A stretch of DNA of 64,000 bases from Dehalococcoidia bacterium (GTDB lineage Bacteria > Chloroflexota > Dehalococcoidia > Lucifugimonadales > UBA3495): positions 555,339 through 619,338 of the forward strand of contig CBDCTI010000007.1 of the NCBI GenBank assembly GCA_965222025.1. The letters are read 5' to 3'. A model generated the notes under the pieces. It was not told the DNA's origin. It saw only the letters and a list, made by a program, of their open reading frames with translations, and searched no databases. The translations under genes were made by a program, and so were the position numbers. Within the stretch, counting starts at the first letter, position 1. Each line of letters starts with the position of its first letter. Positions 1-64,000 of this stretch are shown here, piece after piece.

Positions 1-53
1 GGGTCCAATCGCGGACCTGAAGACGAACAGCCTATTCGCTTTCTACTTGGTCG

Positions 54-323
54 ATGCGGCTGTCCAACCGAACGATCTCCGCCTGGGTTCAGAGGAACGA
101 AGGCCTGAAGCGCCTGAAGCACTTCTTCCCGTCGAGCTATAGATTCCGCAACTTCTTGTCCCGATTCTCGGACACGCTCAATGGCCTCTCCCATCTGGAG
201 AATCGTCTCTCCCATCTGGAGAATCGTCTCTCCCATCTGCACGACTGCCTCGTCACGTCTGGCGGCTGCCGCCTCATAGCGACGCATCGAATCATTGAAG
301 GAACGAAGCGCAGAGATCAATAG
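54..323 (+). CDS. hypothetical small protein with LSHLENR heptad repeats (strand uncertain)
   Basis: Complete 89-aa ORF. Third codon positions are strongly G/C-biased, like neighbouring genes. It contains 2.5 copies of a 21-nt repeat. No family recognised. The opposite strand is also open from 366 to the window edge. Confidence 0.3.
   Translation: MRLSNRTISAWVQRNEGLKRLKHFFPSSYRFRNFLSRFSDTLNGLSHLENRLSHLENRLSHLHDCLVTSGGCRLIATHRIIEGTKRRDQ
186..239. repeat. 21-bp tandem repeat, ~2.5 copies (ctctcccatctggagaatcgt)
   Basis: Direct reading: units at 186-206 and 207-227, and a partial unit at 228-239. Confidence 0.9.
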
Positions 324-419
324 CTGGGAGACTTCTTCAAGAGTGGTTATCCGGTTTTCCATGGCCATGGAGATCAGTCAACTCTTCGGGGCTACAGCCA
401 GCAGTTGAGTACGAGGGGG

Positions 420-1181
420 TCAGCTAGCCTGATAGCGTTCCAGCACCTCGGGCGGGAAGTCGGCGTTGGTGAAGGCCTTCTGGATGTCGTCCAGTTCCTC
501 CAAGGCATCGAGCAGCCTGAGGGTCTGCTCCGCCTCCTTATCTCCCAGAGCGATGGTCGTCTTGGGCACCATCGAGAGCTCAGCCGAGCGAACCGGTGCG
601 CCCTCCGCCTCGATAGATTTCTGAACGTCCTGCAGGTTCTCTATGGGGGAGTAGACTTCCAGCACACCCTCGTCAATCTGAATGTCCTCCGCCCCTGCGT
701 CGATCGAAAGGAGACCCAGCTCCTCGGCCCGTTCTTCATCGTCGATATCAACAGTAACAACGCCACGAAGCTCGAAATTCCAGGCAACACAGCCGCTCTC
801 GCCGAGGTTGCCGCCACCTCGATTGAAGGTTGATCGCACATCGGCGGCCGTTCGGTTTCGATTGGTGGTCACGGCCTGCAGCAGGATCGCTCCTCCACCG
901 GGGCCGTAGCCTTCGTAGGTGATCTGCTCCAGCGACTCGCCGTCGCCGCCTTCACCGCTGCCGCGCTTGACTGCTCGGCTGATGCTGTCCTGGGGCATGT
1001 TGTTGCCTCTGGCACGATCCAAGGCCAGCCGGAGCTTGAAGTTCATGTCGGGATCTGCACCACCCCCTTCGCGTACGGCAAGGGAGATCTCGCGGCTGAG
1101 TTTGGTGAACAAAACGCCACGCTTGGCGTCGGCCGCGCCCTTTTGATGCTTGATGGTTGACCATTTGGAATGACCGGACAT
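420..1181 (-). CDS. yebC: YebC/PmpR family DNA-binding transcriptional regulator
   Basis: 253 aa. The N-terminus MSGHSKWSTIKHQKGAADAKRG and the length are typical of the YebC family. Confidence 0.9.
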   Translation of the reverse strand: MSGHSKWSTIKHQKGAADAKRGVLFTKLSREISLAVREGGGADPDMNFKLRLALDRARGNNMPQDSISRAVKRGSGEGGDGESLEQITYEGYGPGGGAILLQAVTTNRNRTAADVRSTFNRGGGNLGESGCVAWNFELRGVVTVDIDDEERAEELGLLSIDAGAEDIQIDEGVLEVYSPIENLQDVQKSIEAEGAPVRSAELSMVPKTTIALGDKEAEQTLRLLDALEELDDIQKAFTNADFPPEVLERYQAS

Positions 1182-1254
1182 AGCACCACCTCCCGGCCTT
1201 GGGATAGTAGGCTCGATTTTAGCATCGGCCTAAAAAGGGGTCTAAAGGAAAGTG

Positions 1255-1770
1255 TCAGCGCAACCCGTCGGGAAGACGAACCAGCATGGCGCGAGACGCC
1301 ACGTCCACGTCCAGCACCACTTGCGCCATCGCCGGTATCAACAACTCCCCGCCGCTTCCGCGAACGATGTATACGTCGTTGCTGCCGGTCTCGAGGATCT
1401 CCTGCAACTCGCCCAGGTGCTCGCCTTCCTCTGTGCGGACTTCCATGCCGATGAGTTGGTAATGAAAGTACTCCCCTTCCTCGAGCGTGATCTCGTCATC
1501 AGGGAGCGCGGCGAGGTACTTTCCGGTGAACAGAGAGGCATCACGACGAAGGGCTACGCCCTCCAGCCAAATGAGAGCGGTGTCGGGGCCCGTCTGACGC
1601 GACTCGGATATGGAATAGGTCTGGAGGTCGATTAGCAGTTCTCGCCCCACGTCGAACCTTCCGGGGAGATCGCTGAGCAATTGGATGTTGAGGCCACCGT
1701 CGCGTCCGTGGGGGCCGATAACCCGCGCCACGATAACGGGATCATCGGTATTCGAAAGAGGACTGCCCAA
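1255..1770 (-). CDS. rimM: 16S rRNA processing protein RimM
   Basis: 171 aa. Has the VARVIGPHGRDGGLNIQ N-terminal barrel motif and a PRC-like C-terminus. Sits in the conserved rpsP-KH-rimM order. Confidence 0.85.
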   Translation of the reverse strand: MGSPLSNTDDPVIVARVIGPHGRDGGLNIQLLSDLPGRFDVGRELLIDLQTYSISESRQTGPDTALIWLEGVALRRDASLFTGKYLAALPDDEITLEEGEYFHYQLIGMEVRTEEGEHLGELQEILETGSNDVYIVRGSGGELLIPAMAQVVLDVDVASRAMLVRLPDGLR

Positions 1771-1795
1771 TGCTGTTTCGCGGGCAGTGAAGAGG

Positions 1796-2023
1796 TTACT
1801 CGATTTCCAGGACAGCCTGCGAGCCGTCCTTTACAGCAGCGACGCGCAGAAGTACGCGCATCGCCTGGGCCACCCGGCCTCCGCGGCCTATGACCTTCCC
1901 CTTGTCCTCGGGAGCCACCTGGAGGCGAAACACCGTTCGGCCTCCCTCGGCCGACTCGATAACCTGGACAGCCTCTGGATTGCTTACCAAGGACCCAGCG
2001 ATGTACTCAATTAGTTCCTTCAT
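1796..2023 (-). CDS. KH-domain RNA-binding protein (YlqC/UPF0109-like)
   Basis: 75 aa with the KH signature KGKVIGRGGRVAQAMR. Lies between rpsP and rimM, as in many bacteria. Confidence 0.85.
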   Translation of the reverse strand: MKELIEYIAGSLVSNPEAVQVIESAEGGRTVFRLQVAPEDKGKVIGRGGRVAQAMRVLLRVAAVKDGSQAVLEIE

Positions 2024-2334
2024 TCCTCGGATTCCTCAACCAGTTCTGCGGAGGAATCGGATTCCCCGGCGGGCACATCGGGGCTGCCAACCATGGCCAG
2101 AATACCGTTCTTGTCGAGGATGCGCTGCACCGGATCGGAGGCTTGCGCGCCTTGCCGCAACCAGTGCAGGGCACGGTCCTGCTTGAGCGTTATGGCCGGC
2201 GGGTCCTGCATGGGATCGTAGGTGCCGATCCATTCCAGGTATGAGCCATCGCGGGGAGACCTGGCCTCCGCAACTACTATCCTGTACGAAGGTCTGCCCT
2301 TCTTGCCAACCCTGCTGAGCCGAATCCTTAGCAT
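2020..2334 (-). CDS. rpsP: 30S ribosomal protein S16
   Basis: N-terminus MLRIRLSRVGKKGRPSYRIVVAEARSPRDG is canonical S16. There is a 4-nt overlap with the downstream KH gene. Confidence 0.95.
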   Translation of the reverse strand: MLRIRLSRVGKKGRPSYRIVVAEARSPRDGSYLEWIGTYDPMQDPPAITLKQDRALHWLRQGAQASDPVQRILDKNGILAMVGSPDVPAGESDSSAELVEESEE

Positions 2335-2524
2335 TCATTCTCCGGGGCGCCTTGAGAAAGCGCGGCTTTTAACCATTGTCTGAACGACGAGATTGTACGA
2401 ATTACGTCGTCTGGTGTCAATTGAAAGAGTCTACCGTTGGGCCCGATCATGATTCTGCGGGACAAAGAAATCGGGCCCGGCCAACTCTGGCTTTTGTTCG
2501 CCCGATAATCCATCCCGGGTGCAA

Positions 2525-2636
2525 GGGGCGATGGTAGACATTGGCCTGGGCCCGACGTTCGGGTTCTCTTAATTTCGCGGCGTTAGCTACGAAACGATCA
2601 CCTCGTCGCGTCCAGACTGATGTCTACCATCGCCCC
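2525..2636. repeat. 112-bp palindromic element (17-bp perfect terminal inverted repeat); MITE-like or structured RNA
   Basis: ggggcgatggtagacat at 2525-2541 is the exact reverse complement of 2620-2636. The pairing extends with one bulge to gcaagggg/cccctgc. It lies in a 420-bp non-coding gap. Confidence 0.6.
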
Positions 2637-2787
2637 TGCGTGTTAAACTAACTTCCATCTATATCACCTCCTTCATAAAATTCCGCCAAGCGGTTAAAGC
2701 ATTCTACCCCGCCGTTTTCTGCGATGTCAACCGCTTTCTCCGCTCTTTCCGAACTTCTTGAAGCGCTGCCAAAACCGACGGGTTGAT

Positions 2788-3735
2788 TTGACTAGAATCA
2801 TCTTCATGGGCACCCCCTCTTGCGTCGTTCCAGTGCTTCGAAACTTGCATGCGCTGCCGGGCGTAGAGGTGGCTGCGGTGGTTACACCGCCCGACCGCCC
2901 ACGGCGAAGAGGACGTCAACCTGAGTCCCCACCGGTTAAAGAAGCCGCAATTCAGTTGGCCATACCTGTGCTCCAGCCACGCAACCTCCGCGGGGACGAG
3001 ACGCAGGCAGCGCTCGCCTCTCTGCGTCCCGACGTGATTGTGGTCGCCGCATACGGCAGGCTCCTGCCTTCGCCAGTCCTCGCGCTCCCCCCCCATGGCT
3101 GCCTCAATCTACACCCCTCACTGCTGCCCCGACACCGAGGCCCATCTCCGGTCGCCACCGCGATTCTGGAAGGCGACGACATCACTGGCATCTCCTTGAT
3201 GCTCCTGGACGAGGGGATGGACACCGGTCCTGTGCTCGCCCGCCTGGAGTATCCGCTCACTGGAGAAGAAACGGCGGGCGATCTGACCGATACCCTTTTC
3301 GAAATGGGCTCGGACCTCCTCTCCGAAAGCCTTGACCCCTGGGTCAGCGGAGAATTGCAGGCAAAACCACAGGAAGAAGCCAACGCCACCGTCTCACGCA
3401 AGCTGGACCGCTCCGATGGTGACGTCGACTGGACCGCTACAGCCGAAGCCTTGGCCAGGCAGTGCAGGGCGTTCGCTCCCTGGCCAGGGCTGTTTACCGA
3501 TTGGCAGGGGAGGACGCTGAAGCTCTTGAATGTCTCCGTCCTGCCCGGCTCAAACACTGAGAACCTCCTGCCGGGCAGGGTCCTGGACGAGGTTTCCGCA
3601 AGGGGCTTGATCGTGGCCACTGGCGAAGGCATATTGGCCCTGAACCGTGTACAGCTGGAAGGAAGACGGGCCGTCACTGGCGAAGAGTTTCTGCGGGGCC
3701 ACCCGGAAATTCTTGGTGCATCGCTGGGCAGTTAA
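2788..3735 (+). CDS. fmt: methionyl-tRNA formyltransferase
   Basis: The RIIFMGTP N-terminus, HPSLLPRHRGPSP motif and C-terminal barrel are typical Fmt. The TTG at 2788 gives the usual MTRIIFMGTP start. The ORF is open from 2758. Confidence 0.9.
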   Translation: MTRIIFMGTPSCVVPVLRNLHALPGVEVAAVVTPPDRPRRRGRQPESPPVKEAAIQLAIPVLQPRNLRGDETQAALASLRPDVIVVAAYGRLLPSPVLALPPHGCLNLHPSLLPRHRGPSPVATAILEGDDITGISLMLLDEGMDTGPVLARLEYPLTGEETAGDLTDTLFEMGSDLLSESLDPWVSGELQAKPQEEANATVSRKLDRSDGDVDWTATAEALARQCRAFAPWPGLFTDWQGRTLKLLNVSVLPGSNTENLLPGRVLDEVSARGLIVATGEGILALNRVQLEGRRAVTGEEFLRGHPEILGASLGS

Positions 3736-3765
3736 GACGAGAAACAGGCGCAGGAGACAAGTGAA

Positions 3766-4713
3766 ATGGCGAGAACAATGCCAGAGGAATCACAAGTTCT
3801 GGAATGGCTGGAATCGTTGAAGAACTGGGGCCGTTGGGGCCCCAATGACCAGCTCGCCTGCCTCAACTTCATTGGACCTGAGCAGCGCAAACATGCAGTC
3901 AGCCTGGTAACCGAGGGCGTATCCGTAAGCTGCGCCCGCCCCATAACCACAGAGATGGCGGCCGACGTTACCTACCAGGTCCAGCGATTCATGGTAGACA
4001 GCGGAGAGGGACGAGACACCGACCCGCCGGAACGCCGTTACACCCGTCGTGGTGCGGGCGAGTTCATCGGCATGGTCTTTCACGGCCAGACCATCACTCA
4101 CATCGACGCAATGTCTCATTACTCGTGGAACGGGCTGATGTACAACGGAACGCCGTCCAGCGTGATTACGTCCCGCGAGGGCGCTCAGTCTCACAGCATC
4201 GAGTCGGCCTACAAGGGCATTATCACGCGAGGGGTGCTGCTCGACCTTCCCCGGCTGCGAGGAGTCGACTGGCTGGACCCCACCGAGCCGGTGATGCCGG
4301 AAGACCTGGAAGCCGCGGAGCAGGCCCAGGGCGTACGGGTCAGTGAAGGCGACATCCTTCTGACAAGGACGGGAAACTACCGGATGCGTCTTGAAACGGG
4401 TGCTTCTGGCCCCACTGATCCGATGACCGCCCATCAAGCGGCATGCGCCCCTTGGTTCAAGGAACGCGGCATCGCCATGATGGGGACCGACACATCCAAC
4501 GACGTCCGTCCAAACCCCTACAAGACCATCGGCAATCCGTTGCACACAATCTGCTTGGTCAGCCTGGGCCTCTGGTTCATCGACAACGCCAACCTGGAGG
4601 AGTTGGCGGCCGCCTGTGCCGAGCGGGGACGCTACGAGTTCATGTTGACCCTAGCCCCCCTGCGCCTTCGCAATGTCACAGGTTCGCCGGTCAACCCCAT
4701 CGCCCTGTTCTAG
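3766..4713 (+). CDS. cyclase family protein (kynurenine formamidase-like fold)
   Basis: 315 aa. The GQTITHIDAMSHY motif resembles the HxGTHxDxPxH cyclase signature. Family-level call only. Confidence 0.6.
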   Translation: MARTMPEESQVLEWLESLKNWGRWGPNDQLACLNFIGPEQRKHAVSLVTEGVSVSCARPITTEMAADVTYQVQRFMVDSGEGRDTDPPERRYTRRGAGEFIGMVFHGQTITHIDAMSHYSWNGLMYNGTPSSVITSREGAQSHSIESAYKGIITRGVLLDLPRLRGVDWLDPTEPVMPEDLEAAEQAQGVRVSEGDILLTRTGNYRMRLETGASGPTDPMTAHQAACAPWFKERGIAMMGTDTSNDVRPNPYKTIGNPLHTICLVSLGLWFIDNANLEELAAACAERGRYEFMLTLAPLRLRNVTGSPVNPIALF

Positions 4714-4766
4714 CCTGCGCCCTGTTCTAGCCTGCGCCCTGTTCTAGCCTGCGCCCTGTTCTAGCC
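4703..4766. repeat. 17-bp tandem repeat x ~3.8 (ccctgttctagcctgcg) starting inside the last codons of the cyclase gene
   Basis: Units start at 4703, 4720, 4737 and 4754. Each contains TAG, and the first provides the gene stop. Confidence 0.9.
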
Positions 4767-4777
4767 AGTTGACAATA

Positions 4778-4819
4778 AGTGAAAGGGTTCTCTTTGGTCA
4801 TTAAGAGAACCCTTTCACT
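4778..4819. terminator. perfect 16-bp stem hairpin between convergent genes
   Basis: agtgaaagggttctct (4778-4793) pairs with agagaaccctttcact (4804-4819) across a 10-nt loop. The flanking T-runs are weak. Confidence 0.5.
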
Positions 4820-4852
4820 TTGCCAATTGCCGGACTCCTCTAGCGACTCCGA

Positions 4853-6160
4853 CTATCGCTCCCCTGAACCAGGCAAGACCCTCTTGACCATGGCGGTTAG
4901 CCCCCCCGAAAACAGGGAGGCCACGATGAGCACGCCACCCAGCACCACCACCGTCACCGCGGCAGGTATGAACCCCGCGGTCGCCTGCCTCCCAAATGAC
5001 TCCAGCAGATCGCCTGCCAGGTGGATCGCCGCGGCCGGCACGTCGGCCGAGTAAGATGCAGAGCGGGTGACCGCTTCGTTTATCTGTCCTGGTATGGCGG
5101 AATTGAGCACAAGGCCAACGATGAGACACACGCCTCCGCCCATTACCAGTGTGATTCCCGGCCAGCGAAGCACTTCCGATGGCTTGGGGAAGTGGACCGC
5201 GGCCAAAAGCAGGATGCCTATGACCACCATCGTAAGGGCAATGACCTTTCCCGTGCCGTTGGCGGTGCTCACCACATCCCGCAGCGATTCGGCCTGCTCT
5301 TGGATGTCTTCCCGGGACAGGTCTTCCGAGTCTTCGGCCAGCCAATCCAGCACATCAAAGCGGTCGCCGCGCTGCAGCTCTCTGCGAATATCGGACACCG
5401 CGTTCTCCACGAGAGGCTCTACGAGGGCGTCGGCGACCGCCTTGAGAAATTCCCGTGTGTCTCCATCTACGAAGAGCCTTCTCAATTCCTCTTTTTTGCT
5501 TTCAAGGATGAGCGCCGCCTGGGCATTCATGGCGGAATCGTTCAGAACAAGGTCAAACCATCGGTCATACTCACTTACTCTGCACTCCCTGCTCAATATG
5601 CTTAGCGAAGGAGCAGAGTCCGGTAGCTCGCCATCAGCCAATTGGGAGTAGGGTTCGGCGGAAGCGCCAGCCAGCCTTTGCAGCGCGGCTATCGAACAAC
5701 CGGAGGAATCTGGCTCTTCGATAGTCAAATCGTCCACTATCTGATGGACCTTGCGCTGGACCGCCGGCTCAATCCGCTCCAGTGGTTCCTTTAGTTCGAC
5801 GTATATCTCAAGGTCCTCGTGTTCGTGGCGTAGAAAGCCAGTAAAGCGGTCGACATTTTCTTCAGTTTGTTCCTGAAGATAGGCAGGCGGCATCACGTCT
5901 CTGAGAAGGTCGACAGCTTCGTCGTCGATCGAAACCTCCAGCCCACCCAGGAGGTCTTTCGTGTGGTTCTCCAGGGCCTCGTCAACCAGCACCTCGTCGT
6001 AGATGCGGCTGTAGGCGTTGGTGTCGCTGATGGCGACGTTGTAGACCTCGGGGTCCTCCAGTCGTTGGGAGAAGTTGACCACTAACAGGTAATAAAGGAG
6101 GCCGGCAAACACCACCATTCCCAGGACCAGCCCCGCCAGAGCCCGCACAACTGTCATCAT
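4853..6160 (-). CDS. hypothetical membrane protein
   Basis: 435 aa. One N-terminal and about four C-terminal hydrophobic segments flank a large acidic soluble region. No family recognised. Confidence 0.6.
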   Translation of the reverse strand: MMTVVRALAGLVLGMVVFAGLLYYLLVVNFSQRLEDPEVYNVAISDTNAYSRIYDEVLVDEALENHTKDLLGGLEVSIDDEAVDLLRDVMPPAYLQEQTEENVDRFTGFLRHEHEDLEIYVELKEPLERIEPAVQRKVHQIVDDLTIEEPDSSGCSIAALQRLAGASAEPYSQLADGELPDSAPSLSILSRECRVSEYDRWFDLVLNDSAMNAQAALILESKKEELRRLFVDGDTREFLKAVADALVEPLVENAVSDIRRELQRGDRFDVLDWLAEDSEDLSREDIQEQAESLRDVVSTANGTGKVIALTMVVIGILLLAAVHFPKPSEVLRWPGITLVMGGGVCLIVGLVLNSAIPGQINEAVTRSASYSADVPAAAIHLAGDLLESFGRQATAGFIPAAVTVVVLGGVLIVASLFSGGLTAMVKRVLPGSGER

Positions 6161-6262
6161 GTTGCCTGCCCTCCCTACCGCCCTGCCGTCGCGTGGAAAA
6201 GGATGATTGCCCTAGCCGGCGCTCAATGCGCCCTATGTTTCCGTCCTGACCTAGAGCTGAGC

Positions 6263-7832
6263 CTAGCAGCCCGTCTGAGGATTGACCGACTGGCGGTGTC
6301 GGTCAGCCGGGACTACCCTGCGACAACGGTTCTGGCGGGGTGCGGGTAGGCACCTGCGGATTGTCGCTTGAAAATCCCACTGCCCATGGACCGGCGCGTC
6401 TCCCTGTCGTTCCCAGTGGCGCCTTTTCCCCTCGCCTTGACGAACATCCCGGCCCCATACCGGAACAGCTTCAGCAGGTTGTGGCCGGCGCAGATGATCA
6501 GCCACTCCCGGTTCACCTTAGCCAGACCCCGCAGCAGGAACTGCCGGAAGCCCCGGCCCTGCTTGATCTGCCCGAATACCGGTTCCACCGTCTCCATCCG
6601 AAGCGCGTAGCGTTCCCTGCCCCGTTTCGTCCGCAGCTTGCGCCGCATCCGGTCCTTGGCTGACAGCCCCTTCGGTATGCGGCCACGGGGCGCCGGTGGC
6701 GGCACCCAGCCGTGGCGGGTCCTCTCCGGCGCGACGAACGGGTCCACTCCCAGGGCGTAGAGTTCCTCCACCGCCTTGGCCGAGTAGTATCCGGCGTCGG
6801 CGGAGACTTCCTTTGGGACTGTGCCCACGTTCAGGATGGCCTCCTCAATCATGCTCACGGCCTGATCCTTGTCCGAGGGCTGATCGGTGGCACAGGCCGC
6901 CACGATCACCTGATGCTCGCTGTCCACCACCGCCTGGCAGTTGTAGGACTGCTGGAAGTCCCTCCCTCCCGGGCCGGGCATGATCCGGGAGTCCGGGTCG
7001 GTGAAGTTCCGCTGCGCCTTGTCATCAGGCACCCCGAGATGATTGCGTCCCTCGGACTCAGCCTGCTCCGCATCCGCCAGGGCCTCGGCCTCCAGCGCCG
7101 CCTTGGCCTCCCTTATCTTCCGCAACCGTCCCTCCCGGAAGGCCAGTTCCTCCGGCAACTCATCCCCACGCCTGTCCTTCCCGTACCGGCGGTCCTCCTC
7201 CTCGTCCACCTCCTGCGCCTTGCGGAGCAACTCGTCCACCTCGGCCTGCAACCGCGCTTCCTTCTCCTTCATCCGCCCGTAGCTCATCGCCTTGTGCTTT
7301 GAGGCATTGGCCCTCACCTTGGTCCCGTCCAGCGCCACGTGCCCCAGCTTTACCAGTCCTGCCTGCTGGCACAACTCCAGCACCTGCAGGAACAATTCCC
7401 CCAACGCCTCCAGATGGTCCTTTCGGAAGTCGGAGACGGTGCGGAAGTCCGGCGTGTTGTTCGCCGCCAGCACCCGGTAGGCGATGTCCTCGTGCAGCCT
7501 CTGGGCGATGCGCCTCGAGGAGGCCACGCCGGTGCAGTAGCCGTAGAGCAGCACCTTCACCATCATCCTGGGATGGTAGGGCGGGCCGCCCCGCCTCTCC
7601 TGCTCGTAGCGGGCGGTGATGTCCGAGAGGTCCAACTGGTCCGCAACGTCGGAGATGAAGTAGGCCAAGTGCTCCGGCGGCAGCCATTCCTGGAGGGCCG
7701 CCGGCAGCAGCAACTGCTGGTCCGGGTCGTAGGGAAGGTAGGTCTTGCTCATTGACCGCTCCGATCGTCTGATGCTCCGTACCATCATACCCCCAACGGC
7801 TCACCAACCCCGTTTCTCGGACGGGCTGCTAG
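6263..7832 (-). mobile_element. IS1182-like (IS5-superfamily) insertion sequence, ~1.57 kb
   Basis: Terminal inverted repeats ctagcagcccgtctgagg (6263-6280) and the reverse complement of 7815-7832 (ctagcagcccgtccgaga) match at 16/18 positions. CTAG is present at both ends. There is a single transposase ORF inside. Confidence 0.85.
6313..7752 (-). CDS. IS1182-family DDE transposase
   Basis: N-terminus MSKTYLPYDPDQQLLLP...PPYHPRMMVKVLLYGY, a central coiled-coil insert and a C-terminal DDE region are typical of IS1182/IS5-like transposases. The start is taken at the internal ATG (7752). Confidence 0.85.
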   Translation of the reverse strand: MSKTYLPYDPDQQLLLPAALQEWLPPEHLAYFISDVADQLDLSDITARYEQERRGGPPYHPRMMVKVLLYGYCTGVASSRRIAQRLHEDIAYRVLAANNTPDFRTVSDFRKDHLEALGELFLQVLELCQQAGLVKLGHVALDGTKVRANASKHKAMSYGRMKEKEARLQAEVDELLRKAQEVDEEEDRRYGKDRRGDELPEELAFREGRLRKIREAKAALEAEALADAEQAESEGRNHLGVPDDKAQRNFTDPDSRIMPGPGGRDFQQSYNCQAVVDSEHQVIVAACATDQPSDKDQAVSMIEEAILNVGTVPKEVSADAGYYSAKAVEELYALGVDPFVAPERTRHGWVPPPAPRGRIPKGLSAKDRMRRKLRTKRGRERYALRMETVEPVFGQIKQGRGFRQFLLRGLAKVNREWLIICAGHNLLKLFRYGAGMFVKARGKGATGNDRETRRSMGSGIFKRQSAGAYPHPARTVVAG

Positions 7833-8674
7833 AACCGGGGCGTGATGCTCATCGACGTCAGCCGGCGGACGCGCTCCTCGGTGGGAGGATGCGTGGAGAA
7901 TAGACCGCTCAGCCCGCCGCCAAAGAGCGGATTAACTATGAACAGGTGCGAAGCCCCTTCGGCGACCTTCATGGGCCGTGCCTGCGACCCGCGTTCCAGC
8001 TTCTGAAGCGCACTGGCCAAGGCTATGGGATTGCCGCAGTTGTGGGCGCCGGTCGTGTCGGCCTGGAATTCCCGGGTACGCGAGACCGCGGCCCGGACCA
8101 GGCCCGCGGCTATGGGCATGACGATAGCAACGACAAGGAGTCCGATGATGTTGTCGCGGCCTCCCCGCCCGCCGAACATTCCGCCGAATATCGCCGAAAA
8201 CTGCGCCAGCATGGCCAGCATGGATATGGCACCGGCGATGGTTGCAACAACCGCCATTATCAGCGTGTCGCGATTCCCGACATGGGCCATTTCGTGGGCC
8301 AGTACCGCAGAGAGCTCCTCACGGTTCAGAATGCGCCTTATTCCGGTAGTTACGGCCACCGCCGCTTTGCGTGGGCTGCGTCCCGTGGCGAAGGCATTGG
8401 GGGATTCGGTGAAGATCTCGTAGACCTTGGGCATTGGAAGGCCGGCCAGTCGAGCCTGCTCGCGGACAATGCCATACAGTTCAGGATCGTCGTGCTCGGT
8501 GACTGGATGGGACTTTGTCATCCCAAGGGCTATCTTGTCGCTGAACCAGTAGGCGCCTATGTTCATAACGAGGGCAAATGCGAGCGCAACGACGATGCCG
8601 GCCTCTCCTCCAATTATGCCGCCGATTAGGAGCAGCATCATCGAAAGAACTATCATCAGGGCGAACGTCTTCAT
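7829..8674 (-). CDS. htpX: zinc metalloprotease HtpX (M48)
   Basis: Has the HEMAHV zinc motif, four TM segments and a THPPTEERVRRL C-terminus. The start is taken at MKTFALMIV (8674). The ORF is open to 8806. Confidence 0.9.
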   Translation of the reverse strand: MKTFALMIVLSMMLLLIGGIIGGEAGIVVALAFALVMNIGAYWFSDKIALGMTKSHPVTEHDDPELYGIVREQARLAGLPMPKVYEIFTESPNAFATGRSPRKAAVAVTTGIRRILNREELSAVLAHEMAHVGNRDTLIMAVVATIAGAISMLAMLAQFSAIFGGMFGGRGGRDNIIGLLVVAIVMPIAAGLVRAAVSRTREFQADTTGAHNCGNPIALASALQKLERGSQARPMKVAEGASHLFIVNPLFGGGLSGLFSTHPPTEERVRRLTSMSITPRF

Positions 8675-8948
8675 CGTGTTCAAAGCACAGCCTCCGGCCG
8701 CCGCCTTTATGCAGGATATCAGTGGCCCATTGGAGACCTGTCTGATCCCGCTCCAATCAATGTTATCAGGTTCAGTCCTCATATGGATATCTGCCAAAAC
8801 GGCCATTGGCGGACTATGCTTTGCGCGGGACCACGCACTTCCGTAGCCGGTGGCTCAAATGGGAATTCACCGGAATTTCTTGCTTGACGGCCTAGGCCTG
8901 GAAGTGTAAAATTCGCCGAGTAGATACAGTGTCTCAATTGGACTGCAG

Positions 8949-9407
8949 TTGGCCATGGCACCTAATAAACGAAGCGCATCGGTAACTGAACGTATACTCG
9001 AAACTCTCGAGGAGCGGGGATACCGTTCAACGACTCCCCGCAAGGCGCTTGCGCTTGCCATAGGTGAGCAGGAGCACCACTTCACCGCTGAAGCGCTCCG
9101 TCAGAAGCTGCCGCCCAAGCTGGGCCGCGCCACTGTCTATCGTACGCTGAAGATCCTGGTGGACGCCGACGTTCTATGCCGCGTGTTGCTGGAGGACGGC
9201 GACCTGCATTACCAGTTGAGCCACCACGGGCATCATCACCACCTGCTCTGCGTCCACTGCGGCTCCTCCCAGGACCTGACTGGCTGCGACATTGAGGATG
9301 TCCTCGTCACCACCTCGGCCTTCCATGGCTTCGAACTGAGCGGCCACTGGCTCGAGGTCTACGGACGCTGCAGTAGCTGCGTGGAAATGGGCAAGGCCGC
9401 TGATTAG
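8949..9407 (+). CDS. Fur family transcriptional regulator (Zur-like by context)
   Basis: 152 aa with a winged helix, an HHGHHHH stretch, and CVHC...CSSC cysteine pairs. It is adjacent to a ZnuABC-type operon. Confidence 0.85.
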   Translation: MAMAPNKRSASVTERILETLEERGYRSTTPRKALALAIGEQEHHFTAEALRQKLPPKLGRATVYRTLKILVDADVLCRVLLEDGDLHYQLSHHGHHHHLLCVHCGSSQDLTGCDIEDVLVTTSAFHGFELSGHWLEVYGRCSSCVEMGKAAD

Positions 9408-9646
9408 TATCTTTAACCAACTTATTTGATACTTTTTCTCCGTTAAGCCTTGTTAATGATACGATCTCTCAGTAATTGCAAAAAACTGAGACTAAATATC
9501 ATCTCACAGACCGTACTGATACGGAGTATTGATAAACGCTTTAATTGATACTATGTCTCGCTAATCGGTTCTATTGATACAAAGTCTTGAAACGGTTCTA
9601 TTTTTGAGACGGACCTAGTGTCCAAAAAGGAGAGACCAGGCCAATC
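9408..9646 (+). promoter_or_regulatory. AT-rich promoter/operator region with six TGATA(C/A) motifs
   Basis: The region is markedly AT-rich compared with its flanks. TGATAC or TGATAA occurs near 9427, 9466, 9516, 9528, 9545 and 9574. There is a 7-bp inverted repeat tctcagt/actgaga at ~9467-9492, and an AAAGGAG ribosome-binding site before 9647. Confidence 0.5.
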
Positions 9647-11968
9647 ATGAAGACCATGACCAGAAAAACTGCCACGGTTGTCGCATTACTCACTGCCGCA
9701 GCGCTCCTGTTGCTGGCGGTAGCTTGCGGCGGGGATTCGGAGGACGAGCAACCAGAGGCCACAACCCAGTCCTCCGCCACGGGAACGACCGGCTCCACTA
9801 GTCCTGATCCAACCACGGACGCGGTTCCTGGCGTCGGCCAGCAGACAACCCCTGGACCGGCGACCCAGGCGGGCAGCCAGCCCGCCGTCGCGGTGGCCCC
9901 GGGCGAGAAAATCAGCGTGGCCACCACCAGCAACATCCTGGCCGACTGGGTACGGGAAGTGGGCGGAGACCGCGTGGACGTTTTCCCGCTACTGCCGGCC
10001 AACGCAGACCCGCACACCTACCAACCCGGCGCCCAGGACATCGCTCGCATCGCCGACGCTGACCTGGTATTCAGCATCGGCCTGCAGCTCGAGGGCGGCT
10101 GGCTGGAAGAGCTGATCGAGAACGCAGCCCGCGACCACGACTCCATTGTGGCCGTGGGTGACGTCGTAGACCCCATCAACTTTGTCGAACTAATTGATGA
10201 ACACGGCGGGGAGGGTGCCGAAGACCTGGTGGGGAGCCTGTTCATCGGCGACGGCGAGACCGGAATGATGTCGATCATCGACCTGGAGCACGGGGACGTT
10301 GAGCAGGATGCGTTCGACCTCGGCTCCCGGGCAGGACACATCTACGCCACCAAGAACGGACGCTTCGCCATCGCGGTCTCAAGCGACGCCAACACGGCCC
10401 ACGTCTTTGACGGCGGCATCTACCTGGAGGCCCACGGCGACCACTTCGACGAGGTGGAAGGACCGGTCGAGCGGATGGACATTGACCTATCCGGAGATCG
10501 CCCGGTGCACCTGTACGTCGGCTCCGAATGGGCCACCGTCTTCTACGACGGCTCCGGGGATATCGTGCTGCTCAACGAGCACGAACTGGAGGAAGAGGGC
10601 GATGAGTACGTTCCTCCGAAGCTCAACGCCGGTGCCCATCACGGCGCGGCGGTCCCTCTGGAGGGTGACCTGTTCGCCGTAAGTGCCCAACACCCGGACT
10701 ACGCGTCAAATCCGGAAGACTACCGACTCCCCGTCGGCGCCGAAATTGTTGATCTCGACGGAAACGTGCTGCACCGCGACGAGGGTTGCGAGGGACTGCA
10801 CGGCGACGCCGGTAACGGGGACATGGCCGCATTCGGCTGTATGGGCGGCGTTCTGGTCGTCGAGGCCCACGGCGGCGAGTACGAGGGCATGTTCATCGGT
10901 CCACCTGCGGGCTCCCCGGAGGACTTCCGTATCACATCGGTATGGGGTTATCCGGGCCTTGACCACTTCTTTGGACTAGGCTCGGCGGTTGGGCTCTACG
11001 TAGTCGACCCCGAGGAGGGCGCAATGGAGCAGCTCATCACCGCATCTGAAGAAGGGCCCACGCCCATCAACGTCGCCATGAGCCACGACGGTGAGGCTCT
11101 GCTGGTGCTGATGAGCGACGGCGAGTTGCGGATGTACGACGCCCACGATCTGGACCTGTTGGCCTCGGCGGACGATTTCCTGACCGAGCCCGTGGAGACC
11201 GGCTTCTGGGCCCGCCCCCATGTGGTCACCGCCCCGGGCGCGGTGTTCATCACAGACTCCGTCGGCGGCGAGGTCATGCAGTTGGACGACCATGACCTGG
11301 AGGTCGTGAACCACTGGGAAGTTGACGGCAACCCCACCAAAATCGCCTTCGTTGGCATATACGGCGAGACTGATGACCTCGAGGAACATGGCCACGAGGA
11401 GGAGCACGACGAGGATGAGGGGGAGGAGCACGCCCACGGAGAGTTGGACCCGCACTTCTGGTTCGACCCGCTGCGCGTGCAGCAGGCAGTGAACGCCATT
11501 GCCGCGCAGCTCTCCACGGCGGATCCCGCCGGCCAGACCGCCTACCGCGAGAACGCAGCAGCTTACAACCGCGCGCTGGACGACCTGCACGCCTGGATCG
11601 AAGGACAGGTTGGCGCGTTGCCCGGAGACCACCGGGTGCTGGTAACGTCTCACGACAGCTTCCAGTATTTCGCGCGGAGGTACGGTTTCGAGGTGGCCGG
11701 GGCCATCTTCCCGGTAACCACCGAGGCCGAACCCACTGCCCAGGACCTCGCCATGCTGATAGAGACCATCGAGCACGAGGGCGTACACGCCGTGTTTACC
11801 GAGAGATCCCACAGCGAGCGGCTGGCCCAGCGTGTTGCCGAAGAGACCGGCGCGGAGATCGTCGGCGGGCTGTACACCGGCTCATTGGGCGACGAAGGAG
11901 GCGAGGCCGGCACTTACATCGACCTGATGCGACACAACACCACAATCATAGTGGAGGGATTGCGATAG
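9647..11968 (+). CDS. zinc-type ABC transporter substrate-binding lipoprotein (ZnuA/AztC-like) with ~380-aa internal insertion
   Basis: Lipobox LLAVACGG. The N-lobe reads ISVATTSNILADWV...DPHTYQP. The C-lobe reads DPHFWFDP...VTSHDSFQYF...VFTE. The acidic/His-rich run EEHGHEEEHDEDEGEEHAHGE sits just before the HFW motif. About 380 extra residues lie between the lobes. Confidence 0.85.
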   Translation: MKTMTRKTATVVALLTAAALLLLAVACGGDSEDEQPEATTQSSATGTTGSTSPDPTTDAVPGVGQQTTPGPATQAGSQPAVAVAPGEKISVATTSNILADWVREVGGDRVDVFPLLPANADPHTYQPGAQDIARIADADLVFSIGLQLEGGWLEELIENAARDHDSIVAVGDVVDPINFVELIDEHGGEGAEDLVGSLFIGDGETGMMSIIDLEHGDVEQDAFDLGSRAGHIYATKNGRFAIAVSSDANTAHVFDGGIYLEAHGDHFDEVEGPVERMDIDLSGDRPVHLYVGSEWATVFYDGSGDIVLLNEHELEEEGDEYVPPKLNAGAHHGAAVPLEGDLFAVSAQHPDYASNPEDYRLPVGAEIVDLDGNVLHRDEGCEGLHGDAGNGDMAAFGCMGGVLVVEAHGGEYEGMFIGPPAGSPEDFRITSVWGYPGLDHFFGLGSAVGLYVVDPEEGAMEQLITASEEGPTPINVAMSHDGEALLVLMSDGELRMYDAHDLDLLASADDFLTEPVETGFWARPHVVTAPGAVFITDSVGGEVMQLDDHDLEVVNHWEVDGNPTKIAFVGIYGETDDLEEHGHEEEHDEDEGEEHAHGELDPHFWFDPLRVQQAVNAIAAQLSTADPAGQTAYRENAAAYNRALDDLHAWIEGQVGALPGDHRVLVTSHDSFQYFARRYGFEVAGAIFPVTTEAEPTAQDLAMLIETIEHEGVHAVFTERSHSERLAQRVAEETGAEIVGGLYTGSLGDEGGEAGTYIDLMRHNTTIIVEGLR

Positions 11969-11970
11969 CC

Positions 11971-12753
11971 ATGACTGCTACGACGACCACTCCCCCTCTT
12001 GCCGCCGAGGACGTTACGGTGGAGTTCGGGGGAATAAAGATCCTGGACGACGTGTCCTTCAGCGCCGGCCCCGGCTGCATCATGGGAGTGGTCGGACCCA
12101 ACGGGGCGGGCAAGAGCACCCTATTCAACGTGATCACGGCACTGCTGCCCGCCACCTCGGGTCGGGTGTTGATTCACGGGAAGTCCATGCAGGAATCGCG
12201 GGGCGTGGTCGCCTACGTCCCGCAATATGAGCGGGTGAACTCCCGCATACCAACGAGCGCCTGGGACGTGGTGCTGCAGGGAAGGGTGCGCCATGCCGGC
12301 TGGTTCAGGCGTCCGCGCCGCGCCGACCGCGACGCGGCGGAATCGGCCCTGAACCGGGTCGGCATGTGGGACCGGCGCAAGTCGCTGGTCTACGAACTGT
12401 CGGGCGGCCAGCGCCAGCGCATCTTCGTCGCCCGCGCGTTGGCGCAGGGGGCCGACATCCTGCTGCTGGACGAGGCCTTCAGCGGCGTGGACATCGCATC
12501 CCAGAACGCCCTCATGGACGTGTTGCTGGAACTGCGGGACGATGGACGTACCATCATGATGTCGTCCCACGACATCAACCACATGGCCCACTACTGCGAC
12601 GAGTGCCTCTGCCTCAACTGCAACGTGTGCGCCTGCGGCCCGCCCGGAGAGGTGCTGAATGAGGAGGTCATGACCCAGCTGTACGGTCCCTTCGGCGCAG
12701 TGCCTTCCCACGGACATGGACTGGCGGGAGACGATCATGGACATCATCACTGA
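11971..12753 (+). CDS. metal ABC transporter ATP-binding protein (ZnuC-like) with His-rich C-terminal tail
   Basis: Walker A GPNGAGKST, signature LSGGQRQR, Walker B LLLDEA. The tail is SHGHGLAGDDHGHHH. Confidence 0.9.
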   Translation: MTATTTTPPLAAEDVTVEFGGIKILDDVSFSAGPGCIMGVVGPNGAGKSTLFNVITALLPATSGRVLIHGKSMQESRGVVAYVPQYERVNSRIPTSAWDVVLQGRVRHAGWFRRPRRADRDAAESALNRVGMWDRRKSLVYELSGGQRQRIFVARALAQGADILLLDEAFSGVDIASQNALMDVLLELRDDGRTIMMSSHDINHMAHYCDECLCLNCNVCACGPPGEVLNEEVMTQLYGPFGAVPSHGHGLAGDDHGHHH

Positions 12754-13606
12754 GGCTCTCGCCGGGCCCTTTCAGTATGGCTTCATGGTACGGGCCCTGG
12801 TCATCGCCGTAGTGGTCGGCGTTATGTGCCCAGTGGCCGGGGTCTACGTGGTAACGCGCGGCCTGGGATTCATGAGTGATGGCCTGGCCCACTCGGTGCT
12901 CCCCGGCATCGTGGCCGCGGCCATTTTCGGCACCACCGCGGCCAGCGTCTTCGTCGGTGGCATCCCCATGGCCATCATCATGGCCCTGCTCAGCGGCTTC
13001 CTGATCAAGCGCGCCGGCATCGGAGAGGATGCCTCGGTGGGCATCCTGTTTGCTGCCCTTTTCGCCATGGGCGTGATAATGATTAGCGTGGCCTCATCTC
13101 AGGGAATCTCGGTGCAGGTCCGGCTGGAAGACATGCTCCTCGGAAACGTGCTGGGTGTGTCAAATATCGAGATGTACGTCACCCTCGGCGTGGCTGGCGC
13201 GGTCATGCTGATGCTGTACTCGCTCCACAAGGAACTGGTATTCGCCAACTTCGATCCAACAGGTGCCGCAGTTGTCGGACTGCCCACAGAAAGGCTGGAA
13301 TATCTGCTGCTGGCCCTCCTGGCCATGGTGGTTGTAGTCGCGCTGCAGGCGGTGGGCATCATCCTGGTCATCTCGATGCTCATCACCCCGGCTGCCGCCG
13401 CCCTGCAACTCACTCGCAGCTTTACCGGGGCGATGCTCGTAGCGGCCCTCATCGGAGTTGCGTCGGGTATCTCTGGCCTGTATCTTTCTTACCACTTCAA
13501 CCTGCCATCCGGCCCGGTCATGGCGCTGGTAGCCTTCACATTCTTCGTTCTTTCGATCGGTTGGAAGCAGAAGGCGGCGGGTATATTACAACGCCAGAGG
13601 GCCTGA
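12737..13606 (+). CDS. metal ABC transporter permease (ZnuB-like)
   Basis: About 8 TM segments, ABC-3 family pattern. The start is taken at MDIITEAL (12737). The ORF is open from 12716. Confidence 0.85.
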   Translation: MDIITEALAGPFQYGFMVRALVIAVVVGVMCPVAGVYVVTRGLGFMSDGLAHSVLPGIVAAAIFGTTAASVFVGGIPMAIIMALLSGFLIKRAGIGEDASVGILFAALFAMGVIMISVASSQGISVQVRLEDMLLGNVLGVSNIEMYVTLGVAGAVMLMLYSLHKELVFANFDPTGAAVVGLPTERLEYLLLALLAMVVVVALQAVGIILVISMLITPAAAALQLTRSFTGAMLVAALIGVASGISGLYLSYHFNLPSGPVMALVAFTFFVLSIGWKQKAAGILQRQRA

Positions 13607-13607
13607 T

Positions 13608-14456
13608 ATGTATGATCTGAACGGCAAAATTGCCATAGTCACCGGCGCCGGCGGACGCCATGGCATCGGCCGCGCCATCGCTACGCGCCTCGCCTCCGAG
13701 GGTGCCAACGTCGTGGTCACCGACGTACCCCAGAGCCTTGACGCCATCCGCGCCGAGGACCGCCAGGCAGGCTGGGAGGGACTGAACAGCGTCGCCGCCG
13801 AGATCGAGGCCATGGGGCGTGAGTCCCTGGCTATCTTCTCCGACGTCTCCGAAAGCGATCAGGTCGACGACATGGTCGGACAGACGCTGGCCAAGTTTGG
13901 CCGAATCGACATAGTGGTCAACAACGCTGGCTCCCGCCCCGGCAAGGACCGGGTGCTGGTTGTAGAGCTTGAAGAGGAGGCCTTCGACGAGGTCATGCGC
14001 GTCAACGTGCGCGGCACCTACCTGGTCTCACGGGCCGCGGCTCGCCACATGCAGGCGCGGGGAGGCGGCGGCAAGATTATCAACATCTCCTCCGGTGCCG
14101 GCAAGCGCGGCATCGCCCGGTACGGCGCCTACTGCGCCTCCAAGTTCGCCGTCATCGGCTTCACCCAGGCACTGGCCCAGGAGATGGCCCAGCACCGCGT
14201 CAACGTCAACGCCATCTGCCCCGGCCTGGTGGACACAGAGCGCGTCGACTTCATCGCCGCCGCCCTCGCTCCCGAGGGCGAGTCCTCCGAGGAATACCGC
14301 GCCGGGATGATTGCGGACCGTGCCGTCCGGGTGCCCATGGGCCGAGTAGCCCAGGGCGACGACATCGCCCGCATGGCTGCTTTCCTGTCGTCCGCTGAGT
14401 CCGACTACGTCACCGGACTGTCCATCAGCGTCTCCGGCGGCTCCGAAATGAATTAA
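13608..14456 (+). CDS. SDR family oxidoreductase (FabG-like)
   Basis: TGAGGRHGIG cofactor motif, NNAG, and YCASK catalytic motif. Confidence 0.85.
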   Translation: MYDLNGKIAIVTGAGGRHGIGRAIATRLASEGANVVVTDVPQSLDAIRAEDRQAGWEGLNSVAAEIEAMGRESLAIFSDVSESDQVDDMVGQTLAKFGRIDIVVNNAGSRPGKDRVLVVELEEEAFDEVMRVNVRGTYLVSRAAARHMQARGGGGKIINISSGAGKRGIARYGAYCASKFAVIGFTQALAQEMAQHRVNVNAICPGLVDTERVDFIAAALAPEGESSEEYRAGMIADRAVRVPMGRVAQGDDIARMAAFLSSAESDYVTGLSISVSGGSEMN

Positions 14457-14484
14457 CCCGCTCATTCCCTATTGCTATCCAATC

Positions 14485-14514
14485 GGGGCGCACGGCCGTG
14501 CGCCCTTTCTTTTC
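14485..14514 (+). terminator. rho-independent terminator
   Basis: GC-rich hairpin ggggcgcacggccgtgcgccc followed by tttcttttc. Confidence 0.7.
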
Positions 14515-14640
14515 GCCTGCGACAACCGCCAAATTCGCAGGCGATTTTCTGTTTCCAACGGAACTCAGGGAACGATTCAGGAACCGGGCGCATATTATCA
14601 GTCAGAGGACCCCTCGCATTCAGGAACATGAGAGCTGCAG

Positions 14641-15231
14641 ATGACTGACAACGAAGCCGTAGCGCGCTGTCAGCGTGGCGACAGGGAAGCCTTCCGTCAT
14701 CTTGTCGACCAGTACAAGGACGTGATGTTCGGCACGGCCGTCCTCATGACGGGAAACCGGGCCGTGGCCGAGGAGCAGGTGCAGGAAGCCCTCCTCTCCG
14801 CTTGGCGCGGGATCAAGGGATTCCGCCTGGGAAGCCCCTTCAAGCCATGGCTGCTGCGAATCCTGGTCAACGCTGTGCTGGCCCAGCAGCGACGTCGCGT
14901 TCTTCCAACGGTGGAAATTGACGGCCCCGGCTCCGACTACCCGGACACAGGCAACATCGACCCCGCAGCAACTCTGGACGCCCTCGAAACCCGGATTGAA
15001 CTCAGGCGGGCCGTTACCGGCCTGAACCCGGACCACCGGCAGGTGGTTGCCCTGCGCTACTTTGCCGACCTCACCGTTCCAGAGGTGGCCCGGGTCCTGG
15101 GCGCGCGGGAGGGTACCGTCAAATCGCGCCTGCACCGGGCCTTGGCGTTGCTGCGTCAACAGTTGGACGACCCCGTTCTCGAAACCCCAGTGGCGCCCGG
15201 CCACTCTACTACAGCCTCAGAGGGAGGTTAG
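14641..15231 (+). CDS. ECF-type RNA polymerase sigma-70 factor
   Basis: Sigma-70 region 2 (FRHLVDQYKDVMFGTAVLMTG) and region 4 (LRYFADLTVPEVARVLGAREGTVKSRLHRA). Confidence 0.9.
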   Translation: MTDNEAVARCQRGDREAFRHLVDQYKDVMFGTAVLMTGNRAVAEEQVQEALLSAWRGIKGFRLGSPFKPWLLRILVNAVLAQQRRRVLPTVEIDGPGSDYPDTGNIDPAATLDALETRIELRRAVTGLNPDHRQVVALRYFADLTVPEVARVLGAREGTVKSRLHRALALLRQQLDDPVLETPVAPGHSTTASEGG

Positions 15232-15235
15232 CGCC

Positions 15236-17437
15236 ATGGCACACAACAATTCGCCGGACAGTGAATTTGACCCGGAAATGGAGCGCGTCCTCAGGGAGCA
15301 TTTCGACGCCGAGGACTCCAGTCTTCGTGCGCCCAACGATCCTTGGCCGTGGCTGGAGAGCCGCATGGAGGAACCTGCAATGCCGACATTTTTTTCACGC
15401 CTATTGGGATATCTGAACCCGATGCGCGGCGGTCGCCTCTCCCCCGCATTCGCGGTCGCAGGCGTAGCCGTCGTAGCAGTGGCCATGGCCACCGTCGTTT
15501 GGGTTGCCTCGGGCGGGGGTCCGGAGTCCTCCGGCGAACTGGCGTTGGTTCCAGCCACGGAAGCTCCCCCCGGCGAGGTGACCGCACTCCAGTTCGCCGA
15601 ATTGCGACTTGAGCCAACCACTCAAGTCGCCGTAGAAGACACGGCCCCTGCTGGGCCGGCAGGCCCCTCCGGCCCGGCCAGCGCCAGCGGCGCTGCGGGT
15701 GCCGCGAGTCCGGCCGGACCGCAGGGTCAGGCCGGGTCTGTCCCGCCGTCGTACACCACCGCCACCCCTGCCCCTACTCCGACGATGCAAGCGCAGGCTT
15801 TTGCAGAGCCAGCTCCCCGCGCTATGGCACCCACGCAAGCTCCCCAGTCCACTCCTGCTCCGAGTTCAGTCACGGCCCAGGAACAAGAGGCACTGAGAGT
15901 GATGGCACCCACACCGGCTCCCGCTGCGGCCGCCGACTCGGCGGGGCCCAAGGGACCCTCCGGCTCATCCGGAACTGCTGGCCCCGGCGGCGCGCCGCCC
16001 GACACCACCTTCCGCGACTACCAACGCCAGCCCTTCGTCTCCGCCGCCCAGGACAACCTCTCAACCTTCAGCCTGGACACCGACCGCACGTCGCTGCACT
16101 TGGCGCTGAACTGGGCGCGGGCCGGATACGAGGTGAACCCCGACTCGGTGCGAGCCGAGGAGTGGCTCAATGCCTTCAACTACGAATATGCCCAGCCCTC
16201 GGGAACTGACAACTTCGCCATTACCAGCGACATGTTCCCTCACCCGCTGGATGAGAGCAAACGACTGGCCCGCGTCGCCTTCCAGGCCCCGGAACTGGTG
16301 GACGACAGGCCGCTCAACGTTACCCTCGTCCTCGACGCCTCGGGTTCCATGGGCGACGGCAACAGGGTCAACATCGCACGCCAGGCGGCGGAAAGCATCC
16401 GCCGTAGCCTCCGCAATGATGACCGCATCGCTGTAGTCCACTTTACCGACGACGTGATCGACAGCTACACCGTCGAGCACCGCTCACCTGACCACTACCG
16501 TGTGATTGACAGCATCAGTTGGCTGGAACCCCACGGCAGCACCAACGTGCAGGCCGGGCTGAACCTCGGCGTTCAACTCGCCTCCGACGCTCGCGATAGG
16601 CGCCCGGACACCTACAACTACGTCATCCTAATGTCCGACGGGGTCGCCAACGTCGACGCCACAGATCCCTTCGCCATCCTGGAGACAGCCTACGATCCCG
16701 ATACTCGCAACCCCCTGCGCATAATCACCATCGGCGTCGGCATCAACAACTACAACGACCCGCTCCTGGAGCAACTGGCGCAGCACGGCAACGGCTGGTA
16801 CCGCTACCTGGACAGCACCGAGCAGGCCGAAGCCACATTCACCCGCGACAACTGGCTGGCGCTGTCCATCCCCTTCGCCGACCAGACCAGGGCTCAGGTC
16901 ACCTGGAACACCGGCACGGTGGAGCAATGGCGGATCATCGGATACGAGAATCGAGTGACCGCCGACGAGAATTTCACGCAGGACCGCAAGGAGTTCGCCG
17001 AGCTGTACTCGGGGGCCACCACCACCGTCCTGTACGAGTTGGAGTTGACCGAGGCTGCCCGGTCCCTCACCAGCGTCCCATTGGGCCAAGTGGAACTTCG
17101 CTGGGTCGAACCGGACACCGGCGACTCCCGCAGCCAGACGGCCAACCTTTCAGGGAACGCTGGCGCGGGCTTTGAAGGATACGACGGCTCGTTGGCCCGA
17201 TTCGGGGCGATTGTGGCCCTGGCCGCCGATCTGTACGGTTCGCTGCCCAACTACCCGGAGGACACCTGCCCAGAGATCCACTCCGGCCTGTCCTCCCTGC
17301 AGGCGCAGCTGGAGGCTCTCAGCGACGAACTAGGATCGCTGGACGCCTACAATGACTTCGTGTTTCTGCTTGACCACATTGCAAGCAGCGTCGGAGACAG
17401 GATGCCCTCTTCCTCACGCTCGGGATACAGCCGCTAG
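15236..17437 (+). CDS. putative anti-sigma factor with one TM, Pro/Ala-rich spacer and YfbK-like von Willebrand A domain
   Basis: The ATG at 15236 lies 5 nt after the sigma gene stop. TM segment AFAVAGVAVVAVAMATVVWV. VWA MIDAS motif LVLDASGSMG. NAFNYEY and a DUF3520-like C-terminus, as in YfbK-type proteins. Confidence 0.75.
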   Translation: MAHNNSPDSEFDPEMERVLREHFDAEDSSLRAPNDPWPWLESRMEEPAMPTFFSRLLGYLNPMRGGRLSPAFAVAGVAVVAVAMATVVWVASGGGPESSGELALVPATEAPPGEVTALQFAELRLEPTTQVAVEDTAPAGPAGPSGPASASGAAGAASPAGPQGQAGSVPPSYTTATPAPTPTMQAQAFAEPAPRAMAPTQAPQSTPAPSSVTAQEQEALRVMAPTPAPAAAADSAGPKGPSGSSGTAGPGGAPPDTTFRDYQRQPFVSAAQDNLSTFSLDTDRTSLHLALNWARAGYEVNPDSVRAEEWLNAFNYEYAQPSGTDNFAITSDMFPHPLDESKRLARVAFQAPELVDDRPLNVTLVLDASGSMGDGNRVNIARQAAESIRRSLRNDDRIAVVHFTDDVIDSYTVEHRSPDHYRVIDSISWLEPHGSTNVQAGLNLGVQLASDARDRRPDTYNYVILMSDGVANVDATDPFAILETAYDPDTRNPLRIITIGVGINNYNDPLLEQLAQHGNGWYRYLDSTEQAEATFTRDNWLALSIPFADQTRAQVTWNTGTVEQWRIIGYENRVTADENFTQDRKEFAELYSGATTTVLYELELTEAARSLTSVPLGQVELRWVEPDTGDSRSQTANLSGNAGAGFEGYDGSLARFGAIVALAADLYGSLPNYPEDTCPEIHSGLSSLQAQLEALSDELGSLDAYNDFVFLLDHIASSVGDRMPSSSRSGYSR

Positions 17438-17515
17438 GTTAGAGAGGAGGAGAAGCCACAAACCCTCCTATAGCCTCTTCGCCTAGTCTCTTCGCCATTC
17501 AAGGGCAGCGAGGGT

Positions 17516-18874
17516 CTAATCCGCCGCTGCCCTTTCCGTTGGTCCTCTCCTCTCCGGCGCCCGGGCCAGGTACAGCAGCATGGCCGAAAGCACGTATGCG
17601 GCCACCATCACGCTATACAGCATTGTGTAGCTTCCCGCCAGTCCGCGAACCACCGAGGCCATCGACGGACCCAGGCCCAGCGCCGCCGTCTGGAACGGGG
17701 AGAATATTCCCAGCAACGACCCATACGACTCCCGCCCGTAGTACTGGGCCAGCATCATGTTTTCCATAGTCCCCACCGCACCGGAGAAAATGCCCCACAC
17801 CAAGGCAAACACCAGCGCCTCCGCCAACGAGTCGACCATCGTCAGGTAGGCCAGCAGCGCCCCGGACCCCACCATCGTCACCATCAGGCACCGCCGGGGC
17901 GTGAACCTGTCCGATAATACTCCCCATCCCACGTTGGCAATGGAAAGCACCGTCCCGAAGCTGAGCACTCCTGCCGCGGCGGCTACGCTCAACCCGGCTC
18001 CCTCCACCAGGTAAGGCACCATGCTGAACCCCACGCTACTGGAAGCAAGTGTCCCGACGCAGGCGGTGGCGACGATCAGCCAGTATGTCCTCGTTCTGGC
18101 CGCTTCCTTCACTGTCCAGCTCGCTTCCGACGGAGCCGGCGTCGTCCGCCCTGAACCGCCGGAAGCACCCGTAGCCGCAGGTGCCACGCCCCCGTCGGGC
18201 TGCAGTCCGATGTCCTCCGGGCGGCGTCGCATCAGCAGAATGACGGGAATAATCAGGGCCAGGCTGAATATTCCCAGGTACCGAAAGCCCTCGCGCCAGC
18301 TCTGGCTCAGAGCGATGAGCGCAAAAAGCTGTATGTTGATCGCGCCTGCTATTGGACGGAACGTTGATACCATCGCCAGCGCGATGTTCCGTCGGCGACG
18401 GAAGAAGTTGACCGCCGCAGTCCGCGGCACCAGCCCGATGAGCACGGGGTTGGACACCGCCCGCGCTACGATGTAGGCCGCGTAAAACTGCCATACCGAG
18501 TTGACCCCGGAGAGCAAGAGGAAAGACACGCCCGCCACCAGCAGGCCGGAGGACATCAGCCAGCGCGGCCCGTAGCGGTCAGCCAGCCGCCCGATGAGCG
18601 GTGCGATCAGGCCGGACAGCCAGGTGCCGGCGGTCGCGGCATAGGACAGCGTGCTGGGATCCCAGCCGGTGTCGTCGGTGATGTACACCTGAATGCCGCC
18701 CAGCACCACCTGCGAAACGCCGGTAGCGGCAAAGGTCGCCATGGACGACATACCGAGAATGAGCCAGCCGTAATAAAAGGGCGTCCGAAGCCGCCAGTTC
18801 AGCAGGGGATCGAGCATTCCATTCGTGAAGTCGCCGGTGGCGGACAGGCCGAAAAGGCCTCCCTGCATGATCAC
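17516..18874 (-). CDS. MFS transporter
   Basis: 452 aa, about 12 TM segments, with a GRLADRYGPR loop motif. Confidence 0.8.
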   Translation of the reverse strand: MIMQGGLFGLSATGDFTNGMLDPLLNWRLRTPFYYGWLILGMSSMATFAATGVSQVVLGGIQVYITDDTGWDPSTLSYAATAGTWLSGLIAPLIGRLADRYGPRWLMSSGLLVAGVSFLLLSGVNSVWQFYAAYIVARAVSNPVLIGLVPRTAAVNFFRRRRNIALAMVSTFRPIAGAINIQLFALIALSQSWREGFRYLGIFSLALIIPVILLMRRRPEDIGLQPDGGVAPAATGASGGSGRTTPAPSEASWTVKEAARTRTYWLIVATACVGTLASSSVGFSMVPYLVEGAGLSVAAAAGVLSFGTVLSIANVGWGVLSDRFTPRRCLMVTMVGSGALLAYLTMVDSLAEALVFALVWGIFSGAVGTMENMMLAQYYGRESYGSLLGIFSPFQTAALGLGPSMASVVRGLAGSYTMLYSVMVAAYVLSAMLLYLARAPERRGPTERAAAD

Positions 18875-18983
18875 CGGCAGAATTTATTGCCGAAATCATA
18901 CATCAACGGCGCACTTTTCGTTCGTGCCCCGATGCGATACATTGTTGCCAGCTTTCACCCAGCTTTCGCATTGAGGCCATGCC

Positions 18984-19274
18984 ATGCCCCTTGACCGCGC
19001 ACAGGTGCGACACATCGCTTCCCTGGCCCGCATCGGAATCCCCGAAGCGGAAATAGACGTTTATGTCGAGCAGCTCTCGGACATCATCGAACAGTTCGAA
19101 GCGCTCAACGAGCTGGACACATCCGGCGTCGAACCCACGGGACACGCGGGTGAGTTGCGCGCCGTAATGCGCGACGACGAGCCGGCTGACTCTCTTTCCC
19201 CCGACGAAACCCTAAGCAACGCACCCCTAAGGGACGGCGAGTTCTTCCGCGTCAAAGCCGTCCTGGACGAGTAG
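18984..19274 (+). CDS. gatC: Asp-tRNA(Asn)/Glu-tRNA(Gln) amidotransferase subunit C
   Basis: 96 aa; HIASLARIGIPEAEIDVYVEQLSDIIEQFEALNELDT is canonical GatC. Confidence 0.9.
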   Translation: MPLDRAQVRHIASLARIGIPEAEIDVYVEQLSDIIEQFEALNELDTSGVEPTGHAGELRAVMRDDEPADSLSPDETLSNAPLRDGEFFRVKAVLDE

Positions 19275-19372
19275 CGCCAGCGCCACGCCAGCCCCTGAAA
19301 ACACGCTTGTGCGCCCACGAGTGCACCCCTCCTGAGTCTCCGGTCGATCCCAGCCCATAGCGAGTAGAGCCG

Positions 19373-20836
19373 TTGCCCGAACTAAACTGGCTGACCATCC
19401 CTGAAGCTCGCGACCTCCTGTCGAAGCGCGAGGTCAGCTCTGTCGAATTGACCCGCGCCTGCCTGGAGCGAATTTACGCCGTCGAAGACCGTGTGCGCTC
19501 CTTCATCACCCTGACGCCCGAAATCGCCCTGCAGCAGGCGGAAGGCGCAGACCGAATGCTGGCCGACGGCGAAACATCCCCAGTGACTGGCATCCCGGTG
19601 CAGATTAAGGACGTCATGTGCACCCAGGGCGTGCGCACGACCTGCGCCTCCCGCATGCTGGAAGACTACGTGCCGGTGTACAACGCCACGGCAGTCGACA
19701 GGCTGGTTCGGCAGGGCGCCGTTATGCTGGGAAAGGGCAACATGGACGAGTTCGCCATGGGCTCGTCCTGCGAGAACTCCGCGTTCCATCCCACCCTCAA
19801 CCCCTGGGATACGTCGCGCGTCCCCGGCGGCAGCAGTGGAGGGGCCGCCGCTTCAGTGGCTTCGGGTCAGGCGATCTACGCCCTCGGCTCCGACACAGGC
19901 GGCAGCGTGCGCCAGCCCGCGGCCATGTGCGGAGTAGTCGGCCTGAAACCGTCCTACGGCCTCGTCAGCCGTTACGGCCTGGTGGCCTACGCCTCCTCCC
20001 TGGACCAGATCGGCCCCGTCGGCCGAACCGTCGCCGACTGCGCCCTCGCTCTCTCGGCCATCGCCGGCCACGACCCTCGTGACGCCACATCCCTGCCCGG
20101 CTTAAGCCCGGACTATGCCGCATCCCTCAATGCCGGGGGCGACTTGACCGGAGTGCGGCTGGGAGTCCCGGGAGAGTACTTCGCCGAAGGGATCGAAGAC
20201 GGAGTCCGGAAGGCCGTCGAGCAAGCCATCTCAACGCTGGAGGGCCTGGGTGCATCCATCCGAGAGGTGTCCTTACCTTCTACGAAGTACGCCCTGGCCT
20301 GCTACTACATCATTGCCCCCTCGGAGTGCTCGGCCAACCTGGCACGCTACGACGGCGTGAAGTACGGCTATTCCAACCAGCAGGCCGACGACATGTGGGG
20401 CGCAATGGAGCAGACGCGGCAACACGGCTTCGGCCCCGAGGTGACTCGCCGCATAATGCTGGGCACCTTCGCACTGTCTTCCGGGTACCATGATGCCTAC
20501 TACCTCAAGGCCCAGCAGGCCCGAACACTGATCCGCCGGGACTTCGAATCGGTCTTCGAGACCGTGGACGCGCTGGTGACGCCGACCTCCCCGGTAGTCG
20601 CCTTCCCCGTGGGCGAGAAAACCGGCGACCCGGTGCAGATGTATCTCATCGACGTCTGCACCCTCCCTGTGAACATTGCCGGCCTGCCGGGCCTTTCCGT
20701 GCCCTGCGGCTTCTCCGATGGCCTCCCGGTGGGCATGCAGCTCATCGGCCCGCATCTTTCCGAGCCCACGCTCCTCCGAGTCGGCCATTGCTACGAGCAG
20801 GCCACCAGCTGGCACACGCAACGCCCCGCCATCTAG
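19373..20836 (+). CDS. gatA: Asp-tRNA(Asn)/Glu-tRNA(Gln) amidotransferase subunit A
   Basis: 487 aa. Amidase signature GGSSGGAAASVA and GSDTGGSVRQPA. TTG start. Confidence 0.92.
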   Translation: MPELNWLTIPEARDLLSKREVSSVELTRACLERIYAVEDRVRSFITLTPEIALQQAEGADRMLADGETSPVTGIPVQIKDVMCTQGVRTTCASRMLEDYVPVYNATAVDRLVRQGAVMLGKGNMDEFAMGSSCENSAFHPTLNPWDTSRVPGGSSGGAAASVASGQAIYALGSDTGGSVRQPAAMCGVVGLKPSYGLVSRYGLVAYASSLDQIGPVGRTVADCALALSAIAGHDPRDATSLPGLSPDYAASLNAGGDLTGVRLGVPGEYFAEGIEDGVRKAVEQAISTLEGLGASIREVSLPSTKYALACYYIIAPSECSANLARYDGVKYGYSNQQADDMWGAMEQTRQHGFGPEVTRRIMLGTFALSSGYHDAYYLKAQQARTLIRRDFESVFETVDALVTPTSPVVAFPVGEKTGDPVQMYLIDVCTLPVNIAGLPGLSVPCGFSDGLPVGMQLIGPHLSEPTLLRVGHCYEQATSWHTQRPAI

Positions 20837-20856
20837 ACGAAAAACGCGAAAAAAGA

Positions 20857-20892
20857 GAGCGGCGAACAAGCCGCTCGGGCTGTTCGCCGCTC
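20857..20892 (-). terminator. hairpin terminator for the minus-strand small-protein operon
   Basis: 12-bp stem gagcggcgaaca/tgttcgccgctc. On the minus strand it is followed by a T-rich run (ctcttttttcgcgttttt). Confidence 0.65.
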
Positions 20893-20914
20893 CTGTTCCG
20901 CAGCAGGTCTGGCG

Positions 20915-21145
20915 TTAGACGACCAGGGGGCTGCGCCCCTGAGAGTTCCTGACGTCCGCCAACCGGGCTCGAGACCGTTCCAGTCCCGTCAACGGCGGGC
21001 CAGCCAGCCAGTTGTAAATGGCCGCCGGAGGTGAGGCCACTCGGCGCACGATCCGGTTCACCGCCCACTTTTCGGACCCTCCTTTCGGCCTTGCTTCGAC
21101 CGCTAGGTTGGCCTTGTCGTATGTCTTCGATGTCGATGCAACCAT
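20915..21145 (-). CDS. hypothetical small protein (76 aa)
   Basis: The ATG at 21145 is preceded by AAGGAGG. Codon third positions are GC-rich. No family recognised. The ORF is open to 21256. Confidence 0.5.
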   Translation of the reverse strand: MVASTSKTYDKANLAVEARPKGGSEKWAVNRIVRRVASPPAAIYNWLAGPPLTGLERSRARLADVRNSQGRSPLVV

Positions 21146-21252
21146 TGGTGCCTCCTTGTTCATCGCCGTATTTTCCCTGTTAGAATCCGTGTTCGAGCCG
21201 GTGGCGCCGGAGCGGAAGGATTGGCGGATGGATTGTCCGCCCCGGCTTACCC

Positions 21253-21438
21253 TCAAAGCGCCAGCTTCCGCCAGACGCCGTTCTCCATCTCGTATGCGGC
21301 ATACGTGTCCGAGAGTTTGGATACTCGGGCCAGCAGCCGGGCAACGGGACCGGAGTGCGCCCTGGAGCTCTTGGCCGGATCGGGAATCTGCACCATGCCG
21401 GTGTTGTTGGAGGTCTTTTCGAGAGTGAAGGTAGCCAT
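21253..21438 (-). CDS. hypothetical small protein (61 aa)
   Basis: The ATG at 21438 is preceded by AAAGGAG. Codon third positions are GC-rich. No family recognised. Confidence 0.55.
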   Translation of the reverse strand: MATFTLEKTSNNTGMVQIPDPAKSSRAHSGPVARLLARVSKLSDTYAAYEMENGVWRKLAL

Positions 21439-21628
21439 TTCGATCTCCTTTATGGTTTTCTCACCACTTTGAGTTATATACTTACCATTGGGCTTGACGA
21501 GCATCTAAGGTAGTAACTAATAATAAGTTAGTATAGAATCTTTCTTCTGTCAAGAAGTTTATAGTGGCTAATCATTAATTAGTGTGCCAGTATCCCCAAA
21601 ATTCTTTTGTAACGGAGTCAGGACTGAT

Positions 21629-21964
21629 ATGAATCACTTGGAGCCCTGCCCGCGTTACGAACGAGCCATAGGCATCCTGGGCAAGAAGTGGAACTGCCTC
21701 ATCATTCGCAGCATGCTGTCTGCCCCTCGCCGGTTCAGCGACATTTCCAATTACGTGGAAGGACTCAGCGACAGGCTGCTCTCCCAGAGACTCCAGGAAC
21801 TTGAGGAGTCGGGAATTGTCGAACGGCGTGTTTACGACAGCAAACCAGTACTCGTGGAGTACGCTCTGACCGAGAAGGGGGCAGCCTTCCGGCAGGTTGT
21901 GGAGGCGATCCAAAGCTGGGCAGATTCGTGGGAAGCCAACCCGCTGGAAGAAGCGGTGGCGTGA
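21629..21964 (+). CDS. HxlR family (MarR-like) transcriptional regulator
   Basis: CPRYERAIGILGKKWNCLIIRSML...RFSDI...LSDRLLSQRLQELEESGIV is the HxlR winged-helix pattern. Confidence 0.85.
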   Translation: MNHLEPCPRYERAIGILGKKWNCLIIRSMLSAPRRFSDISNYVEGLSDRLLSQRLQELEESGIVERRVYDSKPVLVEYALTEKGAAFRQVVEAIQSWADSWEANPLEEAVA

Positions 21965-22092
21965 AAGTACCTGTAACCATTGCCGAATTGGGCCCGGGCA
22001 ACACCTTCAGCGTCTGTTGACGCCAGTCAAGGGGACAGGACTGGAACGTCCGGCCTGTTGAAGCGCTTTCAGCACAGTTGAGAGGTATCCCT

Positions 22093-23478
<1,386 letters not shown>

Positions 23479-23490
23479 GGACGATCAGCA

Positions 23491-24783
23491 GTGGCCACCT
23501 TCGATTCCCGATCCCTCGTTTCAGCGCTGGGCCCCGATGGCTCCGCGACGAGTCAGGCTATCCAGCGTCTCCAGTCCATTTTTTCAGAGTCGGAATCCAT
23601 GGCGCCGGTGAACAACAGCTACCGCTCCTGGGTTGCTTGCCGTCCCTTCACGGCTGACAGCAGTCCACAGACCTTCGTCCGGCACACCTGCCTGTCCCTG
23701 CTCTGTCGTTTCCTGGCATACCGATACCTCGAGCCAAGGCCCTCGGACCGCGACCTGTGGGGCGTAATCGGCGGGGACTATTTCCTCGCCGCCGGGCTGG
23801 GGAATTTCCTCGGCGAGGATTTCCTCTCCTGGCCCTTCTTCCGGCTCTCCATGGGCATCGGAGACGACGCTCCCTCCATGGAAACCGCCAAGTCCCTGAT
23901 GGCGTCGCTGGAATTTCTAAACCTGGACCAGCCGGGCCTTCCCCTGCTGGCGAACCTGTACAGCGAATTCGAGGGAATCGAGCCGCCGCAAGCGGTATCC
24001 TGGGACTTCGAAGAATTCAATGAGGCGCCACAGGCATCCTGCATAGCCCCATACTGCGGCGATGGAATCGCCCTGGCCAGTGCGGTCCGCAGCTCCCTTG
24101 ACGCGCGCCTGGCCGATGGCGAGATCCCGCCGGATGCGTTGCTCGACCTTACCGGTCAATTTCTGGGCATGTCCGCCGACCCACTGGCCGCTTCAGTCGC
24201 CAGCCTGGCCTTCCTACTGGCTCTCGGAGAGGAGGTGACAGAGCCCCACGCTCCACTGTTGATCCCGGTCTACCTGGCCCATGGCGCTCATCCCCCCACG
24301 GAGCAGCAGGACGCTGCAGGCAATCTCACATATGTTGTTGAGAGCGCCGGAGGCGTCGCTCTTCCTGGGGAAGTGGCCGGGGACCCACTCTACCTGGACT
24401 GGCTGTTCGGGCGGCTGCCCAACTATCAGCGAGGGGCGGCGCTTCGCCTCAGGGCGCAGTCTGAGGATGTCGCGGTGCAGGAAGTACTCAATGCCTGGTA
24501 CAACTACCTGACCTCCCCCAAGGCGCGGACTCCCATTCCTGAACCTCTCTCCCCCTCGGCGGCTGACGTGATGGTCGAAGCGGCCCGGAAGCTGATAACC
24601 CAGTACGTCGCCGGTTCCGGCCAGGGACCGCTGCACCTGGTTCGCAATGCGCCCGCTCCGCTATTCGCTTCCCAGCGGGACTTCGACATCATGCTCTGGC
24701 CCTCGGAGCTTTCCGACGCTCCCGAACTTCGGCAGACCTGCGAGGAACGCTACCTCAGTGGTGGCCGCGTCGTGGTCGTCTAG
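23491..24783 (+). CDS. hypothetical protein with weak resemblance to N6-adenine methyltransferase (Eco57I/PglX-type) N-terminal and SAM-fold motifs
   Basis: 430 aa with a GTG start. CRFLAYRYLE resembles the NRxxAxRFxE helix. IAPYCGDGIAL resembles motif I. FDIMLWPSE sits where FDxVxGNPPY would be. Motif-level only. Confidence 0.5.
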   Translation: MATFDSRSLVSALGPDGSATSQAIQRLQSIFSESESMAPVNNSYRSWVACRPFTADSSPQTFVRHTCLSLLCRFLAYRYLEPRPSDRDLWGVIGGDYFLAAGLGNFLGEDFLSWPFFRLSMGIGDDAPSMETAKSLMASLEFLNLDQPGLPLLANLYSEFEGIEPPQAVSWDFEEFNEAPQASCIAPYCGDGIALASAVRSSLDARLADGEIPPDALLDLTGQFLGMSADPLAASVASLAFLLALGEEVTEPHAPLLIPVYLAHGAHPPTEQQDAAGNLTYVVESAGGVALPGEVAGDPLYLDWLFGRLPNYQRGAALRLRAQSEDVAVQEVLNAWYNYLTSPKARTPIPEPLSPSAADVMVEAARKLITQYVAGSGQGPLHLVRNAPAPLFASQRDFDIMLWPSELSDAPELRQTCEERYLSGGRVVVV

Positions 24784-24915
24784 CCCGTGTCCCTCCACTG
24801 TCGCAATTGACGGCTTTTCCGGGCCTTGAATATAATGACTGCGTCCCGCCGGGCGTCATCTGGGCCGCTTTTCCTGTTGCCGGCGGGCTTTCGTAGGCCC
24901 AGCTAAAGGAGCGAA

Positions 24916-25425
24916 ATGACTACTCACGAGGTCGTACTTCACCCCGCCTCCGTCGTAGAGGAACTCAAAAAGAACAACATCTCACACGTGGTCTGGCTTC
25001 CCGACAGCGAGACCAATTTCATGTACCAGCTGCTCACCAACGAGCCGACGCTGGACCTTGTGCCCGTCTGCCGGGAGGGCGAGACCATGGCCATAGCTGC
25101 CGGTCTTTGGGTTGGCGGCAAGCGCCCCATCGTGCTGATCCAGAACACCGGCATCTTCGAGTCCGGCGATTCCATCAGGGGGCTCGGCCTCGACGTGAAC
25201 CAGCCGCTGGTGATGCTCGTCGGCTACCGCGGGTGGAGCCGCCACGGCATAACCAACGACTCAGCGGCCCGCTTCATCGAGCACATCCTCCATGCCTGGG
25301 GTATCAACTACTACCTCATCGAGACCGACGAGGATGCGGACCGCATCAGCGTCGCCATCGAGGAGGCCGATCGCACCCAGAGGCCGGTTGCGGTGCTCGT
25401 AGGCACCGAGTTCGGAGCGGAGTAG
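24916..25425 (+). CDS. TPP-dependent decarboxylase alpha subunit (sulfopyruvate/phosphonopyruvate decarboxylase ComD-like)
   Basis: 169 aa. TPP-enzyme N-terminal pyrimidine-binding domain (VPVCREGETMAIAAGLWVGGKRPIVLIQNTG). Confidence 0.75.
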   Translation: MTTHEVVLHPASVVEELKKNNISHVVWLPDSETNFMYQLLTNEPTLDLVPVCREGETMAIAAGLWVGGKRPIVLIQNTGIFESGDSIRGLGLDVNQPLVMLVGYRGWSRHGITNDSAARFIEHILHAWGINYYLIETDEDADRISVAIEEADRTQRPVAVLVGTEFGAE

Positions 25426-25491
25426 CCGCCGGTCATTGACTCATTAACCCCATCTTCCCCTGCATCGTCGGGGGCACCAGGACGCAATGTA

Positions 25492-26082
25492 ATGATTGAC
25501 AACCAGGAAGCAGTCAAAGTCATCGACGGCAGTCGCGGCGACGGCGTTATCATCGCCACCATGAATGCGAACAACGTCCGGTTCGGTCTGCCCACCGTGA
25601 CCACCAAGGAACAGTTGGACATGCCGGTGTCCGGCGCCATGGGCAAGGCGTCCAACGTCGGCCTTGGCTTGGCCCTGGCCCAGCCGGACCGCAAGGTGAT
25701 CGTGCTGGACGGCGATGGCAGCCTCCTCATGAACCTGGGCGCCATGGTAACGCTGGCTAACAAGACACCGAAGAACCTGTGCCACATGCTCTTCGACAAC
25801 GGCGTTTACGCAGTTACCGGAGGGCAGCCAGTGCCAGGGTCCGGCAGGGCCGACTGGGAAGGAATGGCCAAGGCCGCCGGGTACGCCGCCACCTTCTCCT
25901 TCGACAACCTGGAGGATCTGACCACCGGCATCGGCGACGTAATGGCCGCCGAGGGGCCCGTTTTCGTTCATCTCAGCGTCAAGCCCGAGATCGAAAACAC
26001 GCCGGTACAGTTCCGCCAGCGCGCCTCCCGCACGATGAATGTAGCCATCCGCGATATGCCGGGAATATTGGTCAGCGACTAG
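25492..26082 (+). CDS. TPP-dependent decarboxylase beta subunit (ComE-like)
   Basis: 196 aa. Canonical TPP motif LDGDGSLLMNLG...FDNGVY. Confidence 0.75.
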   Translation: MIDNQEAVKVIDGSRGDGVIIATMNANNVRFGLPTVTTKEQLDMPVSGAMGKASNVGLGLALAQPDRKVIVLDGDGSLLMNLGAMVTLANKTPKNLCHMLFDNGVYAVTGGQPVPGSGRADWEGMAKAAGYAATFSFDNLEDLTTGIGDVMAAEGPVFVHLSVKPEIENTPVQFRQRASRTMNVAIRDMPGILVSD

Positions 26083-26125
26083 TCCTGGCAGGATCCGTAA
26101 TTCGCGCTGTTTGCGCATATCTTAA

Positions 26126-26157
26126 GGGGCAGGTGGCCAGCCTGCCCCAACCAGTTT
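26126..26157 (+). terminator. possible terminator hairpin
   Basis: The ggggcagg/cctgcccc stem is followed, after 6 nt, by tttt. Confidence 0.4.
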
Positions 26158-26221
26158 TCATGATGAGGCCCTTGGGAAAGATGCTCCATTCAACCAGAAT
26201 GGCAATCGGGAATAGCGACGC

Positions 26222-26488
26222 TTGTTCGGCACTGTAGGAAAAGAACTGCTCATCCGGGTCGGCAAGGGGTTGCTCCTGCGCTTGGGAGCGTATGCCCTTT
26301 TCCTGTGGGGTTTCTGGCTCCTCTTCAAGGCCTTCGAGGGCCCCAACATCCCCCTCGGCGTTGGTGGCGCTGTTGCCATCCTGGTTGCCATGTGGGCGAT
26401 GGTGGGCTTCCGTCGCGCACCAGCCATGAGGCCAAGGGAAAAGGACGATCACTCCCATCCCGAAGGCAACGACGGAACGAAATCATGA
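26222..26488 (+). CDS. hypothetical small membrane protein (2 TM)
   Basis: GC-rich third positions and two hydrophobic segments. The stop overlaps the next gene start (ATGA). The start codon is uncertain. Confidence 0.4.
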   Translation: MFGTVGKELLIRVGKGLLLRLGAYALFLWGFWLLFKAFEGPNIPLGVGGAVAILVAMWAMVGFRRAPAMRPREKDDHSHPEGNDGTKS

Positions 26489-27102
26489 GCCAGACCGCTT
26501 CCAGCCAGCCGACGACGGCAGGAATCCCCTACGCCGAAGCGGTGCGCGCGGTCAACTACCATCGCGGTGAGGCGCTGGTAGTTTCCACCTCTTCCGCCCT
26601 TCGAGAGTGGAATCTGGTCTCGGACCGTCGCGATCTCGATCTGGACCTGATGGACTGCATGGACCGGGCTCCAGCGGTTGGGCTGGGCCTTTCCCTTGCC
26701 CAGCCGGACGGCAAGGTGCTGGTGCTCGACTGCGACGCCACCCTCCGCACCAACCTCGGCGGCCTGGCAACTATTGGCGAGTCCCGCCCGGGAAACCTGG
26801 TGCACTTCGTCTTCGACGACGCGTCCCGCTCCTCCACCGGCGGCCTGCCCATCAAGGAACTGGACCATCTCGACCTTGTCCGAATGGCGGAGAGCTCCGG
26901 ATACGCCCATACCTACCACTTCGACCGGTTGGAGGAGCTTCTCATAGGCATCGAAGAGGCGATGGCCCAACAGGGCCCCATCTTCGTGCTCGTCAGCGTC
27001 TTCCAGGAAGGAGAATCCGCGGACTTTCCCGACCGTAAAATGGCCCAGGGATGGGCCGAGGTGCGTGAGCAATTGGCCTCGAAAAGAAAAGAAGGACCTT
27101 AG
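26485..27102 (+). CDS. divergent ComE-like TPP-binding-domain paralogue with altered cofactor motif
   Basis: Aligns by eye with the 25492 gene (AVGLGLSLAQPDGKVLVLD...). It has CDA for GDG, DD for DN and DCMD for GAMG. Confidence 0.65.
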   Translation: MSQTASSQPTTAGIPYAEAVRAVNYHRGEALVVSTSSALREWNLVSDRRDLDLDLMDCMDRAPAVGLGLSLAQPDGKVLVLDCDATLRTNLGGLATIGESRPGNLVHFVFDDASRSSTGGLPIKELDHLDLVRMAESSGYAHTYHFDRLEELLIGIEEAMAQQGPIFVLVSVFQEGESADFPDRKMAQGWAEVREQLASKRKEGP

Positions 27103-27152
27103 CCAGGCCCTTCTTCCCGTCACCCTGCCTCGGGTTCCGCTTCACTTTCCAG

Positions 27153-27896
27153 TCAGGAAGGCCGCACCACTATCTCGTGGGCAACGTTGAACCCCATGGA
27201 GACCTGTCCCTGGTCCGTGGCGACTTCCATCACCCCAAGGAAGGGCGTCGCATCTGCCACGGTGATTTCCGCCTCCGGAACGATCTGCGAGTCCGCCAGG
27301 AACTTCAGGAGCTGCGGGTCCTCCTCTGGCACACGTTCCACGATGTAGGCCAGCCCGGTCACGGCGTAATCAAGGGTGAGGGAGTTGGGCGGCGTCTTCG
27401 GCTCTCCAGTGCCGGGAATGGGGCGGCCGTACGGGGAGCGCCGCGGATGGCCCAGCCGCTCCACCAGTTTCTCCATCAGTTGCGGCGACATGCCGTGCTC
27501 CAGTCGGTGCGCCTCATTGTGGGCCTGGTGCAACTCCATGCCCAGCAGCCGCACTACCATCCACTCGGCCAGACGGTGCCGCCGGGCAATGTCCTCACCG
27601 CCTTCCATACCCTGTCGCGTCAGGCGGATTCGCTTGTCTCCGCCAATCTCCACCAGGTGCTGCCGCGCCATGCGACGTATCATCCCCGCCACCGACGGCA
27701 CGGACGTACCCAGTCCCTCGGTGGGCGGGAGGCGACGCAGTGCATCGGTCAGCTGGGTAATGGTGGGTGCCTCGTCGTCTTCCCAGAGCCTGTAGAGACA
27801 CAGCAGATAGTTCTCGGTCCCGGGAGACAGCCTCTCGTTCTGAGCATCTCCGTTTTCCGAATCCTTTTGCGCAGCAGCCCTTCTGGGACGTGGCAT
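27153..27896 (-). CDS. DtxR/MntR/IdeR family metal-dependent transcriptional regulator with C-terminal SH3/FeoA-like domain
   Basis: ENYLLCLYRL..., the IARRHRLAEWMVVRLLGMELHQAHNEAHRLEH metal-site region and a C-terminal small barrel. The start is taken at 27896. Confidence 0.85.
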   Translation of the reverse strand: MPRPRRAAAQKDSENGDAQNERLSPGTENYLLCLYRLWEDDEAPTITQLTDALRRLPPTEGLGTSVPSVAGMIRRMARQHLVEIGGDKRIRLTRQGMEGGEDIARRHRLAEWMVVRLLGMELHQAHNEAHRLEHGMSPQLMEKLVERLGHPRRSPYGRPIPGTGEPKTPPNSLTLDYAVTGLAYIVERVPEEDPQLLKFLADSQIVPEAEITVADATPFLGVMEVATDQGQVSMGFNVAHEIVVRPS

Positions 27897-28020
27897 CTGG
27901 GCCCTCGTTGCTTGAAATCCCCCTCCAGCGCAGTTGCACAGCCGGCAGGGCACGCTGAAAAGTATAGCAGAACAAGGGGAGGAGACCGTGGAATGCAGGG
28001 GAGCGGTAATCTGAGGCGGG

Positions 28021-29226
28021 CTAGACAACCAGCCGGTTGTTGGCGAAAAGTCGGGCCTGGTGGCCTTCGCGCATTCTCACTGAAACCAGGGACCCCACCG
28101 TGAACTCAGCAATGTGAGGCAGCAGGCACCTTACCTCGTTGCCTGAGGGCAGCCTGACCCGGTACAGATAGAAGGCGCCATGGAATTCGCTAGCAACCAC
28201 TACTGCCTGGCTTTCGTCGTCCTCATAGCATTCAATGCAATCGGGGCGCAACATGAGCTCCAGGCGCAGATCACTGAATTCCCAGCCTCCTGTGGAAAGC
28301 CCTTCACCGTTGTGTTGTGAATCGTGCTTGCCGTTTCCGTTGGGGTGCAGGGCCCCAAGTTCGCTGGTAAGGTGATCACCCTCCACGCGAACCGGAATGA
28401 AGTCCACGTCCCCTATGAAATGGGCGACAAACTTGGACTTCGGATAGTGAAACACCGATGCTGGCGAGCCGGTCTGTTCCAGCCTGCCCTCGTTCATCAC
28501 CGCCACTTCGTCGCCGACGCTCATGGCCGCCTGCTGATCGTGGGTGACGAAAATGGTGGTAACCCCACCGGCGTGCAGGATATCCACAACATCCCGCTGC
28601 AGTTGCTCCCGCAGCTTTGCATCCAAGTTGGAAAAGGGCTCGTCCATCAACAGCACGTCCGGCTTTGGGGCCAGAGCGCGGGCAAGCGCCACTCTCTGCT
28701 GCTGGCCGCCGGACATCTCGTGGGGCATGCGCTGTCGCATCTCCGTGAGACCCACCAGCTCCAGCACTTCAGCGACGCGGCGGCCGCGGCCTGCGTCCTT
28801 GCGCAACCCGTAGCCAACGTTCTCTTCGACGGACAGGTGTGGGAAAAGTGCCCCTTCCTGGAAAACCATCCCAATTCGTCGCCGTTCGGGGGGAACGGTG
28901 CCGCTGGCGGAGCTGACAACCTGGCCGCCCATTGATATCTCGCCCTCGTCGGGTCGTTCGAACCCGGCAATCATGCGCAGGGCCGTGGTCTTTCCGCATC
29001 CACTGGGTCCAAGAAGGGAGAGGATTTGACCCGGATTCACGACCAGGTCCAGACCTGAAACCGCCTCAACCTGCCCGAACCGTTTTACCAGACCAGTGCA
29101 CCGAAGCGCTGGGCTGTCTGGAGAGAAGGTTGGAGCGGTTGTGGAGTCAGTCTGGAGAGTCGGCGGCGCGCTTACCATTACGTCAAACTTGTACTGTTCT
29201 GCTTTGAGGTGAACGCGATTATCCAA
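28021..29226 (-). CDS. ABC transporter ATP-binding protein (FbpC/PotA-type, Fe3+/polyamine class)
   Basis: GPSGCGKTT, MSGGQQQRVALARAL and LLMDEPFSNLD, plus a C-terminal TOBE-like region. The start is uncertain (alternative at 29178). Confidence 0.85.
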   Translation of the reverse strand: MDNRVHLKAEQYKFDVMVSAPPTLQTDSTTAPTFSPDSPALRCTGLVKRFGQVEAVSGLDLVVNPGQILSLLGPSGCGKTTALRMIAGFERPDEGEISMGGQVVSSASGTVPPERRRIGMVFQEGALFPHLSVEENVGYGLRKDAGRGRRVAEVLELVGLTEMRQRMPHEMSGGQQQRVALARALAPKPDVLLMDEPFSNLDAKLREQLQRDVVDILHAGGVTTIFVTHDQQAAMSVGDEVAVMNEGRLEQTGSPASVFHYPKSKFVAHFIGDVDFIPVRVEGDHLTSELGALHPNGNGKHDSQHNGEGLSTGGWEFSDLRLELMLRPDCIECYEDDESQAVVVASEFHGAFYLYRVRLPSGNEVRCLLPHIAEFTVGSLVSVRMREGHQARLFANNRLVV

Positions 29227-29422
29227 GAATGGAAACGATTATTGCGTCTGTCAATAGGAGCGATTGCGGCCCAGTGTAAAGACTGCCCATTGGCCTGTCA
29301 ATCATTCGGGTTACTTCGTAATTTGTTTCCACACACCGTGTCCGATTACCCTTGTTTTTGCTGAATGCAAGGTGTTCCGAGCGATTCGTGTATACTTATT
29401 CAGACGAATCGCTTGCACATAA

Positions 29423-31066
29423 ATGCACCCCCTTTCCATCTGTTTTCTCTCGAACATTCCGATGAAGAACCCTTTCGCCATCGCCGCTCGGATCGGCCCT
29501 GCGGCGATGAACGCTCCCCCGGTCATACTGATACCGGCCCTTCTGGTGGGCGCAGCCCTGTTGCTGCCGCCGGTATATCTGCTGGTCCGCTCTTTGGGTG
29601 GAGGCAGCGAGCTCTGGGACCTGCTGTTTCGTCCCAGGGTGGCAAGCATCCTGGGGCGAACGCTGCTGCTGGTGGCTGCCGTAACCGCCGGCTCTGTGAT
29701 CATAGCCCTGCCCCTGGCCTGGCTGACGGTCCGGACGGACCTGCCCCTGCGTCGCACCTGGGCGGTGTTGACCTCCCTTCCGCTGGTGATCCCCAGTTAC
29801 GTGGCCGGCTTCGTAGTCGTCGTTGCCCTAGGGCCGCGGGGAATGCTGCAGGGCGCCCTCGAGGGCCCCTTCGGAATCGAGCGGCTACCCAGCATCTACG
29901 GCTTTGCTGGAGCGATGCTGACCCTGACCTTCCTCAGCTACCCCTACGTGACGCTGACACTTCGCGCCGCGCTGGAGCGCATGGATCCCGCACTCGAAGA
30001 GTCGGCAAGGGGGCTGGGGCTGGGGCCCGTTGCAACGTTCTTCCGCGTGGTGACTCCCCTGCTCCGGCCAGCCGTCGGTGCTGGCGCACTGCTGGTGGGG
30101 CTCTACACACTGAGTGATTTCGGCGCTGTCTCGCTCCTTCGATACGAGACCTTTACCTGGGCAATATTCAGCCAGTACGAGTCTTCCCTGGATCGCACCC
30201 TTGGCGCAGGAATGTCCTTGGTGTTGGTGGCCCTGGCCTTAGCGCTGGTGGCAGCGGAATTCGTCAGCAGGGGCCGCAGCCGCTACTACTCAGCGTCTTC
30301 CGGCACCGTTCGCCCTGCTTCCATCGTGCGGCTGGGACGATGGCGGTGGCCTGCCGTGGGGCTGTGCGGCGCACTGACCGCACTGGCCCTCGGACTCCCC
30401 GTGGGCATCCTCGTCTACTGGGTGGTACGGGGAGTCTTGGCCGGGGAGCCGCTGGATCCGCTGTGGACCGCGACGCGCAACTCCGTTTACATCTCTGCCT
30501 TGGCGGCCCTGGCGGCCACCGCCGCAGCGTTGCCCGTCGGCCTGCTGTCGGTGAGGCATCCCGGTGTATTGAGCGGCTTACTGGAGCGGCTGGGCTATGT
30601 CAGCTTCGCTTTGCCTGGCATCGCCATCGCCCTGGCGCTGGTGTTCTTCGGCGCCAACTACGTCCCCTTCATCTACCAGACCATCGGCTTGCTCCTGCTG
30701 GGGTACATGGCGCTGTTTCTTTCGCCCGCACTCGGTGCCGTCAGAGCCACGTTGCTACAGATCAATCCCAGCCTGGAAGAGGCCGCCCGGGGGCTGGGCC
30801 GGTCCCCCTTGCGAGCCTTCGCCTCCGTGACGTTGCCCGTCTCTCGCCCAGGAATAGTTGCCGGTGCATCGCTGGTGTTCCTGCTTACCATGAAGGAACT
30901 GCCAGCCACGCTCATACTTAGCCCCACCGGCTTCACCACCTTGGCGACCTCGGTGTGGTCGTACACCTCGGAAGCCTTCTTCGCCCGGGCCGCCATGCCC
31001 TCCCTGCTACTGATCATCGTATCCGGCGTCCCGCTGGCCCTGCTCATGCTCCGCGAGCGCCGCTGA
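29423..31066 (+). CDS. Fe3+-type ABC transporter permease, duplicated two-domain form (FbpB-like)
   Basis: 547 aa with two tandem MetI-like permease halves (12 or more TM). An alternative start lies at 29462. Confidence 0.8.
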   Translation: MHPLSICFLSNIPMKNPFAIAARIGPAAMNAPPVILIPALLVGAALLLPPVYLLVRSLGGGSELWDLLFRPRVASILGRTLLLVAAVTAGSVIIALPLAWLTVRTDLPLRRTWAVLTSLPLVIPSYVAGFVVVVALGPRGMLQGALEGPFGIERLPSIYGFAGAMLTLTFLSYPYVTLTLRAALERMDPALEESARGLGLGPVATFFRVVTPLLRPAVGAGALLVGLYTLSDFGAVSLLRYETFTWAIFSQYESSLDRTLGAGMSLVLVALALALVAAEFVSRGRSRYYSASSGTVRPASIVRLGRWRWPAVGLCGALTALALGLPVGILVYWVVRGVLAGEPLDPLWTATRNSVYISALAALAATAAALPVGLLSVRHPGVLSGLLERLGYVSFALPGIAIALALVFFGANYVPFIYQTIGLLLLGYMALFLSPALGAVRATLLQINPSLEEAARGLGRSPLRAFASVTLPVSRPGIVAGASLVFLLTMKELPATLILSPTGFTTLATSVWSYTSEAFFARAAMPSLLLIIVSGVPLALLMLRERR

Positions 31067-31293
31067 TCCCACGCCGCCAGCCCCAGGAGGCTCGGGAAAA
31101 TGAATATCCTCCACCTCGCAAACCCGGGCTCAGAACTCTGATGAGTTACAGCGCGACAAAAGGCCCCGAATTGACCGCAGCCTCCTGGAGCGACAAACCG
31201 CCGGTCCCAGCCGCTGCCAAGTCTCCGCTCTCGCGACCCCTGCTATAATCTGCAACTACGACTTAACGCGCTCAAAGAGCGGGAGATGCGAAC

Positions 31294-32577
31294 TTGAGCG
31301 ACCCTACCGACAGCCTGACGGTCATAATTCCGGGCAAACTCATCGACGGCGTGCGCGACACCCCACAGGAAGGCATGGCCGTAGGAATCAGCCAGGGCCG
31401 AATCCTGTGGATCGGGCGGCGCGGCGACGTTGAGAGCTCCCAGAGCGATGCTCCTCGAGTAATTCTCGACTACCCCGACGCCACTCTTATGCCCGGACTG
31501 TTCGACCTCCACACCCACACCAACATGCCAGGCGACGGTCGCACCGGCGAAGAGGTCGACAACGACGATTCCGACGACATCCGCCTCCTGCGTTCTGCTC
31601 GGAACGTTGGGGATGCACTGGCCACCGGAGTCACATCACTCTGCGATTGCGGCTCTTGGAACGATACCGCCTTCTCGCTGAAGGAAGGCTTGGGGCAGGG
31701 CCTCTTTGCCGGGTCGAGAACCCTCGTGTCCGGACCTCCCCTGACCATCACCGGCGGCCACCTGTGGTTCATGGGTGGCGAGACCGACGGGACAGATGGC
31801 ATCCGCGCCACCGTCCGCGAGCGCGTTAAGCAGGGAGCCGACTTTATAAAGGTCGCGGCTTCGGGTGGTAGCACGCTTACCAGCGACCCCTATCGTGCCT
31901 CGTTCTCCCTCGAAGAACTGCGAGCCCTGGTGGACGAAGCCCACAACCGCAACAAGCCCGTGCTCGCCCACTGCCGCTGCACTGAGTCCATCAACTTCGC
32001 CCTCGACGCCGGAGTCGATGCTATCCTTCACTGCTTCTTCACCGACTCCGATGGCTCCTACCGTTACGACGAACCCACCGCCGACCGGCTGGCCGAGTCT
32101 CAGGTGTACCTCAACCCGACCATGCACCTCGGCCGTGTGTCCCGCGCCCACCTGGAGCGCATCCGCCAGCAGCGGCCCTTTACGCCCGCAGAAGAGGTGC
32201 GCTGGGAGCGGTCCAACCGGATGGGCGGCACGTCGATGGAGCAGTTTCGGCAGCTGGTCAGCGCGGGCGTGCGGTTGGCCGGCGGGTCCGACTGCGGCTG
32301 GGGCAGTTACCCCTTCGGCGACTTCCAGGGCGAAGTCATCGCCATGCGCGACGCCGGGCTGAATCCGATGCAGGCGATCCAGGCGGGCACGCGCAACCCC
32401 GCCACAGCAGTGGGGGTGCTGGACGAGACCGGCACCATCGAGCCTGGAAAGTCGGCCGACCTGCTGGTCGTGGACGGAGATCCCACAGCAGATGTCGAGG
32501 CTCTCCGCCGCGTCCGGGCGGTCTTCAAGCACGGAGTCGAGGTGGACTCAGCCCGCCCCGCGATCAACGCCGGCTGA
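31294..32577 (+). CDS. amidohydrolase family metal-dependent hydrolase
   Basis: PGLFDLHTHT metal motif, a KVAASGG region, HC...D ligands and 427 aa. TTG start, with a tataat box about 45 nt upstream. Confidence 0.75.
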   Translation: MSDPTDSLTVIIPGKLIDGVRDTPQEGMAVGISQGRILWIGRRGDVESSQSDAPRVILDYPDATLMPGLFDLHTHTNMPGDGRTGEEVDNDDSDDIRLLRSARNVGDALATGVTSLCDCGSWNDTAFSLKEGLGQGLFAGSRTLVSGPPLTITGGHLWFMGGETDGTDGIRATVRERVKQGADFIKVAASGGSTLTSDPYRASFSLEELRALVDEAHNRNKPVLAHCRCTESINFALDAGVDAILHCFFTDSDGSYRYDEPTADRLAESQVYLNPTMHLGRVSRAHLERIRQQRPFTPAEEVRWERSNRMGGTSMEQFRQLVSAGVRLAGGSDCGWGSYPFGDFQGEVIAMRDAGLNPMQAIQAGTRNPATAVGVLDETGTIEPGKSADLLVVDGDPTADVEALRRVRAVFKHGVEVDSARPAINAG

Positions 32578-32603
32578 GCCACGGCGGGTCCAGGTACTCA
32601 ACG

Positions 32604-32987
32604 ATGCATCACTGGGAAGTTGGCGGCGACATTCACATAGGCTGGCCGGACTACAACGTCTCCGAACGGGCTTACACCCTGGTGGAGTTCGACCTCTACG
32701 GGCCCGTGTTCCGAGGCCGGGTGTCCGACCCCACCAATGACGGGCGCCAAGGCGGTTTCCTCGTGGTCTTCGGTTGCCCGGATGTTGTCCTCGACATGCT
32801 TGCCGAGCAGGCCACCCAGAAGCTCGGCTTCAAGGTGGTGGTCTCCGACCTGCGATGCAGCATCGAAGGCAACACCCTTCACAGCTTCGACTACGAGTGG
32901 TACCCCACGCCCGAATTCGCCGACCGTCCCGGCGACCTCGCCCGCACCATCGCCGAGTCCCTTGAGCAGATGCGCGGCGGCGGCTGA
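32604..32987 (+). CDS. hypothetical protein
   Basis: 127-aa ORF with GC-rich third positions. No family recognised. Confidence 0.45.
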   Translation: MHHWEVGGDIHIGWPDYNVSERAYTLVEFDLYGPVFRGRVSDPTNDGRQGGFLVVFGCPDVVLDMLAEQATQKLGFKVVVSDLRCSIEGNTLHSFDYEWYPTPEFADRPGDLARTIAESLEQMRGGG

Positions 32988-33689
32988 ACAATATGGACCA
33001 ATTCACAACTCCTCTCCTGTAAGGCAGACCCGGGCAGAAGCGAAGGCCCAGGAGTGGCGATCCACCACTGGGCCTCTTGTCTGCTACGGCGTTATCGGCA
33101 CCCTCGCGAAGCTTTAGCGCGAATCCGGCTTATGGTGCGGAAACCTCGGCGCCAGGACGGAAACGGGTCGCGCAGCTGAGAGCGGTCTCAATCCTTCAGT
33201 CGCAATCACCTGAGTATTTACTCGCGTGACGACGGCTCTGACCCGAACGGGGCACGTGCCGACTTCTCTCTTCCCGTGTTCAACTACGGCGGCTTGTGGG
33301 CAGGACTTGGAAACGATAGAACAGTCCTCTCGCATCCTGGGATCTGCTGAGACTGCTCCTCCGTCGACTATTGCGTCATGCGCTTCCCTAGACGCCGGCA
33401 GTGTTAGAGCGCAGAGCGGTTTGTTACGAAATACGTACTTGAATTAATAATTTTATATCAAAGAATTTTTATAAACTTATTACTTCTAAGCTGTTTGATA
33501 GACAATTTACAGCGTCCATGTTATTTTGTCGTATCTTTTTATAGTCGGGGTAGCCACATAACCGCAACTTTTTAGCAGCCTTGTGTCGTAACCCGAGGTG
33601 AAAAGGTGCCGCGCTGACCGGCGCGGGTGAGACTTGAGGAGAAAGATGGGAATCACAACGTAAAATCAAGCCGGTTCAGGAAGGATTGT

Positions 33690-35513
33690 ATGTCCAATAA
33701 ACCTGTTGGTCTTATTGTAAGAACAGTTATCCTCTCCACTGTATTGATGCTGGTGTTTATGGTCGCCTGCGGGGGCGAGAGTTCACCCGAGGCAACCGAC
33801 GCGCCTGCTGCCACCTCGGCTCCCGCCGCAACTTCCGCCCCTGCCGCGACGACGGCCATGACGGCCACCGAAGAACCAACTCCCACGGCACGGCCCGCCA
33901 GGGCCACCGCGACCCCAGTGCCTGTGGGGGCCCCAACCCCGACTACCGCACCGATAGTCACCAGTTCTACCGGGCGGCTGGTCGCTTCCCTCGGGACCCT
34001 TTTCGTAGAGACCAATATCCCCTGGGGATTCTGCATGCTCCAGATGAGCAAACGACCGGCCTACGAGAACCTGATTGGTGTCGACCGGTACAACGGCGCG
34101 CTGATACCGGAACTGTCGCCTGAATGGTCGTTGAGCGAAGACGGCTTGGCTTGGAGCTTCAAGCTGCGTGAGGGCATCCCCTTCCACCATGGCTACGGCG
34201 AGTTTACCGCCGAGGACGTGAAGCACCAGGTCGCCATGGTAACCCAGGAAGGGTCCGAGTCCTGCGAAGCCAATCCTTACCGTGAAACCATTGACAATGT
34301 CGAGGTGGTGGACGACTACAACGTGATTTTCCACCAGAAGAAGCCGGACAGCTTCACCGTCGAGTTCTACAACTTCGGTGGACACGGCACGTCCGCCGCG
34401 ATGAGCAAGAGACAGTACGACGAGGGCGGCGAGGAAGCTTACGGCAGGCAGATCGTGTCAACCGGCCCCTACCAGTACATTTCCAGGAACCTAGGCGAGT
34501 CCATCCTGTACGAGCGCATACCGGACCACTGGCGAAAGACCCCGGATTTCGAGGAACTGCAATTGTACTTCGTGGCCGAGGAGGCCACCCGCCTGGCCAC
34601 ACTCCTGGCCGATGAAGCTCACATAGTTGTCCTGCCTCAGGATTTGCAGCAGACCGCTATATCAGAGGGATATCAGCCTCAGTTGAGCAGTCTCCCCGCT
34701 GTGGGGTACAGCTTCTTCTTTGGCGGGCAGTACTACGGCATGACCAACGATGAAGGGCAGGATATCCAGGGGACTGATCCCTGGGTCGGTCTGAATGACA
34801 ATGCCCGAAAGGTTCGGCAGGCCATGAACATGGCCATCAACAAGGAGGAGTTGCACAGAGAGATATTCCAGGGGCGGGGAGAGAGGCAGTGGGTCTATGG
34901 TTACCACGGCTCCCTGCTGGGCTGGAACCCGGAATGGGAAGAAAAGGGCCCGGAACTCTACAACTATAACCCGGAACGGGCCAAGGAACTGATGCAGGAA
35001 GCTGGATACGAGGACGGCTTCAAGCTGATTTCCATCCTGATTCCTCACGACCTGGTGTCGGAACAGATTCAGGTCATTGAGCTCATCGATCTCTATATGC
35101 AGGAGATCGGCATCGAGACCGAATTCCAGCAACTCGATATCGGAAACTGGGTCCCCATGTTCCGCAACCGCGAAACCGTCGGCAACATCCATCCCAACTC
35201 GGGTTCGTACCGCGACCCCCAGTTCACGATCTCTTCCTACAACACCAACTGGAGCATCGTGGCCTCGTTCGTGACTCCCTTTATCGACCAGAAATGGGAT
35301 GAGTTGACTCAGGCCACCAGCCCGGCAGACCGGGACCGCGTCATGATGGACATCGGGAATCATATGTTCGACGAGTTTGCCTCGATGCCCCTGTTCTGGT
35401 TCCCGGCGGTGGTGATGCTGAATACAGACGTGGTGGCCGAATACGCTTTCCCCGGAAACCGCAGGGAAATCTTCAGCCACATGGAGTTCGCGAAAGCGGC
35501 CGACACCCAGTAA
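33690..35513 (+). CDS. ABC transporter substrate-binding lipoprotein, family 5 (peptide/nickel type)
   Basis: Lipobox FMVACGG followed by an Ala/Thr/Pro linker. The length (about 607 aa) and body are typical of DppA/OppA/NikA-class binding proteins. Confidence 0.8.
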   Translation: MSNKPVGLIVRTVILSTVLMLVFMVACGGESSPEATDAPAATSAPAATSAPAATTAMTATEEPTPTARPARATATPVPVGAPTPTTAPIVTSSTGRLVASLGTLFVETNIPWGFCMLQMSKRPAYENLIGVDRYNGALIPELSPEWSLSEDGLAWSFKLREGIPFHHGYGEFTAEDVKHQVAMVTQEGSESCEANPYRETIDNVEVVDDYNVIFHQKKPDSFTVEFYNFGGHGTSAAMSKRQYDEGGEEAYGRQIVSTGPYQYISRNLGESILYERIPDHWRKTPDFEELQLYFVAEEATRLATLLADEAHIVVLPQDLQQTAISEGYQPQLSSLPAVGYSFFFGGQYYGMTNDEGQDIQGTDPWVGLNDNARKVRQAMNMAINKEELHREIFQGRGERQWVYGYHGSLLGWNPEWEEKGPELYNYNPERAKELMQEAGYEDGFKLISILIPHDLVSEQIQVIELIDLYMQEIGIETEFQQLDIGNWVPMFRNRETVGNIHPNSGSYRDPQFTISSYNTNWSIVASFVTPFIDQKWDELTQATSPADRDRVMMDIGNHMFDEFASMPLFWFPAVVMLNTDVVAEYAFPGNRREIFSHMEFAKAADTQ

Positions 35514-35598
35514 CCTCCGCCCCATTCGCAAAATATCCCAAGTTCGAAATGTGGACTATGGTTAGTCCACATTTCTATTCCGGGCAAGGCACTCGAGA

Positions 35599-36519
35599 AT
35601 GCAGAGATTCATCCTGGTAAGGCTGTTCCATGCGGTGATTGCCCTTTGGGTAATCACGGTGGTCGTCTTTGTCCTGGTTCGTTTCAGTGGCAGTCCCGTC
35701 GACGCGTTGGCTCCAGCTGAGGGAAGGGTCGAGGACCTGATAAAACTGGAAGAATATTGGGGCCTTGACAAGCCCCTGATTGTTCAATATTTCGACTACA
35801 TGGGGAAAATTTTCCAGGGACAGCTGGGGGACTCTTACAAATGGCGTGGAACAACGGTGGCGGAGTTGATCGCAACGCGACTTCCCGCGACCGCCCAGCT
35901 GGCCGGCGTTGCGCTGCTGATCAGCATTGTCATCGCGGTCCCTATGGGCGTATTTGCTGCCATCAAACGCGATTCCTTCATGGACAGCGGAGGCAAGGGA
36001 TTCGCCATGATAGGGCAAGCGGTACCTCCTTTCTGGCTTGGAATCATCCTCATCTGGATTCTCGCGGTCAAGCTGGATGTCTTTCCCACATCCGGCAAGG
36101 GGGGCATCAGCCACATCGTCCTCCCGGCAATAACCATGGGCTGGTTCCAGGTGGCGGCCATCATGCGCCTGGTGCGGTCGTCCATGCTGGACACGCTGGA
36201 TAGCGAATACGTCAATTTGGCCAGGGTGAAGGGCATACCGGAACGGAAGGTGATCTGGAAACATTGCCTGAGAAATGCCTCAGTGGCCCCGCTAACCTAT
36301 TTCGGAGTGATATCCGCCGCCATCCTGGTGGGATCAATAACCACCGAGACGGTCTTTGCCTGGCCCGGATTGGGGCGGCTGGTTCTGGAAGCCACCCTGA
36401 GCCGAGATTACGCAGTGGTTCAGGCGGTGGTGCTGCTGTTTGCGGGTATGTACATCATGGGCAATCTGATAGTAGACATTCTGTATGCCTACCTGGACCC
36501 CCGTATAAGGTTCAACTGA
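35599..36519 (+). CDS. ABC transporter permease (DppB/OppB-like)
   Basis: 306 aa. N-terminus MQRFILVRLFHAVIALWVITVVVF and the EAA-loop region are typical. Confidence 0.88.
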   Translation: MQRFILVRLFHAVIALWVITVVVFVLVRFSGSPVDALAPAEGRVEDLIKLEEYWGLDKPLIVQYFDYMGKIFQGQLGDSYKWRGTTVAELIATRLPATAQLAGVALLISIVIAVPMGVFAAIKRDSFMDSGGKGFAMIGQAVPPFWLGIILIWILAVKLDVFPTSGKGGISHIVLPAITMGWFQVAAIMRLVRSSMLDTLDSEYVNLARVKGIPERKVIWKHCLRNASVAPLTYFGVISAAILVGSITTETVFAWPGLGRLVLEATLSRDYAVVQAVVLLFAGMYIMGNLIVDILYAYLDPRIRFN

Positions 36520-36644
36520 CCGCATGTCTGGGCCTCACTTGATTACCACAGCAATTCCGACCCAAATCGTTACAACTCATCTGGCCATAGCTCCGCCTCC
36601 GGTGCCAGGGCGCTATAAGTCAGATAGGGCAGGGCTATAGGCTT

Positions 36645-37529
36645 ATGGAAGGCACGTTTGAGCGTTCCACCCTTCGACGGCTGGCGATCACAGCCGGCGA
36701 GGTTCGTCGGTACCCGCTGTTGCCAATCACCGTATTGCTGGTCTTCCTGGTTCTCCCCGGCATCTTTGCCAACCAGGCCGCTCCCCATCCCCCAACGAGC
36801 GGCAGTGCCAGCAACCGCCTGGTTCCCCCGGTGTGGCTGGAGGGGGGTACGTGGACCCATCCGTTGGGCACCGACAAAATAGGGCGCGACATCCTGAGCC
36901 GGATAATCCACGGCGCTCGCATATCGCTGGTGGTCGCGCTGGTATCCATTGCCATTGGCGCCACGGTCGGTGTCACCCTGGGGCTGGTTGCCGGATATTT
37001 TGGCGGGAATGTTGACCACCTCATTATGAGGCTGGTCGATTTCACCCTGGCGTTGCCTTCCATTCTGCTGGCCCTGGTGCTGGCCACGGTGATGAGGCCG
37101 GGGTTTTCCAGCGTCGTCATCATAATTGCCCTGGTAATCTGGGCCCGGTATGCGCGCATGGTCCGGGCTGAGACGCTCGCAGTCAAAGAGCTGGACTTTA
37201 TCGCTAGGGCCAAGGTCGCCGGCAATTCAAACTTGCGCATCATGTTCCGGCATGTCTTTCCCAACGTGGTGAACAGCCTGATCGTGCTGGCTACCCTGGA
37301 GGTAGGGCAGGTCATCATTTTCGAAGCGTCTCTCAGCTTCCTCGGAGTGGGCATTCCGCCGCCCCGACCGGCCTGGGGACTGATGGTGGCAGACGGGCGG
37401 GTCTTGGTGATAACGGCCTGGTGGGTTTCCTTCTTCCCAGGCTTGGCCATCCTGCTTACCGTGCTATCCATGAATCTGCTGGGTGACTGGGTCAGGGACA
37501 AGCTGGATCCTCGGCTGAGAAATCTGTAG
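36645..37529 (+). CDS. ABC transporter permease (DppC/OppC-like)
   Basis: 294 aa. [24 protein letters not shown] is the OppC N-terminal signature. Confidence 0.88.
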
Positions 37530-37914
37530 CCGTCCGAACCGCGCGACCGACAGCCCGCGTTTGCATGTATCAAGGAACGCACCCACACGATTCTCAACTA
37601 CCTTCTCGGTCTAAAACGAAGAGTGGCGCACCAACTGCCGGCCGGTCGAGTGTACGCCTCAATTCATGCGGAAGCTTCGGCCCTTCAGCCCATGCCAGGC
37701 AACGCCTGGAACCCTGAGTTCGGTCTTGAAGGGCAGTAGAGGGCACGGCGAACCCATGGACGAAACCTTCAAACTACTCGGGGGGTCCAGTCGTCTCAGC
37801 AGCCATCCGTAGCTGGACTACGCCGCCGGGCAAAGGTATCATTATGGGCAGTCAGAATATCGCCGAACCGCCACCACCGATGGCGTAAGACGGCGCACTG
37901 CAGGAGAGTAACCA

Positions 37915-38298
37915 ATGAAGAAAGTCACCATGGGCGACATTCCCCGGACCCCGGCTGACATGGCCCCCCTCGGTAGCGGCGGACTGATGACTGGGAGCCA
38001 GGTCTGGCGCCAGTCCATCCTGAACGCCGAAGACTCAAACAACTTCAACTTCGCCATCGTCGCCTTTGACGCCGGCTCTCGCAACAAGTTCCACAAGCAC
38101 TCCGGCGACCAGATCCTGGTAGTCACCGAGGGCAAGGGCAAGGTTGCCTCAGACGATGAGGTTCTCGAAGTCGCTGAAGGCGACGTCGTTGTCATTCCGG
38201 CCGGTGAGAACCACTGGCACGGTGCTCCCGACGACACGGGCATGGCCCACATCACCATCACCGTCAAGGGCAGCCAGACCGAGCAGACCGAGGCCTAG
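37915..38298 (+). CDS. cupin domain protein
   Basis: Cupin motifs HKHSGDQILVVTEG and PAGENHWHGA. Confidence 0.8.
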   Translation: MKKVTMGDIPRTPADMAPLGSGGLMTGSQVWRQSILNAEDSNNFNFAIVAFDAGSRNKFHKHSGDQILVVTEGKGKVASDDEVLEVAEGDVVVIPAGENHWHGAPDDTGMAHITITVKGSQTEQTEA

Positions 38299-38330
38299 TC
38301 CTCACCCAGACCTAGCGCGCACCATACGAA

Positions 38331-38364
38331 CAGCCCCGGAGCTTTCCGGGGCTGTTTCTTTTTG
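38331..38364 (+). terminator. rho-independent terminator
   Basis: 10-bp stem cagccccgga/tccggggctg, loop gctt, then tttcttttt. Confidence 0.85.
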
Positions 38365-38422
38365 AATCGATAAAGTCGCAGATTCTTTTAGTTCACTGTG
38401 CCGGGATGACACCGTCCCGCCG

Positions 38423-39343
38423 TCAGTCGCCCTCCGTCTTGATAGGCTGTGCCGCTGGGGTGATACCCGCCTCGGCGGGAGGCGTGTCGGACGTGACTCG
38501 TGGCTGCCTCTGCCTCAAGGCAACCAGCCTGGACCGCAAATTCGAATAGACCATCACCACCGCAAATACCGACGCCTCCACCAGCACAATGGTGGCCCCA
38601 GACGAAACATCAACGAAGTAGCTCAGGTATATCCCGAAGAAGCCGCAGGCCGCGCCGATTCCTGCGGACAACATCAGCATCCTCGGGAAGCTGTCGGTCA
38701 GCATCCGGGCCGATACCGGCGGTATCACCGTGGCCCCCGCGATGAGCAGCACGCCCAGCACCTGCAGCGACACCACGATGGTCCCCGCCAGCACCAGCGA
38801 GAACATCGCCTCCACCCATCCGGTCGGCACTCCGTAGAACTGGGCCACGTCCCCGTCAAAGGTCGTGAAAAGAAATTGCTTGTAAGCCACGAACAGCACC
38901 AGGGCCGTCCCGAGGGCCACCGCCGCCAACGCCACCAGGTCCCCCGCTGTAACGCCGACAATGTTGCCGAAGAGCGCCGTCTCAAAGTCCCGGGTGAAGC
39001 TCTTGTAGCGACTGATCAGGACAATGCCCATGGCAAAGCTGGCCGTGGTAATAACGCCGATCGCAGCGTCGTAGGCGATCTTCCGTTTCTTCGTCGTCAG
39101 CGTTATCAGCTGTGCGCAGAGAAATCCCCATATCGTCGACCCGATGAGGAAGTTGAACGACATCACGAAGGACACCACGGCGCCACCCAGAACGGCGTGC
39201 GCCAGCCCATGGCCGATGTATGCCATCCGCTTCAGGACAACGTAGACGCCGATGGTTCCGCAGAGTGCCCCGGCGATTATGGCGGCAACCATCCCCCGGA
39301 TGATGAAGGGATAGCCAAATGGCTCCAGGAACGTTTCAAACAT
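38423..39343 (-). CDS. metal ABC transporter permease (TroC/TroD/ZnuB family)
   Basis: ABC-3 family pattern with 8-9 TM segments. The start is taken at MFETFLEPF (39343). The ORF is open to 39373. Confidence 0.85.
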   Translation of the reverse strand: MFETFLEPFGYPFIIRGMVAAIIAGALCGTIGVYVVLKRMAYIGHGLAHAVLGGAVVSFVMSFNFLIGSTIWGFLCAQLITLTTKKRKIAYDAAIGVITTASFAMGIVLISRYKSFTRDFETALFGNIVGVTAGDLVALAAVALGTALVLFVAYKQFLFTTFDGDVAQFYGVPTGWVEAMFSLVLAGTIVVSLQVLGVLLIAGATVIPPVSARMLTDSFPRMLMLSAGIGAACGFFGIYLSYFVDVSSGATIVLVEASVFAVVMVYSNLRSRLVALRQRQPRVTSDTPPAEAGITPAAQPIKTEGD

Positions 39344-40196
39344 GGCTATGGGTATGCCCGGCAGTCTCCGCATCGCCGTTCCCCGCGCCGTTGCGCGCGT
39401 AGCGGTGGGGACTCTCGGCCACTATGGGCATTCCTTCGTAATGGATTACCGGCATGTCCGCGCCGTATGTCTGGCGCAGCACGTAGGGCGTTATTACCTC
39501 GTAGGGCGTGCCTTCAGCCAGTACTCGACCGGCCAGGCACACAAGCCGCGGCAAGTGCACAGCCACGGCGTTGATCTCGTGAGTCGTGATCACTATGGTG
39601 ACGCCCTGGTGGTTGAGGTCATGCAGCAGGTGCATAATGTCGTCGCGAGTCTTGACGTCGACTCCGGACGTCGGTTCGTCCAGCAGTAGCAGCGATGGGC
39701 TGCTGACCAGCGCCCGGGCCAGAAAGGCCCGCTGTTGCTGCCCGCCCGAAAGCTCGCGGATGTGCCGTCCGGCCAGCTCGAGAATTCCCAGCCGGTCCAT
39801 CATGCGGTCGGCCAACTGCTTCTCCTCCTGGCGGAACCACGGGAAGAAGCGGTTCTCCATCGTCCGGCCCATCATCACCACTTCCCGGACGGTTACCGGG
39901 AAGTTCCAGTCGATGGTCTCCAGTTGCGGCACATAGCCGATGCGTGGCCTCTTCTCCGTGACCCTGGCGCCGTTGACCAGCACCTCGCCTTCGTAAACGT
40001 CCACTGCGCCCAGCATCGAGCGCAGCAACGTCGTCTTGCCAGACCCGCTGGGTCCCAGCAGGCCAACAAAGTCCCCCTGCATAATCTGCAGATTGACTCC
40101 CTGTAGTGCCTTCTGTTTCTCGTAGCCGCAAGACAGTCCGTTGATCTCGACCAGCGGAATGCCTCGAACGTGCTCATGGGGTAGGGGATGCAGCAT
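39336..40196 (-). CDS. metal ABC transporter ATP-binding protein (TroB/ZnuC family)
   Basis: GPSGSGKTT, LSGGQQQRAFLARAL and LLLDEPTSGVD. The ends carry His residues (MLHPLPHEH..., ...GHTHSHV). Confidence 0.9.
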   Translation of the reverse strand: MLHPLPHEHVRGIPLVEINGLSCGYEKQKALQGVNLQIMQGDFVGLLGPSGSGKTTLLRSMLGAVDVYEGEVLVNGARVTEKRPRIGYVPQLETIDWNFPVTVREVVMMGRTMENRFFPWFRQEEKQLADRMMDRLGILELAGRHIRELSGGQQQRAFLARALVSSPSLLLLDEPTSGVDVKTRDDIMHLLHDLNHQGVTIVITTHEINAVAVHLPRLVCLAGRVLAEGTPYEVITPYVLRQTYGADMPVIHYEGMPIVAESPHRYARNGAGNGDAETAGHTHSHV

Positions 40197-40199
40197 GTC

Positions 40200-40267
40200 T
40201 TTTCATTCAGCCTTGATTTTCATTCAGCATGGTTTTTCATTCAGCCCTGATTTTCATTCGGCCTTGA
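40200..40267. repeat. 17-bp tandem repeat x4 (ttttcattcagccttga) abutting the ATPase start codon
   Basis: Units at 40200, 40217, 40234 and 40251. The gene ATG is at 40196-40194 on the minus strand. Confidence 0.9.
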
Positions 40268-40337
40268 TCAGATAACGCCTCAAACTTGTGCAGTGCGGTT
40301 CCCGCCAGGTATCAGGTAAATCTCATTCCGCTGACTT

Positions 40338-43300
40338 CTAGTGGTTGTGATGGTGTCCGCCCGGCACGCCGGTCCAATCGGAGGACAATGGCGTGTCGTG
40401 GCCATCGTGATGGCCCTTCTCCTCATGCTCCTGAGCATGCCCGTTGGTGGCGCTCACTAGTTGCGTTGCCACCAACTGGGCATACAGCCCCTGCCGTTCC
40501 AGCAGTTCTTGGTGGTTGCCCTGCTCCACCGCCCCGCCTTGGTCCAGAACCACGATCCGGTCGGCGTTGCGGATGGTCGACAGACGGTGAGCAATGACGA
40601 GGGTGGTTCGCCCCTCCATCAGGTTCTCCAGGGCCTGCCGCAGCTGGCTTTCGCTCACCGCATCCAGGTGCGACGTCGCCTCGTCCAGGATCAGCACGGG
40701 CGCATTCTTCAGCAGGGCCCGAGCGATGGCGACGCGCTGCCGCTGGCCGCCCGAGAGCTGCATTCCCCTCTCACCTACGATGGTGTCGTACCCGTCAGGG
40801 AAGACCGTGATGAAGTCGTGGCAGTTGGCCTGCCGAGCCGCCTCTTCCAGATCGGCCTGCGTGGCTTCGGACCGGCCCAGCATGATATTGTCCCGGATGC
40901 TTGCGTTGAACAGGTAGGTGTCCTGCGACACAAGGGCAATCCGCTGCCGGAGATCATCCAGCTTGAACTCACGGACATCGTGGCCGTCCAGTTCGACCGC
41001 GCCGTGGCCGGGGTCCCAGAACCTCATGGCCAAGTTGGCGCATGTGGTCTTCCCTGCTCCTGAGCGCCCTACAAGCGCGACAGTGTGCCCCGGCTCCACT
41101 TCGAAGCTCACGTCGTGGAGTGCCTGCGGCTCCCCGGGGCCATAGTCGAAGCCCACGCCCGCGAATACTACCGAAGGCGCCGTCTGGTGGCCGTCCGAGT
41201 GGTTGTGGTGGTCGTGGCCGTCGTGCTGCCCGACGCCAGGGCCGTCCGCCACCGGCACGGGCTCATCGTGGATCGCGAAGAGTCTCCGGGAGGCTGCCAG
41301 CGTCTCCATCAACTGCTTCATGGTACGGGCAATGTCCGACACCGGCGCAAACGCAGCCACCGAGAGGACCACGGCTAGGATGAGCTCCGGACGGGAAATA
41401 TTCCCGTTGGTCAGCAGCCAGACTCCCACCGTCAGCACCACCAGCCCTCCCAGCGCGGTCATCGCTTCGATGAACCCGATCTGGAAAGCCCGCTCCTTCA
41501 GGAACCGCAGCTGGAAGTGGGCGAACCGCCAGCTGTTGGCCACCATCTCGGCAGTGCGTGAACGCCCCTGCCCGAAGGCAACGATTTCCCGCATGCCCTG
41601 GATACTGTCCAGCATGTGCGCATGAACGTCGCCCAGCTGGTGCCGCAGTTCCTCGCCGAGCCGCTCCGAGCGCTTCAGTGCGAAGAACGGGCTCAGCGCC
41701 ACGGCCACTAGGAACGGCGCCACTGCTATCGCCATGGGCCACGCGATCACCGCAAGGACTGCCACCACCACGCCTGGCACCACCACGGCGGTGAAAGCGG
41801 GAGTGATAGTGTGTGCGAAGAAGAACTCCACCGTCTCCACGTCGCCCCCGACCACGCTCACCAGGTCCCCGGACCGTCGTCGAGTCATGTAGGCCGGTGC
41901 CAGCGGGTCCAGCTTCCGGTAGACATCCACTCGCATTTCCGCCAGCAGACGGTAAGCAAGGTCGTGGGCCACCCAAGACTCCGTCCAGATGAAGAAGGCC
42001 GCAAGGGGTGTCAATACCGCCAGCAGGATCAGTAGCAGCGTCAACTCGCCGCCAGTGATCACCTGCCCCACCAGCAGCGCGCTGACAACGCCCACGCCAA
42101 TGGCCGTTCCGTGATGCGCCACTCCCAGAAGGAAGGTTAATATGAGCTCGTTCCGCCACGGCTTGACCAGTCCCAGCAGCCGCACCCACACGGCGATGAT
42201 GCCCAGCGCCCGTTCGCCCTGTCCGTGCTGGCGTTCGTCTGGCTGATGCTGGGCTGCCGGGGCGGCATGATGATGCCCGTGCCCGTCGTGCGCCGGTTGC
42301 GGCATGAAGGCAGCGGCATCCGGCTGCGGGCCGTGGTTTCCTTCGTCATGAACTTGGGCAGTCAGATGATGCCCGTCGCCGTGGGTGCGATGGTGCGCCC
42401 GCGCACCGTCGTGGTCTTGATTCTCATGATCGCGATGGCCGTCTTGGTCGTGGACACCGCCATGCCGTTCGTGATTCGCCGTATGGTCGGAATGTTGCGT
42501 TTCACCCTGGTCATCGTCGTGATGGGCCTGAGGCGCCTCATGATGATGCCCATGTCCCTGGTGCGCCGGACTGGGAATGAACGCGCTCACATCCAGTTGC
42601 GCGGCCAATGTCTGCGTGGCGGCGCGGCCCTCTTCTGGAGGTCGGTAGTCGAAGTCCAGCCGCTCCTGCTGCTGCGACATCAGGTCGGAGTAAAGACCGC
42701 CGGCCGCGACCAGGTCGCCGTGTGAGCCCGTCTCGACGAGCCGTCCCTCGTCCAGCACTAGGATGCGGTCGGCATTCACCACGCTGGAAAGTCGGTGGGC
42801 GATCCTCAAGGTCGTGCGGCCTTCCATCAACCGGTCCAGGGCCTGTTGAATGACCGCCTCGTTTTCGGCGTCCACATTGGAAAGCGCCTCATCCAGGATC
42901 AGGATGGGAGCGTCCTTCAGCAGTGCCCGCGCAATGGCGATGCGTTGCTTCTGGCCGCCGGAAAGCCGGACGGCCCTCTCACCTACCACCGTCCCGTAGC
43001 CATCGGGCAAGTGGCTGATGAATTCGTGGGCGTTGGCATTCCGGGCTGCCTCCTCCAGTTGTCCCTGGGTTGCGTCGGGATTACCGAAGCGAAGGTTCTC
43101 CGCCACTGTACCGTGGAACAGGTAAGTGTCCTGGGTAACGACCGACAGCTGCTCGCGCAGTTGCGTGAGAGGAATATCTCTCAGTTCGCGCCCGCCCAGT
43201 CTTATTGATCCCTGCTGCGGGTCGAAGAACCTGAGTATCAGCCAGACTATGGTCGACTTCCCGGCCCCGCTGGGACCCACAAGTCCCATCGTCTCACCCT

Positions 43301-44405
43301 CTCGCAAGGTGAACGACAGGTCGTGCAGTGCCGGGCGTCGGCCCTCGCTGTAGGCGTGGCTCACGTTGTCGAAAATCACTTCCGGAGCCAGCGGGCCAAC
43401 AGACTCAGGCGCAGCGCTGTTAGAGGCCTGTCGCTCCGGCTCCTGAACGGATGCCGGCGAGTCCATGATGGCAAATATGCCCTCCGCGGAGGACATCGCC
43501 ATCACGCCATCGTGGTAGAGCTGCACCAGCTCGCGCAGCGGGCGGAAGACCTCCACGCCAAGCATCAACACGATGAGAAGCGCCCTGAGTTCCATGTCCC
43601 CATCGGCCACCCGCACCGCGCCCCACCCTAGGGCAACGGCAGCGCCGCCGGTGATGCCCAAGATGGTCAGGGCGCCCGTCGCCGCATTTGCCGCCAGCAC
43701 GCCCATGGTGGTGCGAAACAGTTCGCGGGCCCGTTCGGCCAGCAGTTCTCCGCGTACCCGACTCTGTCCGAAAGCCTTGAGCGTTGAGAGTCCCTGAACC
43801 GCGTCCAGAAAGTCCGCGCCCAGTGCTCCGTATGCGTCGCGGCGGGCCATGCTCCGCTCCCGGTTCCAGCGATGGAACAGGTTCGGAATGATCAGGGTCA
43901 GAAGAGCGAAGGCCAGGAATATCAGGCCGGTTCGGAAGTCTATCAGCGCCATGAAGATGAAGATCACCACCGGCGCCAGCGCCGCTACGATCATCTGCGG
44001 CAGATATCGGCCGAAGAAGGCCTCGAGACGTTCCACTCCCTCCGCCAGCGACATCAGCGCGTCGCCGGTCCGTGAGGAATCGAAGTATCCCGGCCCGAGC
44101 GCCAGCGAGTGTTCGTACAGGCGCTCCCGCAGCTTCACCTTCACCAGGCTTGCGGTGTGATGGCTCATCACCTCCTGCAGGTACTGCAGGCCACCACGCG
44201 CCACAATCAGCGCCGCCATCCCCACCAGCGGCCATGTCAGAGACTCGAAGGTCGCGTTGCCGCGCACTACCTCCACGATAATCAGCGCGGCCACTGCCAG
44301 CCGCGCCACCCCGGCGGCCACCGCCAGCATCCCCACGATGGCCGAAATTATGATGCGCCAGCGAACGTCACTGGCCAGCGACAATAGCCTCGGGTGCAGA
44401 TACAT
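40338..44405 (-). CDS. fused two-half ABC transporter (TMD-NBD-TMD-NBD), CydD-CydC-like, with His-rich linker, loop and tail
   Basis: 1355 aa. Half 1 has the CydD-like RYLPQM motif, GPSGAGKST and LSGGQKQR. Half 2 has GRSGAGKTT and LSGGQRQR. The ~150-aa His/Asp/Gln-rich linker spans aa ~585-735. GQHDGHDHHNHSDGHQ lies before NBD2. The C-terminal tail is ...KGHHDGHD...GGHHHNH. Confidence 0.85.
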   Translation of the reverse strand: MYLHPRLLSLASDVRWRIIISAIVGMLAVAAGVARLAVAALIIVEVVRGNATFESLTWPLVGMAALIVARGGLQYLQEVMSHHTASLVKVKLRERLYEHSLALGPGYFDSSRTGDALMSLAEGVERLEAFFGRYLPQMIVAALAPVVIFIFMALIDFRTGLIFLAFALLTLIIPNLFHRWNRERSMARRDAYGALGADFLDAVQGLSTLKAFGQSRVRGELLAERARELFRTTMGVLAANAATGALTILGITGGAAVALGWGAVRVADGDMELRALLIVLMLGVEVFRPLRELVQLYHDGVMAMSSAEGIFAIMDSPASVQEPERQASNSAAPESVGPLAPEVIFDNVSHAYSEGRRPALHDLSFTLREGETMGLVGPSGAGKSTIVWLILRFFDPQQGSIRLGGRELRDIPLTQLREQLSVVTQDTYLFHGTVAENLRFGNPDATQGQLEEAARNANAHEFISHLPDGYGTVVGERAVRLSGGQKQRIAIARALLKDAPILILDEALSNVDAENEAVIQQALDRLMEGRTTLRIAHRLSSVVNADRILVLDEGRLVETGSHGDLVAAGGLYSDLMSQQQERLDFDYRPPEEGRAATQTLAAQLDVSAFIPSPAHQGHGHHHEAPQAHHDDDQGETQHSDHTANHERHGGVHDQDGHRDHENQDHDGARAHHRTHGDGHHLTAQVHDEGNHGPQPDAAAFMPQPAHDGHGHHHAAPAAQHQPDERQHGQGERALGIIAVWVRLLGLVKPWRNELILTFLLGVAHHGTAIGVGVVSALLVGQVITGGELTLLLILLAVLTPLAAFFIWTESWVAHDLAYRLLAEMRVDVYRKLDPLAPAYMTRRRSGDLVSVVGGDVETVEFFFAHTITPAFTAVVVPGVVVAVLAVIAWPMAIAVAPFLVAVALSPFFALKRSERLGEELRHQLGDVHAHMLDSIQGMREIVAFGQGRSRTAEMVANSWRFAHFQLRFLKERAFQIGFIEAMTALGGLVVLTVGVWLLTNGNISRPELILAVVLSVAAFAPVSDIARTMKQLMETLAASRRLFAIHDEPVPVADGPGVGQHDGHDHHNHSDGHQTAPSVVFAGVGFDYGPGEPQALHDVSFEVEPGHTVALVGRSGAGKTTCANLAMRFWDPGHGAVELDGHDVREFKLDDLRQRIALVSQDTYLFNASIRDNIMLGRSEATQADLEEAARQANCHDFITVFPDGYDTIVGERGMQLSGGQRQRVAIARALLKNAPVLILDEATSHLDAVSESQLRQALENLMEGRTTLVIAHRLSTIRNADRIVVLDQGGAVEQGNHQELLERQGLYAQLVATQLVSATNGHAQEHEEKGHHDGHDTPLSSDWTGVPGGHHHNH

Positions 44406-44468
44406 GGCTACATACCCTCCGTTACAGGGTGGCTGAGAGGAGCTTGTCCCTGGAATTGTCCGGATGGA

Positions 44469-45476
44469 CTACTGGGAGTAAACGGCACCGCTCTGTCCTT
44501 CGAATACTAGGCTTACGTCCACGTCGTCAAAGGCATCGGCGTTGCCGCCCAATGCCGGAATCATGATTCTCATGTTGCCGAGCATCAGTCCCAGGTACGA
44601 ATGGTCCGGGTCTCCTGGCACTCCAGGTAGATCGTCGTCCGACAACTGGTCGACGAAAGTTGTGTTGCCTTCCCGTGCGATGATTTCCAATACCTGGCTG
44701 GGAAACTCTTCCGACCCGAAGATCGCCGGCAGTCCCAGTTCCTTTACCTGGTCTATCAGCTCCGCCATTTCCCGGGCCGAAGGTTCGGCAAAGTCCGAGG
44801 GCTGCACCGCGCCGATGACTTCCATCCCGTAGGTAAGTGCAAAGTAGGCCCACGAGTCGTGATAGGTCACCAGCTTGCGGTTCTCGGGCGGTATGGTGGC
44901 CACGGACTCACGGATCGCCGCGTCCATCGCGGCTACACGCTCTCTGAAGGACTCCAGGTTTTCCTCATAGTAGCTGGCGTTTTCGGGGTCAAGGGACGCC
45001 AGCTCCGCTTGGGCCAACTCGGCATATTTCAGCCCCAGTGTCGGGTCCGGCCAGAGATGCGGGTTGGGATGACCCTCAGACTCCGGGAAACTGAAGTCAA
45101 ACTGCCACTGCTCACGGGTGATTGCCCGGTCTCCCAGCCGCAATATCGGCGTGGTGTCCTTTTTGTTGGCCTCCGCAAGCTGCAGGGTCGGCTCCTCCAG
45201 GAACAGCCCGTTGGCGATGATCAAATCGGCGTCTACCATCAGCTTGGCCAGTGACGGCTGAGGCTCGAAGATGTGCGAGTTCACCCCTTCCGGCACCGCT
45301 CCCTCCAGTTCTATGCGATCGCCCCCAATGTTCTCCACAATGCTTGTTATGGGCGACACCGTGGTGACTACCCTGAGCTTTCCGCTTTCAACTTCCGAGC
45401 CACCGCAAGACACGGCGCTCAGAAGCAATGCCAGTATGCAAATAGTGAGACCGAAGACGGGAAAACGCTTAGTCAA
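44469..45476 (-). CDS. metal ABC transporter substrate-binding lipoprotein (TroA/ZnuA cluster A-I family)
   Basis: TTG start at 45476, with GGGGA 9 nt upstream. Lipobox LLSAVSCGG. Candidate metal ligands are NSHIFEP, NPHLWPDP, TYHDSWAYF and DDL. Confidence 0.85.
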   Translation of the reverse strand: MTKRFPVFGLTICILALLLSAVSCGGSEVESGKLRVVTTVSPITSIVENIGGDRIELEGAVPEGVNSHIFEPQPSLAKLMVDADLIIANGLFLEEPTLQLAEANKKDTTPILRLGDRAITREQWQFDFSFPESEGHPNPHLWPDPTLGLKYAELAQAELASLDPENASYYEENLESFRERVAAMDAAIRESVATIPPENRKLVTYHDSWAYFALTYGMEVIGAVQPSDFAEPSAREMAELIDQVKELGLPAIFGSEEFPSQVLEIIAREGNTTFVDQLSDDDLPGVPGDPDHSYLGLMLGNMRIMIPALGGNADAFDDVDVSLVFEGQSGAVYSQ

Positions 45477-45490
45477 TCCTGGTATCCCCT

Positions 45491-45634
45491 GATTAATTCC
45501 AGCCCGATTAATTCCAACCCGGTTAATTCCAGCCCGGTTAATTTCAGCCCGGTTAATTCCAGCCCGGTTAATTCCAGCCCGGTTAATTCCAGCCTTGTTA
45601 ATTCCAGCCTGATTAATTCCAGCCTGCTGAATCC
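45491..45634. repeat. 15-bp tandem repeat, ~9.5 copies (ggttaattccagccc), between the Fur-like gene and the binding-protein gene
   Basis: Units every 15 bp from 45491. Copies 3, 5 and 6 are identical and the edge copies are degenerate. Confidence 0.92.
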
Positions 45635-45649
45635 TGCGATTCGGAACCC

Positions 45650-46123
45650 TTACTCCGCATCCTCGCTGGTTCCCTGGCAACCGGCACAAACACCAGTTAC
45701 TGAAAAATGCTCCAGGTCTGGCACAAAACCAAACTCCCGGACCAGCGTCTCCCGGAACTCTTCCAGGTAATGCGGGCTGAGGTTGAAGGCACCGCTGCAC
45801 ACGCGACATACCATGTGATGATGCAGGTCTCCGGGCATTGTCAGCTCATAATGCAGCCGGTCCCCGATCTCGACCTCGGTCACCACTCCCGCGTCGCGGA
45901 ACAGGCGCAATGTGCGGTAGACCGTCGCAATGTCCATGTACTGGTAGGCCTCTCGCGCCCGCCGGAACACCTCATCCACGCCCATATGTCCCCCGCCTTC
46001 CGCTACGGCGGAAAGCACGAGGACCCGCTGGGGCGTAATCCTGTGCCCCTGCATGCGAAGCCTGTCCAGCGCCTGTTCGTGATGCAAAGCGCAACTCGCA
46101 GTAATTGCAATTGGTTGCCACAA
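45650..46123 (-). CDS. Fur family transcriptional regulator
   Basis: RITPQRVLVLSAV... winged helix, HHHMVCRVC and GVCAGC cysteine pairs. Confidence 0.85.
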   Translation of the reverse strand: MWQPIAITASCALHHEQALDRLRMQGHRITPQRVLVLSAVAEGGGHMGVDEVFRRAREAYQYMDIATVYRTLRLFRDAGVVTEVEIGDRLHYELTMPGDLHHHMVCRVCSGAFNLSPHYLEEFRETLVREFGFVPDLEHFSVTGVCAGCQGTSEDAE

Positions 46124-46176
46124 CGGATGGTAGCAGGAATAGCCCCAAAGTCAATACAAGGAGCGGAGGGAACCAG

Positions 46177-46374
46177 GGTCATTAGATTATCGGCAAACCC
46201 GTTGACCCTGAGCCTGTCGAAGGGCCTATCCTGAGCTTGTCGAAGGGCCTGTCCTGAGCTTGTCGAAGGGCCTATCCTGAGCTTGTCGAAGGGTCGTTCG
46301 TTCATGGTTCGACAAGCTCACCACCAACGGACCGGCAAGAATGGCCAGGCTTGTAATCGATAATCGAATGACCC
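46177..46374. mobile_element. MITE-like palindromic element, copy A (four internal 23-bp subrepeats)
   Basis: Terminal inverted repeat ggtcattagattatcg / cgataatcgaatgacc. The core hairpin is gagcttgtcgaa...ttcgacaagctc. The 23-bp unit cctgagcttgtcgaagggcctgt occurs four times. Confidence 0.75.
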
Positions 46375-46389
46375 TGCGGAGGGAATGGC

Positions 46390-47238
46390 CTAGGCAGTGT
46401 CGTCAAAATAACTACTTGATGGTAAGGTACTGGGGAAAGTGTGAGAGTGCGGGGTGGGACTATGACGGCAGCGCATCGACGTCACGATATAGCGGACCAG
46501 GTTTGGGAACGATTGCGACCCTTTTTGCCTGGAGACGGAGGCAAAAGAGGTAGGCCGGCTCGAGACAACCGGTTGTTTTTGAACGCGGTGTTCTGGATTC
46601 TGCGTACCGGTGCTCCATGGCGGGACCTGCCACCGGATTACGGGGACTGGAAAAACACCCACCGGCGCTTCTGTCGCTGGCGGGACCGGGGTGTCTGGGA
46701 GCAACTGCTGGATGCGGTCGTCGACGATCCGGACTTTGAGTGGCTGATGATAGACGCCAGCTACATCAAGGTTCATCCCCACGGGACTGGGGCACGGGGA
46801 GGCAATCAAGCCATAGGCCGCACAAAAGGGGGCTGAACAGCAAACTGCACCTGGCCGTTGATGCCCATGGAATGCCGGTTCGGTTGGTTTTGACCGGGGG
46901 CACGGTGGCGGACTGCACCCAAGCCCATTCGCTGACGGCTGACCTGCCGGCCCAGTATCTGCTGGCCGACCGGGGCTACGACACCAACTCCATCGTGGCG
47001 GAGGCCGAGGCCCGGGGAATGGAACCGGTAATACCCCCGAGGAGCCACCGCAAGGAACCCCGGAACTACGACCGGGCATTGTATAAACTGCGTCATCTAG
47101 TGGAGAACTCATTTCTGGACTTCAAGCAATGGCGTGCCGTAGCGACTCGATATGCCAAAAACGAAGCGTCCTTCCTGGCCATCTGCCAAATCAGGGCACT
47201 GGCAATCTGGGCCAGATTATTTTGACGACACACCCTAG
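46390..47238 (+). mobile_element. IS5-family (IS427-like) insertion sequence, ~0.84 kb
   Basis: The inverted repeat ggcagtgtcgtcaaaataa (46394-) matches the reverse complement of ttattttgacgacacacc (-47234). CTAG flanks both sides (46390-46393 and 47235-47238). Confidence 0.85.
46462..47225 (+). CDS. IS5-family transposase, two frames joined by a probable -1 frameshift
   Basis: OrfA (HDIADQVWERLRPFLP...RTGAPWRDLP) ends at 46836. OrfB (the DDE part, LLADRGYD...) is in the -1 frame. The slippery run a-aaa-ggg is at 46824-46830, and reading continues as KRGLNSKLHLAVD. Confidence 0.8.
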
Positions 47239-47320
47239 GGCGTGTGGACATTCAGGGTTGAGTTGGAATTTTGTGTTGTGCCTCAATCAGACTTCGGTAC
47301 GCTCAGCCCGACGTATGGCG

Positions 47321-47614
47321 TCATAGAGGCTCGCTCTCGGCCAAAGCGACTGCTTTCTCCCTGATATGGCGGGGTACTTCTCTGCTTTCTGCACAAATAA
47401 GCAGGGCGTCTCTGGCCCGCCCTACTGCAATGATTTTTCGAGCCGGATATACTCGACGAGTCAGGGCTGCGGAATAGTCACGGCCCCAATCTTCCGCGAT
47501 GTATCTGGCAACCGTCTCGTTCAATAGGTCAAGGTCGCAAAGCTCTCCGAAGAATGTAACGAAGCACTCTTTCCCAATTGACTGGAGGTATCGGTTCAAC
47601 TGCTGGTCGTTCAC
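47321..47614 (-). CDS. hypothetical protein (97 aa)
   Basis: The GTG at 47614 is preceded by AAGGAG. No family recognised. The ORF is open to 47680. Confidence 0.5.
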   Translation of the reverse strand: MNDQQLNRYLQSIGKECFVTFFGELCDLDLLNETVARYIAEDWGRDYSAALTRRVYPARKIIAVGRARDALLICAESREVPRHIREKAVALAESEPL

Positions 47615-47722
47615 ATGCACTCCTTTGCTTAGGGTCTGTGGACATTCAGCAATGCATAGTGAGATGCACGGTGCGCACATTGGGACGCGACGAGGGTGCC
47701 GGCGTCCAGATCAGAGCAGCCC

Positions 47723-48169
47723 TCAGTGAATGCAGAAATCGTTATACGGAGTCTCCAAAGTCACAGCGGCATAAATCTCGAAGGCCGCGAGGGTCACACA
47801 ACACCTGATTTCAATCGCCCGGACTTTCATGTTGCGGACGATCCTCTGCTTCTCTTTAAATTCGGCGTTATGGTCTTGACCAAGTTTCTTTAAGGTCATG
47901 GGACCTAACCCCAGGTCTGCTATCGTCATCCGGGAGGGCAAGGGTGCCGTCTTAGTGGTGCCGGTGCGATGTTGCCTAATCCGTGTCAGGATGTCCTGCT
48001 TGGAATGGGGGCCGACGATACCAACGTACATCGGGTCGTTGCCCTCATAAAAGACGTACGCGCCGCTGTGTATGTGCAGGCTATCTAAGGTCTCCTCACA
48101 GTATGGGGTGCTTGCCTCGAGCTCCTTCAGGAGAGGTTTTAACTGATGATGGATTTCTTCTTCAAACAT
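47723..48169 (-). CDS. GIY-YIG nuclease domain protein
   Basis: 148 aa. GAYVFY...PMYVGI matches the GIY...YIG pair. A conserved Arg follows (LTRIRQHR), then a Glu (AFEIYAA) and YN near the C-terminus. Confidence 0.7.
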   Translation of the reverse strand: MFEEEIHHQLKPLLKELEASTPYCEETLDSLHIHSGAYVFYEGNDPMYVGIVGPHSKQDILTRIRQHRTGTTKTAPLPSRMTIADLGLGPMTLKKLGQDHNAEFKEKQRIVRNMKVRAIEIRCCVTLAAFEIYAAVTLETPYNDFCIH

Positions 48170-48306
48170 GGGGACTTTGAGTGCAAAACAGATCGAGGAC
48201 TAAGGCTACGGGCCGCCCTCACGTCCATTACCAGCCCATCTTCAACCTTTTCTGGCTCTGGAACAACCTGAATTGCTGAATGTCCACAGACCCTAGACCG
48301 CGCTGC

Positions 48307-49500
48307 TCAGGCGGCGATGCGAATAATGCTGTACATGTGGCGGTATAGCCGCGCCGCCTCTGCAAGAAGGTCCCCGATTCCCCCGCCGCTCGGCCTCACA
48401 TGCTCGAAGGCCAGGACTTCCGTGTACCGCACGTCGCCCCGGTCCTTTGTCGCGGCGTGCAGCCGCCGCGACTCGGCCGCGGGAACCAGTCGGTCGTTGC
48501 GGTCGTGCATGATCAGCAGCTTGGCTTCGATGTTGCTGGCGTGGGTTGCGGGAGAGATCGCGTCCAGGTCCCTGCGAAAGTCCACCGACAGCGTGGGGTA
48601 GAGCGCCTCGGCCTCCTCCGGGGTCGTCCCTTCCAGCAGCCGCGCCACCGCCAGGCCAGCAGGCGAAAGCGACTCTGTCTCGGCCATCTCCACCGCTTCC
48701 CCGTTCAGGTGCCGCCGGGTGAGAACGTCAACGTCCCGCGGTTCTTCCAGCGATTCGATCAGCTCGTTCGCCAGCACCTTCAGCGTCAGCGAGTCCGGGT
48801 CCCACGGCGTCCGCTCCCCATCGTAGACCACCGAGCGAGACGCAGCCTGCATCAACAACTCCCGCGCGTCGTAATACGGGCCGAAAGCATTGACGAAATG
48901 CACGTGCTCCCGTATGCGCGGGTCGGCCGCCGCCACCAGCGCAAACGACGCCCCGACGCAGAAGCCACCCAGCCCGACGCGCTCCGGGTCCACGTACCCC
49001 CGCTCGGACAGATAAATGAATGCCCACACCAGGTTGTCCAGCTCAGTTATGTCGATGTTCGCCCGCAGGGCCATCGTTGATGACCAGTGGAACATGGTGA
49101 CGTACCCGGCCCGAGCCAGGGCGTTGCCCAGGTTCACCACGTCGGCATCGTCCCGCCCCGCGGCGTTGGCCCCCAGGAACAACACGACCGCCGCTCGCGG
49201 CTTGCCGTCCGGCAGCCGGTACACGTCCGCCACCGTCGAGCCGTCCGCAGACTGGTAGTGCACCTCGTGGCGCAGGGGTTCGTCAGTAAACCAGGTCTGC
49301 GGCTTGACGCCAAGATCCAGCACCTGGGTAACAAACAACGCCGTATGAAAGCCCGCGCGGCCTTGAGGAGTCAGCGCTATGAAGAGCGTGAAGAGCGCCC
49401 CGAACACCACCAGCGCCTGGAAAACCCAGGACGCCCCCTTGCGGAGCACCCGCTTCCATCGCCCGCCCGCGCGGGCCGCCGATTCCGGGCCGCCGTTCAT
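48307..49500 (-). CDS. alpha/beta hydrolase (dienelactone hydrolase-like) with N-terminal TM anchor
   Basis: 397 aa. The nucleophile elbow GGFCVGAS has Cys, as in the DLH family. Has an N-terminal hydrophobic helix. Confidence 0.7.
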   Translation of the reverse strand: MNGGPESAARAGGRWKRVLRKGASWVFQALVVFGALFTLFIALTPQGRAGFHTALFVTQVLDLGVKPQTWFTDEPLRHEVHYQSADGSTVADVYRLPDGKPRAAVVLFLGANAAGRDDADVVNLGNALARAGYVTMFHWSSTMALRANIDITELDNLVWAFIYLSERGYVDPERVGLGGFCVGASFALVAAADPRIREHVHFVNAFGPYYDARELLMQAASRSVVYDGERTPWDPDSLTLKVLANELIESLEEPRDVDVLTRRHLNGEAVEMAETESLSPAGLAVARLLEGTTPEEAEALYPTLSVDFRRDLDAISPATHASNIEAKLLIMHDRNDRLVPAAESRRLHAATKDRGDVRYTEVLAFEHVRPSGGGIGDLLAEAARLYRHMYSIIRIAA

Positions 49501-49503
49501 GTG

Positions 49504-50772
49504 CTAGACCCGCACCACCCGGATCATGAATACTGACACCACCCTCGTCGCTGCCATGGCAAGAAACACGATCGGCCAGGGGCTGCCGGTCACGTCCAGC
49601 ACCACGCCGAACACGATCGCTTGCGCCCCAGCGTACAGGTAGCCATGAGCGTCCAGGATGCCCGAAGCGGTCCCGGCCATCCGTCGACCCCCCATATCCA
49701 CAGACACCGTCGACATCGGCGACATACCCATGGCCAAGCCACCGGTCAGCAACAGCACCGCCCCCAGGACCTCGTTGGACGGCGGCACCAGGGCAATGAC
49801 CGCAATAATGCCGGCGCTCGCCAGGCAGGACGAAATCACCAGCGGCCTTCGCTGGCTGTTCAGGAAACGGTCCGAGATGAACCCCGACAATGGCGGCGCT
49901 AGCAGGTACCCCACCGGCAACAGCACCGTCACGAACACCGTCGACTCAATCGACAGCTCGCCCACTTCCGAATAGTAGATCGCCACCCACGTGGTGAGCC
50001 CATAGCGGACCACGTTCTCCAGCCCCTTCACGTGGCAGGCCAGGACGAAGCGGCTGTTGCTCAGCAGCTCCCAAAAGGGCCCCAGGCCCTTCAATCGTTC
50101 GGCGCTCACCATCTCCGGGGTGGCGGAAACCTCGTCCTCTTCGATGTATTCGGGCAGGTCGAGATCGGCAGGACGGTCGCGCACCAGCAGGTAGAAGGCA
50201 ACCCCCAGCACCGCTGAGATTATCGGCAGGTACCGGAACGCGGCGCGCCATCCCCACTCCGCTCCGACCCAACCAGCCAGCGTCCACATCACCAGCATCG
50301 CCCCGCCTGCTGACGTCCCCACGATGCCCAGCGCGACTCCCCGGCGACTGCGCGGCCACCACTGCGAGATCATGCTCATGGCCGGGGCCCAGCACGCGGC
50401 GTTCACGAACCCCGCCAGCCCCAGCGGAATCGCCATGGTCAACGGAGAGACCGCAAAGCTGGTGATAAAGTTGAATACGGCCGTCAGTATCGCCCCTACC
50501 ATCACCCACAGCCGCAGCCCGAAGGCCTCCGACAACCGGCCATGGAACACATCCCCCAGTCCGAACCCCCAGAAGAGCATCGCCCAGATCATCGCGATCT
50601 CGACGTTGCTGAGCGCCAGGCTCTCCTTCACCAGCGGCCCCAGCGGATACAGGCTGAACCTTCCCAGGTAGGCGAAGAGGTAGAATCCGGCAAACGCCAG
50701 CAGCACGCGCCACCTGAATACGTGGTAAGCGTGCGGCAGGTCGTCGAATCGAACTGCGCCTATGCTGGTCAT
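49504..50772 (-). CDS. MFS transporter
   Basis: 422 aa, about 12 TM segments. Confidence 0.8.
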   Translation of the reverse strand: MTSIGAVRFDDLPHAYHVFRWRVLLAFAGFYLFAYLGRFSLYPLGPLVKESLALSNVEIAMIWAMLFWGFGLGDVFHGRLSEAFGLRLWVMVGAILTAVFNFITSFAVSPLTMAIPLGLAGFVNAACWAPAMSMISQWWPRSRRGVALGIVGTSAGGAMLVMWTLAGWVGAEWGWRAAFRYLPIISAVLGVAFYLLVRDRPADLDLPEYIEEDEVSATPEMVSAERLKGLGPFWELLSNSRFVLACHVKGLENVVRYGLTTWVAIYYSEVGELSIESTVFVTVLLPVGYLLAPPLSGFISDRFLNSQRRPLVISSCLASAGIIAVIALVPPSNEVLGAVLLLTGGLAMGMSPMSTVSVDMGGRRMAGTASGILDAHGYLYAGAQAIVFGVVLDVTGSPWPIVFLAMAATRVVSVFMIRVVRV

Positions 50773-50975
50773 CGGTGTCTGCGTCGCATCCTGGAAGAAT
50801 CATGGGGAAGAATTATGGGGAAGGATCAGGGGGTCGGCCGGGTCCGGTAATGTCTGCCCTCGCCCAGTTCCTCGACTGCGACGGAAGGCTCAGTGTCCGG
50901 AAAATTGGCAGACCCGGGCAGCCGTGCGGCCGCCCGGGTCCAGGGATGCCTCGTTTGCTGGGAGTGCTGGAGGCT

Positions 50976-51452
50976 CTAGTTGGCCGGTATGGCGGCCTTT
51001 GCGATGCCGAGCAGCTCATCGTTCGGCGCCTCAAGGTCAATGAGATCGCCGTGGGGCTGAGGGACGTCGAATCCCGTCTTGCAGTACAGCTCGAGGCGGT
51101 TGCCTTCGGGATCGAAGAAGTACATGCCGAAGGCGTTGCCGTGGCTGACTATGCGGTCGATCTCCACTCCTTCCGCCTTGATCCGCTGGTGATACTCCTT
51201 CAAGTCGTCCAGCCCAGGCACGATGAAGGAAATCTGCTGAATTACCTTGGCGTCCCCGGACGTGACCCGCCCCTTCATCAGCACAAACTCGTGATGCTCG
51301 CGCTCCGGATCCGAGCTCAGGAAGCTCATTCCCCGTCCGTCCAGGTCCTCGTCCGCAATCTGCAGGCCCAGAACCCGGGTGTAGAAGTCCCGCTGCTTCA
51401 TGATGTCTTCGGCATAGATACCGACGTGTCCCAATCCCTCTATCTTTGACAT
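50976..51452 (-). CDS. VOC family protein (glyoxalase/extradiol dioxygenase fold)
   Basis: GLGHVGIYAEDIMKQRDFYTRVLGL...HHEFVL...FFDPEGNRLELY. The start is taken at MSKIEG. Confidence 0.8.
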   Translation of the reverse strand: MSKIEGLGHVGIYAEDIMKQRDFYTRVLGLQIADEDLDGRGMSFLSSDPEREHHEFVLMKGRVTSGDAKVIQQISFIVPGLDDLKEYHQRIKAEGVEIDRIVSHGNAFGMYFFDPEGNRLELYCKTGFDVPQPHGDLIDLEAPNDELLGIAKAAIPAN

Positions 51453-51545
51453 GTTCCCCTCGCCAATATTTGATTGTCTGCCCGTTTGCCGAAAGTTTCC
51501 GGAATTATACACCATCGCTTTCGGCAACTGACCCTCAGGTGAGAG

Positions 51546-53060
51546 TTACGCGGATCCGCTCGACAGGTTCACGGCCAGTTGCGCCAGCGTCCGGGCGGGC
51601 GCGCCCGTGGCTCCCTTCACCAGGTAGCCCGACGCCTTCTCCGACGTGGAGGTTCCGGCGATGTCCAGGTGCGCCCACGCGGCGCCGTCCACGAACTCCT
51701 TCAGTAGCAGGGCTGCCGTGATCGAGCCTGCCTGCCGTCCTCCGCTGTTCTTCATGTCCGCCACGTCGCTTCGAATCAGCTCCTTGTATTCGTCGAACAT
51801 CGGTAGCTGCCAGAACTTTTCGCCCGTCTGCTTGCCAGCCTCTATCACGCCGCCAATCAGTTCGTCGTCGTTGCCCATCACCCCGGTGCACGCCTTACCC
51901 AGCGTGGTAACCATCGCGCCGGTCAGGGTTGCCACATCAACCAGGCGGGTGATCCCCCGCTCCCGGGCCAGGCACAACGCGTCGGCCAGCACCAGTCTCC
52001 CCTCGGCGTCCGTATTGATGACCTCGATGGTCTTCCCGTTCATGGCCGTGACCACGTCGCCCGGGCGTTGCGCCGACCCGCCGGGCATGTTCTCGGTAGC
52101 CCCCACCATCCCCGTTACATTAATCCTGGGTTTCAGCTGGGCTATGATCTGCATCGCCGCAATGACCGCAGCTCCTCCCGCCATGTCTCCCTTCATCGAC
52201 TCCATCCCCGCCGCGGGTTTTATCGATATCCCCCCGGTATCAAACGTGATTCCCTTGCCGATGAGGCCCAGGTTATTGTTCGAGTGGTCTACGTCTCCCT
52301 CATAGGTGAGGATGATCAGCTTGGCGGGTTCTTCAGACCCTTGGGCTACGCCGATGAACGCGCCCATCCCCATTTCCTTCATGTGGGCGTTCTCCAGCAC
52401 CTCGAACCCCAGTCCGTGCTCCTCGGCAACCCGTCGTGCAGTCTCGGCCATGGCAGTCGGGGTCATCACGTTGGCGGGCTCGTTCACCATGTTGCGCGCG
52501 ATCATCGTGGCATCGGCCATGGCTTCCCCGCGTTCTATGCCTTCGCCGATGGCCCTCGCGCGTTCACCGTCCAGCTCGGCAACGGTCAGTTCCGAAAACT
52601 CATCGTCGCCATCGTCGCCGTTGGTGTGGTAGCGATCAAATCGATACAACCCCAGTAGCGACCCTTCCGCAATACTTTGCCCCGATTCTTCGGGTGCCAG
52701 GCCGCCGACCCCCGCTCCGTGCGCGATGGTCACCGCTGAGCAGATTCCCCGCCGTCGCAGATACCGCAGGGATTCCGACGACACCCGGCGGACCACCTCG
52801 GCACTGAAGCTATCCTGTGAGCCCAGCCCGGCCACGAGCACCCGCGCCGGTCCGATCCTGCCCAGGGTGTGCAGCAATGTGATCTCCCCGTTCTTGCCGG
52901 TGATTTCGCCATCTTCTATGAGGTTACTGATGGCCCCGTCGAGAGCGCGGTCCACCGCCCCCGTCGCCCCTCCGGGCGCCTTGACCCCTTTGAACAGATT
53001 GACGATCAGCGCTGGAGTCTCAATTTTCGTTATATCCGCGATTTCGACCTTGATCTTCAT
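51546..53060 (-). CDS. pepA: leucyl aminopeptidase (M17)
   Basis: 504 aa with the NTDAEGRLVLADAL signature and GKGITFDTGG. Confidence 0.92.
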   Translation of the reverse strand: MKIKVEIADITKIETPALIVNLFKGVKAPGGATGAVDRALDGAISNLIEDGEITGKNGEITLLHTLGRIGPARVLVAGLGSQDSFSAEVVRRVSSESLRYLRRRGICSAVTIAHGAGVGGLAPEESGQSIAEGSLLGLYRFDRYHTNGDDGDDEFSELTVAELDGERARAIGEGIERGEAMADATMIARNMVNEPANVMTPTAMAETARRVAEEHGLGFEVLENAHMKEMGMGAFIGVAQGSEEPAKLIILTYEGDVDHSNNNLGLIGKGITFDTGGISIKPAAGMESMKGDMAGGAAVIAAMQIIAQLKPRINVTGMVGATENMPGGSAQRPGDVVTAMNGKTIEVINTDAEGRLVLADALCLARERGITRLVDVATLTGAMVTTLGKACTGVMGNDDELIGGVIEAGKQTGEKFWQLPMFDEYKELIRSDVADMKNSGGRQAGSITAALLLKEFVDGAAWAHLDIAGTSTSEKASGYLVKGATGAPARTLAQLAVNLSSGSA

Positions 53061-53152
53061 CCTTCCATCCCTTCGTGCAGGAGTTCCTCGATATGGAGGG
53101 TTATTTCTTCACACTTTCAAAATAAGTCGTGAATCTATCTTTTCCACAATCC

Positions 53153-53770
53153 TTATTCCGTTCCAGCCCAGTCGAGTACTCTTTGCAGCGCGGGCTGGAT
53201 ATTACAGGAAGTGTCGACCAGGATGTGCGGGCGGGACACCTTCTGCCACGCCGGGGCCATGCGGGTATATATCTCCCATCCGGCCTCCGACCACGTACTC
53301 TGGTCCAGGCCTGCTTCCCTGTCCAAAAGACGCTTTTGCACGACTTCCGGCGGCGCTGTCATAACCGCAATCGCCAAGGGCGCACCGCGCTTCTCTGCGA
53401 TTGAGTAGACCGGCCTCCTGTTTCGCTGCCCCGTGTTTGTGGCATCAAAAAGCACCGGATAACCCTGCCCCAGAAACTCGTCCATAAGCCTGTGGCAAGC
53501 CTTGAACACGCGGCTATGCTCTCCCGCCGTGTATTGGGGCTTGGCGACCAGGGCCTTGCGCACCCGGTCGGATTCCACCACAACGAAGGGACACCGTGCC
53601 GTTACTTCCCTGGCGAACCTGGACTTTCCTGACCCAGGGAGACCCGCCAGCATCAGAAGCCTGGGGCTACCGGAACGGATCCCCGCGTTGCGAACGTCGG
53701 CAACCAACAGCGACCGAAGGTGGGACGTGTCGGAATCAAGAGACGGCCGGTGAGCGCGATAATCCACCAC
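53153..53770 (-). CDS. P-loop ATPase / putative kinase (AAA_33-like)
   Basis: Walker A GLPGSGKS. 205 aa. Confidence 0.65.
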   Translation of the reverse strand: MVDYRAHRPSLDSDTSHLRSLLVADVRNAGIRSGSPRLLMLAGLPGSGKSRFAREVTARCPFVVVESDRVRKALVAKPQYTAGEHSRVFKACHRLMDEFLGQGYPVLFDATNTGQRNRRPVYSIAEKRGAPLAIAVMTAPPEVVQKRLLDREAGLDQSTWSEAGWEIYTRMAPAWQKVSRPHILVDTSCNIQPALQRVLDWAGTE

Positions 53771-53800
53771 AATCGGGTATCGCTAGGTCATGCCCGAGGA

Positions 53801-54790
53801 TCAGCCAGCGCCGTCGTCGCCATGGTTGGCCATGCTAAGCCGATTGCGACGATTTGCCTCGGCTTCCAGCACCGCCGGAGAGAGCAGGAAGGCGACGGAT
53901 GCCAGGATCATCAGGCCCACCGCTAAGAACCCGAGATCAACTGGCAGGGACAGCGCCGAAATGACGATGAGAATGGAAGTTATGAGCGTCAGTAGCCCGA
54001 TCCGGAGCAGTCTCGGGCCCACCCGCAGGAACACCGCAGTCGTAACTGCCAGCGCCAGGAAAATGAACGCTCGCGCCGTGTCCGACTGTTGCATGCGTTC
54101 GGCGTGGTCGCTCCACAGCCCGCCCGACCAGTTGAGGAAGAGTACCCACGAAGTCAGGAACGGGAACGGCAATGCCGACAGCGACACCAGTAGCCAGTCC
54201 CTCCTGGCAATCTTCGAAACGACGTTGAACACGATCCACATGGAGAAGGGAACATACCCAACCATAAGGAATAACAGTGCTATGTCGAAGGGCAATTCCC
54301 CCTTCGTCAGCAGTGTCCAGCCACCGTAGGCCAGGGTTATGAGCGACAGCAGCCAGGAGATCGCCGGCGCTGCCAGCGAATATCCCATCCAGGAGTAGGA
54401 CCATTGACTGGGTCGACCTGCCCGCCAGTGCCGCCAGGTCACGAACGCTATGCTCACCAGCACCACGGATACCAGGAAGTAGTGGCTCCACAAATGCAGG
54501 GCAAATAGTGCGGCCAGCAGAAAGTGGGGAAGCATGGCCAGGACGACGTCTCTCCACACACCTGTGGTGCTGTGGACGGCATACATCCGGCTCGCGAGGT
54601 TTCGTGGCGCGCCCATTTCTTCGACGGCGCAGGCTAGGGCCGACTCGCGGTCGAGGCCATCTGCCTCCATCTCCGCGGCCTTGTCTTCAATATGAGTCTG
54701 CAACTCCTCCAGTATCTCTCGTTCCCTGAGGGGGTCGAGATGGAGGCGTCGAGCTAGGGCATTTAGATAGTTGTTGATTACGCCCGGCAT
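53801..54790 (-). CDS. membrane protein with DUF1700-like N-terminal domain (PadR-associated)
   Basis: NNYLNALARRLHLDPLREREILEELQTHIED is followed by about 8 TM segments. It lies directly downstream of padR. The start is taken at 54790. Confidence 0.65.
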   Translation of the reverse strand: MPGVINNYLNALARRLHLDPLREREILEELQTHIEDKAAEMEADGLDRESALACAVEEMGAPRNLASRMYAVHSTTGVWRDVVLAMLPHFLLAALFALHLWSHYFLVSVVLVSIAFVTWRHWRAGRPSQWSYSWMGYSLAAPAISWLLSLITLAYGGWTLLTKGELPFDIALLFLMVGYVPFSMWIVFNVVSKIARRDWLLVSLSALPFPFLTSWVLFLNWSGGLWSDHAERMQQSDTARAFIFLALAVTTAVFLRVGPRLLRIGLLTLITSILIVISALSLPVDLGFLAVGLMILASVAFLLSPAVLEAEANRRNRLSMANHGDDGAG

Positions 54791-54813
54791 TTTGGCAACG
54801 CCCCGTCGGTTGG

Positions 54814-55146
54814 CTATTGGGTCCCAGTCAGCATGACGGAGTCCATGGCTCGGCTGAACCGCTGCCACTCGCGCAGACGGTCGGTTAGTTCCTGCCGTCC
54901 CTTGTCCGTGATGAAGTAGTAGCGGCGTCGGACGCTGGTGGGCGTGTCCACCCAGCGCCCTTCAATCAGCATGCCACGTTCCATCCGGTGTAGGGCCGGG
55001 TAGAGCGTGCCCTCCTTGAAGGCGAAATACCCACTGCTCCGCTGGTTGACTTCCTTCACTATCTGGTAGCCGTACATCGGCTCGTTCTGAAGCAGTGCCA
55101 GCAGAAGGGTATCGGTGTTTCCCTTGAGAAGTTCTTGCTGTTGCAT
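54814..55146 (-). CDS. PadR family transcriptional regulator
   Basis: LLKGNTDTLLLALLQNEPMYGYQIVKEV...GTLYPALHRMERGMLIEG. Confidence 0.9.
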   Translation of the reverse strand: MQQQELLKGNTDTLLLALLQNEPMYGYQIVKEVNQRSSGYFAFKEGTLYPALHRMERGMLIEGRWVDTPTSVRRRYYFITDKGRQELTDRLREWQRFSRAMDSVMLTGTQ

Positions 55147-55213
55147 TCCACCAACCGGTAAAAGGTGTAATTGGCCCCAGTCTATTCTAGGCGACCTGCG
55201 GGGTCAAAGGAGC

Positions 55214-55483
55214 TTACAATCCGGCCAGCACGGCCCGAATCAACATCAATACGATGATCACCACCATCGGGCTGAGGTCCAACCCCCCGAGGGCAGGCAG
55301 CATCCGCCTGATGGGAGCAAGTACCGGTTCAGTTATCTGGTTCACCACTCTGTCTATGGCCACAAGCAGGGGCGGGTAAGGTGTTCTGACGAAATAGACC
55401 ACGAACGACATGATCACCCTGGTGAAAATAGCCAGGGTAAACAGGATGATGGCGTAGTTGATGAGGCTTAGGAGAAAATGCAA
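55214..55483 (-). CDS. yggT: YggT family membrane protein
   Basis: 89 aa with two TM segments and an ITEPVLAPIRRMLP motif. It is adjacent to proC, as is common. Confidence 0.8.
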   Translation of the reverse strand: MHFLLSLINYAIILFTLAIFTRVIMSFVVYFVRTPYPPLLVAIDRVVNQITEPVLAPIRRMLPALGGLDLSPMVVIIVLMLIRAVLAGL

Positions 55484-55509
55484 AACGATTCAGGCAACAG
55501 GCATACGGC

Positions 55510-56313
55510 CTATCCCTGCCCAAGTTGGACTGACTTCCTGTAGGCGGCATCCACGGCGGCGACAATTGCCGCCGGAACTCCCTGTTCTTCGAGGATGCGC
55601 AGCGCCTCGGCTGTGGTTCCCCCGGGCGAGACGACCATATCCTTCAACTCGGCCGGATGCTTTCCCGTCTCCATGACCAGCCTCGTGCTGCCGAACACCG
55701 TCTGCAGTGCCAGCGTGCGGGCCATGTCTCGGGGCATGCCCACGTACACGCCCGCGTCGATCAGCGCTTCAATGAACAGGAAAACATACGCCGGGCCGCT
55801 GGCGCTGAGGGCCGTGGCCATGTCCATGTACTTTTCGTCAGAGACGTAAATCTCTTCACCGACGCTCGAGAGGACCGACCGCGTCATTTCCCGCTGTATC
55901 TCACCCACGCCGGGAGAACAGGTCCACAGGGTCATGCCGCTGCCAACCTGTGCCGGCGTGTTCGGCATTACCCTCACCACGGACCCGTGATTCAGGCCGT
56001 CCGACAGGGTGGACATCCGCGCCCCAGCGACTATCGACAGCGCGGCCTGCTGCGGTTGCAGCGACCCCTTCAACTGGCCGAGCACACCCCCCAGGTCCTG
56101 GGGCTTCACCGCCAGTACCACCAGGTCTGCCCCATCGGCCGCTTCCAGGTTGTCCGCCACCGGCCTTACCCCGAACTCAGTCGAGAGGAAGGCACGGCGA
56201 TCGGCAATCGGCTCCCCGATCGCTATGTCGCCCGGAGCTGCCAGCTTGCCGGCCAGCACCCCATGGACGATGGACTCCGCCATCTTGCCGCCGCCAATAA
56301 ATGATAGCTTCAT
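55510..56313 (-). CDS. proC: pyrroline-5-carboxylate reductase
   Basis: FIGGGKMAESI Rossmann motif and the SPGGTTAEAL signature. Confidence 0.92.
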   Translation of the reverse strand: MKLSFIGGGKMAESIVHGVLAGKLAAPGDIAIGEPIADRRAFLSTEFGVRPVADNLEAADGADLVVLAVKPQDLGGVLGQLKGSLQPQQAALSIVAGARMSTLSDGLNHGSVVRVMPNTPAQVGSGMTLWTCSPGVGEIQREMTRSVLSSVGEEIYVSDEKYMDMATALSASGPAYVFLFIEALIDAGVYVGMPRDMARTLALQTVFGSTRLVMETGKHPAELKDMVVSPGGTTAEALRILEEQGVPAAIVAAVDAAYRKSVQLGQG

Positions 56314-56486
56314 CTGCTCGACGCCCCTGCCACTGCCGCGACATCTCCGCGGCCTTTCTGTATCTCGCCCAGGATAGACCAGTTGTGTTGAATCAGAGCC
56401 CGGTAAGCCCCATCACGGAAAGTTCTTTCGAGCCTGTCGATTTCTCAAGTTGATCACGCAGACATCTCACACCCGGGCGATCACCC

Positions 56487-57503
56487 CTAGAAGTCTGCCA
56501 GCCCGTCTCCCTTGACCAGCGCCACCGCCAAGCGGATCGACTCGAGCATGCTGGTGTGCGTGGCTATGCCCTTCCCGGCAATGTCGAACGCGGTGCCGTG
56601 GTCCACTGAGGTTCTGACGAACGGCAGGCCCAGGTTGGCCGTGATGCTCACTTCGAACCCGTATACCTTGACCGGGATATGGCCCTGGTCATGGTACATC
56701 GCCAGCACCGCGTCGTATCGGTCTTCCGCCGCGTGGTGGAAAACGATATCCGCCGGTATGGGCCCGAAGGCGTTGATGCCCTCGAAGCATGCCGCCTCTA
56801 CTGCCGGTGCGATCTCGTCGGCCTCCTCGTTGCCCAGCAGGCCCCCGTCGCTCCCGTGGGGGTTCAGGGCAGCAGCCGCGATCCGCGGCTGCTGGAAGCC
56901 GTACTTGACGAACGCCTCGTGGGTCAACCGGAGGTAGTCGAGGATCCGGTCCTTCTTCACGTAGTCGCAGGCCACTCGAAGCGACCGGTGCGTCGTCAGA
57001 TGCACCACGCGCAGGTTTCGCGCCATCAGCATGGTGGCCACGGTCTTCGACCCGGATAGTTCCTGCAGCAGCTCCATATGGCCGATGGACTTGTACCCAG
57101 CTAGGCTGGCCGCCTCCTTGTTCAGCGGCGCCGTCGCCAACCCGTCGACCGCCCCGGCCATGGCCAGCTCACCCGCCCGGGTGACCCACTCCATCGCCGC
57201 CTTGCCGCACGTCGGGTTGATCTCGCCAACGGTTATGTCTTCGGGATTCAGGTTCCCAATGTCCAGCACATCCACCACCGCGCTGTCCATCCCGGCCGAC
57301 GCAGGATCCTTCGGCTGCGCCACCCGCAGCGGCACGCCAGTCAGCGCCACTGCCTGCTCCATAGCGTAGCTGCTCCCCACCACCAGCGGCCGGCACGACT
57401 CATAGACGCGGGGATCAGCAAGCGCCTTGGCCACCACCTCTGGGCCAATTCCGCACGGGTCCCCCATCGTGATTGCTATACCCGGTTTCTGACCGCTGGT
57501 CAT
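56487..57503 (-). CDS. pdxA: 4-hydroxythreonine-4-phosphate dehydrogenase
   Basis: ITMGDPCGIGPEV and the HGTAFDIAGKGIA signature. The start is taken at MTSGQKPG. Confidence 0.88.
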   Translation of the reverse strand: MTSGQKPGIAITMGDPCGIGPEVVAKALADPRVYESCRPLVVGSSYAMEQAVALTGVPLRVAQPKDPASAGMDSAVVDVLDIGNLNPEDITVGEINPTCGKAAMEWVTRAGELAMAGAVDGLATAPLNKEAASLAGYKSIGHMELLQELSGSKTVATMLMARNLRVVHLTTHRSLRVACDYVKKDRILDYLRLTHEAFVKYGFQQPRIAAAALNPHGSDGGLLGNEEADEIAPAVEAACFEGINAFGPIPADIVFHHAAEDRYDAVLAMYHDQGHIPVKVYGFEVSITANLGLPFVRTSVDHGTAFDIAGKGIATHTSMLESIRLAVALVKGDGLADF

Positions 57504-57731
57504 ACAGTCCTGTCCTTTTCCCCTGATTGCGGGATTGTAACACGGGCCAATCCACGCCATCCGGGGAGTGCCCGCCCGCTTTTGGCCTTTGCTCAGCGTA
57601 GTGCTTTGTCAGAGTCCGCCAATTTGTCCCGACGGTTCCGTTTGCTTGTGGGGTATGGACATTTGAGGCAGCCCTAGCGGCGATTGTACACCGGCTCTGC
57701 AACAATACCGGGGCCAGTGCCCGCTACACTC

Positions 57732-58220
57732 CTACTCCTCTACCCAGCGCCCTGCCGCAGCCCCCCAGATTTCCTCGCCTGTGTCCGCGTCGTAGAACAC
57801 GACCAACTGGTTCTGCTGTCTTTGGCCGCTGCGGTCCACGCGGTTCTCGGGACTCGTGTACGGGCCGGAAGGGAAGGATATAGGGATGTTGTCTACGACC
57901 ACCAACCAGGCCTTGCGGTTCTCCACGGGGTTGCCTCTTTTGTCCGGCCCGGCGTAGAGGCCCACTGTTGTCCTGATCTCCAGGTTTGACTGGTCGATAC
58001 CTTCCAGCAGGTTGGCCGAGCCCTCAAACACCTTGTCGATTACTTCCTCTCTCGGAATGCTGGGGACGAAGGAGGCCGCGTCCAGCCTGTGGTTCAAGGG
58101 GTCGTAGATGGCGCCGATGTCCTCGGTGCTAATCGGCTCCGAACCGGTGCACGCGAACGTGGTCAGCATGACAGCGGCCAATAGAGCGGCGAGCCCTCCC
58201 GCGATGACCCAACGCTTCAT
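57732..58220 (-). CDS. hypothetical lipoprotein
   Basis: Signal/lipobox MKRWVIAGGLAALLAAVMLTTFACTG. No family recognised. Confidence 0.55.
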   Translation of the reverse strand: MKRWVIAGGLAALLAAVMLTTFACTGSEPISTEDIGAIYDPLNHRLDAASFVPSIPREEVIDKVFEGSANLLEGIDQSNLEIRTTVGLYAGPDKRGNPVENRKAWLVVVDNIPISFPSGPYTSPENRVDRSGQRQQNQLVVFYDADTGEEIWGAAAGRWVEE

Positions 58221-58349
58221 CGCCTGATCTCTCAGATTACGAAGTCTGAGCATTTGGGGCAGCTCTCAGGCCGAGGTTTGATAAAATTCTCCCACAGGGC
58301 TATACCCCACAGGCAAACGGAACCGTCCCGACTGCTCTTCCTACACCAA

Positions 58350-58628
58350 CTACTCCTCAGGATCGATGAAGGTCGCAAAAAAGTTCATGGAATCTCGTAT
58401 TCCCCTGTAGAAGAGAGCCCTCTCTTCCGGGGAAATACCAGGCATGTCCTCCTCGTCGTCGGGGCCCATTTGGAATTCAGCAGACTCTCGTATTGATCCG
58501 ACCAACTCCCGTACATCGATGTTGGCCTTCCCTGCCAGAAACGCGACGGACAGTGAAAAAGCACTCATCATGCCAAAAAGCTGTCCGCGAAGGATTACCA
58601 GGGTTTCCTCTACTGATTCCTCTTGCAT
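58350..58628 (-). CDS. hypothetical protein
   Basis: 92-aa ORF. No family recognised. Confidence 0.4.
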   Translation of the reverse strand: MQEESVEETLVILRGQLFGMMSAFSLSVAFLAGKANIDVRELVGSIRESAEFQMGPDDEEDMPGISPEERALFYRGIRDSMNFFATFIDPEE

Positions 58629-58752
58629 CGTTCCTTCCGTTTACCCACCCATAAGTGCAGATTCTGATTGTCTGAAACAAGAAATTGGTTGAGGGCGGGG
58701 TTCCATCTGCCTCCAACCAATCAATTACCCCAGATCTGGGCCTTTCAGATTC

Positions 58753-61227
58753 CTACTCGCACTTGTTCCACCCGCAGGACACGCACATCAGGCACCCCTC
58801 CTGGTAGATCACCGGAGTGTTGCAGTCCGGGCACCGCCGACCGGTCAACGGCGCGCTGCGGTTGTCCTGCCCACTACCGTTTCCGTTGCCATTCCCGTTC
58901 CCGTGATGCACCACCTCCGGCGCGAACGCCATCTGCACTGCCTGCCCCGGCGAAACGGCCCGGCTGTCGCTGCCGTACGTCTGCCGCTCCAGCGCCAGCG
59001 CCACCGCGTCCGGGCCCGAGCGCACCAGCGTCCCCTCGTCCCACGCCGGGCAGCACGTGATGCCCCTGATCTGCTCCAGCACCGCGCTGGGGTCGATGCC
59101 CGACCGCAGCGCCAGCGACACCAGCCGCGAGATCGCCTCCAGCTGCGCCGAGTCGCACCCGCCAGCCTTGCCGAGGTTGCCGAAGACCTCGAATGGGTGG
59201 TTGTTCTCGTCGAAGTTGATGGTCACGTACATGTTGCCGTGTCCGGTCCTCACCCGCTCGGTTACCCCGTGGATCGCCTGCGGTCGGCTCCGGGGCGTGG
59301 CATGCACCGGCGCGGCCGCGATGTCGTCCATCCTCGCCGGTGTGGAAGTAGCTTCGTCCTGCCGGCCCTGTCCGGTCTCGCCCGTGCTCAGCACCTGCCC
59401 GTCCTTGCTCCCGTCCCGGTACACGGTGATGCCCTTGCACCCAAGTTCATAGGCCAGCATGTAGGCATTTGCCACATCCTCCACCGTGGCCATGTGGGGG
59501 AAGTTGATGGTCTTCGAAACCGCGTTGTCGGTATGGGCCTGCGCCGCCCCCTGCATCCGCACATGCCATTCCGGCGAGATGTCATGCGACGTGCGGAATA
59601 CTTCCTTGACCCACTGGGGAACGTCCAGCCCCTCCAGCGTGCCGGTCCGCGCGATATCCTCGATCAGCTGCTCCGAATAGAACCCCTCGTTCCGGGCAAC
59701 TGCCTCGAATATGGGGTTCCCCTCCACCAACCGGGTGTTGTCCATCACGTTGCGCACATACCCCAGCGCGAACATCGGCTCGATACCGCTGGAGGCCCCC
59801 GAAATGATGCTGATCGTCCCCGTCGGCGCGATGGTCGTCGGCGCCGAGTTTCGCATCAGCCGCACTTCCCCGCCGTCCCGGTCGTTGTAGATGCTACCTT
59901 CCCAGGCCGGGAAGGGCCCGCGTTCCAGCGCCAGTTCCATCGACGCCTGGTGCGTCCGGCTCTGGATGAACCCCATCACCCGCTCCGCCGTATCCAGGGC
60001 TTCCGGCGAGTTGTAGGGAATGGCCATCTGCACCAGCAGGTCGGCAAACCCCATCACCCCCAGCCCGATCCGCCGGGTCTTCTTGCTCATCTCGTCGATT
60101 TCCGGGATCGGGTAGCGGTTCATGTCGATGACGTTGTCCAGCATGTGCACCGCCACCTGCACCGTCTCACCCAGGCGTTCCCAGTCGATGCCGACGTCGC
60201 CATCGGCGAAGCGCACCATCCGTGCCAGGTTGATCGATGCCAGGTTGCACGACTCGTGGGGCAACAGGGGCTGCTCGCCGCACGGGTTGGTGCTCTCGAT
60301 CCTGCCCAGTTGCGGGTTGGGATTGTCCCGGTTGATCACGTCCAGGAACACCAGGCCCGGGTCGCCGGTCTTCCATGCCATATCGGCCAGCAGGTCGAAG
60401 ACCTCGCGGGCGTTCTGCTGTCCGGTCACTTTCCCTGTGCGCGGGTTGACCAGGTCGAAGTATTCCTCCCGCTTCACCTTTTCCATGAAATCGGCATTCA
60501 CGCCCACGGATATGTTGAAGTTGACCAGCGTCCGGCCGTCTTCCTTGGACTTGATGAACTTGATGATGTCGGGATGCGATACATCCAGGATGCCCATGTT
60601 GGCGCCCCGGCGGGTACCGCCCTGCTTGACCACGTCGGTGGCCGTGTCGAAGGCGCGAATGAAGCTGACCGGACCGCTGGCAACCCCACCTGTCGAGCCA
60701 ACCACGTCCCCCTCGGGCCGCAGTCGACTGAAGGCGAACCCCGTGCCGCCGCCGCTCTTGTGGATCAGCGCCGTCTGTTTGACCTTGTCGAATATGCCGT
60801 CCAGCGAGTCGTCCACGGGAAGCACGAAACAGGCGGAAAGCTGCTGCAGTTCTCGACCCGCGTTCATCAGCGTCGGCGAGTTCGGCATCAGCTCCAGCCG
60901 GCGCATGGCACGGTAGAAGCGCTCTTCCGTCGCGCGGCGCTGGTGTTCGTCGGCGCCATATTGTGTGTCGGCTTCCGACAGGTTCCTCGCCACCCGCCGG
61001 AACATCCCGTCCGCGTCTTCGAGGACATTTCCGTCCCTGTCCTTGGAAAGGTACCGGCGTTGCAGCACCACCTCGGCGTTGTCGCTCAACTCGCCGGATC
61101 GCCGGTTAATCTGGTCGGCGATTCCCGCAGCCTCCATCGCTGCGGAAATACGACGGCGGCTTTCCGGGTTGGGGTTGCTTAGTCCAGAAGCATCGGCAGT
61201 ATCTCTGATTGCAGTCATCACGCCCAC
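58753..61227 (-). CDS. nrdJ: adenosylcobalamin-dependent (class II) ribonucleotide reductase
   Basis: VLQRRYL..., NPCGEQPLLPHESCNLASINL and TIAPTGTISI motifs, with a C-terminal CPDC...CVSC zinc ribbon. An alternative ATG start lies at 61218. Confidence 0.92.
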   Translation of the reverse strand: MGVMTAIRDTADASGLSNPNPESRRRISAAMEAAGIADQINRRSGELSDNAEVVLQRRYLSKDRDGNVLEDADGMFRRVARNLSEADTQYGADEHQRRATEERFYRAMRRLELMPNSPTLMNAGRELQQLSACFVLPVDDSLDGIFDKVKQTALIHKSGGGTGFAFSRLRPEGDVVGSTGGVASGPVSFIRAFDTATDVVKQGGTRRGANMGILDVSHPDIIKFIKSKEDGRTLVNFNISVGVNADFMEKVKREEYFDLVNPRTGKVTGQQNAREVFDLLADMAWKTGDPGLVFLDVINRDNPNPQLGRIESTNPCGEQPLLPHESCNLASINLARMVRFADGDVGIDWERLGETVQVAVHMLDNVIDMNRYPIPEIDEMSKKTRRIGLGVMGFADLLVQMAIPYNSPEALDTAERVMGFIQSRTHQASMELALERGPFPAWEGSIYNDRDGGEVRLMRNSAPTTIAPTGTISIISGASSGIEPMFALGYVRNVMDNTRLVEGNPIFEAVARNEGFYSEQLIEDIARTGTLEGLDVPQWVKEVFRTSHDISPEWHVRMQGAAQAHTDNAVSKTINFPHMATVEDVANAYMLAYELGCKGITVYRDGSKDGQVLSTGETGQGRQDEATSTPARMDDIAAAPVHATPRSRPQAIHGVTERVRTGHGNMYVTINFDENNHPFEVFGNLGKAGGCDSAQLEAISRLVSLALRSGIDPSAVLEQIRGITCCPAWDEGTLVRSGPDAVALALERQTYGSDSRAVSPGQAVQMAFAPEVVHHGNGNGNGNGSGQDNRSAPLTGRRCPDCNTPVIYQEGCLMCVSCGWNKCE

Positions 61228-61504
61228 TCAAAAGTGAATAGGGATGAGGGGCGGGTACACAAGCTCCTCATCCCCTCCACTATCTAATTAACCACACACC
61301 CGGCAGCGCTGTCACTAACCAACTGTCATCAAAATTGCTCTTGGGGCAAACACACGCACATACAATATGTTGTGCTTTTGGACAGAGAGGCCACCGGATA
61401 AGGTAGCCGATTCTAGACAGAAGACGGCCTGTTTGTCAATACTTATGTAAATGCCTTTTCCAAAAATCTAGTGAAGATTTTGTGGGAAAGGCCAGCCGAA
61501 TCAA

Positions 61505-61744
61505 TCAACCAGGAGGGTCGTTGTCCCAGCCACTCTCCGGATCGTCGTCGGGTTCCAGCTCATACCCCTCAGACAACCAGCAGGTAGTCAGGCTGGCACG
61601 GTGACACCGGTCGATCCCTTCCTGTAGTTCCGCGATCCGGCCCGAAGCAACGGGCTGCCTCAGCAGGTCGGAACGCATCTCGTGGATTTCCGTGTTCAGG
61701 ACGAGCAGTCGGGCCAAGGGCGGGATCTGCAGGCTGCCATCCAT
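61505..61744 (-). CDS. hypothetical small acidic protein
   Basis: 79-aa ORF between nrdR and nrdJ. No family recognised. Confidence 0.4.
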   Translation of the reverse strand: MDGSLQIPPLARLLVLNTEIHEMRSDLLRQPVASGRIAELQEGIDRCHRASLTTCWLSEGYELEPDDDPESGWDNDPPG

Positions 61745-61756
61745 GGGGGTTACTCC

Positions 61757-62395
61757 TTATTCACCGCCCAACGTCCCCACAGCCTCACCAGAAATTTCGA
61801 CTACTTGTCCCCCGGACAGTCCCTCGTCATCTGAGATCGTTTCTTCGACCGTTCCGTTTCGGGAAGGCGTTTCCACCCTGGGGCTTCGCCTGCGCCCTCT
61901 CGTCGGGCGAACCGGAGGAGGAGGCATATCCAGCAGAGGGAGTTGCTGGCTTCCGTCCCTCAGGTCCTGCACCGCCCTCTCGAAGCTCTCCAGCTCTTGG
62001 AAGTTACGATGTACGCTGGCGAACCGGATGTAGGCCACCCAGTCCAGATCACGCAACCGGTCCATCACGGCGGTGCCCAGGTTGTCCGACGACACCTCAC
62101 CGCTGCCGTTCTGCTGGAATTGCGCCTCGATTTCGTCCACCATCCGCTCTATGGCACGGGCGTTCACCGGCCGCTTGGCGCATGCCAGGCGCAGCCCCGA
62201 CATCATCTTTTCTCGACTGAATTCCTCACGGCGACCGTCTCGCTTCGACACCATGAGCGGAGTCGTCTGCACCCGCTCGTAGGTCGTAAAGCGCCGCTGG
62301 CATTCCAGGCATTCCCTGCGCCGCCGTATGGCCGATTCCGTCTCTCTGGAATCGGTTACTCGAGAGTCCCTGTGAGAGCAATACGGGCAGTGCAT
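61757..62395 (-). CDS. nrdR: transcriptional repressor NrdR (with ~55-aa C-terminal extension)
   Basis: MHCPYCSHRDSRVTDSRE...RRRRECLECQRRFTTYE zinc ribbon plus an ATP-cone. 212 aa. Confidence 0.92.
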   Translation of the reverse strand: MHCPYCSHRDSRVTDSRETESAIRRRRECLECQRRFTTYERVQTTPLMVSKRDGRREEFSREKMMSGLRLACAKRPVNARAIERMVDEIEAQFQQNGSGEVSSDNLGTAVMDRLRDLDWVAYIRFASVHRNFQELESFERAVQDLRDGSQQLPLLDMPPPPVRPTRGRRRSPRVETPSRNGTVEETISDDEGLSGGQVVEISGEAVGTLGGE

Positions 62396-62410
62396 TAATT
62401 GCTCCCCGTA

Positions 62411-62488
62411 AATTTAAGCCCGGATTCTAAACCGGGAATTTAAGCCCGGAACCTGGACCCGGCATTTGAACCCGGAATCTGGCCCAGG
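62411..62488. repeat. 26-bp tandem repeat x3 immediately upstream of nrdR
   Basis: Units at 62411, 62437 and 62463 (aatttaagcccggattctaaaccggg and variants). Each contains a cccgg...ccggg inverted pair. Confidence 0.85.
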
Positions 62489-62592
62489 TACATCGGCCCC
62501 CGCGCCGGCACCGCCCGCTACACCATTTTGTAGGTTATTGTCAACTAGCGATACCGGCAGTTGTAGCGGCATTCTATTGGATGCCAACGGCA

Positions 62593-63269
62593 GCGTCAAC
62601 CAGCCTCCCGGCACGTCAATGGTCACTCAATTATCGGCAAACCCGTTGGCCCCGAGCTTGTCGAAGGGCCTGTCCTGAGCTTGTCGAAGGGTCGTTCGTT
62701 CATGGTTCGACAAGCTCACCGTGAACGGACCGGCAAGAATGGCCAAGCTTGTAACCGATAATCGAATGGCCCTGCCCGCCCCGTCAATTCAACGGGACCG
62801 CCTGGAACGAGGCACTGCGCTCCAGCCTGGAACCGGTCCAGCGTCTGGCCCAGGCCTCCTGGTCGGCGTCAACCAGCCTCCCGGCCCGCAATGGTCATTC
62901 GATTATCGGCAAACCCGTTGGCCCTGAGCTTGTCGAAGGGTCGTTCGTTCATGGTTCGACAAGCTAACCATGAACGGACCGGCAAGAATGGCCAAGCTTG
63001 TAACCGATAATCGAATGACCCTGCCCGCCCGTCAATTCACCGGGACCGCCTGAAACGAGGCGCTGCGCTCCAGCCCGGAACCGGTCCAGCGTCGGGCCCA
63101 GGCCTCCTGGTCGGCGTAGACCAGCCTCCCGGCCCGTCAATGGTCATTCAATTATCGGCAAACCCGTTGGCCCTGAGCTTGTCGAAGGGTCGTTCGTTCA
63201 TGGTTCGACAAGCTCACCATGAACGGACCGGCAAGAATGGCCAGGCTTGTAACCGATAATCGAATGACC
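62593..63269. repeat. tandem super-repeat (~250-270 bp x ~2.7) built from MITE-like copies B, C, D plus a conserved ~120-bp spacer
   Basis: MITE copies lie at 62621-62771, 62893-63020 and 63142-63269. They share terminal repeats ggtcattc(g/a)attatcgg / ccgataatcgaatgacc and the same core hairpin as copy A at 46177. The spacers are near-identical. Confidence 0.85.
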
Positions 63270-63677
63270 TTGGCCAGCAGCCCCAGCCCCTAAGCTGCCG
63301 GCCGATTGCAAAGCCTTTCAACCACACAAACCGTCAGTCGTGAGCAAAAAAACCATCTCAAAAGTCCCTCCTCCCTCAAGAGCAAAGTAACGATGGGTGT
63401 GATCTCTCCGGCGAACTGCCCCCAAAATCGATGCACACCAAGACTCCATTATTCCTCAGATAAGACTCCCTTAGTCCCCAGATAAAGTCCCCAGATAATT
63501 TTCAAGCTCTCCGTTAATTTCCTACCCAGCCGTCACCCCCGCCCTCAATCGCAACCCCCGCCCCAATCGCAGTCCTCGCCCCCCAATCGTCATGCCCCCC
63601 ATCGTTATCCTAGTGAAAACAGCAACCCACTGCGCCAACAACCTACGATCACCCCCCAGCTCCGCCGCCCCCAATCG

Positions 63678-64000
63678 TCATCCTCGCGAAAGCGGGGAGG
63701 TGGATTCAAATTTCAAGTGCAACACCAAGTGCAACACTTGGTCTCTGAGGTTTTTGGCAAGGATCTCGGCCGGGGTGTAGTAGCCCAGGCACTTGCGGGG
63801 AGTGTTGTTGTAGTTTTGCACCAGCTGGTCAAATCTTTCGTTGCTGATATCCGCCAGGTCCGTCTTTCTGGGCAGCACCCGGCGCATGCGCCCGATGGCG
63901 TTTTCCACTCCTCCCTTCTGCCAGGGGGAATGGGTGTCGCAGAAGAAAGTTTGCACACCCAGGTGGTGGAGGCGGTAATGGCAGGCGAATTCGGTTCCGT
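63678..64000 (-). CDS. IS30-family transposase, C-terminal part (runs off the window)
   Basis: FFCDTHSPWQKGGVENAIGRMRRVLPRKTDL...NNTPRKCLGYYTPAE matches the IS30 DDE C-terminal pattern. The frame stays open to position 64000. Confidence 0.8.
   Translation of the reverse strand, partial: GTEFACHYRLHHLGVQTFFCDTHSPWQKGGVENAIGRMRRVLPRKTDLADISNERFDQLVQNYNNTPRKCLGYYTPAEILAKNLRDQVLHLVLHLKFESTSPLSRG

Follow-up and report, generated by a model that had tools for sequence, protein, structure and literature searches.

An AztC-like binding protein carrying an AztD-type chaperone domain within its His-rich loop in marine and sponge-associated Chloroflexota

In the aztABCD system, a separate periplasmic beta-propeller protein, AztD, hands zinc to the binding protein AztC via a flexible loop. 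Within the 64,000-nucleotide stretch of a Dehalococcoidia contig analysed here (CBDCTI010000007.1, positions 555,339 to 619,338; hereafter the window), an earlier note made from the sequence had described a lipoprotein whose ZnuA/AztC-type lobes are separated by about 380 residues, and had proposed that these residues might represent an AztD-type propeller nested in that loop. The question raised by this locus is whether a zinc chaperone and its receptor are united here in a single chain. The evidence summarized in Table 1 and described below supports the view that this locus codes for a binding protein of zinc uptake in which a full AztD-type chaperone domain sits inside the His-rich loop.

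Table 1. Features of the fusion gene and the adjoining genes, in window positions.
Feature	Position	Strand	Evidence or remarks
Operator-like box AGATAC-AGT-GTCTCA upstream of the Fur-family gene	8922..8936	+	One mismatch to TGAKAC-N3-GTMTCA
Fur-family transcriptional regulator (152 aa), putative Zur	8949..9407	+	Pfam FUR E 1e-23
Six operator-like boxes, TGATAC-N3-GTCTCA type	9427..9589	+	Phased every 29-30 bp, AT-rich spacer before the binding-protein gene
Fusion gene (AztC-like binding protein with nested AztD)	9647-11968	+	Uninterrupted 773-codon frame, 773-aa lipoprotein
Signal peptide with lipobox (aa 1-27, ...LLAVAC)	9647..9727	+	Translation
Disordered Thr/Pro/Gly/Gln-rich stalk (aa 28-84)	9728..9898	+	pLDDT about 26-33; low-complexity sequence
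Binding-protein N-lobe (aa 85-177), metal ligand His123 (DPHTY)	9899..10177	+	PsaA alignment; AlphaFold
N-terminal linker, first half of the split His/acidic loop (aa 178-195, ELIDEHGGEGAEDLVGS)	10178..10231	+	Low pLDDT
Nested AztD-like beta-propeller domain (aa 196-573)	10232..11365	+	NCBIfam AztD, PDB 6CK1, Foldseek
C-terminal linker, His/acidic D-loop remnant (aa 574-600, ETDDLEEHGHEEEHDEDEGEEHAHGEL)	11366..11446	+	Low pLDDT
Binding-protein C-lobe (aa 601-773 and stop codon), ligands His603 (DPHFW), His669 (TSHDSF)	11447..11968	+	Pfam ZnuA
ABC transporter ATP-binding subunit	11971..12753	+	Pfam ABC_tran E 5e-31
ABC-3 family metal permease, AztB-like	12716..13606	+	Pfam ABC-3 E 1e-65

The translation confirmed that about 380 residues (aa 196-575, nt 10232-11371) lie between the lobes and that they end directly ahead of the acidic/His run EEHGHEEEHDEDEGEEHAHGE and the DPHFW ligand motif, which is the position of the His-rich loop, as the earlier note had read it. 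The lipobox A-V-A-C with Cys27 is followed by a low-complexity stalk of about 57 residues (AlphaFold pLDDT about 30); Cys27 was conserved in at least 90% of the sequences of alignment set A1, and lipobox-like motifs were also found in relatives. Pfam ZnuA (PF01297) matched the protein with E 3e-83 (279.6 bits; gathering score 29) in two separate stretches, the C-terminal one covering aa 577-770, and the best binding-protein model of NCBIfam was AztC (NF040870, an equivalog model; E 4e-82, 275.8 bits), whose match was split by the insert. The equivalog cut-off of 350 bits was not reached, and the NCBIfam ZnuA model scored much lower than AztC (82 vs 276 bits). Upon deletion of the insert, the protein aligned with AztC of Paracoccus denitrificans (5W56) in one continuous stretch (E 7e-39).

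The metal ligands were assessed in a comparison set of 80 proteins, consisting of the window protein and the proteins from 79 of 80 related loci fetched. The N-lobe aligned with PsaA residues 24-119 including His67, and His123 was kept in 78/80. PsaA H139, E205, and D280 mapped onto H603, H669, and G745; H603 and H669 were kept in all 80 proteins, and H123, H603, H669, and W605 together in 78-80 of them. The third ligand is thus His669, of the zinc type, in contrast to the Glu of the Mn-type PsaA. The fourth ligand of AztC, Asp279, is absent, its position being occupied by Gly745 (Gly in 74/80), and therefore the acceptor site is not identical to that of AztC; ZnuA likewise has a zinc site of three His and no Asp ligand. 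In the AlphaFold model, the N-lobe was composed of strands alternating with helices, helices 608-625 and 627-656 between the lobes formed the long backbone helix, and Foldseek also retrieved YfeA, AztC, PsaA, and TroA (E about 1e-13). By its profile score, two-lobe fold, ligands, and Trp residue, the fusion protein belongs to the cluster A-I metal substrate-binding proteins. The full-length prediction suggested earlier as a check returned a two-lobe binding-protein fold bearing an all-beta domain on the loop, with a pTM of only 0.54, at which the docking geometry of the propeller on the binding protein is not confidently predicted.

For the insert itself, Pfam reported no family match within aa 196-575 at E 0.01 or better, and thus the domain is invisible to Pfam-based annotation. 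The NCBIfam AztD model (NF038015) matched it with E 4e-34 (115-118 bits) over model positions 3-354 of 356, below the cut-off of 400 bits, so that the fusion, unlike AztC and AztD themselves, scores under both equivalog cut-offs. Among AztD entries in the PDB, phmmer found 6CK1, the P. denitrificans AztD, with E 2e-32 and 6CMK with E 6e-30. Judged from these profile and sequence matches, the insert is a true but distant AztD homologue rather than an equivalog. The AlphaFold model of the insert was all-beta (pLDDT about 90), and Foldseek placed the crystal structures of AztD at the top of its PDB matches (E 1e-29 to 1e-26), with target-normalised TM values of 0.84-0.85 and an rmsd of about 3.0 Å over about 385 columns for all AztD chains; the insert is hence neither disordered nor of an unrelated fold. 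Homology, fold, ligands, and the alignment of the backbone all agree with the AztD-type propeller nested in an AztC/ZnuA-type binding protein that the earlier note had proposed.

With the two metal sites and the Cys pair of AztD defined as in the structural study (PMC6689063), the ligands of site 1, the site-2 residues other than the C-terminal His, and the disulfide cysteines of P. denitrificans AztD (PdAztD) were found to be conserved in the fusion. Site 1 in the pore (PdAztD H124, H167, and H218) aligned with H288, H332, and H385, kept in 80/80, 77/80, and 76/80, respectively, and the disulfide (C214-C231) aligned with C381/C398, kept in 80/80. Site 2 (PdAztD H99, G100, H102, and D104) aligned exactly with H263, G264, H266, and D268, and H263, H266, and D268, kept in 79/80, were the most conserved residues of the insert. 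Overall, the ligand conservation of the AztD domain was 76-80 of 80, down to 36% identity. Site 2 is the transfer-competent site of AztD and is built from the N- and C-terminal strands and the blade-2 hairpin (PMC6689063); strands 196-202 and 563-570 and the long hairpin 250-276 with its HGDH turn reproduced this element in the AlphaFold model. The C-terminal site-2 ligand of PdAztD, His408, has no fixed counterpart in the nested domain, which has no free C-terminus, and may instead be replaced by partly conserved linker histidines, the candidates being H583 (55/80) and H581 (31/80).

The two flexible linkers that join the propeller to the lobes are His/acidic-rich across the family. In the N-terminal linker, aa 178-191 showed pLDDT below 50 and His186 was present in 65/80, the family median being 30 aa with 5 His. 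In the C-terminal linker, pLDDT was below 50 for aa 575-600 and six His lay in aa 574-600, of which H595 and H597 were present in 80/80 and H583 in the proportion given above; its family median was 28 aa with 7 His. By offset from His138/Trp140, this linker corresponds to residues 117-133 of the P. denitrificans AztC D-loop (PMC7463823), a loop required for zinc transfer from AztD (PMC6689063, PMC7463823), and His/acidic loops are characteristic of those cluster A-I proteins that are specific for zinc (PMC6689063).

A chimera created by misassembly, or a pseudogene formed when adjacent aztC and aztD genes fused, could in principle produce such a frame; we found nothing in favor of this origin and regard its probability as negligible. 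The reading frame is continuous, and the composition of its N-terminal part, insert, and C-terminal part is uniform (GC 0.65/0.64/0.65; GC3 0.75/0.80/0.81); moreover, an end-to-end join of neighboring genes cannot place one inside the other. With profiles built from the family alignment, the order N-lobe/AztD/C-lobe was found in 79/80 proteins down to 36% identity, complete long-read chromosomes being among the carriers, the exception (locus L036) having a truncated AztD/C-lobe reading frame, and matches at 63-87% identity came from over 120 clusters of proteins with lengths of 661-827 aa. A chimera was rejected on this conservation across relatives. Nearly all carriers were Dehalococcoidia/SAR202 or Caldilineaceae, many of their genomes being sponge-associated MAGs, and one homologue came from a Geodia barretti assembly; the single-chain arrangement of an AztD-type domain within an AztC-like protein is common in marine and sponge-associated Chloroflexota. 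The refuting outcome named in the earlier note, a nested arrangement already common and annotated, applies in part: the arrangement is common, yet it is not annotated as such, its homologues being named only "ZnuA", "MntA, partial", or "hypothetical protein" at their source, and the AztD literature, as far as it is searchable, makes no mention of such a fusion.

The genetic context was that of a metal importer, in the order Fur-family regulator, binding protein, ATPase, and permease. The window protein itself had no exact match in public assemblies, and its closest homologue, P0001, was used for synteny, which extended over the operon including the Fur-family gene. Among the 79 related loci, 29 had a Fur-family gene immediately upstream in the same orientation, and 14 had no transporter genes within 6 kb. 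The permease matched AztB best (E 2e-55) and the ATPase matched MntA, the anchored-repeat ATPase, and AztA, all of these NCBIfam matches being below cut-off. The search of the window for a second fusion copy or a separate aztD gave none, the sole other relative being an uninterrupted AztC-like binding protein at 44469-45458.

The regulator scored far below the cut-offs of the NCBIfam Fur, PerR, and Zur models, with Fur and PerR scoring best. The boxes of the array ahead of the binding-protein gene start at 9427, 9457, 9487, 9517, 9546, and 9575. The window holds 9 box matches, a number reached by 6/100 shuffles and so not significant alone, 7 of which fall within 8922-9589; in related loci, the box was about 60 times as dense upstream of the fusion gene as elsewhere (0.825 and 0.014 per kb, respectively), and it occurred in 48/79 loci. 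We infer a Zur-type regulation of the operon. The heptamer TTGATAC occurred 8 times in the window against 2.5 expected, which is marginal; more could be learned from the 15-bp palindrome and from its enrichment in the related loci.

We consider it probable that the protein is the lipid-anchored binding protein of an ABC importer of a metal, most likely zinc, and that its propeller is a cis-tethered module for zinc capture and hand-off; we infer both the zinc specificity and the transfer within the chain. Scarce zinc would be caught at the cell surface by the propeller and the two His/acidic linkers. From AztD site 2 (H263/H266/D268, with a linker His probably completing the ligand set), it would pass to the three-His site H123/H603/H669 of the same chain, and the loaded binding protein would deliver it to the permease. 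As site 2 lies on an extension of the N- and C-terminal strands of the propeller, it would be located at the point of insertion into the loop, beside the metal cleft. Fusion would make the hand-off independent of concentration, and tethering would be useful to a monoderm cell, which lacks a periplasm in which a soluble chaperone could be kept. The growth phenotypes associated with AztD and the D-loop in P. denitrificans are only modest (PMC7731109), and thus the selective benefit of the fusion is uncertain.

It is conceivable, if unlikely, that the propeller, although it binds zinc, works chiefly as a local reservoir, buffer, or gate (for instance by plugging or controlling the binding site) and donates none to the site of its own chain. 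Site 1 in the central pore is not the transfer site of AztD in vitro (PMC6689063) and is nevertheless conserved here, loss of AztD in P. denitrificans changes the accumulation of zinc in the periplasm more strongly than it changes growth (PMC6689063, PMC7731109), and the inter-domain geometry is of low confidence (pTM 0.54). Such a role without transfer is, however, at odds with the site-2 ligands being the most conserved residues of the insert (79/80), with the placement of this transfer site at the attachment point beside the cleft, and with the retention of the His-rich D-loop needed for transfer, in which H595 and H597 are invariant.

Import of another metal (Mn, Fe, Co, or Ni) with a shifted specificity of the propeller is in our judgement improbable. 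The NCBIfam binding-protein and ATPase models for Mn and Mn/Fe scored nearly as well as the Azt models, the regulator was best matched by the Fur and PerR models, and AztC falls in Group III, which is usually tied to Fe and Mn (PMC7731109). Zinc is favored by His669 at the place of Glu205 in Mn-type PsaA, by the loss of the Asp ligand of Mn/Fe sites (G745), by the His/acidic loops typical of zinc-specific cluster A-I proteins (PMC6689063), by the conserved AztD zinc ligands, and by sister architectures that add ZinT, also a zinc module. The sponge-associated genomes noted above, the laminin binding of the cluster A-I proteins Lmb and Lbp (PMC7463823), and the presence of FG-GAP or T9SS sorting domains in some surface proteins that contain AztD-like domains could suggest a surface module for adhesion or partner binding with vestigial metal binding; we hold this to be very improbable, since vestigial sites would not keep their ligands in 76-80 of 80 proteins at 36% identity, and the operon is that of a metal importer with a Fur-family regulator.

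The tethered hand-off proposed here is best compared with AztABCD of P. denitrificans (5W57, 6CK1), with which the fusion shares, apart from the homology of both protein modules and the conserved residues of site 1, site 2, and the disulfide, a His-containing D-loop ahead of a DPHxW motif, AztB as the best match of the permease, and an adjacent Fur-family gene. It differs in that AztD is nested in the D-loop of one polypeptide instead of being encoded by a separate gene, and in that the product is a long-stalked lipoprotein of a monoderm phylum and not a periplasmic protein. Like the streptococcal AdcA (7JJ9; PMC7858048), it is a single-chain lipoprotein of a Gram-positive-type envelope that joins a zinc binding protein having a His-rich loop with an accessory zinc-recruiting domain, and the accessory parts of AdcA help uptake under zinc restriction (PMC7858048); in AdcA, however, the accessory domain is the lipocalin-like ZinT rather than an AztD propeller, and stands in C-terminal tandem rather than in the loop. 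ZnuA carries a long, flexible, acidic His-rich loop beside its site, thought to recruit zinc and accessory proteins (PMC6689063); stand-alone ZinT docks on ZnuA, and there is no folded domain within the loop.

A domain nested in this loop appears to have a curated precedent in TIGR03772, the "anchored repeat ABC transporter substrate-binding protein", in which an accessory domain apparently lies between the lobes in the same loop. Its model positions of about 100-305 matched the choice-of-anchor M domain and positions 310-486 matched C-lobes. The inserted domain there is of the choice-of-anchor M/TIGR03769 type, not AztD, and its nesting is read from the model coordinates only. Elsewhere, the loop was seen to contain a pair of AztD domains, or ZinT together with AztD. 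AztD, ZinT, and choice-of-anchor M seem to be zinc accessory modules that combine freely with transporters, one example being a eukaryotic ZIP transporter that bears five AztD-like domains.

With these examples (AztD once, AztD twice, ZinT with AztD, and choice-of-anchor M), the His-rich loop of cluster A-I proteins might be a general docking port for the repeated insertion of zinc-capture domains, a notion we offer tentatively and lean slightly against. If it held, the fusion would record the geometry of the transfer complex, in which site 2 would be turned toward the cleft, and would provide a ready-made single-chain model of protein-to-protein zinc transfer. The transfer from AztD to AztC is among the few such direct transfers documented, and its complex is transient and known from docking only; a stable, stoichiometric construct of this kind is offered by the fusion for structural and kinetic work. 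As a natural fusion, it also constitutes a Rosetta-stone link, giving independent support for an action of AztD on the binding protein via the D-loop and site 2. Furthermore, it defines a large, under-annotated family in abundant marine and sponge-associated Chloroflexota (SAR202/Dehalococcoidia and Caldilineaceae), and this under-annotation matters for how the acquisition of zinc is understood in symbiont habitats and in zinc-poor parts of the ocean.

In a neighbor-joining tree of 196 AztD domains, the nested domains were not monophyletic and formed three adjacent Chloroflexota clades and 7 scattered singletons, with the stand-alone AztDs P0142 (69% identity) and P0144 (57%) and a few other AztD fusions placed near or inside the Chloroflexota group. 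A single origin of the fusion was unsupported by this tree, which is too crude to tell several insertions from fission.

The 773 codons of the fusion gene form one continuous reading frame with uniform GC and GC3 over the N part, the insert and the C part. At its N-terminus, the translation has a signal peptide and a lipobox (see the table). The Pfam ZnuA model PF01297 matched the protein (E 3e-83) as two disjoint segments, of which the C-terminal segment covers aa 577-770, and the ~380 residues separating them end directly before EEHGHEEEHDEDEGEEHAHGE-L-DPHFW, so that the insertion between the lobes, placed by the earlier note ahead of a His/acidic run and the HFW motif, was borne out. The best binding-protein model was that of AztC (NF040870, 276 bits, E 4e-82), compared with only 82 bits for the ZnuA model; the interruption of the match keeps the score under the equivalog cut-off of 350. 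Upon in silico deletion of aa 196-573, the protein gave one continuous alignment to AztC from Paracoccus denitrificans (PdAztC, 5W56; query 2-308 versus chain 2-281, E 7e-39). The PsaA ligands H67, H139, E205 and D280 aligned with H123, H603, H669 and G745, which makes the site one of the three-histidine zinc type, the fourth ligand of AztC, Asp279, being replaced by glycine. Speculatively, the absent Asp would leave an open coordination position and perhaps favor a shared-ligand intermediate.

Features of the fusion locus, the encoded protein and the second binding-protein region
Feature	Position	Strand	Counterpart or remark	Conservation
M48 peptidase			Minus strand; first in gene order, before Fur-family regulator	
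Fur-family regulator	8949-9407			
Fusion gene	9647-11968	+	After Fur-family regulator	
ABC ATPase	11971-12753		After fusion gene	
ABC-3 permease	12716-13606		Best NCBIfam match AztB	
AT-rich spacer	9408-9646		Six boxes within 9427-9589	
Seventh box	8922-8936		Upstream of fur-family gene	
Signal peptide and lipobox LLAVAC, Cys27	Protein start	+	From translation	
Thr/Pro/Gly-rich stalk, ~57 residues	After lipobox		Disordered in AlphaFold model, pLDDT ~30	
Insert	aa 196-575 (nt 10232-11371)			
Binding-protein ligands	H123 / H603 / H669			78 / 80 / 80 of 80
AztD site 1	H288, H332, H385		PdAztD H124, H167, H218	80 / 77 / 76 of 80
AztD site 2	H263, G264, H266, D268		PdAztD H99, G100, H102, D104	H263, H266, D268: 79/80 each
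Disulfide	C381/C398		PdAztD C214-C231	80/80 each
AztC Asp279 equivalent	745			Gly in 74/80
N-terminal linker			Median 30 aa, median His 5 (80 proteins compared)	
C-terminal linker			Median 28 aa, median His 7 (80 proteins compared)	
Second AztC-like binding protein	44469-45458	-		
Fused ABC exporter-type protein	40338-44405			
Tandem repeat	45493-45624			

No Pfam model matched the insert, and the NCBIfam AztD model NF038015 aligned with aa 202-569 through positions 3-354 of its 356, reaching E 4e-33 on the full-length protein and 4e-34 on the isolated insert. The phmmer search against PDB sequences gave end-to-end alignments with AztD from P. denitrificans (PdAztD, 6CK1; E 2e-32) and from C. 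koseri (6CMK/6N01; E 6e-30). In the AlphaFold2 model (43 homologues, mean pLDDT 80, pTM 0.54), aa 196-570 were all-beta with a pLDDT of ~90, and the nine best Foldseek matches in the PDB were all AztD chains (E 1e-29 to 1e-26, target-normalised TM 0.84-0.85, rmsd ~3 A), followed by the cluster A-I binding proteins YfeA, MntC, PsaA, AztC (5W57) and TroA (E ~1e-13). Furthermore, the functional residues of PdAztD listed in the table, namely site 1, four residues of site 2 and the disulfide defined in its crystal structure (PMC6689063), all had aligned counterparts in the 6CK1 alignment. The insert is thus an AztD-type propeller as the earlier note had supposed, and the AztC-like and AztD identities of the domains are near certain.

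On either side of the propeller the model contained a low-confidence segment (aa 178-191 and aa 575-600), and both linkers were His/acidic-rich among the 80 proteins compared, the C-terminal linker ending with H-x-H-G-x-x-DPHFWF in all of them (H595 and H597 invariant). The D-loop of PdAztC, a flexible loop comprising residues 117-133 (PMC7463823), corresponds by offset from its His138 and Trp140 to aa 582-598, the His/acidic run directly after the propeller. Given the His/acidic linkers on both sides and the shared motif ending the C-terminal one, the ancestral His-rich loop appears to have been split, with the propeller nested inside; together with the uninterrupted PdAztC alignment, this agrees with the proposed location of the module. 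In AztD, the two terminal strands (N and C) and a blade-2 hairpin together make up the extension that bears site 2 (PMC6689063), and their counterparts in the model were strands 196-202 and 563-570 and a long hairpin (250-263/266-276) carrying the HGDH turn at its tip. Because this extension is built from terminal strands, the termini of the modelled propeller are adjacent, which permits nesting, and the transfer-competent site 2 falls directly at the attachment point, where it would be beside the metal cleft of the binding protein.

A word-indexed search with an E-value limit of 1e-10 retrieved 640 proteins. Members of the 120 top-ranking clusters were all 661-827 aa long, covered at least 86% of the query at 63-87% identity, and had no precomputed annotation other than PF01297. 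Scanning one genome per species yielded 80 loci with essentially full-length matches (33-83% identity), nearly all from Dehalococcoidia/SAR202, unclassified Chloroflexota or Caldilineaceae MAGs, including many complete long-read chromosomes and many sponge-derived bins, and one bin labelled Acidimicrobiia. When N-lobe, AztD and C-lobe profiles were run on 80 proteins (the window protein and those from 79 of the loci), this order was found in 79, one locus being truncated. The nested arrangement is therefore a family and not an artefact. The conservation listed in the table derives from an alignment of 80 sequences with 36-85% identity to the window protein. Several genomes harbored two copies of the fusion; diverged pairs were seen in Dehalococcoidia genomes (loci L006/L018, L010/L028, L027/L050 and L058/L070, and the closest homologue P0001 plus L009).

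The closest relative showed the same synteny. Among 79 related loci, a fur-family gene was directly upstream in 29 and ATPase plus permease genes directly downstream in ~40, while 14 lacked both transporter and fur-family genes in the surrounding 6 kb and may represent orphan paralogues, so that some fusion copies may be orphan binding proteins sharing one permease. The six boxes in the spacer upstream of the fusion gene resemble TGATAC-N3-GTCTCA and are phased every 29-30 bp, a six-site array unusual for a Fur-family operator. Counted with up to one mismatch, the box occurred in 48 of 79 related loci, at 0.825 per kb of upstream region versus 0.014 per kb elsewhere (~60-fold). Our interpretation is that the box serves as operator for the neighbouring Fur-family repressor, for which the NCBIfam Fur, PerR and Zur models all scored below cut-off.

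The overall reading, an AztC/ZnuA-type binding protein with an AztD chaperone nested in its loop, was supported, and the observation is real. Most likely, the protein serves as a zinc receptor that is anchored at the cell surface and has its chaperone tethered in cis, and zinc transfer within the single chain is the best-supported and a fairly probable mode of action. Zinc would be caught by the propeller, through sites 1 and 2, and by the His/acidic linkers. Site 2, in which a linker histidine would take the place of the free C-terminal His408, would pass it to the three-histidine site, from which only a few residues of the chain separate it, whereupon the loaded binding protein would dock on the AztB-like permease. 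The Chloroflexota are usually considered monoderm; since such a cell would lose a soluble chaperone, fusion would guarantee proximity and 1:1 stoichiometry. The architecture introduces no new biochemical principle, but provides independent support for the D-loop/site-2 transfer model and a tractable single-chain system.

AztC and AztD as components are already known. No nested single-chain arrangement was found in the searchable AztD or AztC literature. Natural AztC[AztD] chaperone-receptors are widespread in Chloroflexota and under-annotated, appearing in source records only as 'ZnuA', 'MntA, partial' or 'hypothetical protein [SAR202 cluster bacterium]'. A precedent for nesting comes from the curated 'anchored repeat' binding-protein model TIGR03772, in which binding-protein C-lobes matched positions 310-486 and a choice-of-anchor M domain positions ~100-305, implying, from model coordinates only, that a domain different from AztD is nested at the same loop.

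Using the insert as query, phmmer was run exhaustively over 1.84 billion representatives and identified 600 relatives, 392 of them with E-values no higher than 1e-10. These included N-lobe/AztD/C-lobe proteins with only ~30% insert identity (P0172, P0178, P0185, P0189, P0213 and P0240), N-lobe/AztD/AztD/C-lobe proteins of 1216 aa (P0147 and P0292) and an N-lobe/ZinT/AztD/C-lobe protein of 895 aa (P0191), the latter two types suggesting that several accessory zinc modules can be recruited to, and accommodated in, the His-rich loop. ZinT-AztD fusions were also present. In P0143, P0151 and P0158, a choice-of-anchor M/TIGR03769 domain preceded AztD-like propellers, which, together with its apparent nesting in TIGR03772 binding proteins, hints that this uncharacterised 'anchored repeat' is a metal-acquisition module. 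P0170 of Diplonema papillatum (KAJ9458053.1, 2432 aa), annotated as 'Histidine-rich membrane protein KE4-like', carries five tandem AztD-like propeller domains ahead of a ZIP zinc transporter domain (PF02535, aa 2114-2422); this protist protein resembles a fusion of chaperone to transporter. The stand-alone AztDs P0142 (417 aa), which has a signal peptide and ends in a C-terminal His, and P0144 (461 aa) share 69% and 57% identity, respectively, with the nested domain; they are secreted proteins or lipoproteins nearer to the nested domain than some nested copies are to one another, and may represent a donor lineage or gene-fission products. A crude neighbour-joining tree pointed, though not decisively, to multiple insertions or fissions.

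The window also encodes a second binding protein of the AztC-like kind, whose fold is uninterrupted: NF040870 matched it in one stretch (E 1e-52), and its H/H/H/D ligands retain the Asp. Its neighbour encodes a 1355-aa fused ABC exporter-type protein, not a metal permease. Immediately upstream of this second binding-protein gene lies a probably non-coding tandem repeat of the 15-bp unit TTAATTCCAGCCCGG (8.8 copies, 92% matches), which would translate in frame to AGINR/AGINQ repeats within the longest ORF.

What the first reader, a model, noticed from the sequence alone, without database searches (positions are those of the whole stretch)
38423..46123. Operon-level oddity: an exporter-fold ABC transporter embedded inside a Fur-controlled TroA-type metal importer operon
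What the sequence shows: the genes run same-strand with short gaps in this order.
1. Fur-family regulator.
2. 15-bp repeat array.
3. Cluster A-I binding lipoprotein.
4. Fused CydDC-like transporter.
5. 17-bp repeat array.
6. Importer ATPase.
7. Importer permease.

A type II importer set (binding protein, one ATPase, one permease) is thus split by a full type IV (exporter-fold) transporter.

Established knowledge: exporter-fold ABC proteins such as IrtAB and YbtPQ can import metallophores, and CydDC exports thiols.

Inference: this may be a coupled module. One option is export of a small chelator or reductant plus import of the metal. Another is two parallel uptake routes under one Fur-like switch. 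I do not recall this combination being described.

The window also holds a second, separate Zur/ZnuABC-type locus. That argues the two systems are not simply redundant.
Basis: inference. Interest (0 to 1): 0.7.

Follow-up and report, generated by a model that had tools for sequence, protein, structure and literature searches.

The report
Metal-uptake operon carrying histidine-rich CydDC-like transporter
A conserved, self-regulated five-gene operon of SAR202-type Dehalococcoidia joins a zinc/manganese-type metal importer to a fused CydDC-like "exporter-type" ABC transporter with long histidine-rich cytoplasmic segments, a pairing that looks functional but whose substrate is unknown.

Summary
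On the minus strand, 46154-38328, one promoter and an operator-like palindrome precede five genes:
- a Fur-family gene;
- a TroA/AztC-type binding protein whose predicted metal ligands are His3Asp;
- a 1355-aa fused CydD-CydC-like ABC transporter;
- an importer ATPase;
- an ABC-3 permease.

The order holds in 44 of 56 species-level Dehalococcoidia loci, including a marine SAR202 genome. The promoter and operator are conserved too, and some relatives have only 13-19 bp between genes.

The fused transporter resembles CydDC. Its membrane domains best match CydD and CydC, and both heme-ligating histidines are kept. It is never near cydAB.

It carries a His-rich cytoplasmic linker (29 His here, up to 43), a His-rich insert and a terminal HHHxH tail. 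A linker motif, AFxPQPAHxGxGHHHH, occurs only in the clade derived from the operon insertion.

Two other lineages of fused CydDC-like genes sit next to FecCD-type or NikA/CntA-type importers.

I read this as a metal-starvation module. The transporter most likely exports a small thiol-type ligand or reductant, or else imports a chelate. The metal, probably zinc, and the transport direction are untested.

The tandem repeats vary between strains and are incidental. I rate it a new variant of a known kind, of moderate to high interest.

The parts
46127..46154 (-). Sigma-70-like promoter, TTGACT-16-TACCAT with TG before the -10
   Evidence: It is the only promoter-like site on the minus strand in 37800-46500. 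The -35 and extended -10 are conserved in register in 36 of the 38 relatives aligned.
46107..46118 (-). Operator-like palindrome GCAACCAATTGC (GCAA-N4-TTGC, extended to TTGCAA), 8-9 nt after the -10
   Evidence: It occurs once per locus, upstream of the fur-family gene, in about 35 relatives and almost nowhere else in 1.2 Mb of loci. The window holds 4 matches to the core against 1.2 expected.
45650..46087 (-). Fur-family regulator (145 aa from TTG 46087; the ORF extends to 46123)
   Evidence: PF01475, E 3e-20. The best solved relative is S. coelicolor Nur 3eyy at 76.8 bits, then PerR, Fur and Zur. L001 has a 145-aa gene call.
45493..45624 (.). 15-bp tandem array (8.8 copies), strain-variable and incidental
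   Evidence: 3.7 copies in the 98%-identical L001.
44469..45476 (-). Cluster A-I (ZnuA/TroA/AztC-type) binding protein, 335 aa, with a signal peptide and Cys; predicted ligands His-His-His-Asp
   Evidence: PF01297. Alignment to 5hx7 and 1pq4 shows the third ligand is His, as in Synechocystis ZnuA, not Glu as in MntA. The ligands are invariant in all embedded loci.
40338..44405 (-). Fused CydD-CydC-like type IV (exporter-fold) ABC transporter, 1355 aa
   Evidence: 2x PF00664 and 2x PF00005. TMD1 best matches E. coli CydD (7zd5_D, 77.8 bits) and TMD2 best matches CydC (7zd5_C, 69.7 bits). The heme-ligand equivalents Y297/H298 and H814 are conserved.
42201..42653 (-). Linker between NBD1 and TMD2, inferred cytoplasmic and His-rich (29 His). 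Two copies of AF[IM]P[QS]PAHxGHGHHH flank a His/Asp/Glu-rich stretch.
   Evidence: The motif is found only in the embedded-derived clade. Linker length varies from 63 to 208 aa.
41178..41234 (-). His-rich insert (GQHDGHDHHNHSDGH) between TMD2 and NBD2
   Evidence: variable but His-containing in homologues.
40341..40433 (-). His-rich C-terminal tail ending GGHHHNH
   Evidence: Nearly every full-length family member, including the stand-alone ones, ends in a short His-rich tail. The tail is absent from the nearest outgroup clusters.
40200..40268 (.). 17-bp tandem array (4.1 copies), strain-variable and incidental
   Evidence: 7.7 copies in L001. L002 has a 19-bp gap at this junction.
39336..40196 (-). 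Importer-type ABC ATPase, 286 aa, with C-terminal GHTHSHV
   Evidence: PF00005. Best NCBIfam hits are MntA(Deinococcus) and AztA, both below cut-off.
38423..39373 (-). ABC-3 (type II importer) permease, 316 aa; overlaps the ATPase gene by 38 bp
   Evidence: PF00950, E 3e-60. Best NCBIfam hit is AztB, below cut-off.
38328..38357 (.). 13-bp GC-rich hairpin between the permease gene and the convergent cupin gene; the likely 3' boundary
   Evidence: The T-run is on the plus strand only, so termination of the minus-strand operon here is inferred.

Best explanation
The locus is one autoregulated, metal-responsive operon of SAR202-type Dehalococcoidia. A Fur-family repressor probably binds the GCAA-N4-TTGC palindrome that overlaps the transcription start. 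When its metal is scarce it lets go (inferred). The cell then makes three things together: a TroA/AztC-type binding protein, its type II importer (ATPase plus ABC-3 permease), and a fused CydDC-family ABC transporter.

The fused transporter keeps the membrane-cavity histidines of CydDC. My best guess is that it works like CydDC and exports a small thiol-type reductant or ligand that helps the binding protein capture the metal, probably Zn(II). Its cytoplasmic His-rich linker, insert and tail would bind incoming metal and tune or shut off the transporter.

Shown: gene content, conservation, promoter and operator, His-rich anatomy, CydDC-like membrane domains.
Inferred: repression logic, metal identity, export direction, the role of the His-rich segments.

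My confidence by layer: operon and metal regulation about 0.85; true functional coupling about 0.55; ligand or reductant export about 0.3.
For: Gene content.

One transcription unit:
- A single promoter and no internal terminator-like site on the coding strand.
- Promoter and operator conserved in register in 36 of the 38 relatives aligned, with the palindrome specific to this spot.
- Gene order present in 44 of 56 species-level loci and in SAR202 Io17-Chloro-G6.
- Gaps of 13-19 bp in L002.

Binding protein: ligands His3Asp are invariant.

CydDC likeness: TMD1 best matches CydD and TMD2 best matches CydC. H312D/Y311D and H85C are conserved (PMC10374445).

Transporter evolution:
- Membrane-domain His residues (82, 83, 298, 765, 814, 865, 928) are invariant in 51 family members.
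- Stand-alone members are basal and embedded ones derived. The AFxPQPAH...HHHH motif is found only in the embedded-derived clade.
- The His-rich decoration is absent from the nearest outgroup clusters.

Recurrence: fused CydDC-like genes lie directly after a FecCD-type importer (L069, L075) and a NikA/CntA-like importer (L071).

Thiol hint: relatives sit next to gamma-glutamyltranspeptidases and M19 dipeptidases, which are glutathione-breakdown enzymes.

Iron: a DtxR-family repressor with an Fe(III)-type ABC importer elsewhere in the window suggests iron has its own regulator.
Against: - No experiment or expression data exist, and all genomes are uncultured MAGs.
- The flanking genes are also syntenic, so conservation may partly reflect inheritance within one clade.
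- The transporter family works alone in basal lineages, and its membrane-domain residues did not change on embedding.
- The parts can be separated. L019 has the transporter elsewhere. L038, L044 and L052 keep only the transporter and the ATPase. L018, L024 and L031 lack the regulator.
- No ligand-biosynthesis genes are in the window.
- CydDC is now argued to be a heme exporter rather than a thiol exporter (PMC10374445).
- These cells probably lack an outer membrane, so an exported small ligand would diffuse away.
- Metal specificity of the regulator cannot be read from sequence.
Confidence: 0.4

Rival explanations
1. Parallel uptake route. The fused transporter is an exporter-fold importer, as YbtPQ and IrtAB are. 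It would bring in a metal chelate, a metal-thiolate/histidine complex or heme. The cytoplasmic His-rich linker would take the metal off the ligand, playing the part that the siderophore-interaction domain plays in IrtAB.
For: - The type IV fold is compatible with import (PMC7002159, PMC11779899).
- Co-expression with an importer under a starvation-type repressor.
- The conserved bis-His site in the cavity could ligate a metal centre.
- The His-rich segments lie at the cytoplasmic exit.
- Outgroup relatives pair with chelate importers.
Against: - No chelator biosynthesis genes nearby.
- By membrane-domain similarity, YbtPQ (6p6i) ranks far below CydDC.
- No SID-like domain is present.
- A second importer beside a complete one gives no obvious reason for a strict operon.
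Confidence: 0.2
2. Passenger gene. An ordinary CydDC-type heme or thiol exporter, serving respiration or envelope redox, was inserted once into an importer operon. It has simply been inherited there, with no functional link to the metal importer.
For: - The family predates the insertion and works alone in basal lineages.
- Membrane-domain residues are unchanged.
- The whole neighbourhood is syntenic.
- The components can be lost or moved.
- Public annotation calls it CydC or CydCD.
Against: - It has been kept between the binding-protein and ATPase genes across divergence down to 75% (transporter) and 60% (binding protein) identity to the window's copies, with tight junctions.
- The linker motif and His-rich expansion coincide with embedding.
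- Pairing with other metal importers arose independently.
- No cydAB lies near any locus.
Confidence: 0.2
3. Metal efflux or delivery. The His-rich cytoplasmic segments collect Zn, Ni or Co and feed it to the bis-His cavity for ATP-driven export. This would act as a safety valve against overshoot by the importer, or would metallate extracytoplasmic proteins.
For: Cytoplasmic His-rich loops and tails are typical of CDF and P1B-type metal exporters (established knowledge). There are many invariant His residues in the membrane domains. The His-rich tail is universal in the family.
Against: - The operator position implies repression by the metal-loaded regulator, hence expression when metal is scarce. 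Efflux would then be futile (inference).
- I know of no precedent for a CydDC-like metal-ion pump.
- The outgroup relatives beside chelate importers lack His-rich segments.
Confidence: 0.1

Closest known systems
CydDC (E. coli, mycobacteria; fused CydCD in Streptomyces)
   Same: Type IV ABC fold. The membrane domains are most similar to CydD (N-half) and CydC (C-half). The heme-ligating His/Tyr residues (H85C, Y311D, H312D) are conserved. Both ATP sites are canonical. Public annotation is CydC/CydCD.
   Different: - Never next to cydAB.
- The N-half falls below the NCBIfam CydD cut-off.
- The arginines that bind the heme propionates are replaced (S810, H865).
- It carries a 63-208-aa His-rich linker, a His-rich insert and an HHHxH tail.
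- It is embedded in a metal importer operon behind a Fur-family gene.
M. avium subsp. paratuberculosis mpt cluster (mptABC, IrtAB-like, plus mptDEF) under Zur (PMC4298942)
   Same: An exporter-fold ABC transporter sits directly beside a metal importer and is induced by metal (zinc) starvation through a Fur-family repressor. Its function is still unknown there too.
   Different: The exporter-fold part is IrtAB-like, not CydDC-like. The importer is ECF/cobalt-type, not cluster A-I. The cluster lies beside a siderophore-like biosynthesis cluster. There are no His-rich linkers, and the organism is an actinobacterium.
YbtPQ and IrtAB (exporter-fold metallophore importers); C. diphtheriae cdtPQ-sidAB (Zur and DtxR regulated, PMC6711530)
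   Same: Type IV fold used in metal acquisition under Fur, Zur or DtxR control. IrtA has a cytoplasmic accessory domain that handles the metal.
   Different: Those are linked to NRPS/PKS metallophore synthesis, which is absent here. By membrane-domain similarity YbtPQ ranks well below CydDC. The accessory part here is a disordered poly-His segment, not a flavin reductase domain.
AztABCD, ZnuABC and TroABCD cluster A-I importers
   Same: Binding protein with His3Asp ligands, one ATPase, one ABC-3 permease, and a metal-responsive repressor gene in the operon (as in tro and adc).
   Different: No known member has a complete second ABC transporter between the binding-protein and ATPase genes. All NCBIfam equivalog scores are below cut-off. 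There is no His-rich loop in the binding protein.
Nur, the nickel-responsive Fur homologue of S. coelicolor (PMC2691836)
   Same: It is the best solved relative of the regulator. The operator half-sites resemble the Nur box TTGCAA. The M-site histidines (H33 and the HxH before CxxC) are conserved.
   Different: The Ni-site residues H70 and H72 are Glu here. The spacer is 4 bp, not 5. The controlled importer is cluster A-I rather than Nik-type.

Membership tests
CydDC | Membrane domains most similar to CydD (first half) and CydC (second half) | tested here: met
   TMD1 vs PDB: 7zd5_D CydD at 77.8 bits; the next non-CydD hit is Sav1866 at 48.8. TMD2: 7zd5_C CydC at 69.7 against Sav1866 at 55.1.
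CydDC | NCBIfam curated cut-offs (TIGR02857 CydD, TIGR02868 CydC, PRK11174/PRK11160) | tested here: inconclusive
   N-half: CydD 419.1, below the cut-off of 435. C-half: CydC 357.7, above 329.05, but the MsbA model scores higher (405.4, below its own cut-off of 602). E. coli-type models fall far below cut-off (350.9/684 and 321.3/630).
CydDC | Heme axial ligands H85(CydC) and H312(CydD), plus Y311(CydD) | tested here: met
   They align to H814, H298 and Y297. H298 and H814 are invariant in all 51 family members. Y297 is invariant in the derived clade and is Gly in 4 of 6 basal members. Residue roles are taken from PMC10374445.
CydDC | Arginines binding the heme propionates (R81 and R136 of CydC) | tested here: not met
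   They align to S810 and H865. R77 lies outside the alignment.
CydDC | Genetic linkage to cytochrome bd genes cydAB | tested here: not met
   No CydA-like GRQPW motif (recalled from memory) in a real ORF in the 64-kb window or in the 66 loci fetched by then, 1.29 Mb in total. Pfam of neighbours shows none. The rest of each genome was not searched.
CydDC | Needed for cytochrome bd maturation; exports heme and/or thiols | not testable with these tools
   Needs genetics or biochemistry.
Cluster A-I metal ABC importer (ZnuABC/TroABCD/AztABC) | PF01297 binding protein, PF00950 permease and an ABC ATPase encoded together | tested here: met
Cluster A-I metal ABC importer (ZnuABC/TroABCD/AztABC) | Four metal ligands; His3(+Asp) marks the Zn/TroA type, His2GluAsp the Mn/Fe type | tested here: met
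   H-H-H-D by alignment to 5hx7 and 1pq4; invariant in all embedded loci. The metal actually bound was not tested.
Cluster A-I metal ABC importer (ZnuABC/TroABCD/AztABC) | NCBIfam equivalog cut-offs (AztC/AztA/AztB, MntC/MntA, ZnuA/ZnuB) | tested here: not met
   AztC 178/350, MntA 212/400, AztB 185/280, ZnuA 69/268.
Fur family; Zur, Nur or Fur subtypes | Fur-family domain with two CxxC motifs | tested here: met
   PF01475 at 72.8 bits. CRVC and CAGC are in the sequence.
Fur family; Zur, Nur or Fur subtypes | Nur: Ni-site H70, H72, H126 and a 6-5-6 TTGCAA box | tested here: not met
   H70 and H72 align to Glu, while H126 is conserved (PMC2691836). The operator has TTGCAA-like half-sites but a 4-bp spacer.
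Fur family; Zur, Nur or Fur subtypes | Zur or Fur equivalog scores | tested here: not met
   Best is Bacillus-type Fur at 68.7/220; Zur scores 31.2/167.
Fur family; Zur, Nur or Fur subtypes | Metal-dependent binding to the operator | not testable with these tools
   Needs EMSA or footprinting with Zn, Ni, Co, Mn and Fe.
Exporter-fold metallophore importers (YbtPQ, IrtAB) | Type IV fold plus linkage to metallophore synthesis or a cytoplasmic siderophore-interaction domain | tested here: not met
   The fold is met (PF00664). No NRPS, PKS, NIS or opine synthase was found among the ORFs scanned in the window, and there is no SID domain. 6p6i scores 32.8 and 28.8 bits on the membrane domains.

The most novel reading that the evidence does not exclude
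Fused CydDC-family transporters may be an unrecognised, recurrent accessory of binding-protein-dependent metal importers. They are found beside ZnuA/TroA-type, FecCD-type and NikA/CntA-type importers. In SAR202-type Dehalococcoidia the accessory has gained a cytoplasmic poly-histidine metal-acceptor or sensor domain (up to 43 His, with a conserved AFxPQPAHxGxGHHHH motif). That domain could couple it, perhaps physically through the importer ATPase that stays with it after the permease is lost, to the type II importer. If so, CydDC-like proteins would have a role in trace-metal acquisition separate from cytochrome bd assembly.
Probability: 0.2. Interest if true: 0.8.

Novelty: new variant of a known kind. 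Interest (0 to 1): 0.55.

Why it matters
SAR202-type Dehalococcoidia are abundant and uncultured, and their trace-metal biology is essentially unknown.

Public annotation files this transporter as CydC/CydCD, a 'thiol reductant exporter'. Its context, regulation and histidine-rich anatomy instead point to metal acquisition. If the coupling is real, it extends the short list of exporter-fold ABC proteins used for metal uptake. It would also give CydDC-like proteins a second physiological role.

The locus offers several things that can be tested directly:
- a regulator and its operator;
- a poly-His linker whose metal binding can be measured;
- natural variants that lack the importer parts.

The conserved promoter and operator also give a handle for predicting this regulator's regulon in MAGs.

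Tried and rejected
1. Apparent replacement of the binding protein. My first synteny run gave only 38-50% identity for it, which suggested a replaced gene. That was my error: the query started at 45475 and was out of frame. With the correct start (45476), identity is 60-76%, a normal orthologue.

2. Tandem arrays as functional operon parts. Rejected: copy number differs in a 98%-identical strain, the arrays are absent in others, and similar arrays are scattered through the window.

3. Regulator as Nur. Rejected as membership: the Ni-site is not conserved and the spacer differs. I keep it as the nearest solved relative.

4. Regulator as Zur or Fur. It cannot be assigned.

5. cydAB linkage. None found.

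6. Metallophore biosynthesis nearby. None in the 64-kb window among the ORFs scanned. About ten small ORFs were not scanned.

7. The operator upstream of stand-alone or ATPase-only copies. Not found. The matches in L048 and L049 lie inside a coding region.

8. Full-length PDB searches. These were uninformative because the nucleotide-binding domains dominate the score, so I repeated them with the membrane domains alone (then 35, 36).

9. Structure prediction. Not attempted: every family member exceeds the 1200-aa limit, and half-models would not show the inter-half His pair.

10. Exact look-ups of the window protein and of P0089. Nothing found.

11. Metagenome scan for relatives of P0232. It gave only one close relative (L075), so the FecCD pairing rests on two contigs.

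Full report
**1. What is there**

The window has about 60% G+C. All close relatives of the fused transporter come from Dehalococcoidia MAGs. Some of these are titled SAR202, and public names for the protein are 'thiol reductant ABC exporter subunit CydC' or 'CydCD'.

Five genes lie head to tail on the minus strand:
- a Fur-family gene: the ORF is 45650-46123, and the likely start is TTG 46087, giving the 145 aa called in the 98%-identical relative L001;
- a ZnuA-family binding protein, 44469-45476, with a signal peptide containing a Cys;
- a 1355-aa protein, 40338-44405, with two ABC_membrane and two ABC_tran domains;
- an ABC ATPase, 39336-40196;
- an ABC-3 permease, 38423-39373, which overlaps the ATPase gene by 38 bp.

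The 446-aa ORF listed for the binding protein is an artefact. It reads back through the 15-bp repeat array.

Tandem Repeats Finder confirms the 15-bp and 17-bp arrays, and a third 23-bp array upstream of the regulator gene.

**2. The repeats are incidental**

- In L001 the same three sites hold 3.7, 7.7 and 10.7 copies, against 8.8, 4.1 and 3.8 here.
- In L002 the junctions around the fused transporter are only 13 and 19 bp long.
- Comparable short arrays occur at four other places in the window.

They are strain-variable intergenic repeats of this genome, not parts of the operon.

**3. One transcription unit with a conserved operator**

The consensus scan finds one promoter-like site on the coding strand in 8.7 kb: TTGACT-16-TACCAT with an upstream TG, at 46154-46127. 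It finds no terminator-like site on that strand between the genes.

I aligned the region upstream of the regulator gene in 38 relatives. In 36 of them the following align in register:
- the -35 box and an extended -10;
- 8-9 nt further on, a palindrome GCAA-N4-TTGC, whose right half reads TTGCAA.

The extended pattern used in that scan has 50 matches in 1.2 Mb of fetched loci. About 35 of them lie at this exact position. In the window the core occurs 4 times against 1.2 expected.

A site over the transcription start is the usual place for a repressor. Autoregulation and co-repression of the downstream genes are therefore inferred, not shown. A 13-bp GC-rich hairpin (38328-38357), shared with the convergent cupin gene, probably marks the 3' end.

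**4. Conservation**

A scan of one genome per GTDB species returned 56 family loci, all from Dehalococcoidia or Chloroflexota. They fall into three groups:

| Group | Loci | Arrangement |
|---|---|---|
| Embedded | 44 | Transporter between binding-protein gene and ATPase-permease genes (some cut by contig ends) |
| ATPase-only | 4 (L038, L043, L044, L052) | Transporter plus importer-type ATPase only |
| Stand-alone | 8 | Transporter alone, in unrelated contexts |

Further details:
- SAR202 cluster bacterium Io17-Chloro-G6 has the full operon.
- Three embedded loci (L018, L024, L031) lack the regulator gene. L052 retains a fragment of it just upstream of the transporter, the mark of a deletion.
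- A distance tree puts six of the eight stand-alone copies at the base. The embedded copies form one derived clade, and the ATPase-only loci and L019 are nested inside it. One insertion followed by vertical descent and a few secondary losses fits best.
- Identity to the window's copies falls to about 75% for the transporter and 60% for the binding protein, and the order is still kept.

Caveat: the flanking genes (MFS, esterase, cupin) are conserved too. Synteny by itself is weak evidence of coupling.

Correction: my first run used an out-of-frame query for the binding protein and seemed to show a replaced gene. The corrected alignment shows ordinary orthologues.

**5. The importer**

The binding protein aligns to solved cluster A-I proteins, and its four ligand positions read His, His, His, Asp. 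The third position is His, as in Synechocystis ZnuA, where B. anthracis MntA has Glu. All embedded loci share these residues.

By established knowledge, this set marks the Zn/TroA/AztC type rather than the Mn/Fe type. Zinc is therefore the best guess, but TroA-like proteins also take Mn and Fe. No NCBIfam equivalog cut-off is reached for any importer component.

**6. The regulator**

It is a Fur-family protein with no decisive subtype score.

- Its best solved relative is S. coelicolor Nur (76.8 bits), ahead of PerR (66.6), a Fur (59.2) and S. coelicolor Zur (57.7).
- The operator half-sites recall the Nur box tTGCaa-N5-ttGCAA (PMC2691836).
- However, the Ni-site histidines H70 and H72 align to glutamates, and the spacer is 4 bp, not 5. 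It is not a Nur by those criteria.

The window also encodes a DtxR-family repressor beside an Fe(III)-type ABC importer. That makes it less likely that this Fur-family protein is the main iron sensor (inference).

**7. The second locus**

At 8949-13606 on the plus strand lie another Fur-family gene, a 773-aa binding protein, an ATPase and an ABC-3 permease.

The binding protein is AztC-like, with an AztD zinc-chaperone domain inserted (residues 202-569, 114.7 bits) and an acidic, His-rich loop. It is a strong zinc candidate.

The inference drawn from it, that the two systems are not redundant, is weak, because paired zinc importers are known.

**8. The fused transporter**

*CydDC likeness.* Full-length comparisons are swamped by the nucleotide-binding domains. 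With the membrane domains alone:
- the first half best matches E. coli CydD (77.8 bits; next non-CydD is Sav1866 at 48.8);
- the second half best matches CydC (69.7 against 55.1).

Split into halves, the N-half scores just under the NCBIfam CydD cut-off (419 against 435). The C-half passes the CydC cut-off (358 against 329).

*Heme-site residues.* The residues that ligate heme iron in E. coli CydDC (H85 of CydC, H312 and Y311 of CydD; PMC10374445) align to H814, H298 and Y297. The propionate-binding R81 and R136 align to Ser and His. Seven membrane-domain histidines are invariant in all 51 family members, stand-alone ones included. Only 19 mostly conservative positions separate the basal copies from the derived ones. 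The substrate site probably did not change when the gene entered the operon.

*No cydAB link.* No CydA-like motif occurs in a real ORF in the window or in any locus fetched by then (the motif is from memory).

*Verdict on family.* It is a CydDC-like subfamily, not a demonstrated CydDC.

**9. The histidine-rich decoration**

Three segments are His-rich:
- the linker between NBD1 and TMD2 (29 His in about 160 residues here);
- an insert before NBD2;
- the C-terminal tail (GGHHHNH).

All three are cytoplasmic if the topology is that of CydDC. That topology is assumed from homology, not tested.

The importer ATPase also ends in a His-containing tail, which is longer in L038.

Across the family:
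- a terminal His-rich tail is nearly universal;
- the linker ranges from 63 to 208 residues and holds 2 to 43 His;
- the motif AF[IMV]PQPAH-x-G-x-GH(G)HHH occurs in one to three copies only in the embedded clade and its derivatives, and is missing from the six basal stand-alone proteins.

The whole family collapses into one 50%-identity cluster. The nearest other clusters (40-46% identity) are also fused proteins of about 1200 aa, but they lack His-rich linkers and tails. The decoration is specific to this family, and its elaboration coincides with embedding.

**10. Recurrence elsewhere**

I looked at the context of six of these outgroup clusters.
- *FecCD type.* One transporter gene overlaps the end of a FecCD-permease plus ATPase pair (L069). 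A 71%-identical relative from another metagenome (L075) shows three Peripla_BP_2 binding proteins, FecCD, the ATPase and then the fused transporter.
- *NikA/CntA type.* Another follows, after 84 bp, a complete importer whose binding protein scores best against NikA and CntA models (L071).
- *No importer.* The other four have no adjacent importer.
- *Glutathione-breakdown neighbours.* One basal family member is flanked by two gamma-glutamyltranspeptidases. One outgroup sits beside four M19 dipeptidases. Both enzyme types break down glutathione. This is a hint only.

Three different importer classes joined to related fused CydDC-like genes is the strongest argument that the pairing is functional. 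It rests on few loci.

**11. How it most likely works**

*Shown:* anatomy, conservation, promoter and operator, CydDC-like cavity residues, the family-specific His-rich segments.

*Inferred:* the regulator represses when metal-loaded, so all four transport genes are made together under metal shortage.

Given that logic, an acquisition role for the fused transporter fits better than efflux.

I favour export of a small thiol-type ligand or reductant, the classical CydDC activity, which would help the binding protein acquire the metal. The His-rich segments would sense or accept cytoplasmic metal and tune the pump.

I hold this loosely, at about 0.3 for that step. The rivals are:
- import of a metal complex, in the manner of YbtPQ or IrtAB;
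- a passenger gene with an ordinary CydDC role;
- metal efflux or delivery to extracytoplasmic proteins.

The ATPase-only variants, in which an intact importer-type ATPase stays with the transporter after the binding protein and permease are gone, remain unexplained. They may mean that the missing parts are encoded elsewhere.

**12. Comparison with what is known, and novelty**

Full-text searches found no description of a CydDC-like transporter inside a ZnuA/TroA-type operon, and nothing on metal transport in SAR202.

Near precedents exist for the general idea:
- the zinc- and Zur-regulated mptABC (IrtAB-like) beside mptDEF in M. avium paratuberculosis;
- Zur-regulated cdtPQ-sidAB next to an ABC importer in C. 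diphtheriae.

I therefore class this as a new variant of a known kind, with a distinctive poly-His anatomy and a possibly wider pattern. It merits follow-up.

Noticed in passing
window 9647-11968 (+), with 8949-9407 and 11971-13606: The second metal locus encodes a 773-aa AztC-like binding protein. An AztD zinc-chaperone beta-propeller is inserted between its two lobes (residues 202-569, 114.7 bits), followed by an acidic, His-rich loop. It amounts to a binding protein with a built-in chaperone.
   Followed up: partly
window 9408-9646: An AT-rich 240-bp spacer between the second Fur-family gene and its binding-protein gene carries several copies of TTGATAC. These may be that regulator's boxes. 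They are unlike the GCAA-N4-TTGC operator of the first locus.
   Followed up: no
window 45493-45624, 40200-40268, 46207-46293; also 186-239, 4701-4766, 62411-62482: Short intergenic tandem arrays (15-26 bp units) whose copy number differs from a 98%-identical relative (L001). They could serve as strain markers.
   Followed up: partly
window 62674-63269 and 46207-46340: A 249-bp unit repeated 2.4 times shares the CCTGAGCTTGTCGAAGGG core with the 23-bp array upstream of the regulator gene. Beside that array lies an inverted copy of the core. This looks like a dispersed repeat or MITE-like element.
   Followed up: no
window about 46390-47900 (ORF 46740-47225 +) and 6313-7788 (-): There are two transposase-bearing insertions. 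The first (DDE_Tnp_1) sits between the esterase gene and the regulator gene and is absent from L001. The esterase-to-regulator gap is 2.2 kb here against 0.47 kb there.
   Followed up: partly
window 27153-31066: A DtxR-family repressor (Fe_dep_repr_C plus FeoA domain) lies beside an ABC ATPase with a TOBE domain and a 547-aa two-domain permease. This is probably an Fe(III) importer with its own regulator.
   Followed up: no
L038, L044, L052 (and L043): locus positions about 7650-12900: In these variant loci the fused transporter is followed by an intact importer-type ATPase with a long His-rich tail. No regulator, binding protein or permease lies within 8 kb. L052 keeps a fragment of the regulator gene at 7837-7974.
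   Followed up: partly
L069 830-6572; L075 1236-10625; L071 2107-10585: Related fused CydDC-like genes (40-46% identity, no His-rich segments) lie directly after a FecCD-type importer, with three Peripla_BP_2 genes in L075, or after a NikA/CntA-like importer.
   Followed up: partly
L066 605-2341 and 12974-14713; L067 11617-16019: Stand-alone relatives of the transporter are flanked by two gamma-glutamyltranspeptidase genes (L066) or by four Peptidase_M19 dipeptidase genes (L067). Both enzyme types break down glutathione.
   Followed up: no
L024 6101-6898; also L018 and L031: In three otherwise complete operons the regulator gene is missing. In L024 its place is taken by two small unrelated ORFs, one a predicted membrane protein with a repeated QQHNHD motif.
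   Followed up: partly

What the first reader, a model, noticed from the sequence alone, without database searches (positions are those of the whole stretch)
40338..44405. 1355-aa fused CydD-CydC-like ABC transporter carrying three cytoplasmic His-rich segments
What the sequence shows:
- Both halves are complete TMD-NBD units. Half 1 has the CydD-like ERLEAFFGRYLPQM motif.
- The halves are joined by a ~150-aa linker (nt ~42201-42653) that is extremely rich in His, Asp and Gln.
- The linker is framed by a duplicated motif: AFIPSPAHQGHGHHHEAPQAHH and AFMPQPAHDGHGHHHAAPAAQH.
- A second His cluster (GQHDGHDHHNHSDGHQ) lies between TMD2 and NBD2.
- The C-terminus ends ...EEKGHHDGHD...GGHHHNH.
- No cydAB genes are nearby.

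Established knowledge: CydDC is a heterodimeric thiol/heme-linked exporter, and I do not recall such His-rich segments in CydDC proteins.

Inference: the His-rich cytoplasmic segments could bind or sense metal and gate the transporter.
Basis: partly seen in the sequence, partly recalled or inferred. Interest (0 to 1): 0.65.

Follow-up and report, generated by a model that had tools for sequence, protein, structure and literature searches.

The report
His-rich ABC exporter inside zinc-uptake operon
A large two-halved membrane pump related to the bacterial haem exporter CydDC carries natural "His-tags" on its cytoplasmic side and sits, in dozens of soil Dehalococcoidia genomes, in the middle of a metal-regulated zinc-import operon, which points to an uncharacterised, metal-sensing helper pump for zinc acquisition.

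Summary
Window 40338-44405, on the minus strand, holds an intact 1355-aa fused TMD-NBD-TMD-NBD ABC exporter. It has a 150-aa linker with 19% His, a duplicated AF[IM]PxPAHxGHGHHH motif and a ...GGHHHNH C-terminus.

The gene is the third of five co-oriented genes: Fur-family regulator, ZnuA/AztC-type binding lipoprotein, this exporter, ZnuC-like ATPase, ZnuB-like permease. A conserved promoter and GCAA-N4-TTGCAA operator lie upstream. This operon recurs in 32 of 33 related Dehalococcoidia genome loci and in three further sub-clades.

The fusion, the His-rich linker (61-247 aa, median 20% His) and the His tail are family traits, not an assembly artefact. Close relatives with His-poor linkers stand alone, outside metal operons.

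The halves are CydD-like and CydC-like and keep both haem-axial histidines. They lack the three propionate-binding arginines, and no cydAB is nearby, so I do not file it as a working CydDC.

Best reading (about 0.45): a metal-responsive accessory exporter of a zinc-uptake system. Its disordered His-rich segments would bind cytosolic Zn and tune the pump. The substrate is unknown and nothing comparable has been characterised. I rate it a new variant of a known kind.

The parts
46127..46154 (-). Promoter-like element: -35 TTGACT (46154-46149) and -10 TACCAT (46132-46127), 16 nt apart
   Evidence: Read. The same TTGAC-N16/17-TAnnAT arrangement is conserved upstream of the regulator gene in all 33 related loci aligned.
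46105..46118 (-). Putative operator GCAACCAATTGCAA (GCAA-N4-TTGCAA), just downstream of the -10 box
   Evidence: Conserved in position and sequence in all loci, including the distant L076 and L079. It is the only exact match in the 64-kb window. It resembles the hexamers of the S. coelicolor Nur box tTGCaa-N5-ttGCAA but has different spacing (PMC2691836).
45650..46087 (-). Fur-family metalloregulator (about 145 aa from a conserved TTG; the listed ORF start at 46123 would overlap the operator)
   Evidence: Fur-family NCBIfam models match, all below their cut-offs. Pfam FUR was scored on the orthologues. Best solved relative is 3EYY (Nur), 77 bits, but two of the three Ni-site histidines are Glu here. 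CxxC...CxxC and the HHH motif are present. Orthologue present in 29 of 32 operon loci.
45493..45624 (.). 15-bp tandem repeat x8.8 between the regulator and the binding-protein gene (specific to this genome)
   Evidence: Absent from related loci, where the two genes nearly abut.
44469..45476 (-). ZnuA/AztC-type cluster A-I substrate-binding lipoprotein (about 335 aa, TTG start, signal peptide ...LLLSAVSC)
   Evidence: Pfam ZnuA 216 bits; best NCBIfam hit AztC. Metal ligands are His (NSH), His (NPHLW), His (YHDSW) and an Asp region. The third position aligns with His of Synechocystis ZnuA and with Glu of Mn-type MntA/PsaA. The three His motifs are present in nearly all 35 loci checked (NPHLW and YHDSW in all 35, NSH in 33). 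There is no His-rich loop.
40338..44405 (-). The finding: 1355-aa fused ABC exporter (TMD1-NBD1-linker-TMD2-NBD2-tail). RBS GGAGGG lies about 8 nt upstream of the ATG.
   Evidence: AF2 model of the linker-deleted protein: pLDDT 83, pTM 0.82, TM-score 0.86-0.89 to NBD-closed ABCB1. Both ATP sites are consensus: Walker A, LSGGQ and Walker B D-E in both halves.
42201..42653 (-). Cytoplasmic His/Asp/Gln-rich linker (aa 585-735) with two copies of AF[IM]PxPAHxGHGHHH (nt 42540-42584 and 42267-42311)
   Evidence: In homologues it is 61-247 aa with 12-25% His. Sequence identity in its middle is about 33%, against 89% in the core. Predicted disordered.
41184..41231 (-). Second His cluster GQHDGHDHHNHSDGHQ in the TMD2-NBD2 connector (aa 1059-1074)
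   Evidence: Not conserved: 4 or more His in only 15 of 120 homologues. Low pLDDT in the model.
40341..40445 (-). C-terminal His-rich tail (aa 1321-1355) ending ...SDWTGVPGGHHHNH
   Evidence: 116 of 121 family members have 4 or more His in the last 8 residues. A His tail persists even in His-poor-linker relatives. Predicted disordered.
43506..43520 (-). TM6 of half 1, LYHDG: equivalents of E. coli CydD Tyr311/His312 (haem axial ligand)
   Evidence: residue roles from PMC10374445. His298 is invariant in alignment A2.
41808..41975 (-). TM2-TM3 of half 2: ESWVAHD (His814 = CydC His85; Ser810 replaces Arg81; Ile806 replaces Arg77) and FFFAHT (His865 replaces Arg136)
40200..40268 (.). 17-bp tandem repeat x4 in the exporter-znuC spacer (amplified AAGGCTGAATGAAAA ribosome-binding region)
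   Evidence: Not conserved. Related loci have 3-247-bp spacers, mostly 36-123 bp, many ending AAGGCTGAA, with no operator.
39336..40196 (-). ZnuC/AztA-like importer ATPase (286 aa) with conserved C-terminal ...GHTHSHV tail
   Evidence: The GHxHxH(A/V) C-terminus is conserved in most of the loci checked. The E. coli ZnuC zinc-sensing CxxxHxCC motif is absent (PMC12236471).
38423..39373 (-). ZnuB/AztB-like ABC-3 permease (316 aa); overlaps the ATPase gene by 38 nt
   Evidence: GHGL[AS]H (H-x3-H) is conserved in 33 of 34 loci. The window's second permease has D-x3-H there (SDGLAH), and the E. coli ZnuB metal residues Asp36 and His40 have the same spacing.

Best explanation
The gene encodes an accessory, metal-responsive ABC exporter that belongs to a zinc (or other soft divalent metal) uptake operon.

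Shown:
- It is a functional-looking type IV ABC exporter with two consensus ATP sites.
- It descends from a non-canonical, fused CydDC-like subfamily.
- It sits between the binding-protein gene and the ATPase and permease genes of a ZnuABC/AztABC-type importer. All five genes share one strand, with short spacers and one conserved promoter and Fur-family operator, so they are probably co-transcribed.
- It carries long, disordered, compositionally conserved His-rich segments attached to NBD1 (the linker) and NBD2 (the C-terminal tail), on the cytoplasmic side.

Inferred mechanism:
1. When the metal is scarce, the Fur-family repressor leaves the operator. Importer and exporter are then made together.
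2. The exporter pumps out a cytoplasmic small molecule that supports metal capture by the loop-less binding protein. The molecule is most likely a metal-coordinating ligand or cofactor, not haem with free propionates.
3. When imported Zn2+ refills the cytosol, it binds the poly-His linker and tail. This alters NBD engagement and adjusts the pump after translation.

Step 3 would be analogous to the zinc-sensing C-terminal domain of E. coli ZnuC and to the His-rich loops of ZIP and CDF transporters. The identity of the substrate, the direction of the effect (inhibition or activation) and the identity of the metal are all inferences.
For: **Operon membership**
- Same strand, with 63-nt and 141-nt spacers.
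- The order regulator-SBP-exporter-ATPase-permease recurs in 32 of 33 Dehalococcoidia species loci.
- It also recurs in the diverged sub-clades L076-L079 and L090.
- A conserved -35/-10 and a GCAA-N4-TTGCAA operator lie upstream of the regulator gene only. No conserved element lies in the internal spacers.

**Zinc-type chemistry**
- The SBP has His/His/His(+Asp) ligands, in nearly all 35 loci checked; Mn-type proteins have Glu at the third position.
- The permease has H-x3-H.
- The best NCBIfam hits are AztC and AztB.

**The His-rich segments look functional, not like drift**
- 12-25% His is maintained over 61-247 aa while sequence identity falls to about 33%. No Cys is present.
- 119 of 121 members carry the PAHxGxGHHHH motif, and 116 of 121 carry a His tail.

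**His-richness tracks operon context**
- Among close relatives (69-75% identical), P0419 (12 His in 77 aa) is in the operon. P0121 (1 His) and P0398 (5 His) are not.
- More distant fused relatives (52% identity or less) have 0-3 His and no metal context.
- The pocket residues are essentially the same in His-poor and His-rich relatives (YH[DE], SW..HD, F[AG]HT). This argues that the His segments add regulation rather than define the substrate.

**Other support**
- Precedent for a built-in cytosolic Zn sensor on an ABC ATPase: ZnuC ZSD. This operon's ZnuC lacks that motif but ends in GHxHxH.
- Linker and tail are predicted disordered and cytoplasmic.
Against: - There is no experimental datum. 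Metal binding, regulation and substrate are all inferred.
- No biosynthetic genes for a dedicated zincophore lie nearby.
- One His-rich member (L017/P0106, 13 His in 77 aa) lies outside any znu operon and lacks the operator.
- The regulator's metal cannot be assigned. Its closest solved relative is the nickel sensor Nur.
- The window holds a second, more typical zinc importer with its own Fur paralogue. Operon 1 could therefore serve another metal.
- AF2 predicts no docking of the conserved motif.
- Whole genomes could not be scanned for cydAB.
Confidence: 0.45

Rival explanations
1. Zinc (or zinc-ligand) efflux valve. The His-rich cytoplasmic segments collect excess Zn2+ and feed it to the His298/His814/His865 (+Asp299/Asp815) pocket. 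The exporter would act as an overflow device, co-expressed with a high-affinity importer that lacks the ZnuC zinc-sensing domain.
For: - The cationic Arg triad of the CydC pocket is replaced by Ile/Ser/His, while two His are kept. This gives a His-rich, non-cationic site.
- His-rich cytoplasmic loops are typical of metal efflux proteins (CDF, RcnA, P1B-ATPases; my own knowledge).
- ZnuC of this operon lacks CxxxHxCC.
- One sister locus has a CDF gene 5 kb away.
Against: - The same pocket residues occur in His-poor relatives that stand in non-metal contexts.
- Co-expression of an exporter of the very ion that is being scavenged is counter-intuitive.
- To my knowledge, type IV ABC exporters are not known to move bare metal ions.
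Confidence: 0.17
2. Membrane-tethered zinc buffer or chaperone. The poly-His linker and tail mainly act as a local acceptor or store for Zn delivered by the neighbouring ZnuBC importer and hand it to client proteins. The transport activity of the ABC core would be unrelated or secondary.
For: - About 45 His sit in disordered cytoplasmic segments, and composition rather than sequence is conserved.
- Linker length varies widely and includes tandem expansions (P0007), as expected for a capacity-type function.
- Operon co-expression with the importer.
Against: - The ABC core is under strong constraint: 89% median identity and all catalytic motifs intact in both halves. Transport therefore matters.
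- The discrete conserved motif and the fixed positions next to the NBDs fit regulation better than bulk storage.
Confidence: 0.13
3. Exporter-fold importer of a metal chelate, in the manner of YbtPQ, IrtAB, CdtPQ or MptABC. The protein would bring in a zinc-ligand complex, and the His-rich segments would strip or receive the metal in the cytoplasm.
For: - Zur-regulated exporter-fold ABC transporters exist: mptABC in M. avium paratuberculosis (PMC4298942) and cdtPQ in C. diphtheriae (PMC6711530).
- YbtPQ (6p6i) is among the best half-transporter matches in the PDB for half 1: 275 bits, against 297 for Sav1866.
Against: - Similarity to YbtPQ is no greater than to generic exporters such as Sav1866, TM288 and MsbA.
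- No NRPS, PKS or opine-synthase genes lie nearby, and there is no IrtA-like reductase domain.
- The reciprocal best similarity is to CydD and CydC.
Confidence: 0.1
4. A genuine CydDC: a haem exporter for cytochrome bd and cytochrome maturation that happens to reside in, or is regulated with, a metal operon. The His tails would be incidental.
For: - D-then-C order with reciprocal best hits.
- Half 2 passes the TIGR02868 cut-off.
- Both axial haem ligands and Tyr311 are conserved.
- PGAP names a family member CydC (P0115).
Against: - Arg77, Arg81 and Arg136 of CydC, which bind the haem propionates, are Ile, Ser and His here.
- No cydAB in 64 kb here or within +/-7 kb in any fetched Dehalococcoidia locus. 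A canonical fused CydDC (P0133, with the Arg signature) directly follows cydB.
- Half 1 is below the TIGR02857 cut-off.
- Both ATP sites are consensus, whereas E. coli CydDC has one degenerate site.
Confidence: 0.1
5. Artefact: two adjacent half-transporter genes mis-joined by assembly, or a low-complexity region without function.
For: One 7.4-kb metagenome contig in the same 90% cluster carries the gene as 746-aa and 441-aa fragments.
Against: More than 200 fused homologues of 1214-1451 aa exist, including on complete multi-megabase chromosomes. The linker is always in frame and always retained.
Confidence: 0.01

Closest known systems
CydDC of E. coli (haem ABC exporter needed for cytochrome bd; PMC10374445)
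   Same: - Type IV exporter fold.
- Half 1 matches CydD best and half 2 matches CydC best, in D-then-C order.
- Shared RYLPQM motif.
- Both axial haem ligands (CydC His85, CydD His312) and CydD Tyr311 are conserved.
   Different: - Single fused polypeptide.
- Arg77/Arg81/Arg136 of CydC are replaced by Ile/Ser/His.
- Both ATP sites are consensus.
- No cydAB linkage.
- Embedded in a metal-uptake operon.
- Carries a His-rich linker and tail.
Canonical fused CydDC next to cydB (e.g. P0133, 39% identical)
   Same: Same fused TMD-NBD-TMD-NBD architecture, with a linker of about 50 aa.
   Different: - P0133 keeps the R-x3-H and R pocket signature and directly follows cydB.
- Its linker has 0 His.
Non-canonical fused 'CydCD' subfamily (P0121-P0131 and P0271-P0385; Dehalococcoidia and marine Proteobacteria; annotated only by homology)
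   Same: - Same pocket signature (S/L/N-x3-H-D and [FY]-[AG]-H-[TVY]).
- 43-75% identity and the same architecture.
   Different: - Linkers hold 0-5 His.
- The genes are stand-alone, in varied non-metal contexts such as gamma-glutamyltranspeptidase, M19 dipeptidases and LysR regulators.
Zinc-sensing domain of E. coli ZnuC (PMC12236471); His-rich loops of ZIP and CDF transporters
   Same: A cytosolic metal-binding element built into a transporter. In ZnuC it is attached C-terminally to the NBD, and it adjusts activity after translation.
   Different: - The ZSD is a folded Cys/His domain (CxxxHxCC) on an importer ATPase.
- Here the elements are long, disordered, Cys-free poly-His segments on an exporter-fold protein.
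- Function is not demonstrated.
Zur-regulated exporter-fold ABC transporters: MptABC of M. avium paratuberculosis and CdtPQ of C. diphtheriae (PMC4298942, PMC6711530)
   Same: ABCB-type transporters induced by zinc starvation under a Fur-family regulator.
   Different: - Those are IrtAB-like or YbtPQ-like and lie next to NRPS/PKS genes.
- They are not inserted into a znuABC operon.
- No His-rich segments are reported for them.
- Their functions are also unproven.
AztABCD / ZnuABC zinc importers
   Same: The surrounding genes are of this type: a cluster A-I SBP with three His ligands, an ABC-3 permease, an ATPase and a Fur-family regulator.
   Different: - No known Znu or Azt operon carries an exporter-type ABC gene between the SBP gene and the ATPase gene.
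- The accessory factor in Azt systems is the periplasmic chaperone AztD. In the window's second operon AztD is fused into the SBP.

Membership tests
CydDC (haem/thiol ABC exporter for cytochrome bd assembly) | Two non-identical half-transporters, CydD-like then CydC-like | tested here: met
   TMD1 vs EcCydD 77 bits, vs EcCydC 49 bits. TMD2 vs EcCydC 79 bits, vs EcCydD 45 bits. The same pattern holds for full halves.
CydDC (haem/thiol ABC exporter for cytochrome bd assembly) | Scores above the curated cut-offs of TIGR02857 (CydD) and TIGR02868 (CydC) | tested here: inconclusive
   Half 1: 419.2 bits against a cut-off of 435 (just below). Half 2: 357.7 bits against 329 (passes), but MsbA-type models give higher raw scores.
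CydDC (haem/thiol ABC exporter for cytochrome bd assembly) | Axial haem ligands CydC His85 and CydD His312 (with Tyr311) | tested here: met
   SWVAH(814)D and LY(297)H(298)D are conserved in all family members examined. Residue roles come from PMC10374445.
CydDC (haem/thiol ABC exporter for cytochrome bd assembly) | Arg77/Arg81/Arg136 of CydC, which bind the haem propionates | tested here: not met
   Replaced by Ile806/Ser810/His865. Canonical fused CydDCs retain R-x3-H and R.
CydDC (haem/thiol ABC exporter for cytochrome bd assembly) | Genomic association with cydAB | tested here: not met
   tblastn with E. coli CydA/CydB gave no hit in the 64-kb window or in any fetched Dehalococcoidia locus. 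The positive control L086 was found. The rest of the genome could not be searched.
CydDC (haem/thiol ABC exporter for cytochrome bd assembly) | Haem-stimulated ATPase activity / requirement for cytochrome bd maturation | not testable with these tools
   Needs biochemistry or genetics.
Type IV (ABCB-like) ABC exporter fold | 6+6 TM helices with long intracellular extensions and two NBDs with Walker A, LSGGQ and Walker B motifs | tested here: met
   Pfam ABC_membrane x2 and ABC_tran x2. AF2 pLDDT 83, pTM 0.82. Foldseek TM-score 0.86-0.89 to ABCB1. Motif coordinates.
ZnuABC/AztABC-type zinc-uptake operon (as genomic context) | Cluster A-I SBP with three His ligands, ABC-3 permease and ATPase on one strand | tested here: met
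   Conserved in 32 of 33 loci plus L076-L079 and L090.
ZnuABC/AztABC-type zinc-uptake operon (as genomic context) | Control by a zinc-sensing Zur | tested here: inconclusive
   A Fur-family gene and a conserved operator are present. Metal specificity cannot be read from the sequence. The closest solved relative is Nur, but its Ni-site residues His70 and His72 are Glu here.
YbtPQ/IrtAB-type exporter-fold metal-chelate importers | Linkage to metallophore biosynthesis genes, or an IrtA-type siderophore-interaction domain | tested here: not met
   No such genes or domains in the window operon or in related loci. Sequence similarity is no higher than to generic exporters.
ZnuC-type zinc-sensing domain | CxxxHxCC motif C-terminal to the NBD | tested here: not met
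   Absent from the exporter and from the operon's ZnuC. A Cys cluster is present only in the ATPase of the second operon. The resemblance is functional only.

The most novel reading that the evidence does not exclude
A type IV ABC exporter has been recruited as an integral fourth component of a binding-protein-dependent zinc importer. It would be switched directly by cytosolic Zn2+ through intrinsically disordered poly-His segments tethered to both NBDs. That would be the first metal-gated ABC exporter. It would work either as a zincophore or thiol exporter that feeds the loop-less binding protein, or as an overflow valve. It would also define the physiological role of a whole non-canonical 'CydDC-like' subfamily whose pocket has lost the haem-propionate arginines.
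Probability: 0.3. Interest if true: 0.8.

Novelty: new variant of a known kind. Interest (0 to 1): 0.6.

Why it matters
- **Zinc uptake.** ZnuABC-type systems are considered well understood as three-component importers, plus AztD or ZinT chaperones in some cases. A conserved exporter-type ABC protein placed between the SBP gene and the permease/ATPase genes implies an unrecognised step in metal acquisition. This occurs in a widespread, uncultured soil lineage of Chloroflexota.
- **ABC transporter regulation.** Disordered poly-His segments attached to both NBDs would be a new way of coupling pump activity to the cytosolic metal pool. This complements the recently described folded zinc-sensing domain of ZnuC.
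- **The CydDC debate (haem versus thiols).** The finding singles out a large fused subfamily that keeps the two axial histidines but has lost the propionate-binding arginines and the cydAB linkage. It is therefore a natural test case for what else this pocket can carry.
- **Practical use.** The linker and tail are ready-made constructs for metal-binding studies.

Tried and rejected
1. **Genome hits outside Dehalococcoidia (L034-L075).** I inspected one, L034. It is a generic half-transporter, picked up because a His-run pattern matched the antisense frame. The others match at 27-36% identity and were set aside without inspection.
2. **The 17-bp repeat between the exporter and znuC, and the 15-bp repeat between the regulator and znuA, as Zur boxes.** Neither is conserved in related loci. 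The first is an amplified ribosome-binding region.
3. **A nickel (Nur-type) system.**
   - The regulator's best solved relative is Nur and the operator shares TTGCAA-like hexamers.
   - However, two of the three Ni-site histidines are Glu, the spacing is 4 rather than 5, and the SBP is Zn-type.
   - I keep this as a caveat, not as the reading.
4. **Docking of the conserved AFxPxPAH motif or the tail onto the NBDs.** AF2 with the native linker gives pLDDT 22-39 there, so it offers no evidence either way.
5. **Pocket geometry (distances among His298, His814 and His865).** Model coordinates are not exposed to the sandbox, so this could not be measured.
6. **Fold search.** It returned only generic ABCB1-type matches.
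7. **A His run near 38226-38270.** It is off-frame relative to the cupin gene and is not a feature.
8. **Literature.** Searches combining CydDC, His-rich, zinc, Zur, ABC exporter and linker found no characterised equivalent.

Full report
**1. The observation**

Window 40338..44405 is one uninterrupted ORF of 1355 codons on the minus strand. A GGAGGG ribosome-binding site lies about 8 nt upstream of the ATG.

- Pfam finds two ABC_membrane and two ABC_tran domains.
- The linker (aa 585-735, nt 42201-42653) is 19% His, 11% Asp and 10% Gln. The rest of the protein is 2.6% His.
- The two quoted motif copies lie at aa 608-622 and 699-713. The second cluster is at aa 1059-1074. The tail ends ...GGHHHNH.
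- The two motif copies are 78% identical over 27 nt, so this is an old duplication and not a recent slippage event.
- A hydropathy scan finds no membrane segment between TM6 of half 1 and TM1 of half 2, or after TM12. With the known N-in topology of type IV exporters, all three His-rich stretches are therefore cytoplasmic.
- An AF2 model of the protein without the linker is confident (pLDDT 83, pTM 0.82). It superposes on NBD-closed ABCB1 with TM-score 0.86-0.89. The connector carrying the second His cluster and the tail have low pLDDT.
- Both ATP sites carry consensus Walker A, LSGGQ and Walker B D-E motifs.

**2.

All on the minus strand, reading downstream:

| Element | Coordinates |
|---|---|
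| Fur-family regulator | 46087..45650 |
| ZnuA/AztC-type binding lipoprotein | 45476..44469 |
| The exporter | 44405..40338 |
| ZnuC/AztA-like ATPase | 40196..39336 |
| ZnuB/AztB-like ABC-3 permease | 39373..38423 |

- The binding protein has His at all three diagnostic ligand positions (NSH, NPHLW, YHDSW). The third aligns with His of Synechocystis ZnuA and with Glu of Mn-type MntA and PsaA.
- The three motifs are present in nearly all 35 related loci (NPHLW and YHDSW in all 35, NSH in 33).
- The permease carries H-x3-H (GHGL[AS]H). The window's second permease has D-x3-H at the same place, and the E. coli ZnuB metal residues Asp36 and His40 have that spacing.
- Together these point to zinc, or at least a soft divalent metal, rather than Mn or Fe.

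**3. Conservation of the gene and of the operon**

- A search of 5.8 billion proteins returned at least 120 clusters (90% identity level) at 66-98% identity. All are fused and 1214-1451 aa long.
- A species-level genome scan placed 33 of them in Dehalococcoidia MAGs, many on complete 3-5-Mb chromosomes.
- In 32 of the 33 loci the exporter is flanked by the same SBP gene upstream. Where the contig continues, the same ATPase and permease genes lie downstream.
- 29 of these loci have a detectable regulator orthologue.
- The same five-gene order holds in more diverged sub-clades.
- Upstream of the regulator gene, every locus has a TTGAC-N16/17-TAnnAT promoter followed directly by a GCAA-N4-TTGCAA palindrome. 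The window copy is at 46105-46118 and is the only exact match in 64 kb.
- The internal spacers are short and carry no conserved element.
- The simplest reading is one autoregulated, metal-controlled transcript.

**4. The His-rich segments are a family trait**

- Across 120 homologues the linker is 61-247 aa long but always 12-25% His (median 20%) and about 15% Asp+Glu, with essentially no Cys.
- Identity to the query is 89% in the core but about 33% in the middle of the linker. Composition, not sequence, is what is kept.
- The exception is a discrete motif, consensus PDA[SE]AF[MI]P[QRS]PAHxGHGHHHHAAP. It occurs in 1-3 copies in 119 of 121 proteins.
- 116 of 121 proteins end with 4 or more His in the last eight residues.
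- The second His cluster is not conserved: 15 of 120.
- AF2 run on a short-linker member with its native linker and tail predicts both as disordered (pLDDT 22-39), with no docking.

**5. His-richness tracks the operon context**

- In the 50%-identity representative library, fused relatives at 52% identity or less have ordinary acidic linkers with 0-3 His and no His tail.
- Four such relatives are stand-alone genes with neither znu nor cyd neighbours.
- Among close relatives (69-77% identical to each other) there is a gradient:
  - P0419: 12 His in a 77-aa linker, no AFxPxPAH motif. It is in the full Fur-ZnuA-exporter-ZnuC-ZnuB operon.
  - P0398 (5 His) and P0121 (1 His): not in such an operon.
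  - L017 (13 His): the one exception, with no znu context and no operator.
- The pocket residues discussed below are the same in His-poor and His-rich members.
- I take this to mean that the His segments were added to an existing transport activity when the gene was recruited to the metal operon. They would then be regulatory or metal-relay elements rather than determinants of the substrate.

**6. Relationship to CydDC**

- The halves are reciprocally closest to E. coli CydD and CydC, and the RYLPQM motif is shared.
- Against NCBIfam, half 1 scores 419 bits on TIGR02857 (cut-off 435). Half 2 scores 358 on TIGR02868 (cut-off 329).
- The cryo-EM study of E. coli CydDC assigns the following roles (PMC10374445):
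  - CydC His85 and CydD His312 are the axial haem ligands.
  - CydD Tyr311 caps the haem.
  - CydC Arg77, Arg81 and Arg136 bind the propionates.
- Here the two His and the Tyr are conserved (H814, H298, Y297). The three Arg are Ile806, Ser810 and His865, and this holds across the family.
- Fused relatives that keep the Arg signature include P0133, which directly follows cydB.
- No cydA or cydB is found in the window or in any fetched Dehalococcoidia locus, while the search did detect the control.
- I therefore treat the protein as a descendant of the CydDC family with a remodelled, no longer cationic pocket, and not as a working CydDC.
- I could not check the rest of these genomes for cydAB.

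**7. Which metal?**

- The regulator cannot be typed from sequence. All NCBIfam Fur, PerR and Zur models score below their cut-offs.
- Its best solved relative is S. coelicolor Nur (3EYY, 77 bits), and the operator shares TTGCAA-like hexamers with the Nur box. However, Nur's Ni-site residues His70 and His72 are Glu here, and the spacing differs.
- The window also contains a second, more classical zinc importer at 8949-13606. It has:
  - its own Fur paralogue and a different repeated box (TGATAC-N3-GTCTC);
  - an AztC with a His/acidic loop into which a complete AztD chaperone domain is inserted;
  - an ATPase with a Cys cluster and a His tail.
- Two paralogous regulators could mean two thresholds for zinc, or two metals.
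- I estimate zinc at roughly two in three for operon 1, with Ni or Co as the main alternative.

**8. Mechanism**

Shown:
- Exporter fold with intact catalytic motifs.
- Operon membership and the upstream operator.
- Cytoplasmic, disordered, compositionally conserved poly-His segments attached to both NBDs.
- Correlation of His-richness with operon context.

Inferred:
1. The operon is derepressed when the metal is scarce.
2. The exporter sends out a small metal-coordinating molecule or cofactor that helps the loop-less, chaperone-less binding protein.
3. Zn2+ arriving in the cytosol binds the linker and tail and changes NBD engagement.

Step 3 is analogous to the Zn-locked ZSD of E. coli ZnuC (PMC12236471) and to the His-rich loops of ZIP and CDF proteins. 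This operon's ZnuC lacks the ZSD motif, but in most loci it ends in GHxHxH(A/V). That fits a shared His-based sensing logic for both ATPases.

Rivals:
- an efflux valve that uses the His/His/His pocket;
- a membrane-tethered zinc buffer or chaperone;
- an exporter-fold chelate importer like YbtPQ, CdtPQ or MptABC, which are Zur-regulated in C. diphtheriae and M. avium paratuberculosis;
- a true CydDC;
- an assembly artefact, which is excluded.

**9. Novelty and limits**

- I found no paper describing an ABC exporter with His-rich segments in a zinc operon.
- The exact protein is in public collections but unnamed. One relative is auto-annotated as 'thiol reductant ABC exporter subunit CydC'.
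- This is a new variant of a known kind: a known fold and family, with a new architecture and a new genomic role.
- All evidence is comparative and comes from metagenome-assembled genomes.
- The substrate, the metal, and the sign of any regulation remain to be tested.

Noticed in passing
window 8949-13606 (+): A second metal-importer operon with its own Fur-family gene (8949-9407). Its 773-aa AztC-like binding lipoprotein (9647-11968) has a complete AztD zinc-chaperone domain (NCBIfam NF038015, 114.7 bits, aa 202-569) inserted just before the acidic/His loop EEHGHEEEHDEDEGEEHAHGE. Its ATPase (11971-12753) has a Cys cluster CDECLCLNCNVCAC and a C-terminal HGHGLAGDDHGHHH. An AztC::AztD insertion fusion seems unusual.
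   Followed up: partly
window 8915-8940 and 9400-9640: Five or six copies of a TGATAC-N3-GTCTC-like box lie upstream of the second Fur gene and of its binding-protein gene. This is probably the operator of the second Fur paralogue. It is clearly different from the GCAA-N4-TTGCAA box of the first operon.
   Followed up: no
window 45493-45624, 46207-46293, 40200-40268: Three intergenic tandem repeats flank or interrupt the operon: 15 bp x8.8, 23 bp x3.8 and 17 bp x4. None is conserved in the related loci. The 23-bp unit (CCTGAGCTTGTCGAAGGGCC...) reappears in part in spacers of L030 and L031, which suggests a mobile or expandable repeat family in these genomes.
   Followed up: partly
window 39336-40196 (-) and its orthologues in L001-L032: The importer ATPase of the operon ends in a conserved GH[ST]H[STAIRN]H[AV] C-terminus in most loci checked, and in L076 in a 60-aa His-rich extension. 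It lacks the CxxxHxCC zinc-sensing motif described for E. coli ZnuC.
   Followed up: partly
window 33627-37529 (+) and 37915-38298 (+): A NikA/Opp-type binding protein and two NikB/NikC-like permeases (best NCBIfam hits are 'nickel transporter permease' models, below cut-off), with no adjacent ATPase genes. They are followed by a small cupin gene that converges on the operon. The cupin is a conserved neighbour in most related loci.
   Followed up: no
window 6313-7788 (-): IS1182-family transposase (378 bits, above cut-off), lying upstream of and on the opposite strand to the second metal operon.
   Followed up: no
L085 (P0121) and L081 (P0122): His-poor relatives of the exporter lie next to glutathione-catabolism-type enzymes: gamma-glutamyltranspeptidase in L085 and four M19 dipeptidases in L081. 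An M17 aminopeptidase and an MFS gene are conserved a few kb upstream of the operon (window 51546-53060 and 49504-50772; also L076, L079, L090). This is a weak hint that the subfamily's substrate could be a thiol or peptide.
   Followed up: no
cluster of the query protein (P0389, P0390): One 7.4-kb metagenome contig carries the gene as 746-aa and 441-aa pieces. This is probably a frameshifted or mis-assembled copy in the repetitive His-coding region.
   Followed up: no
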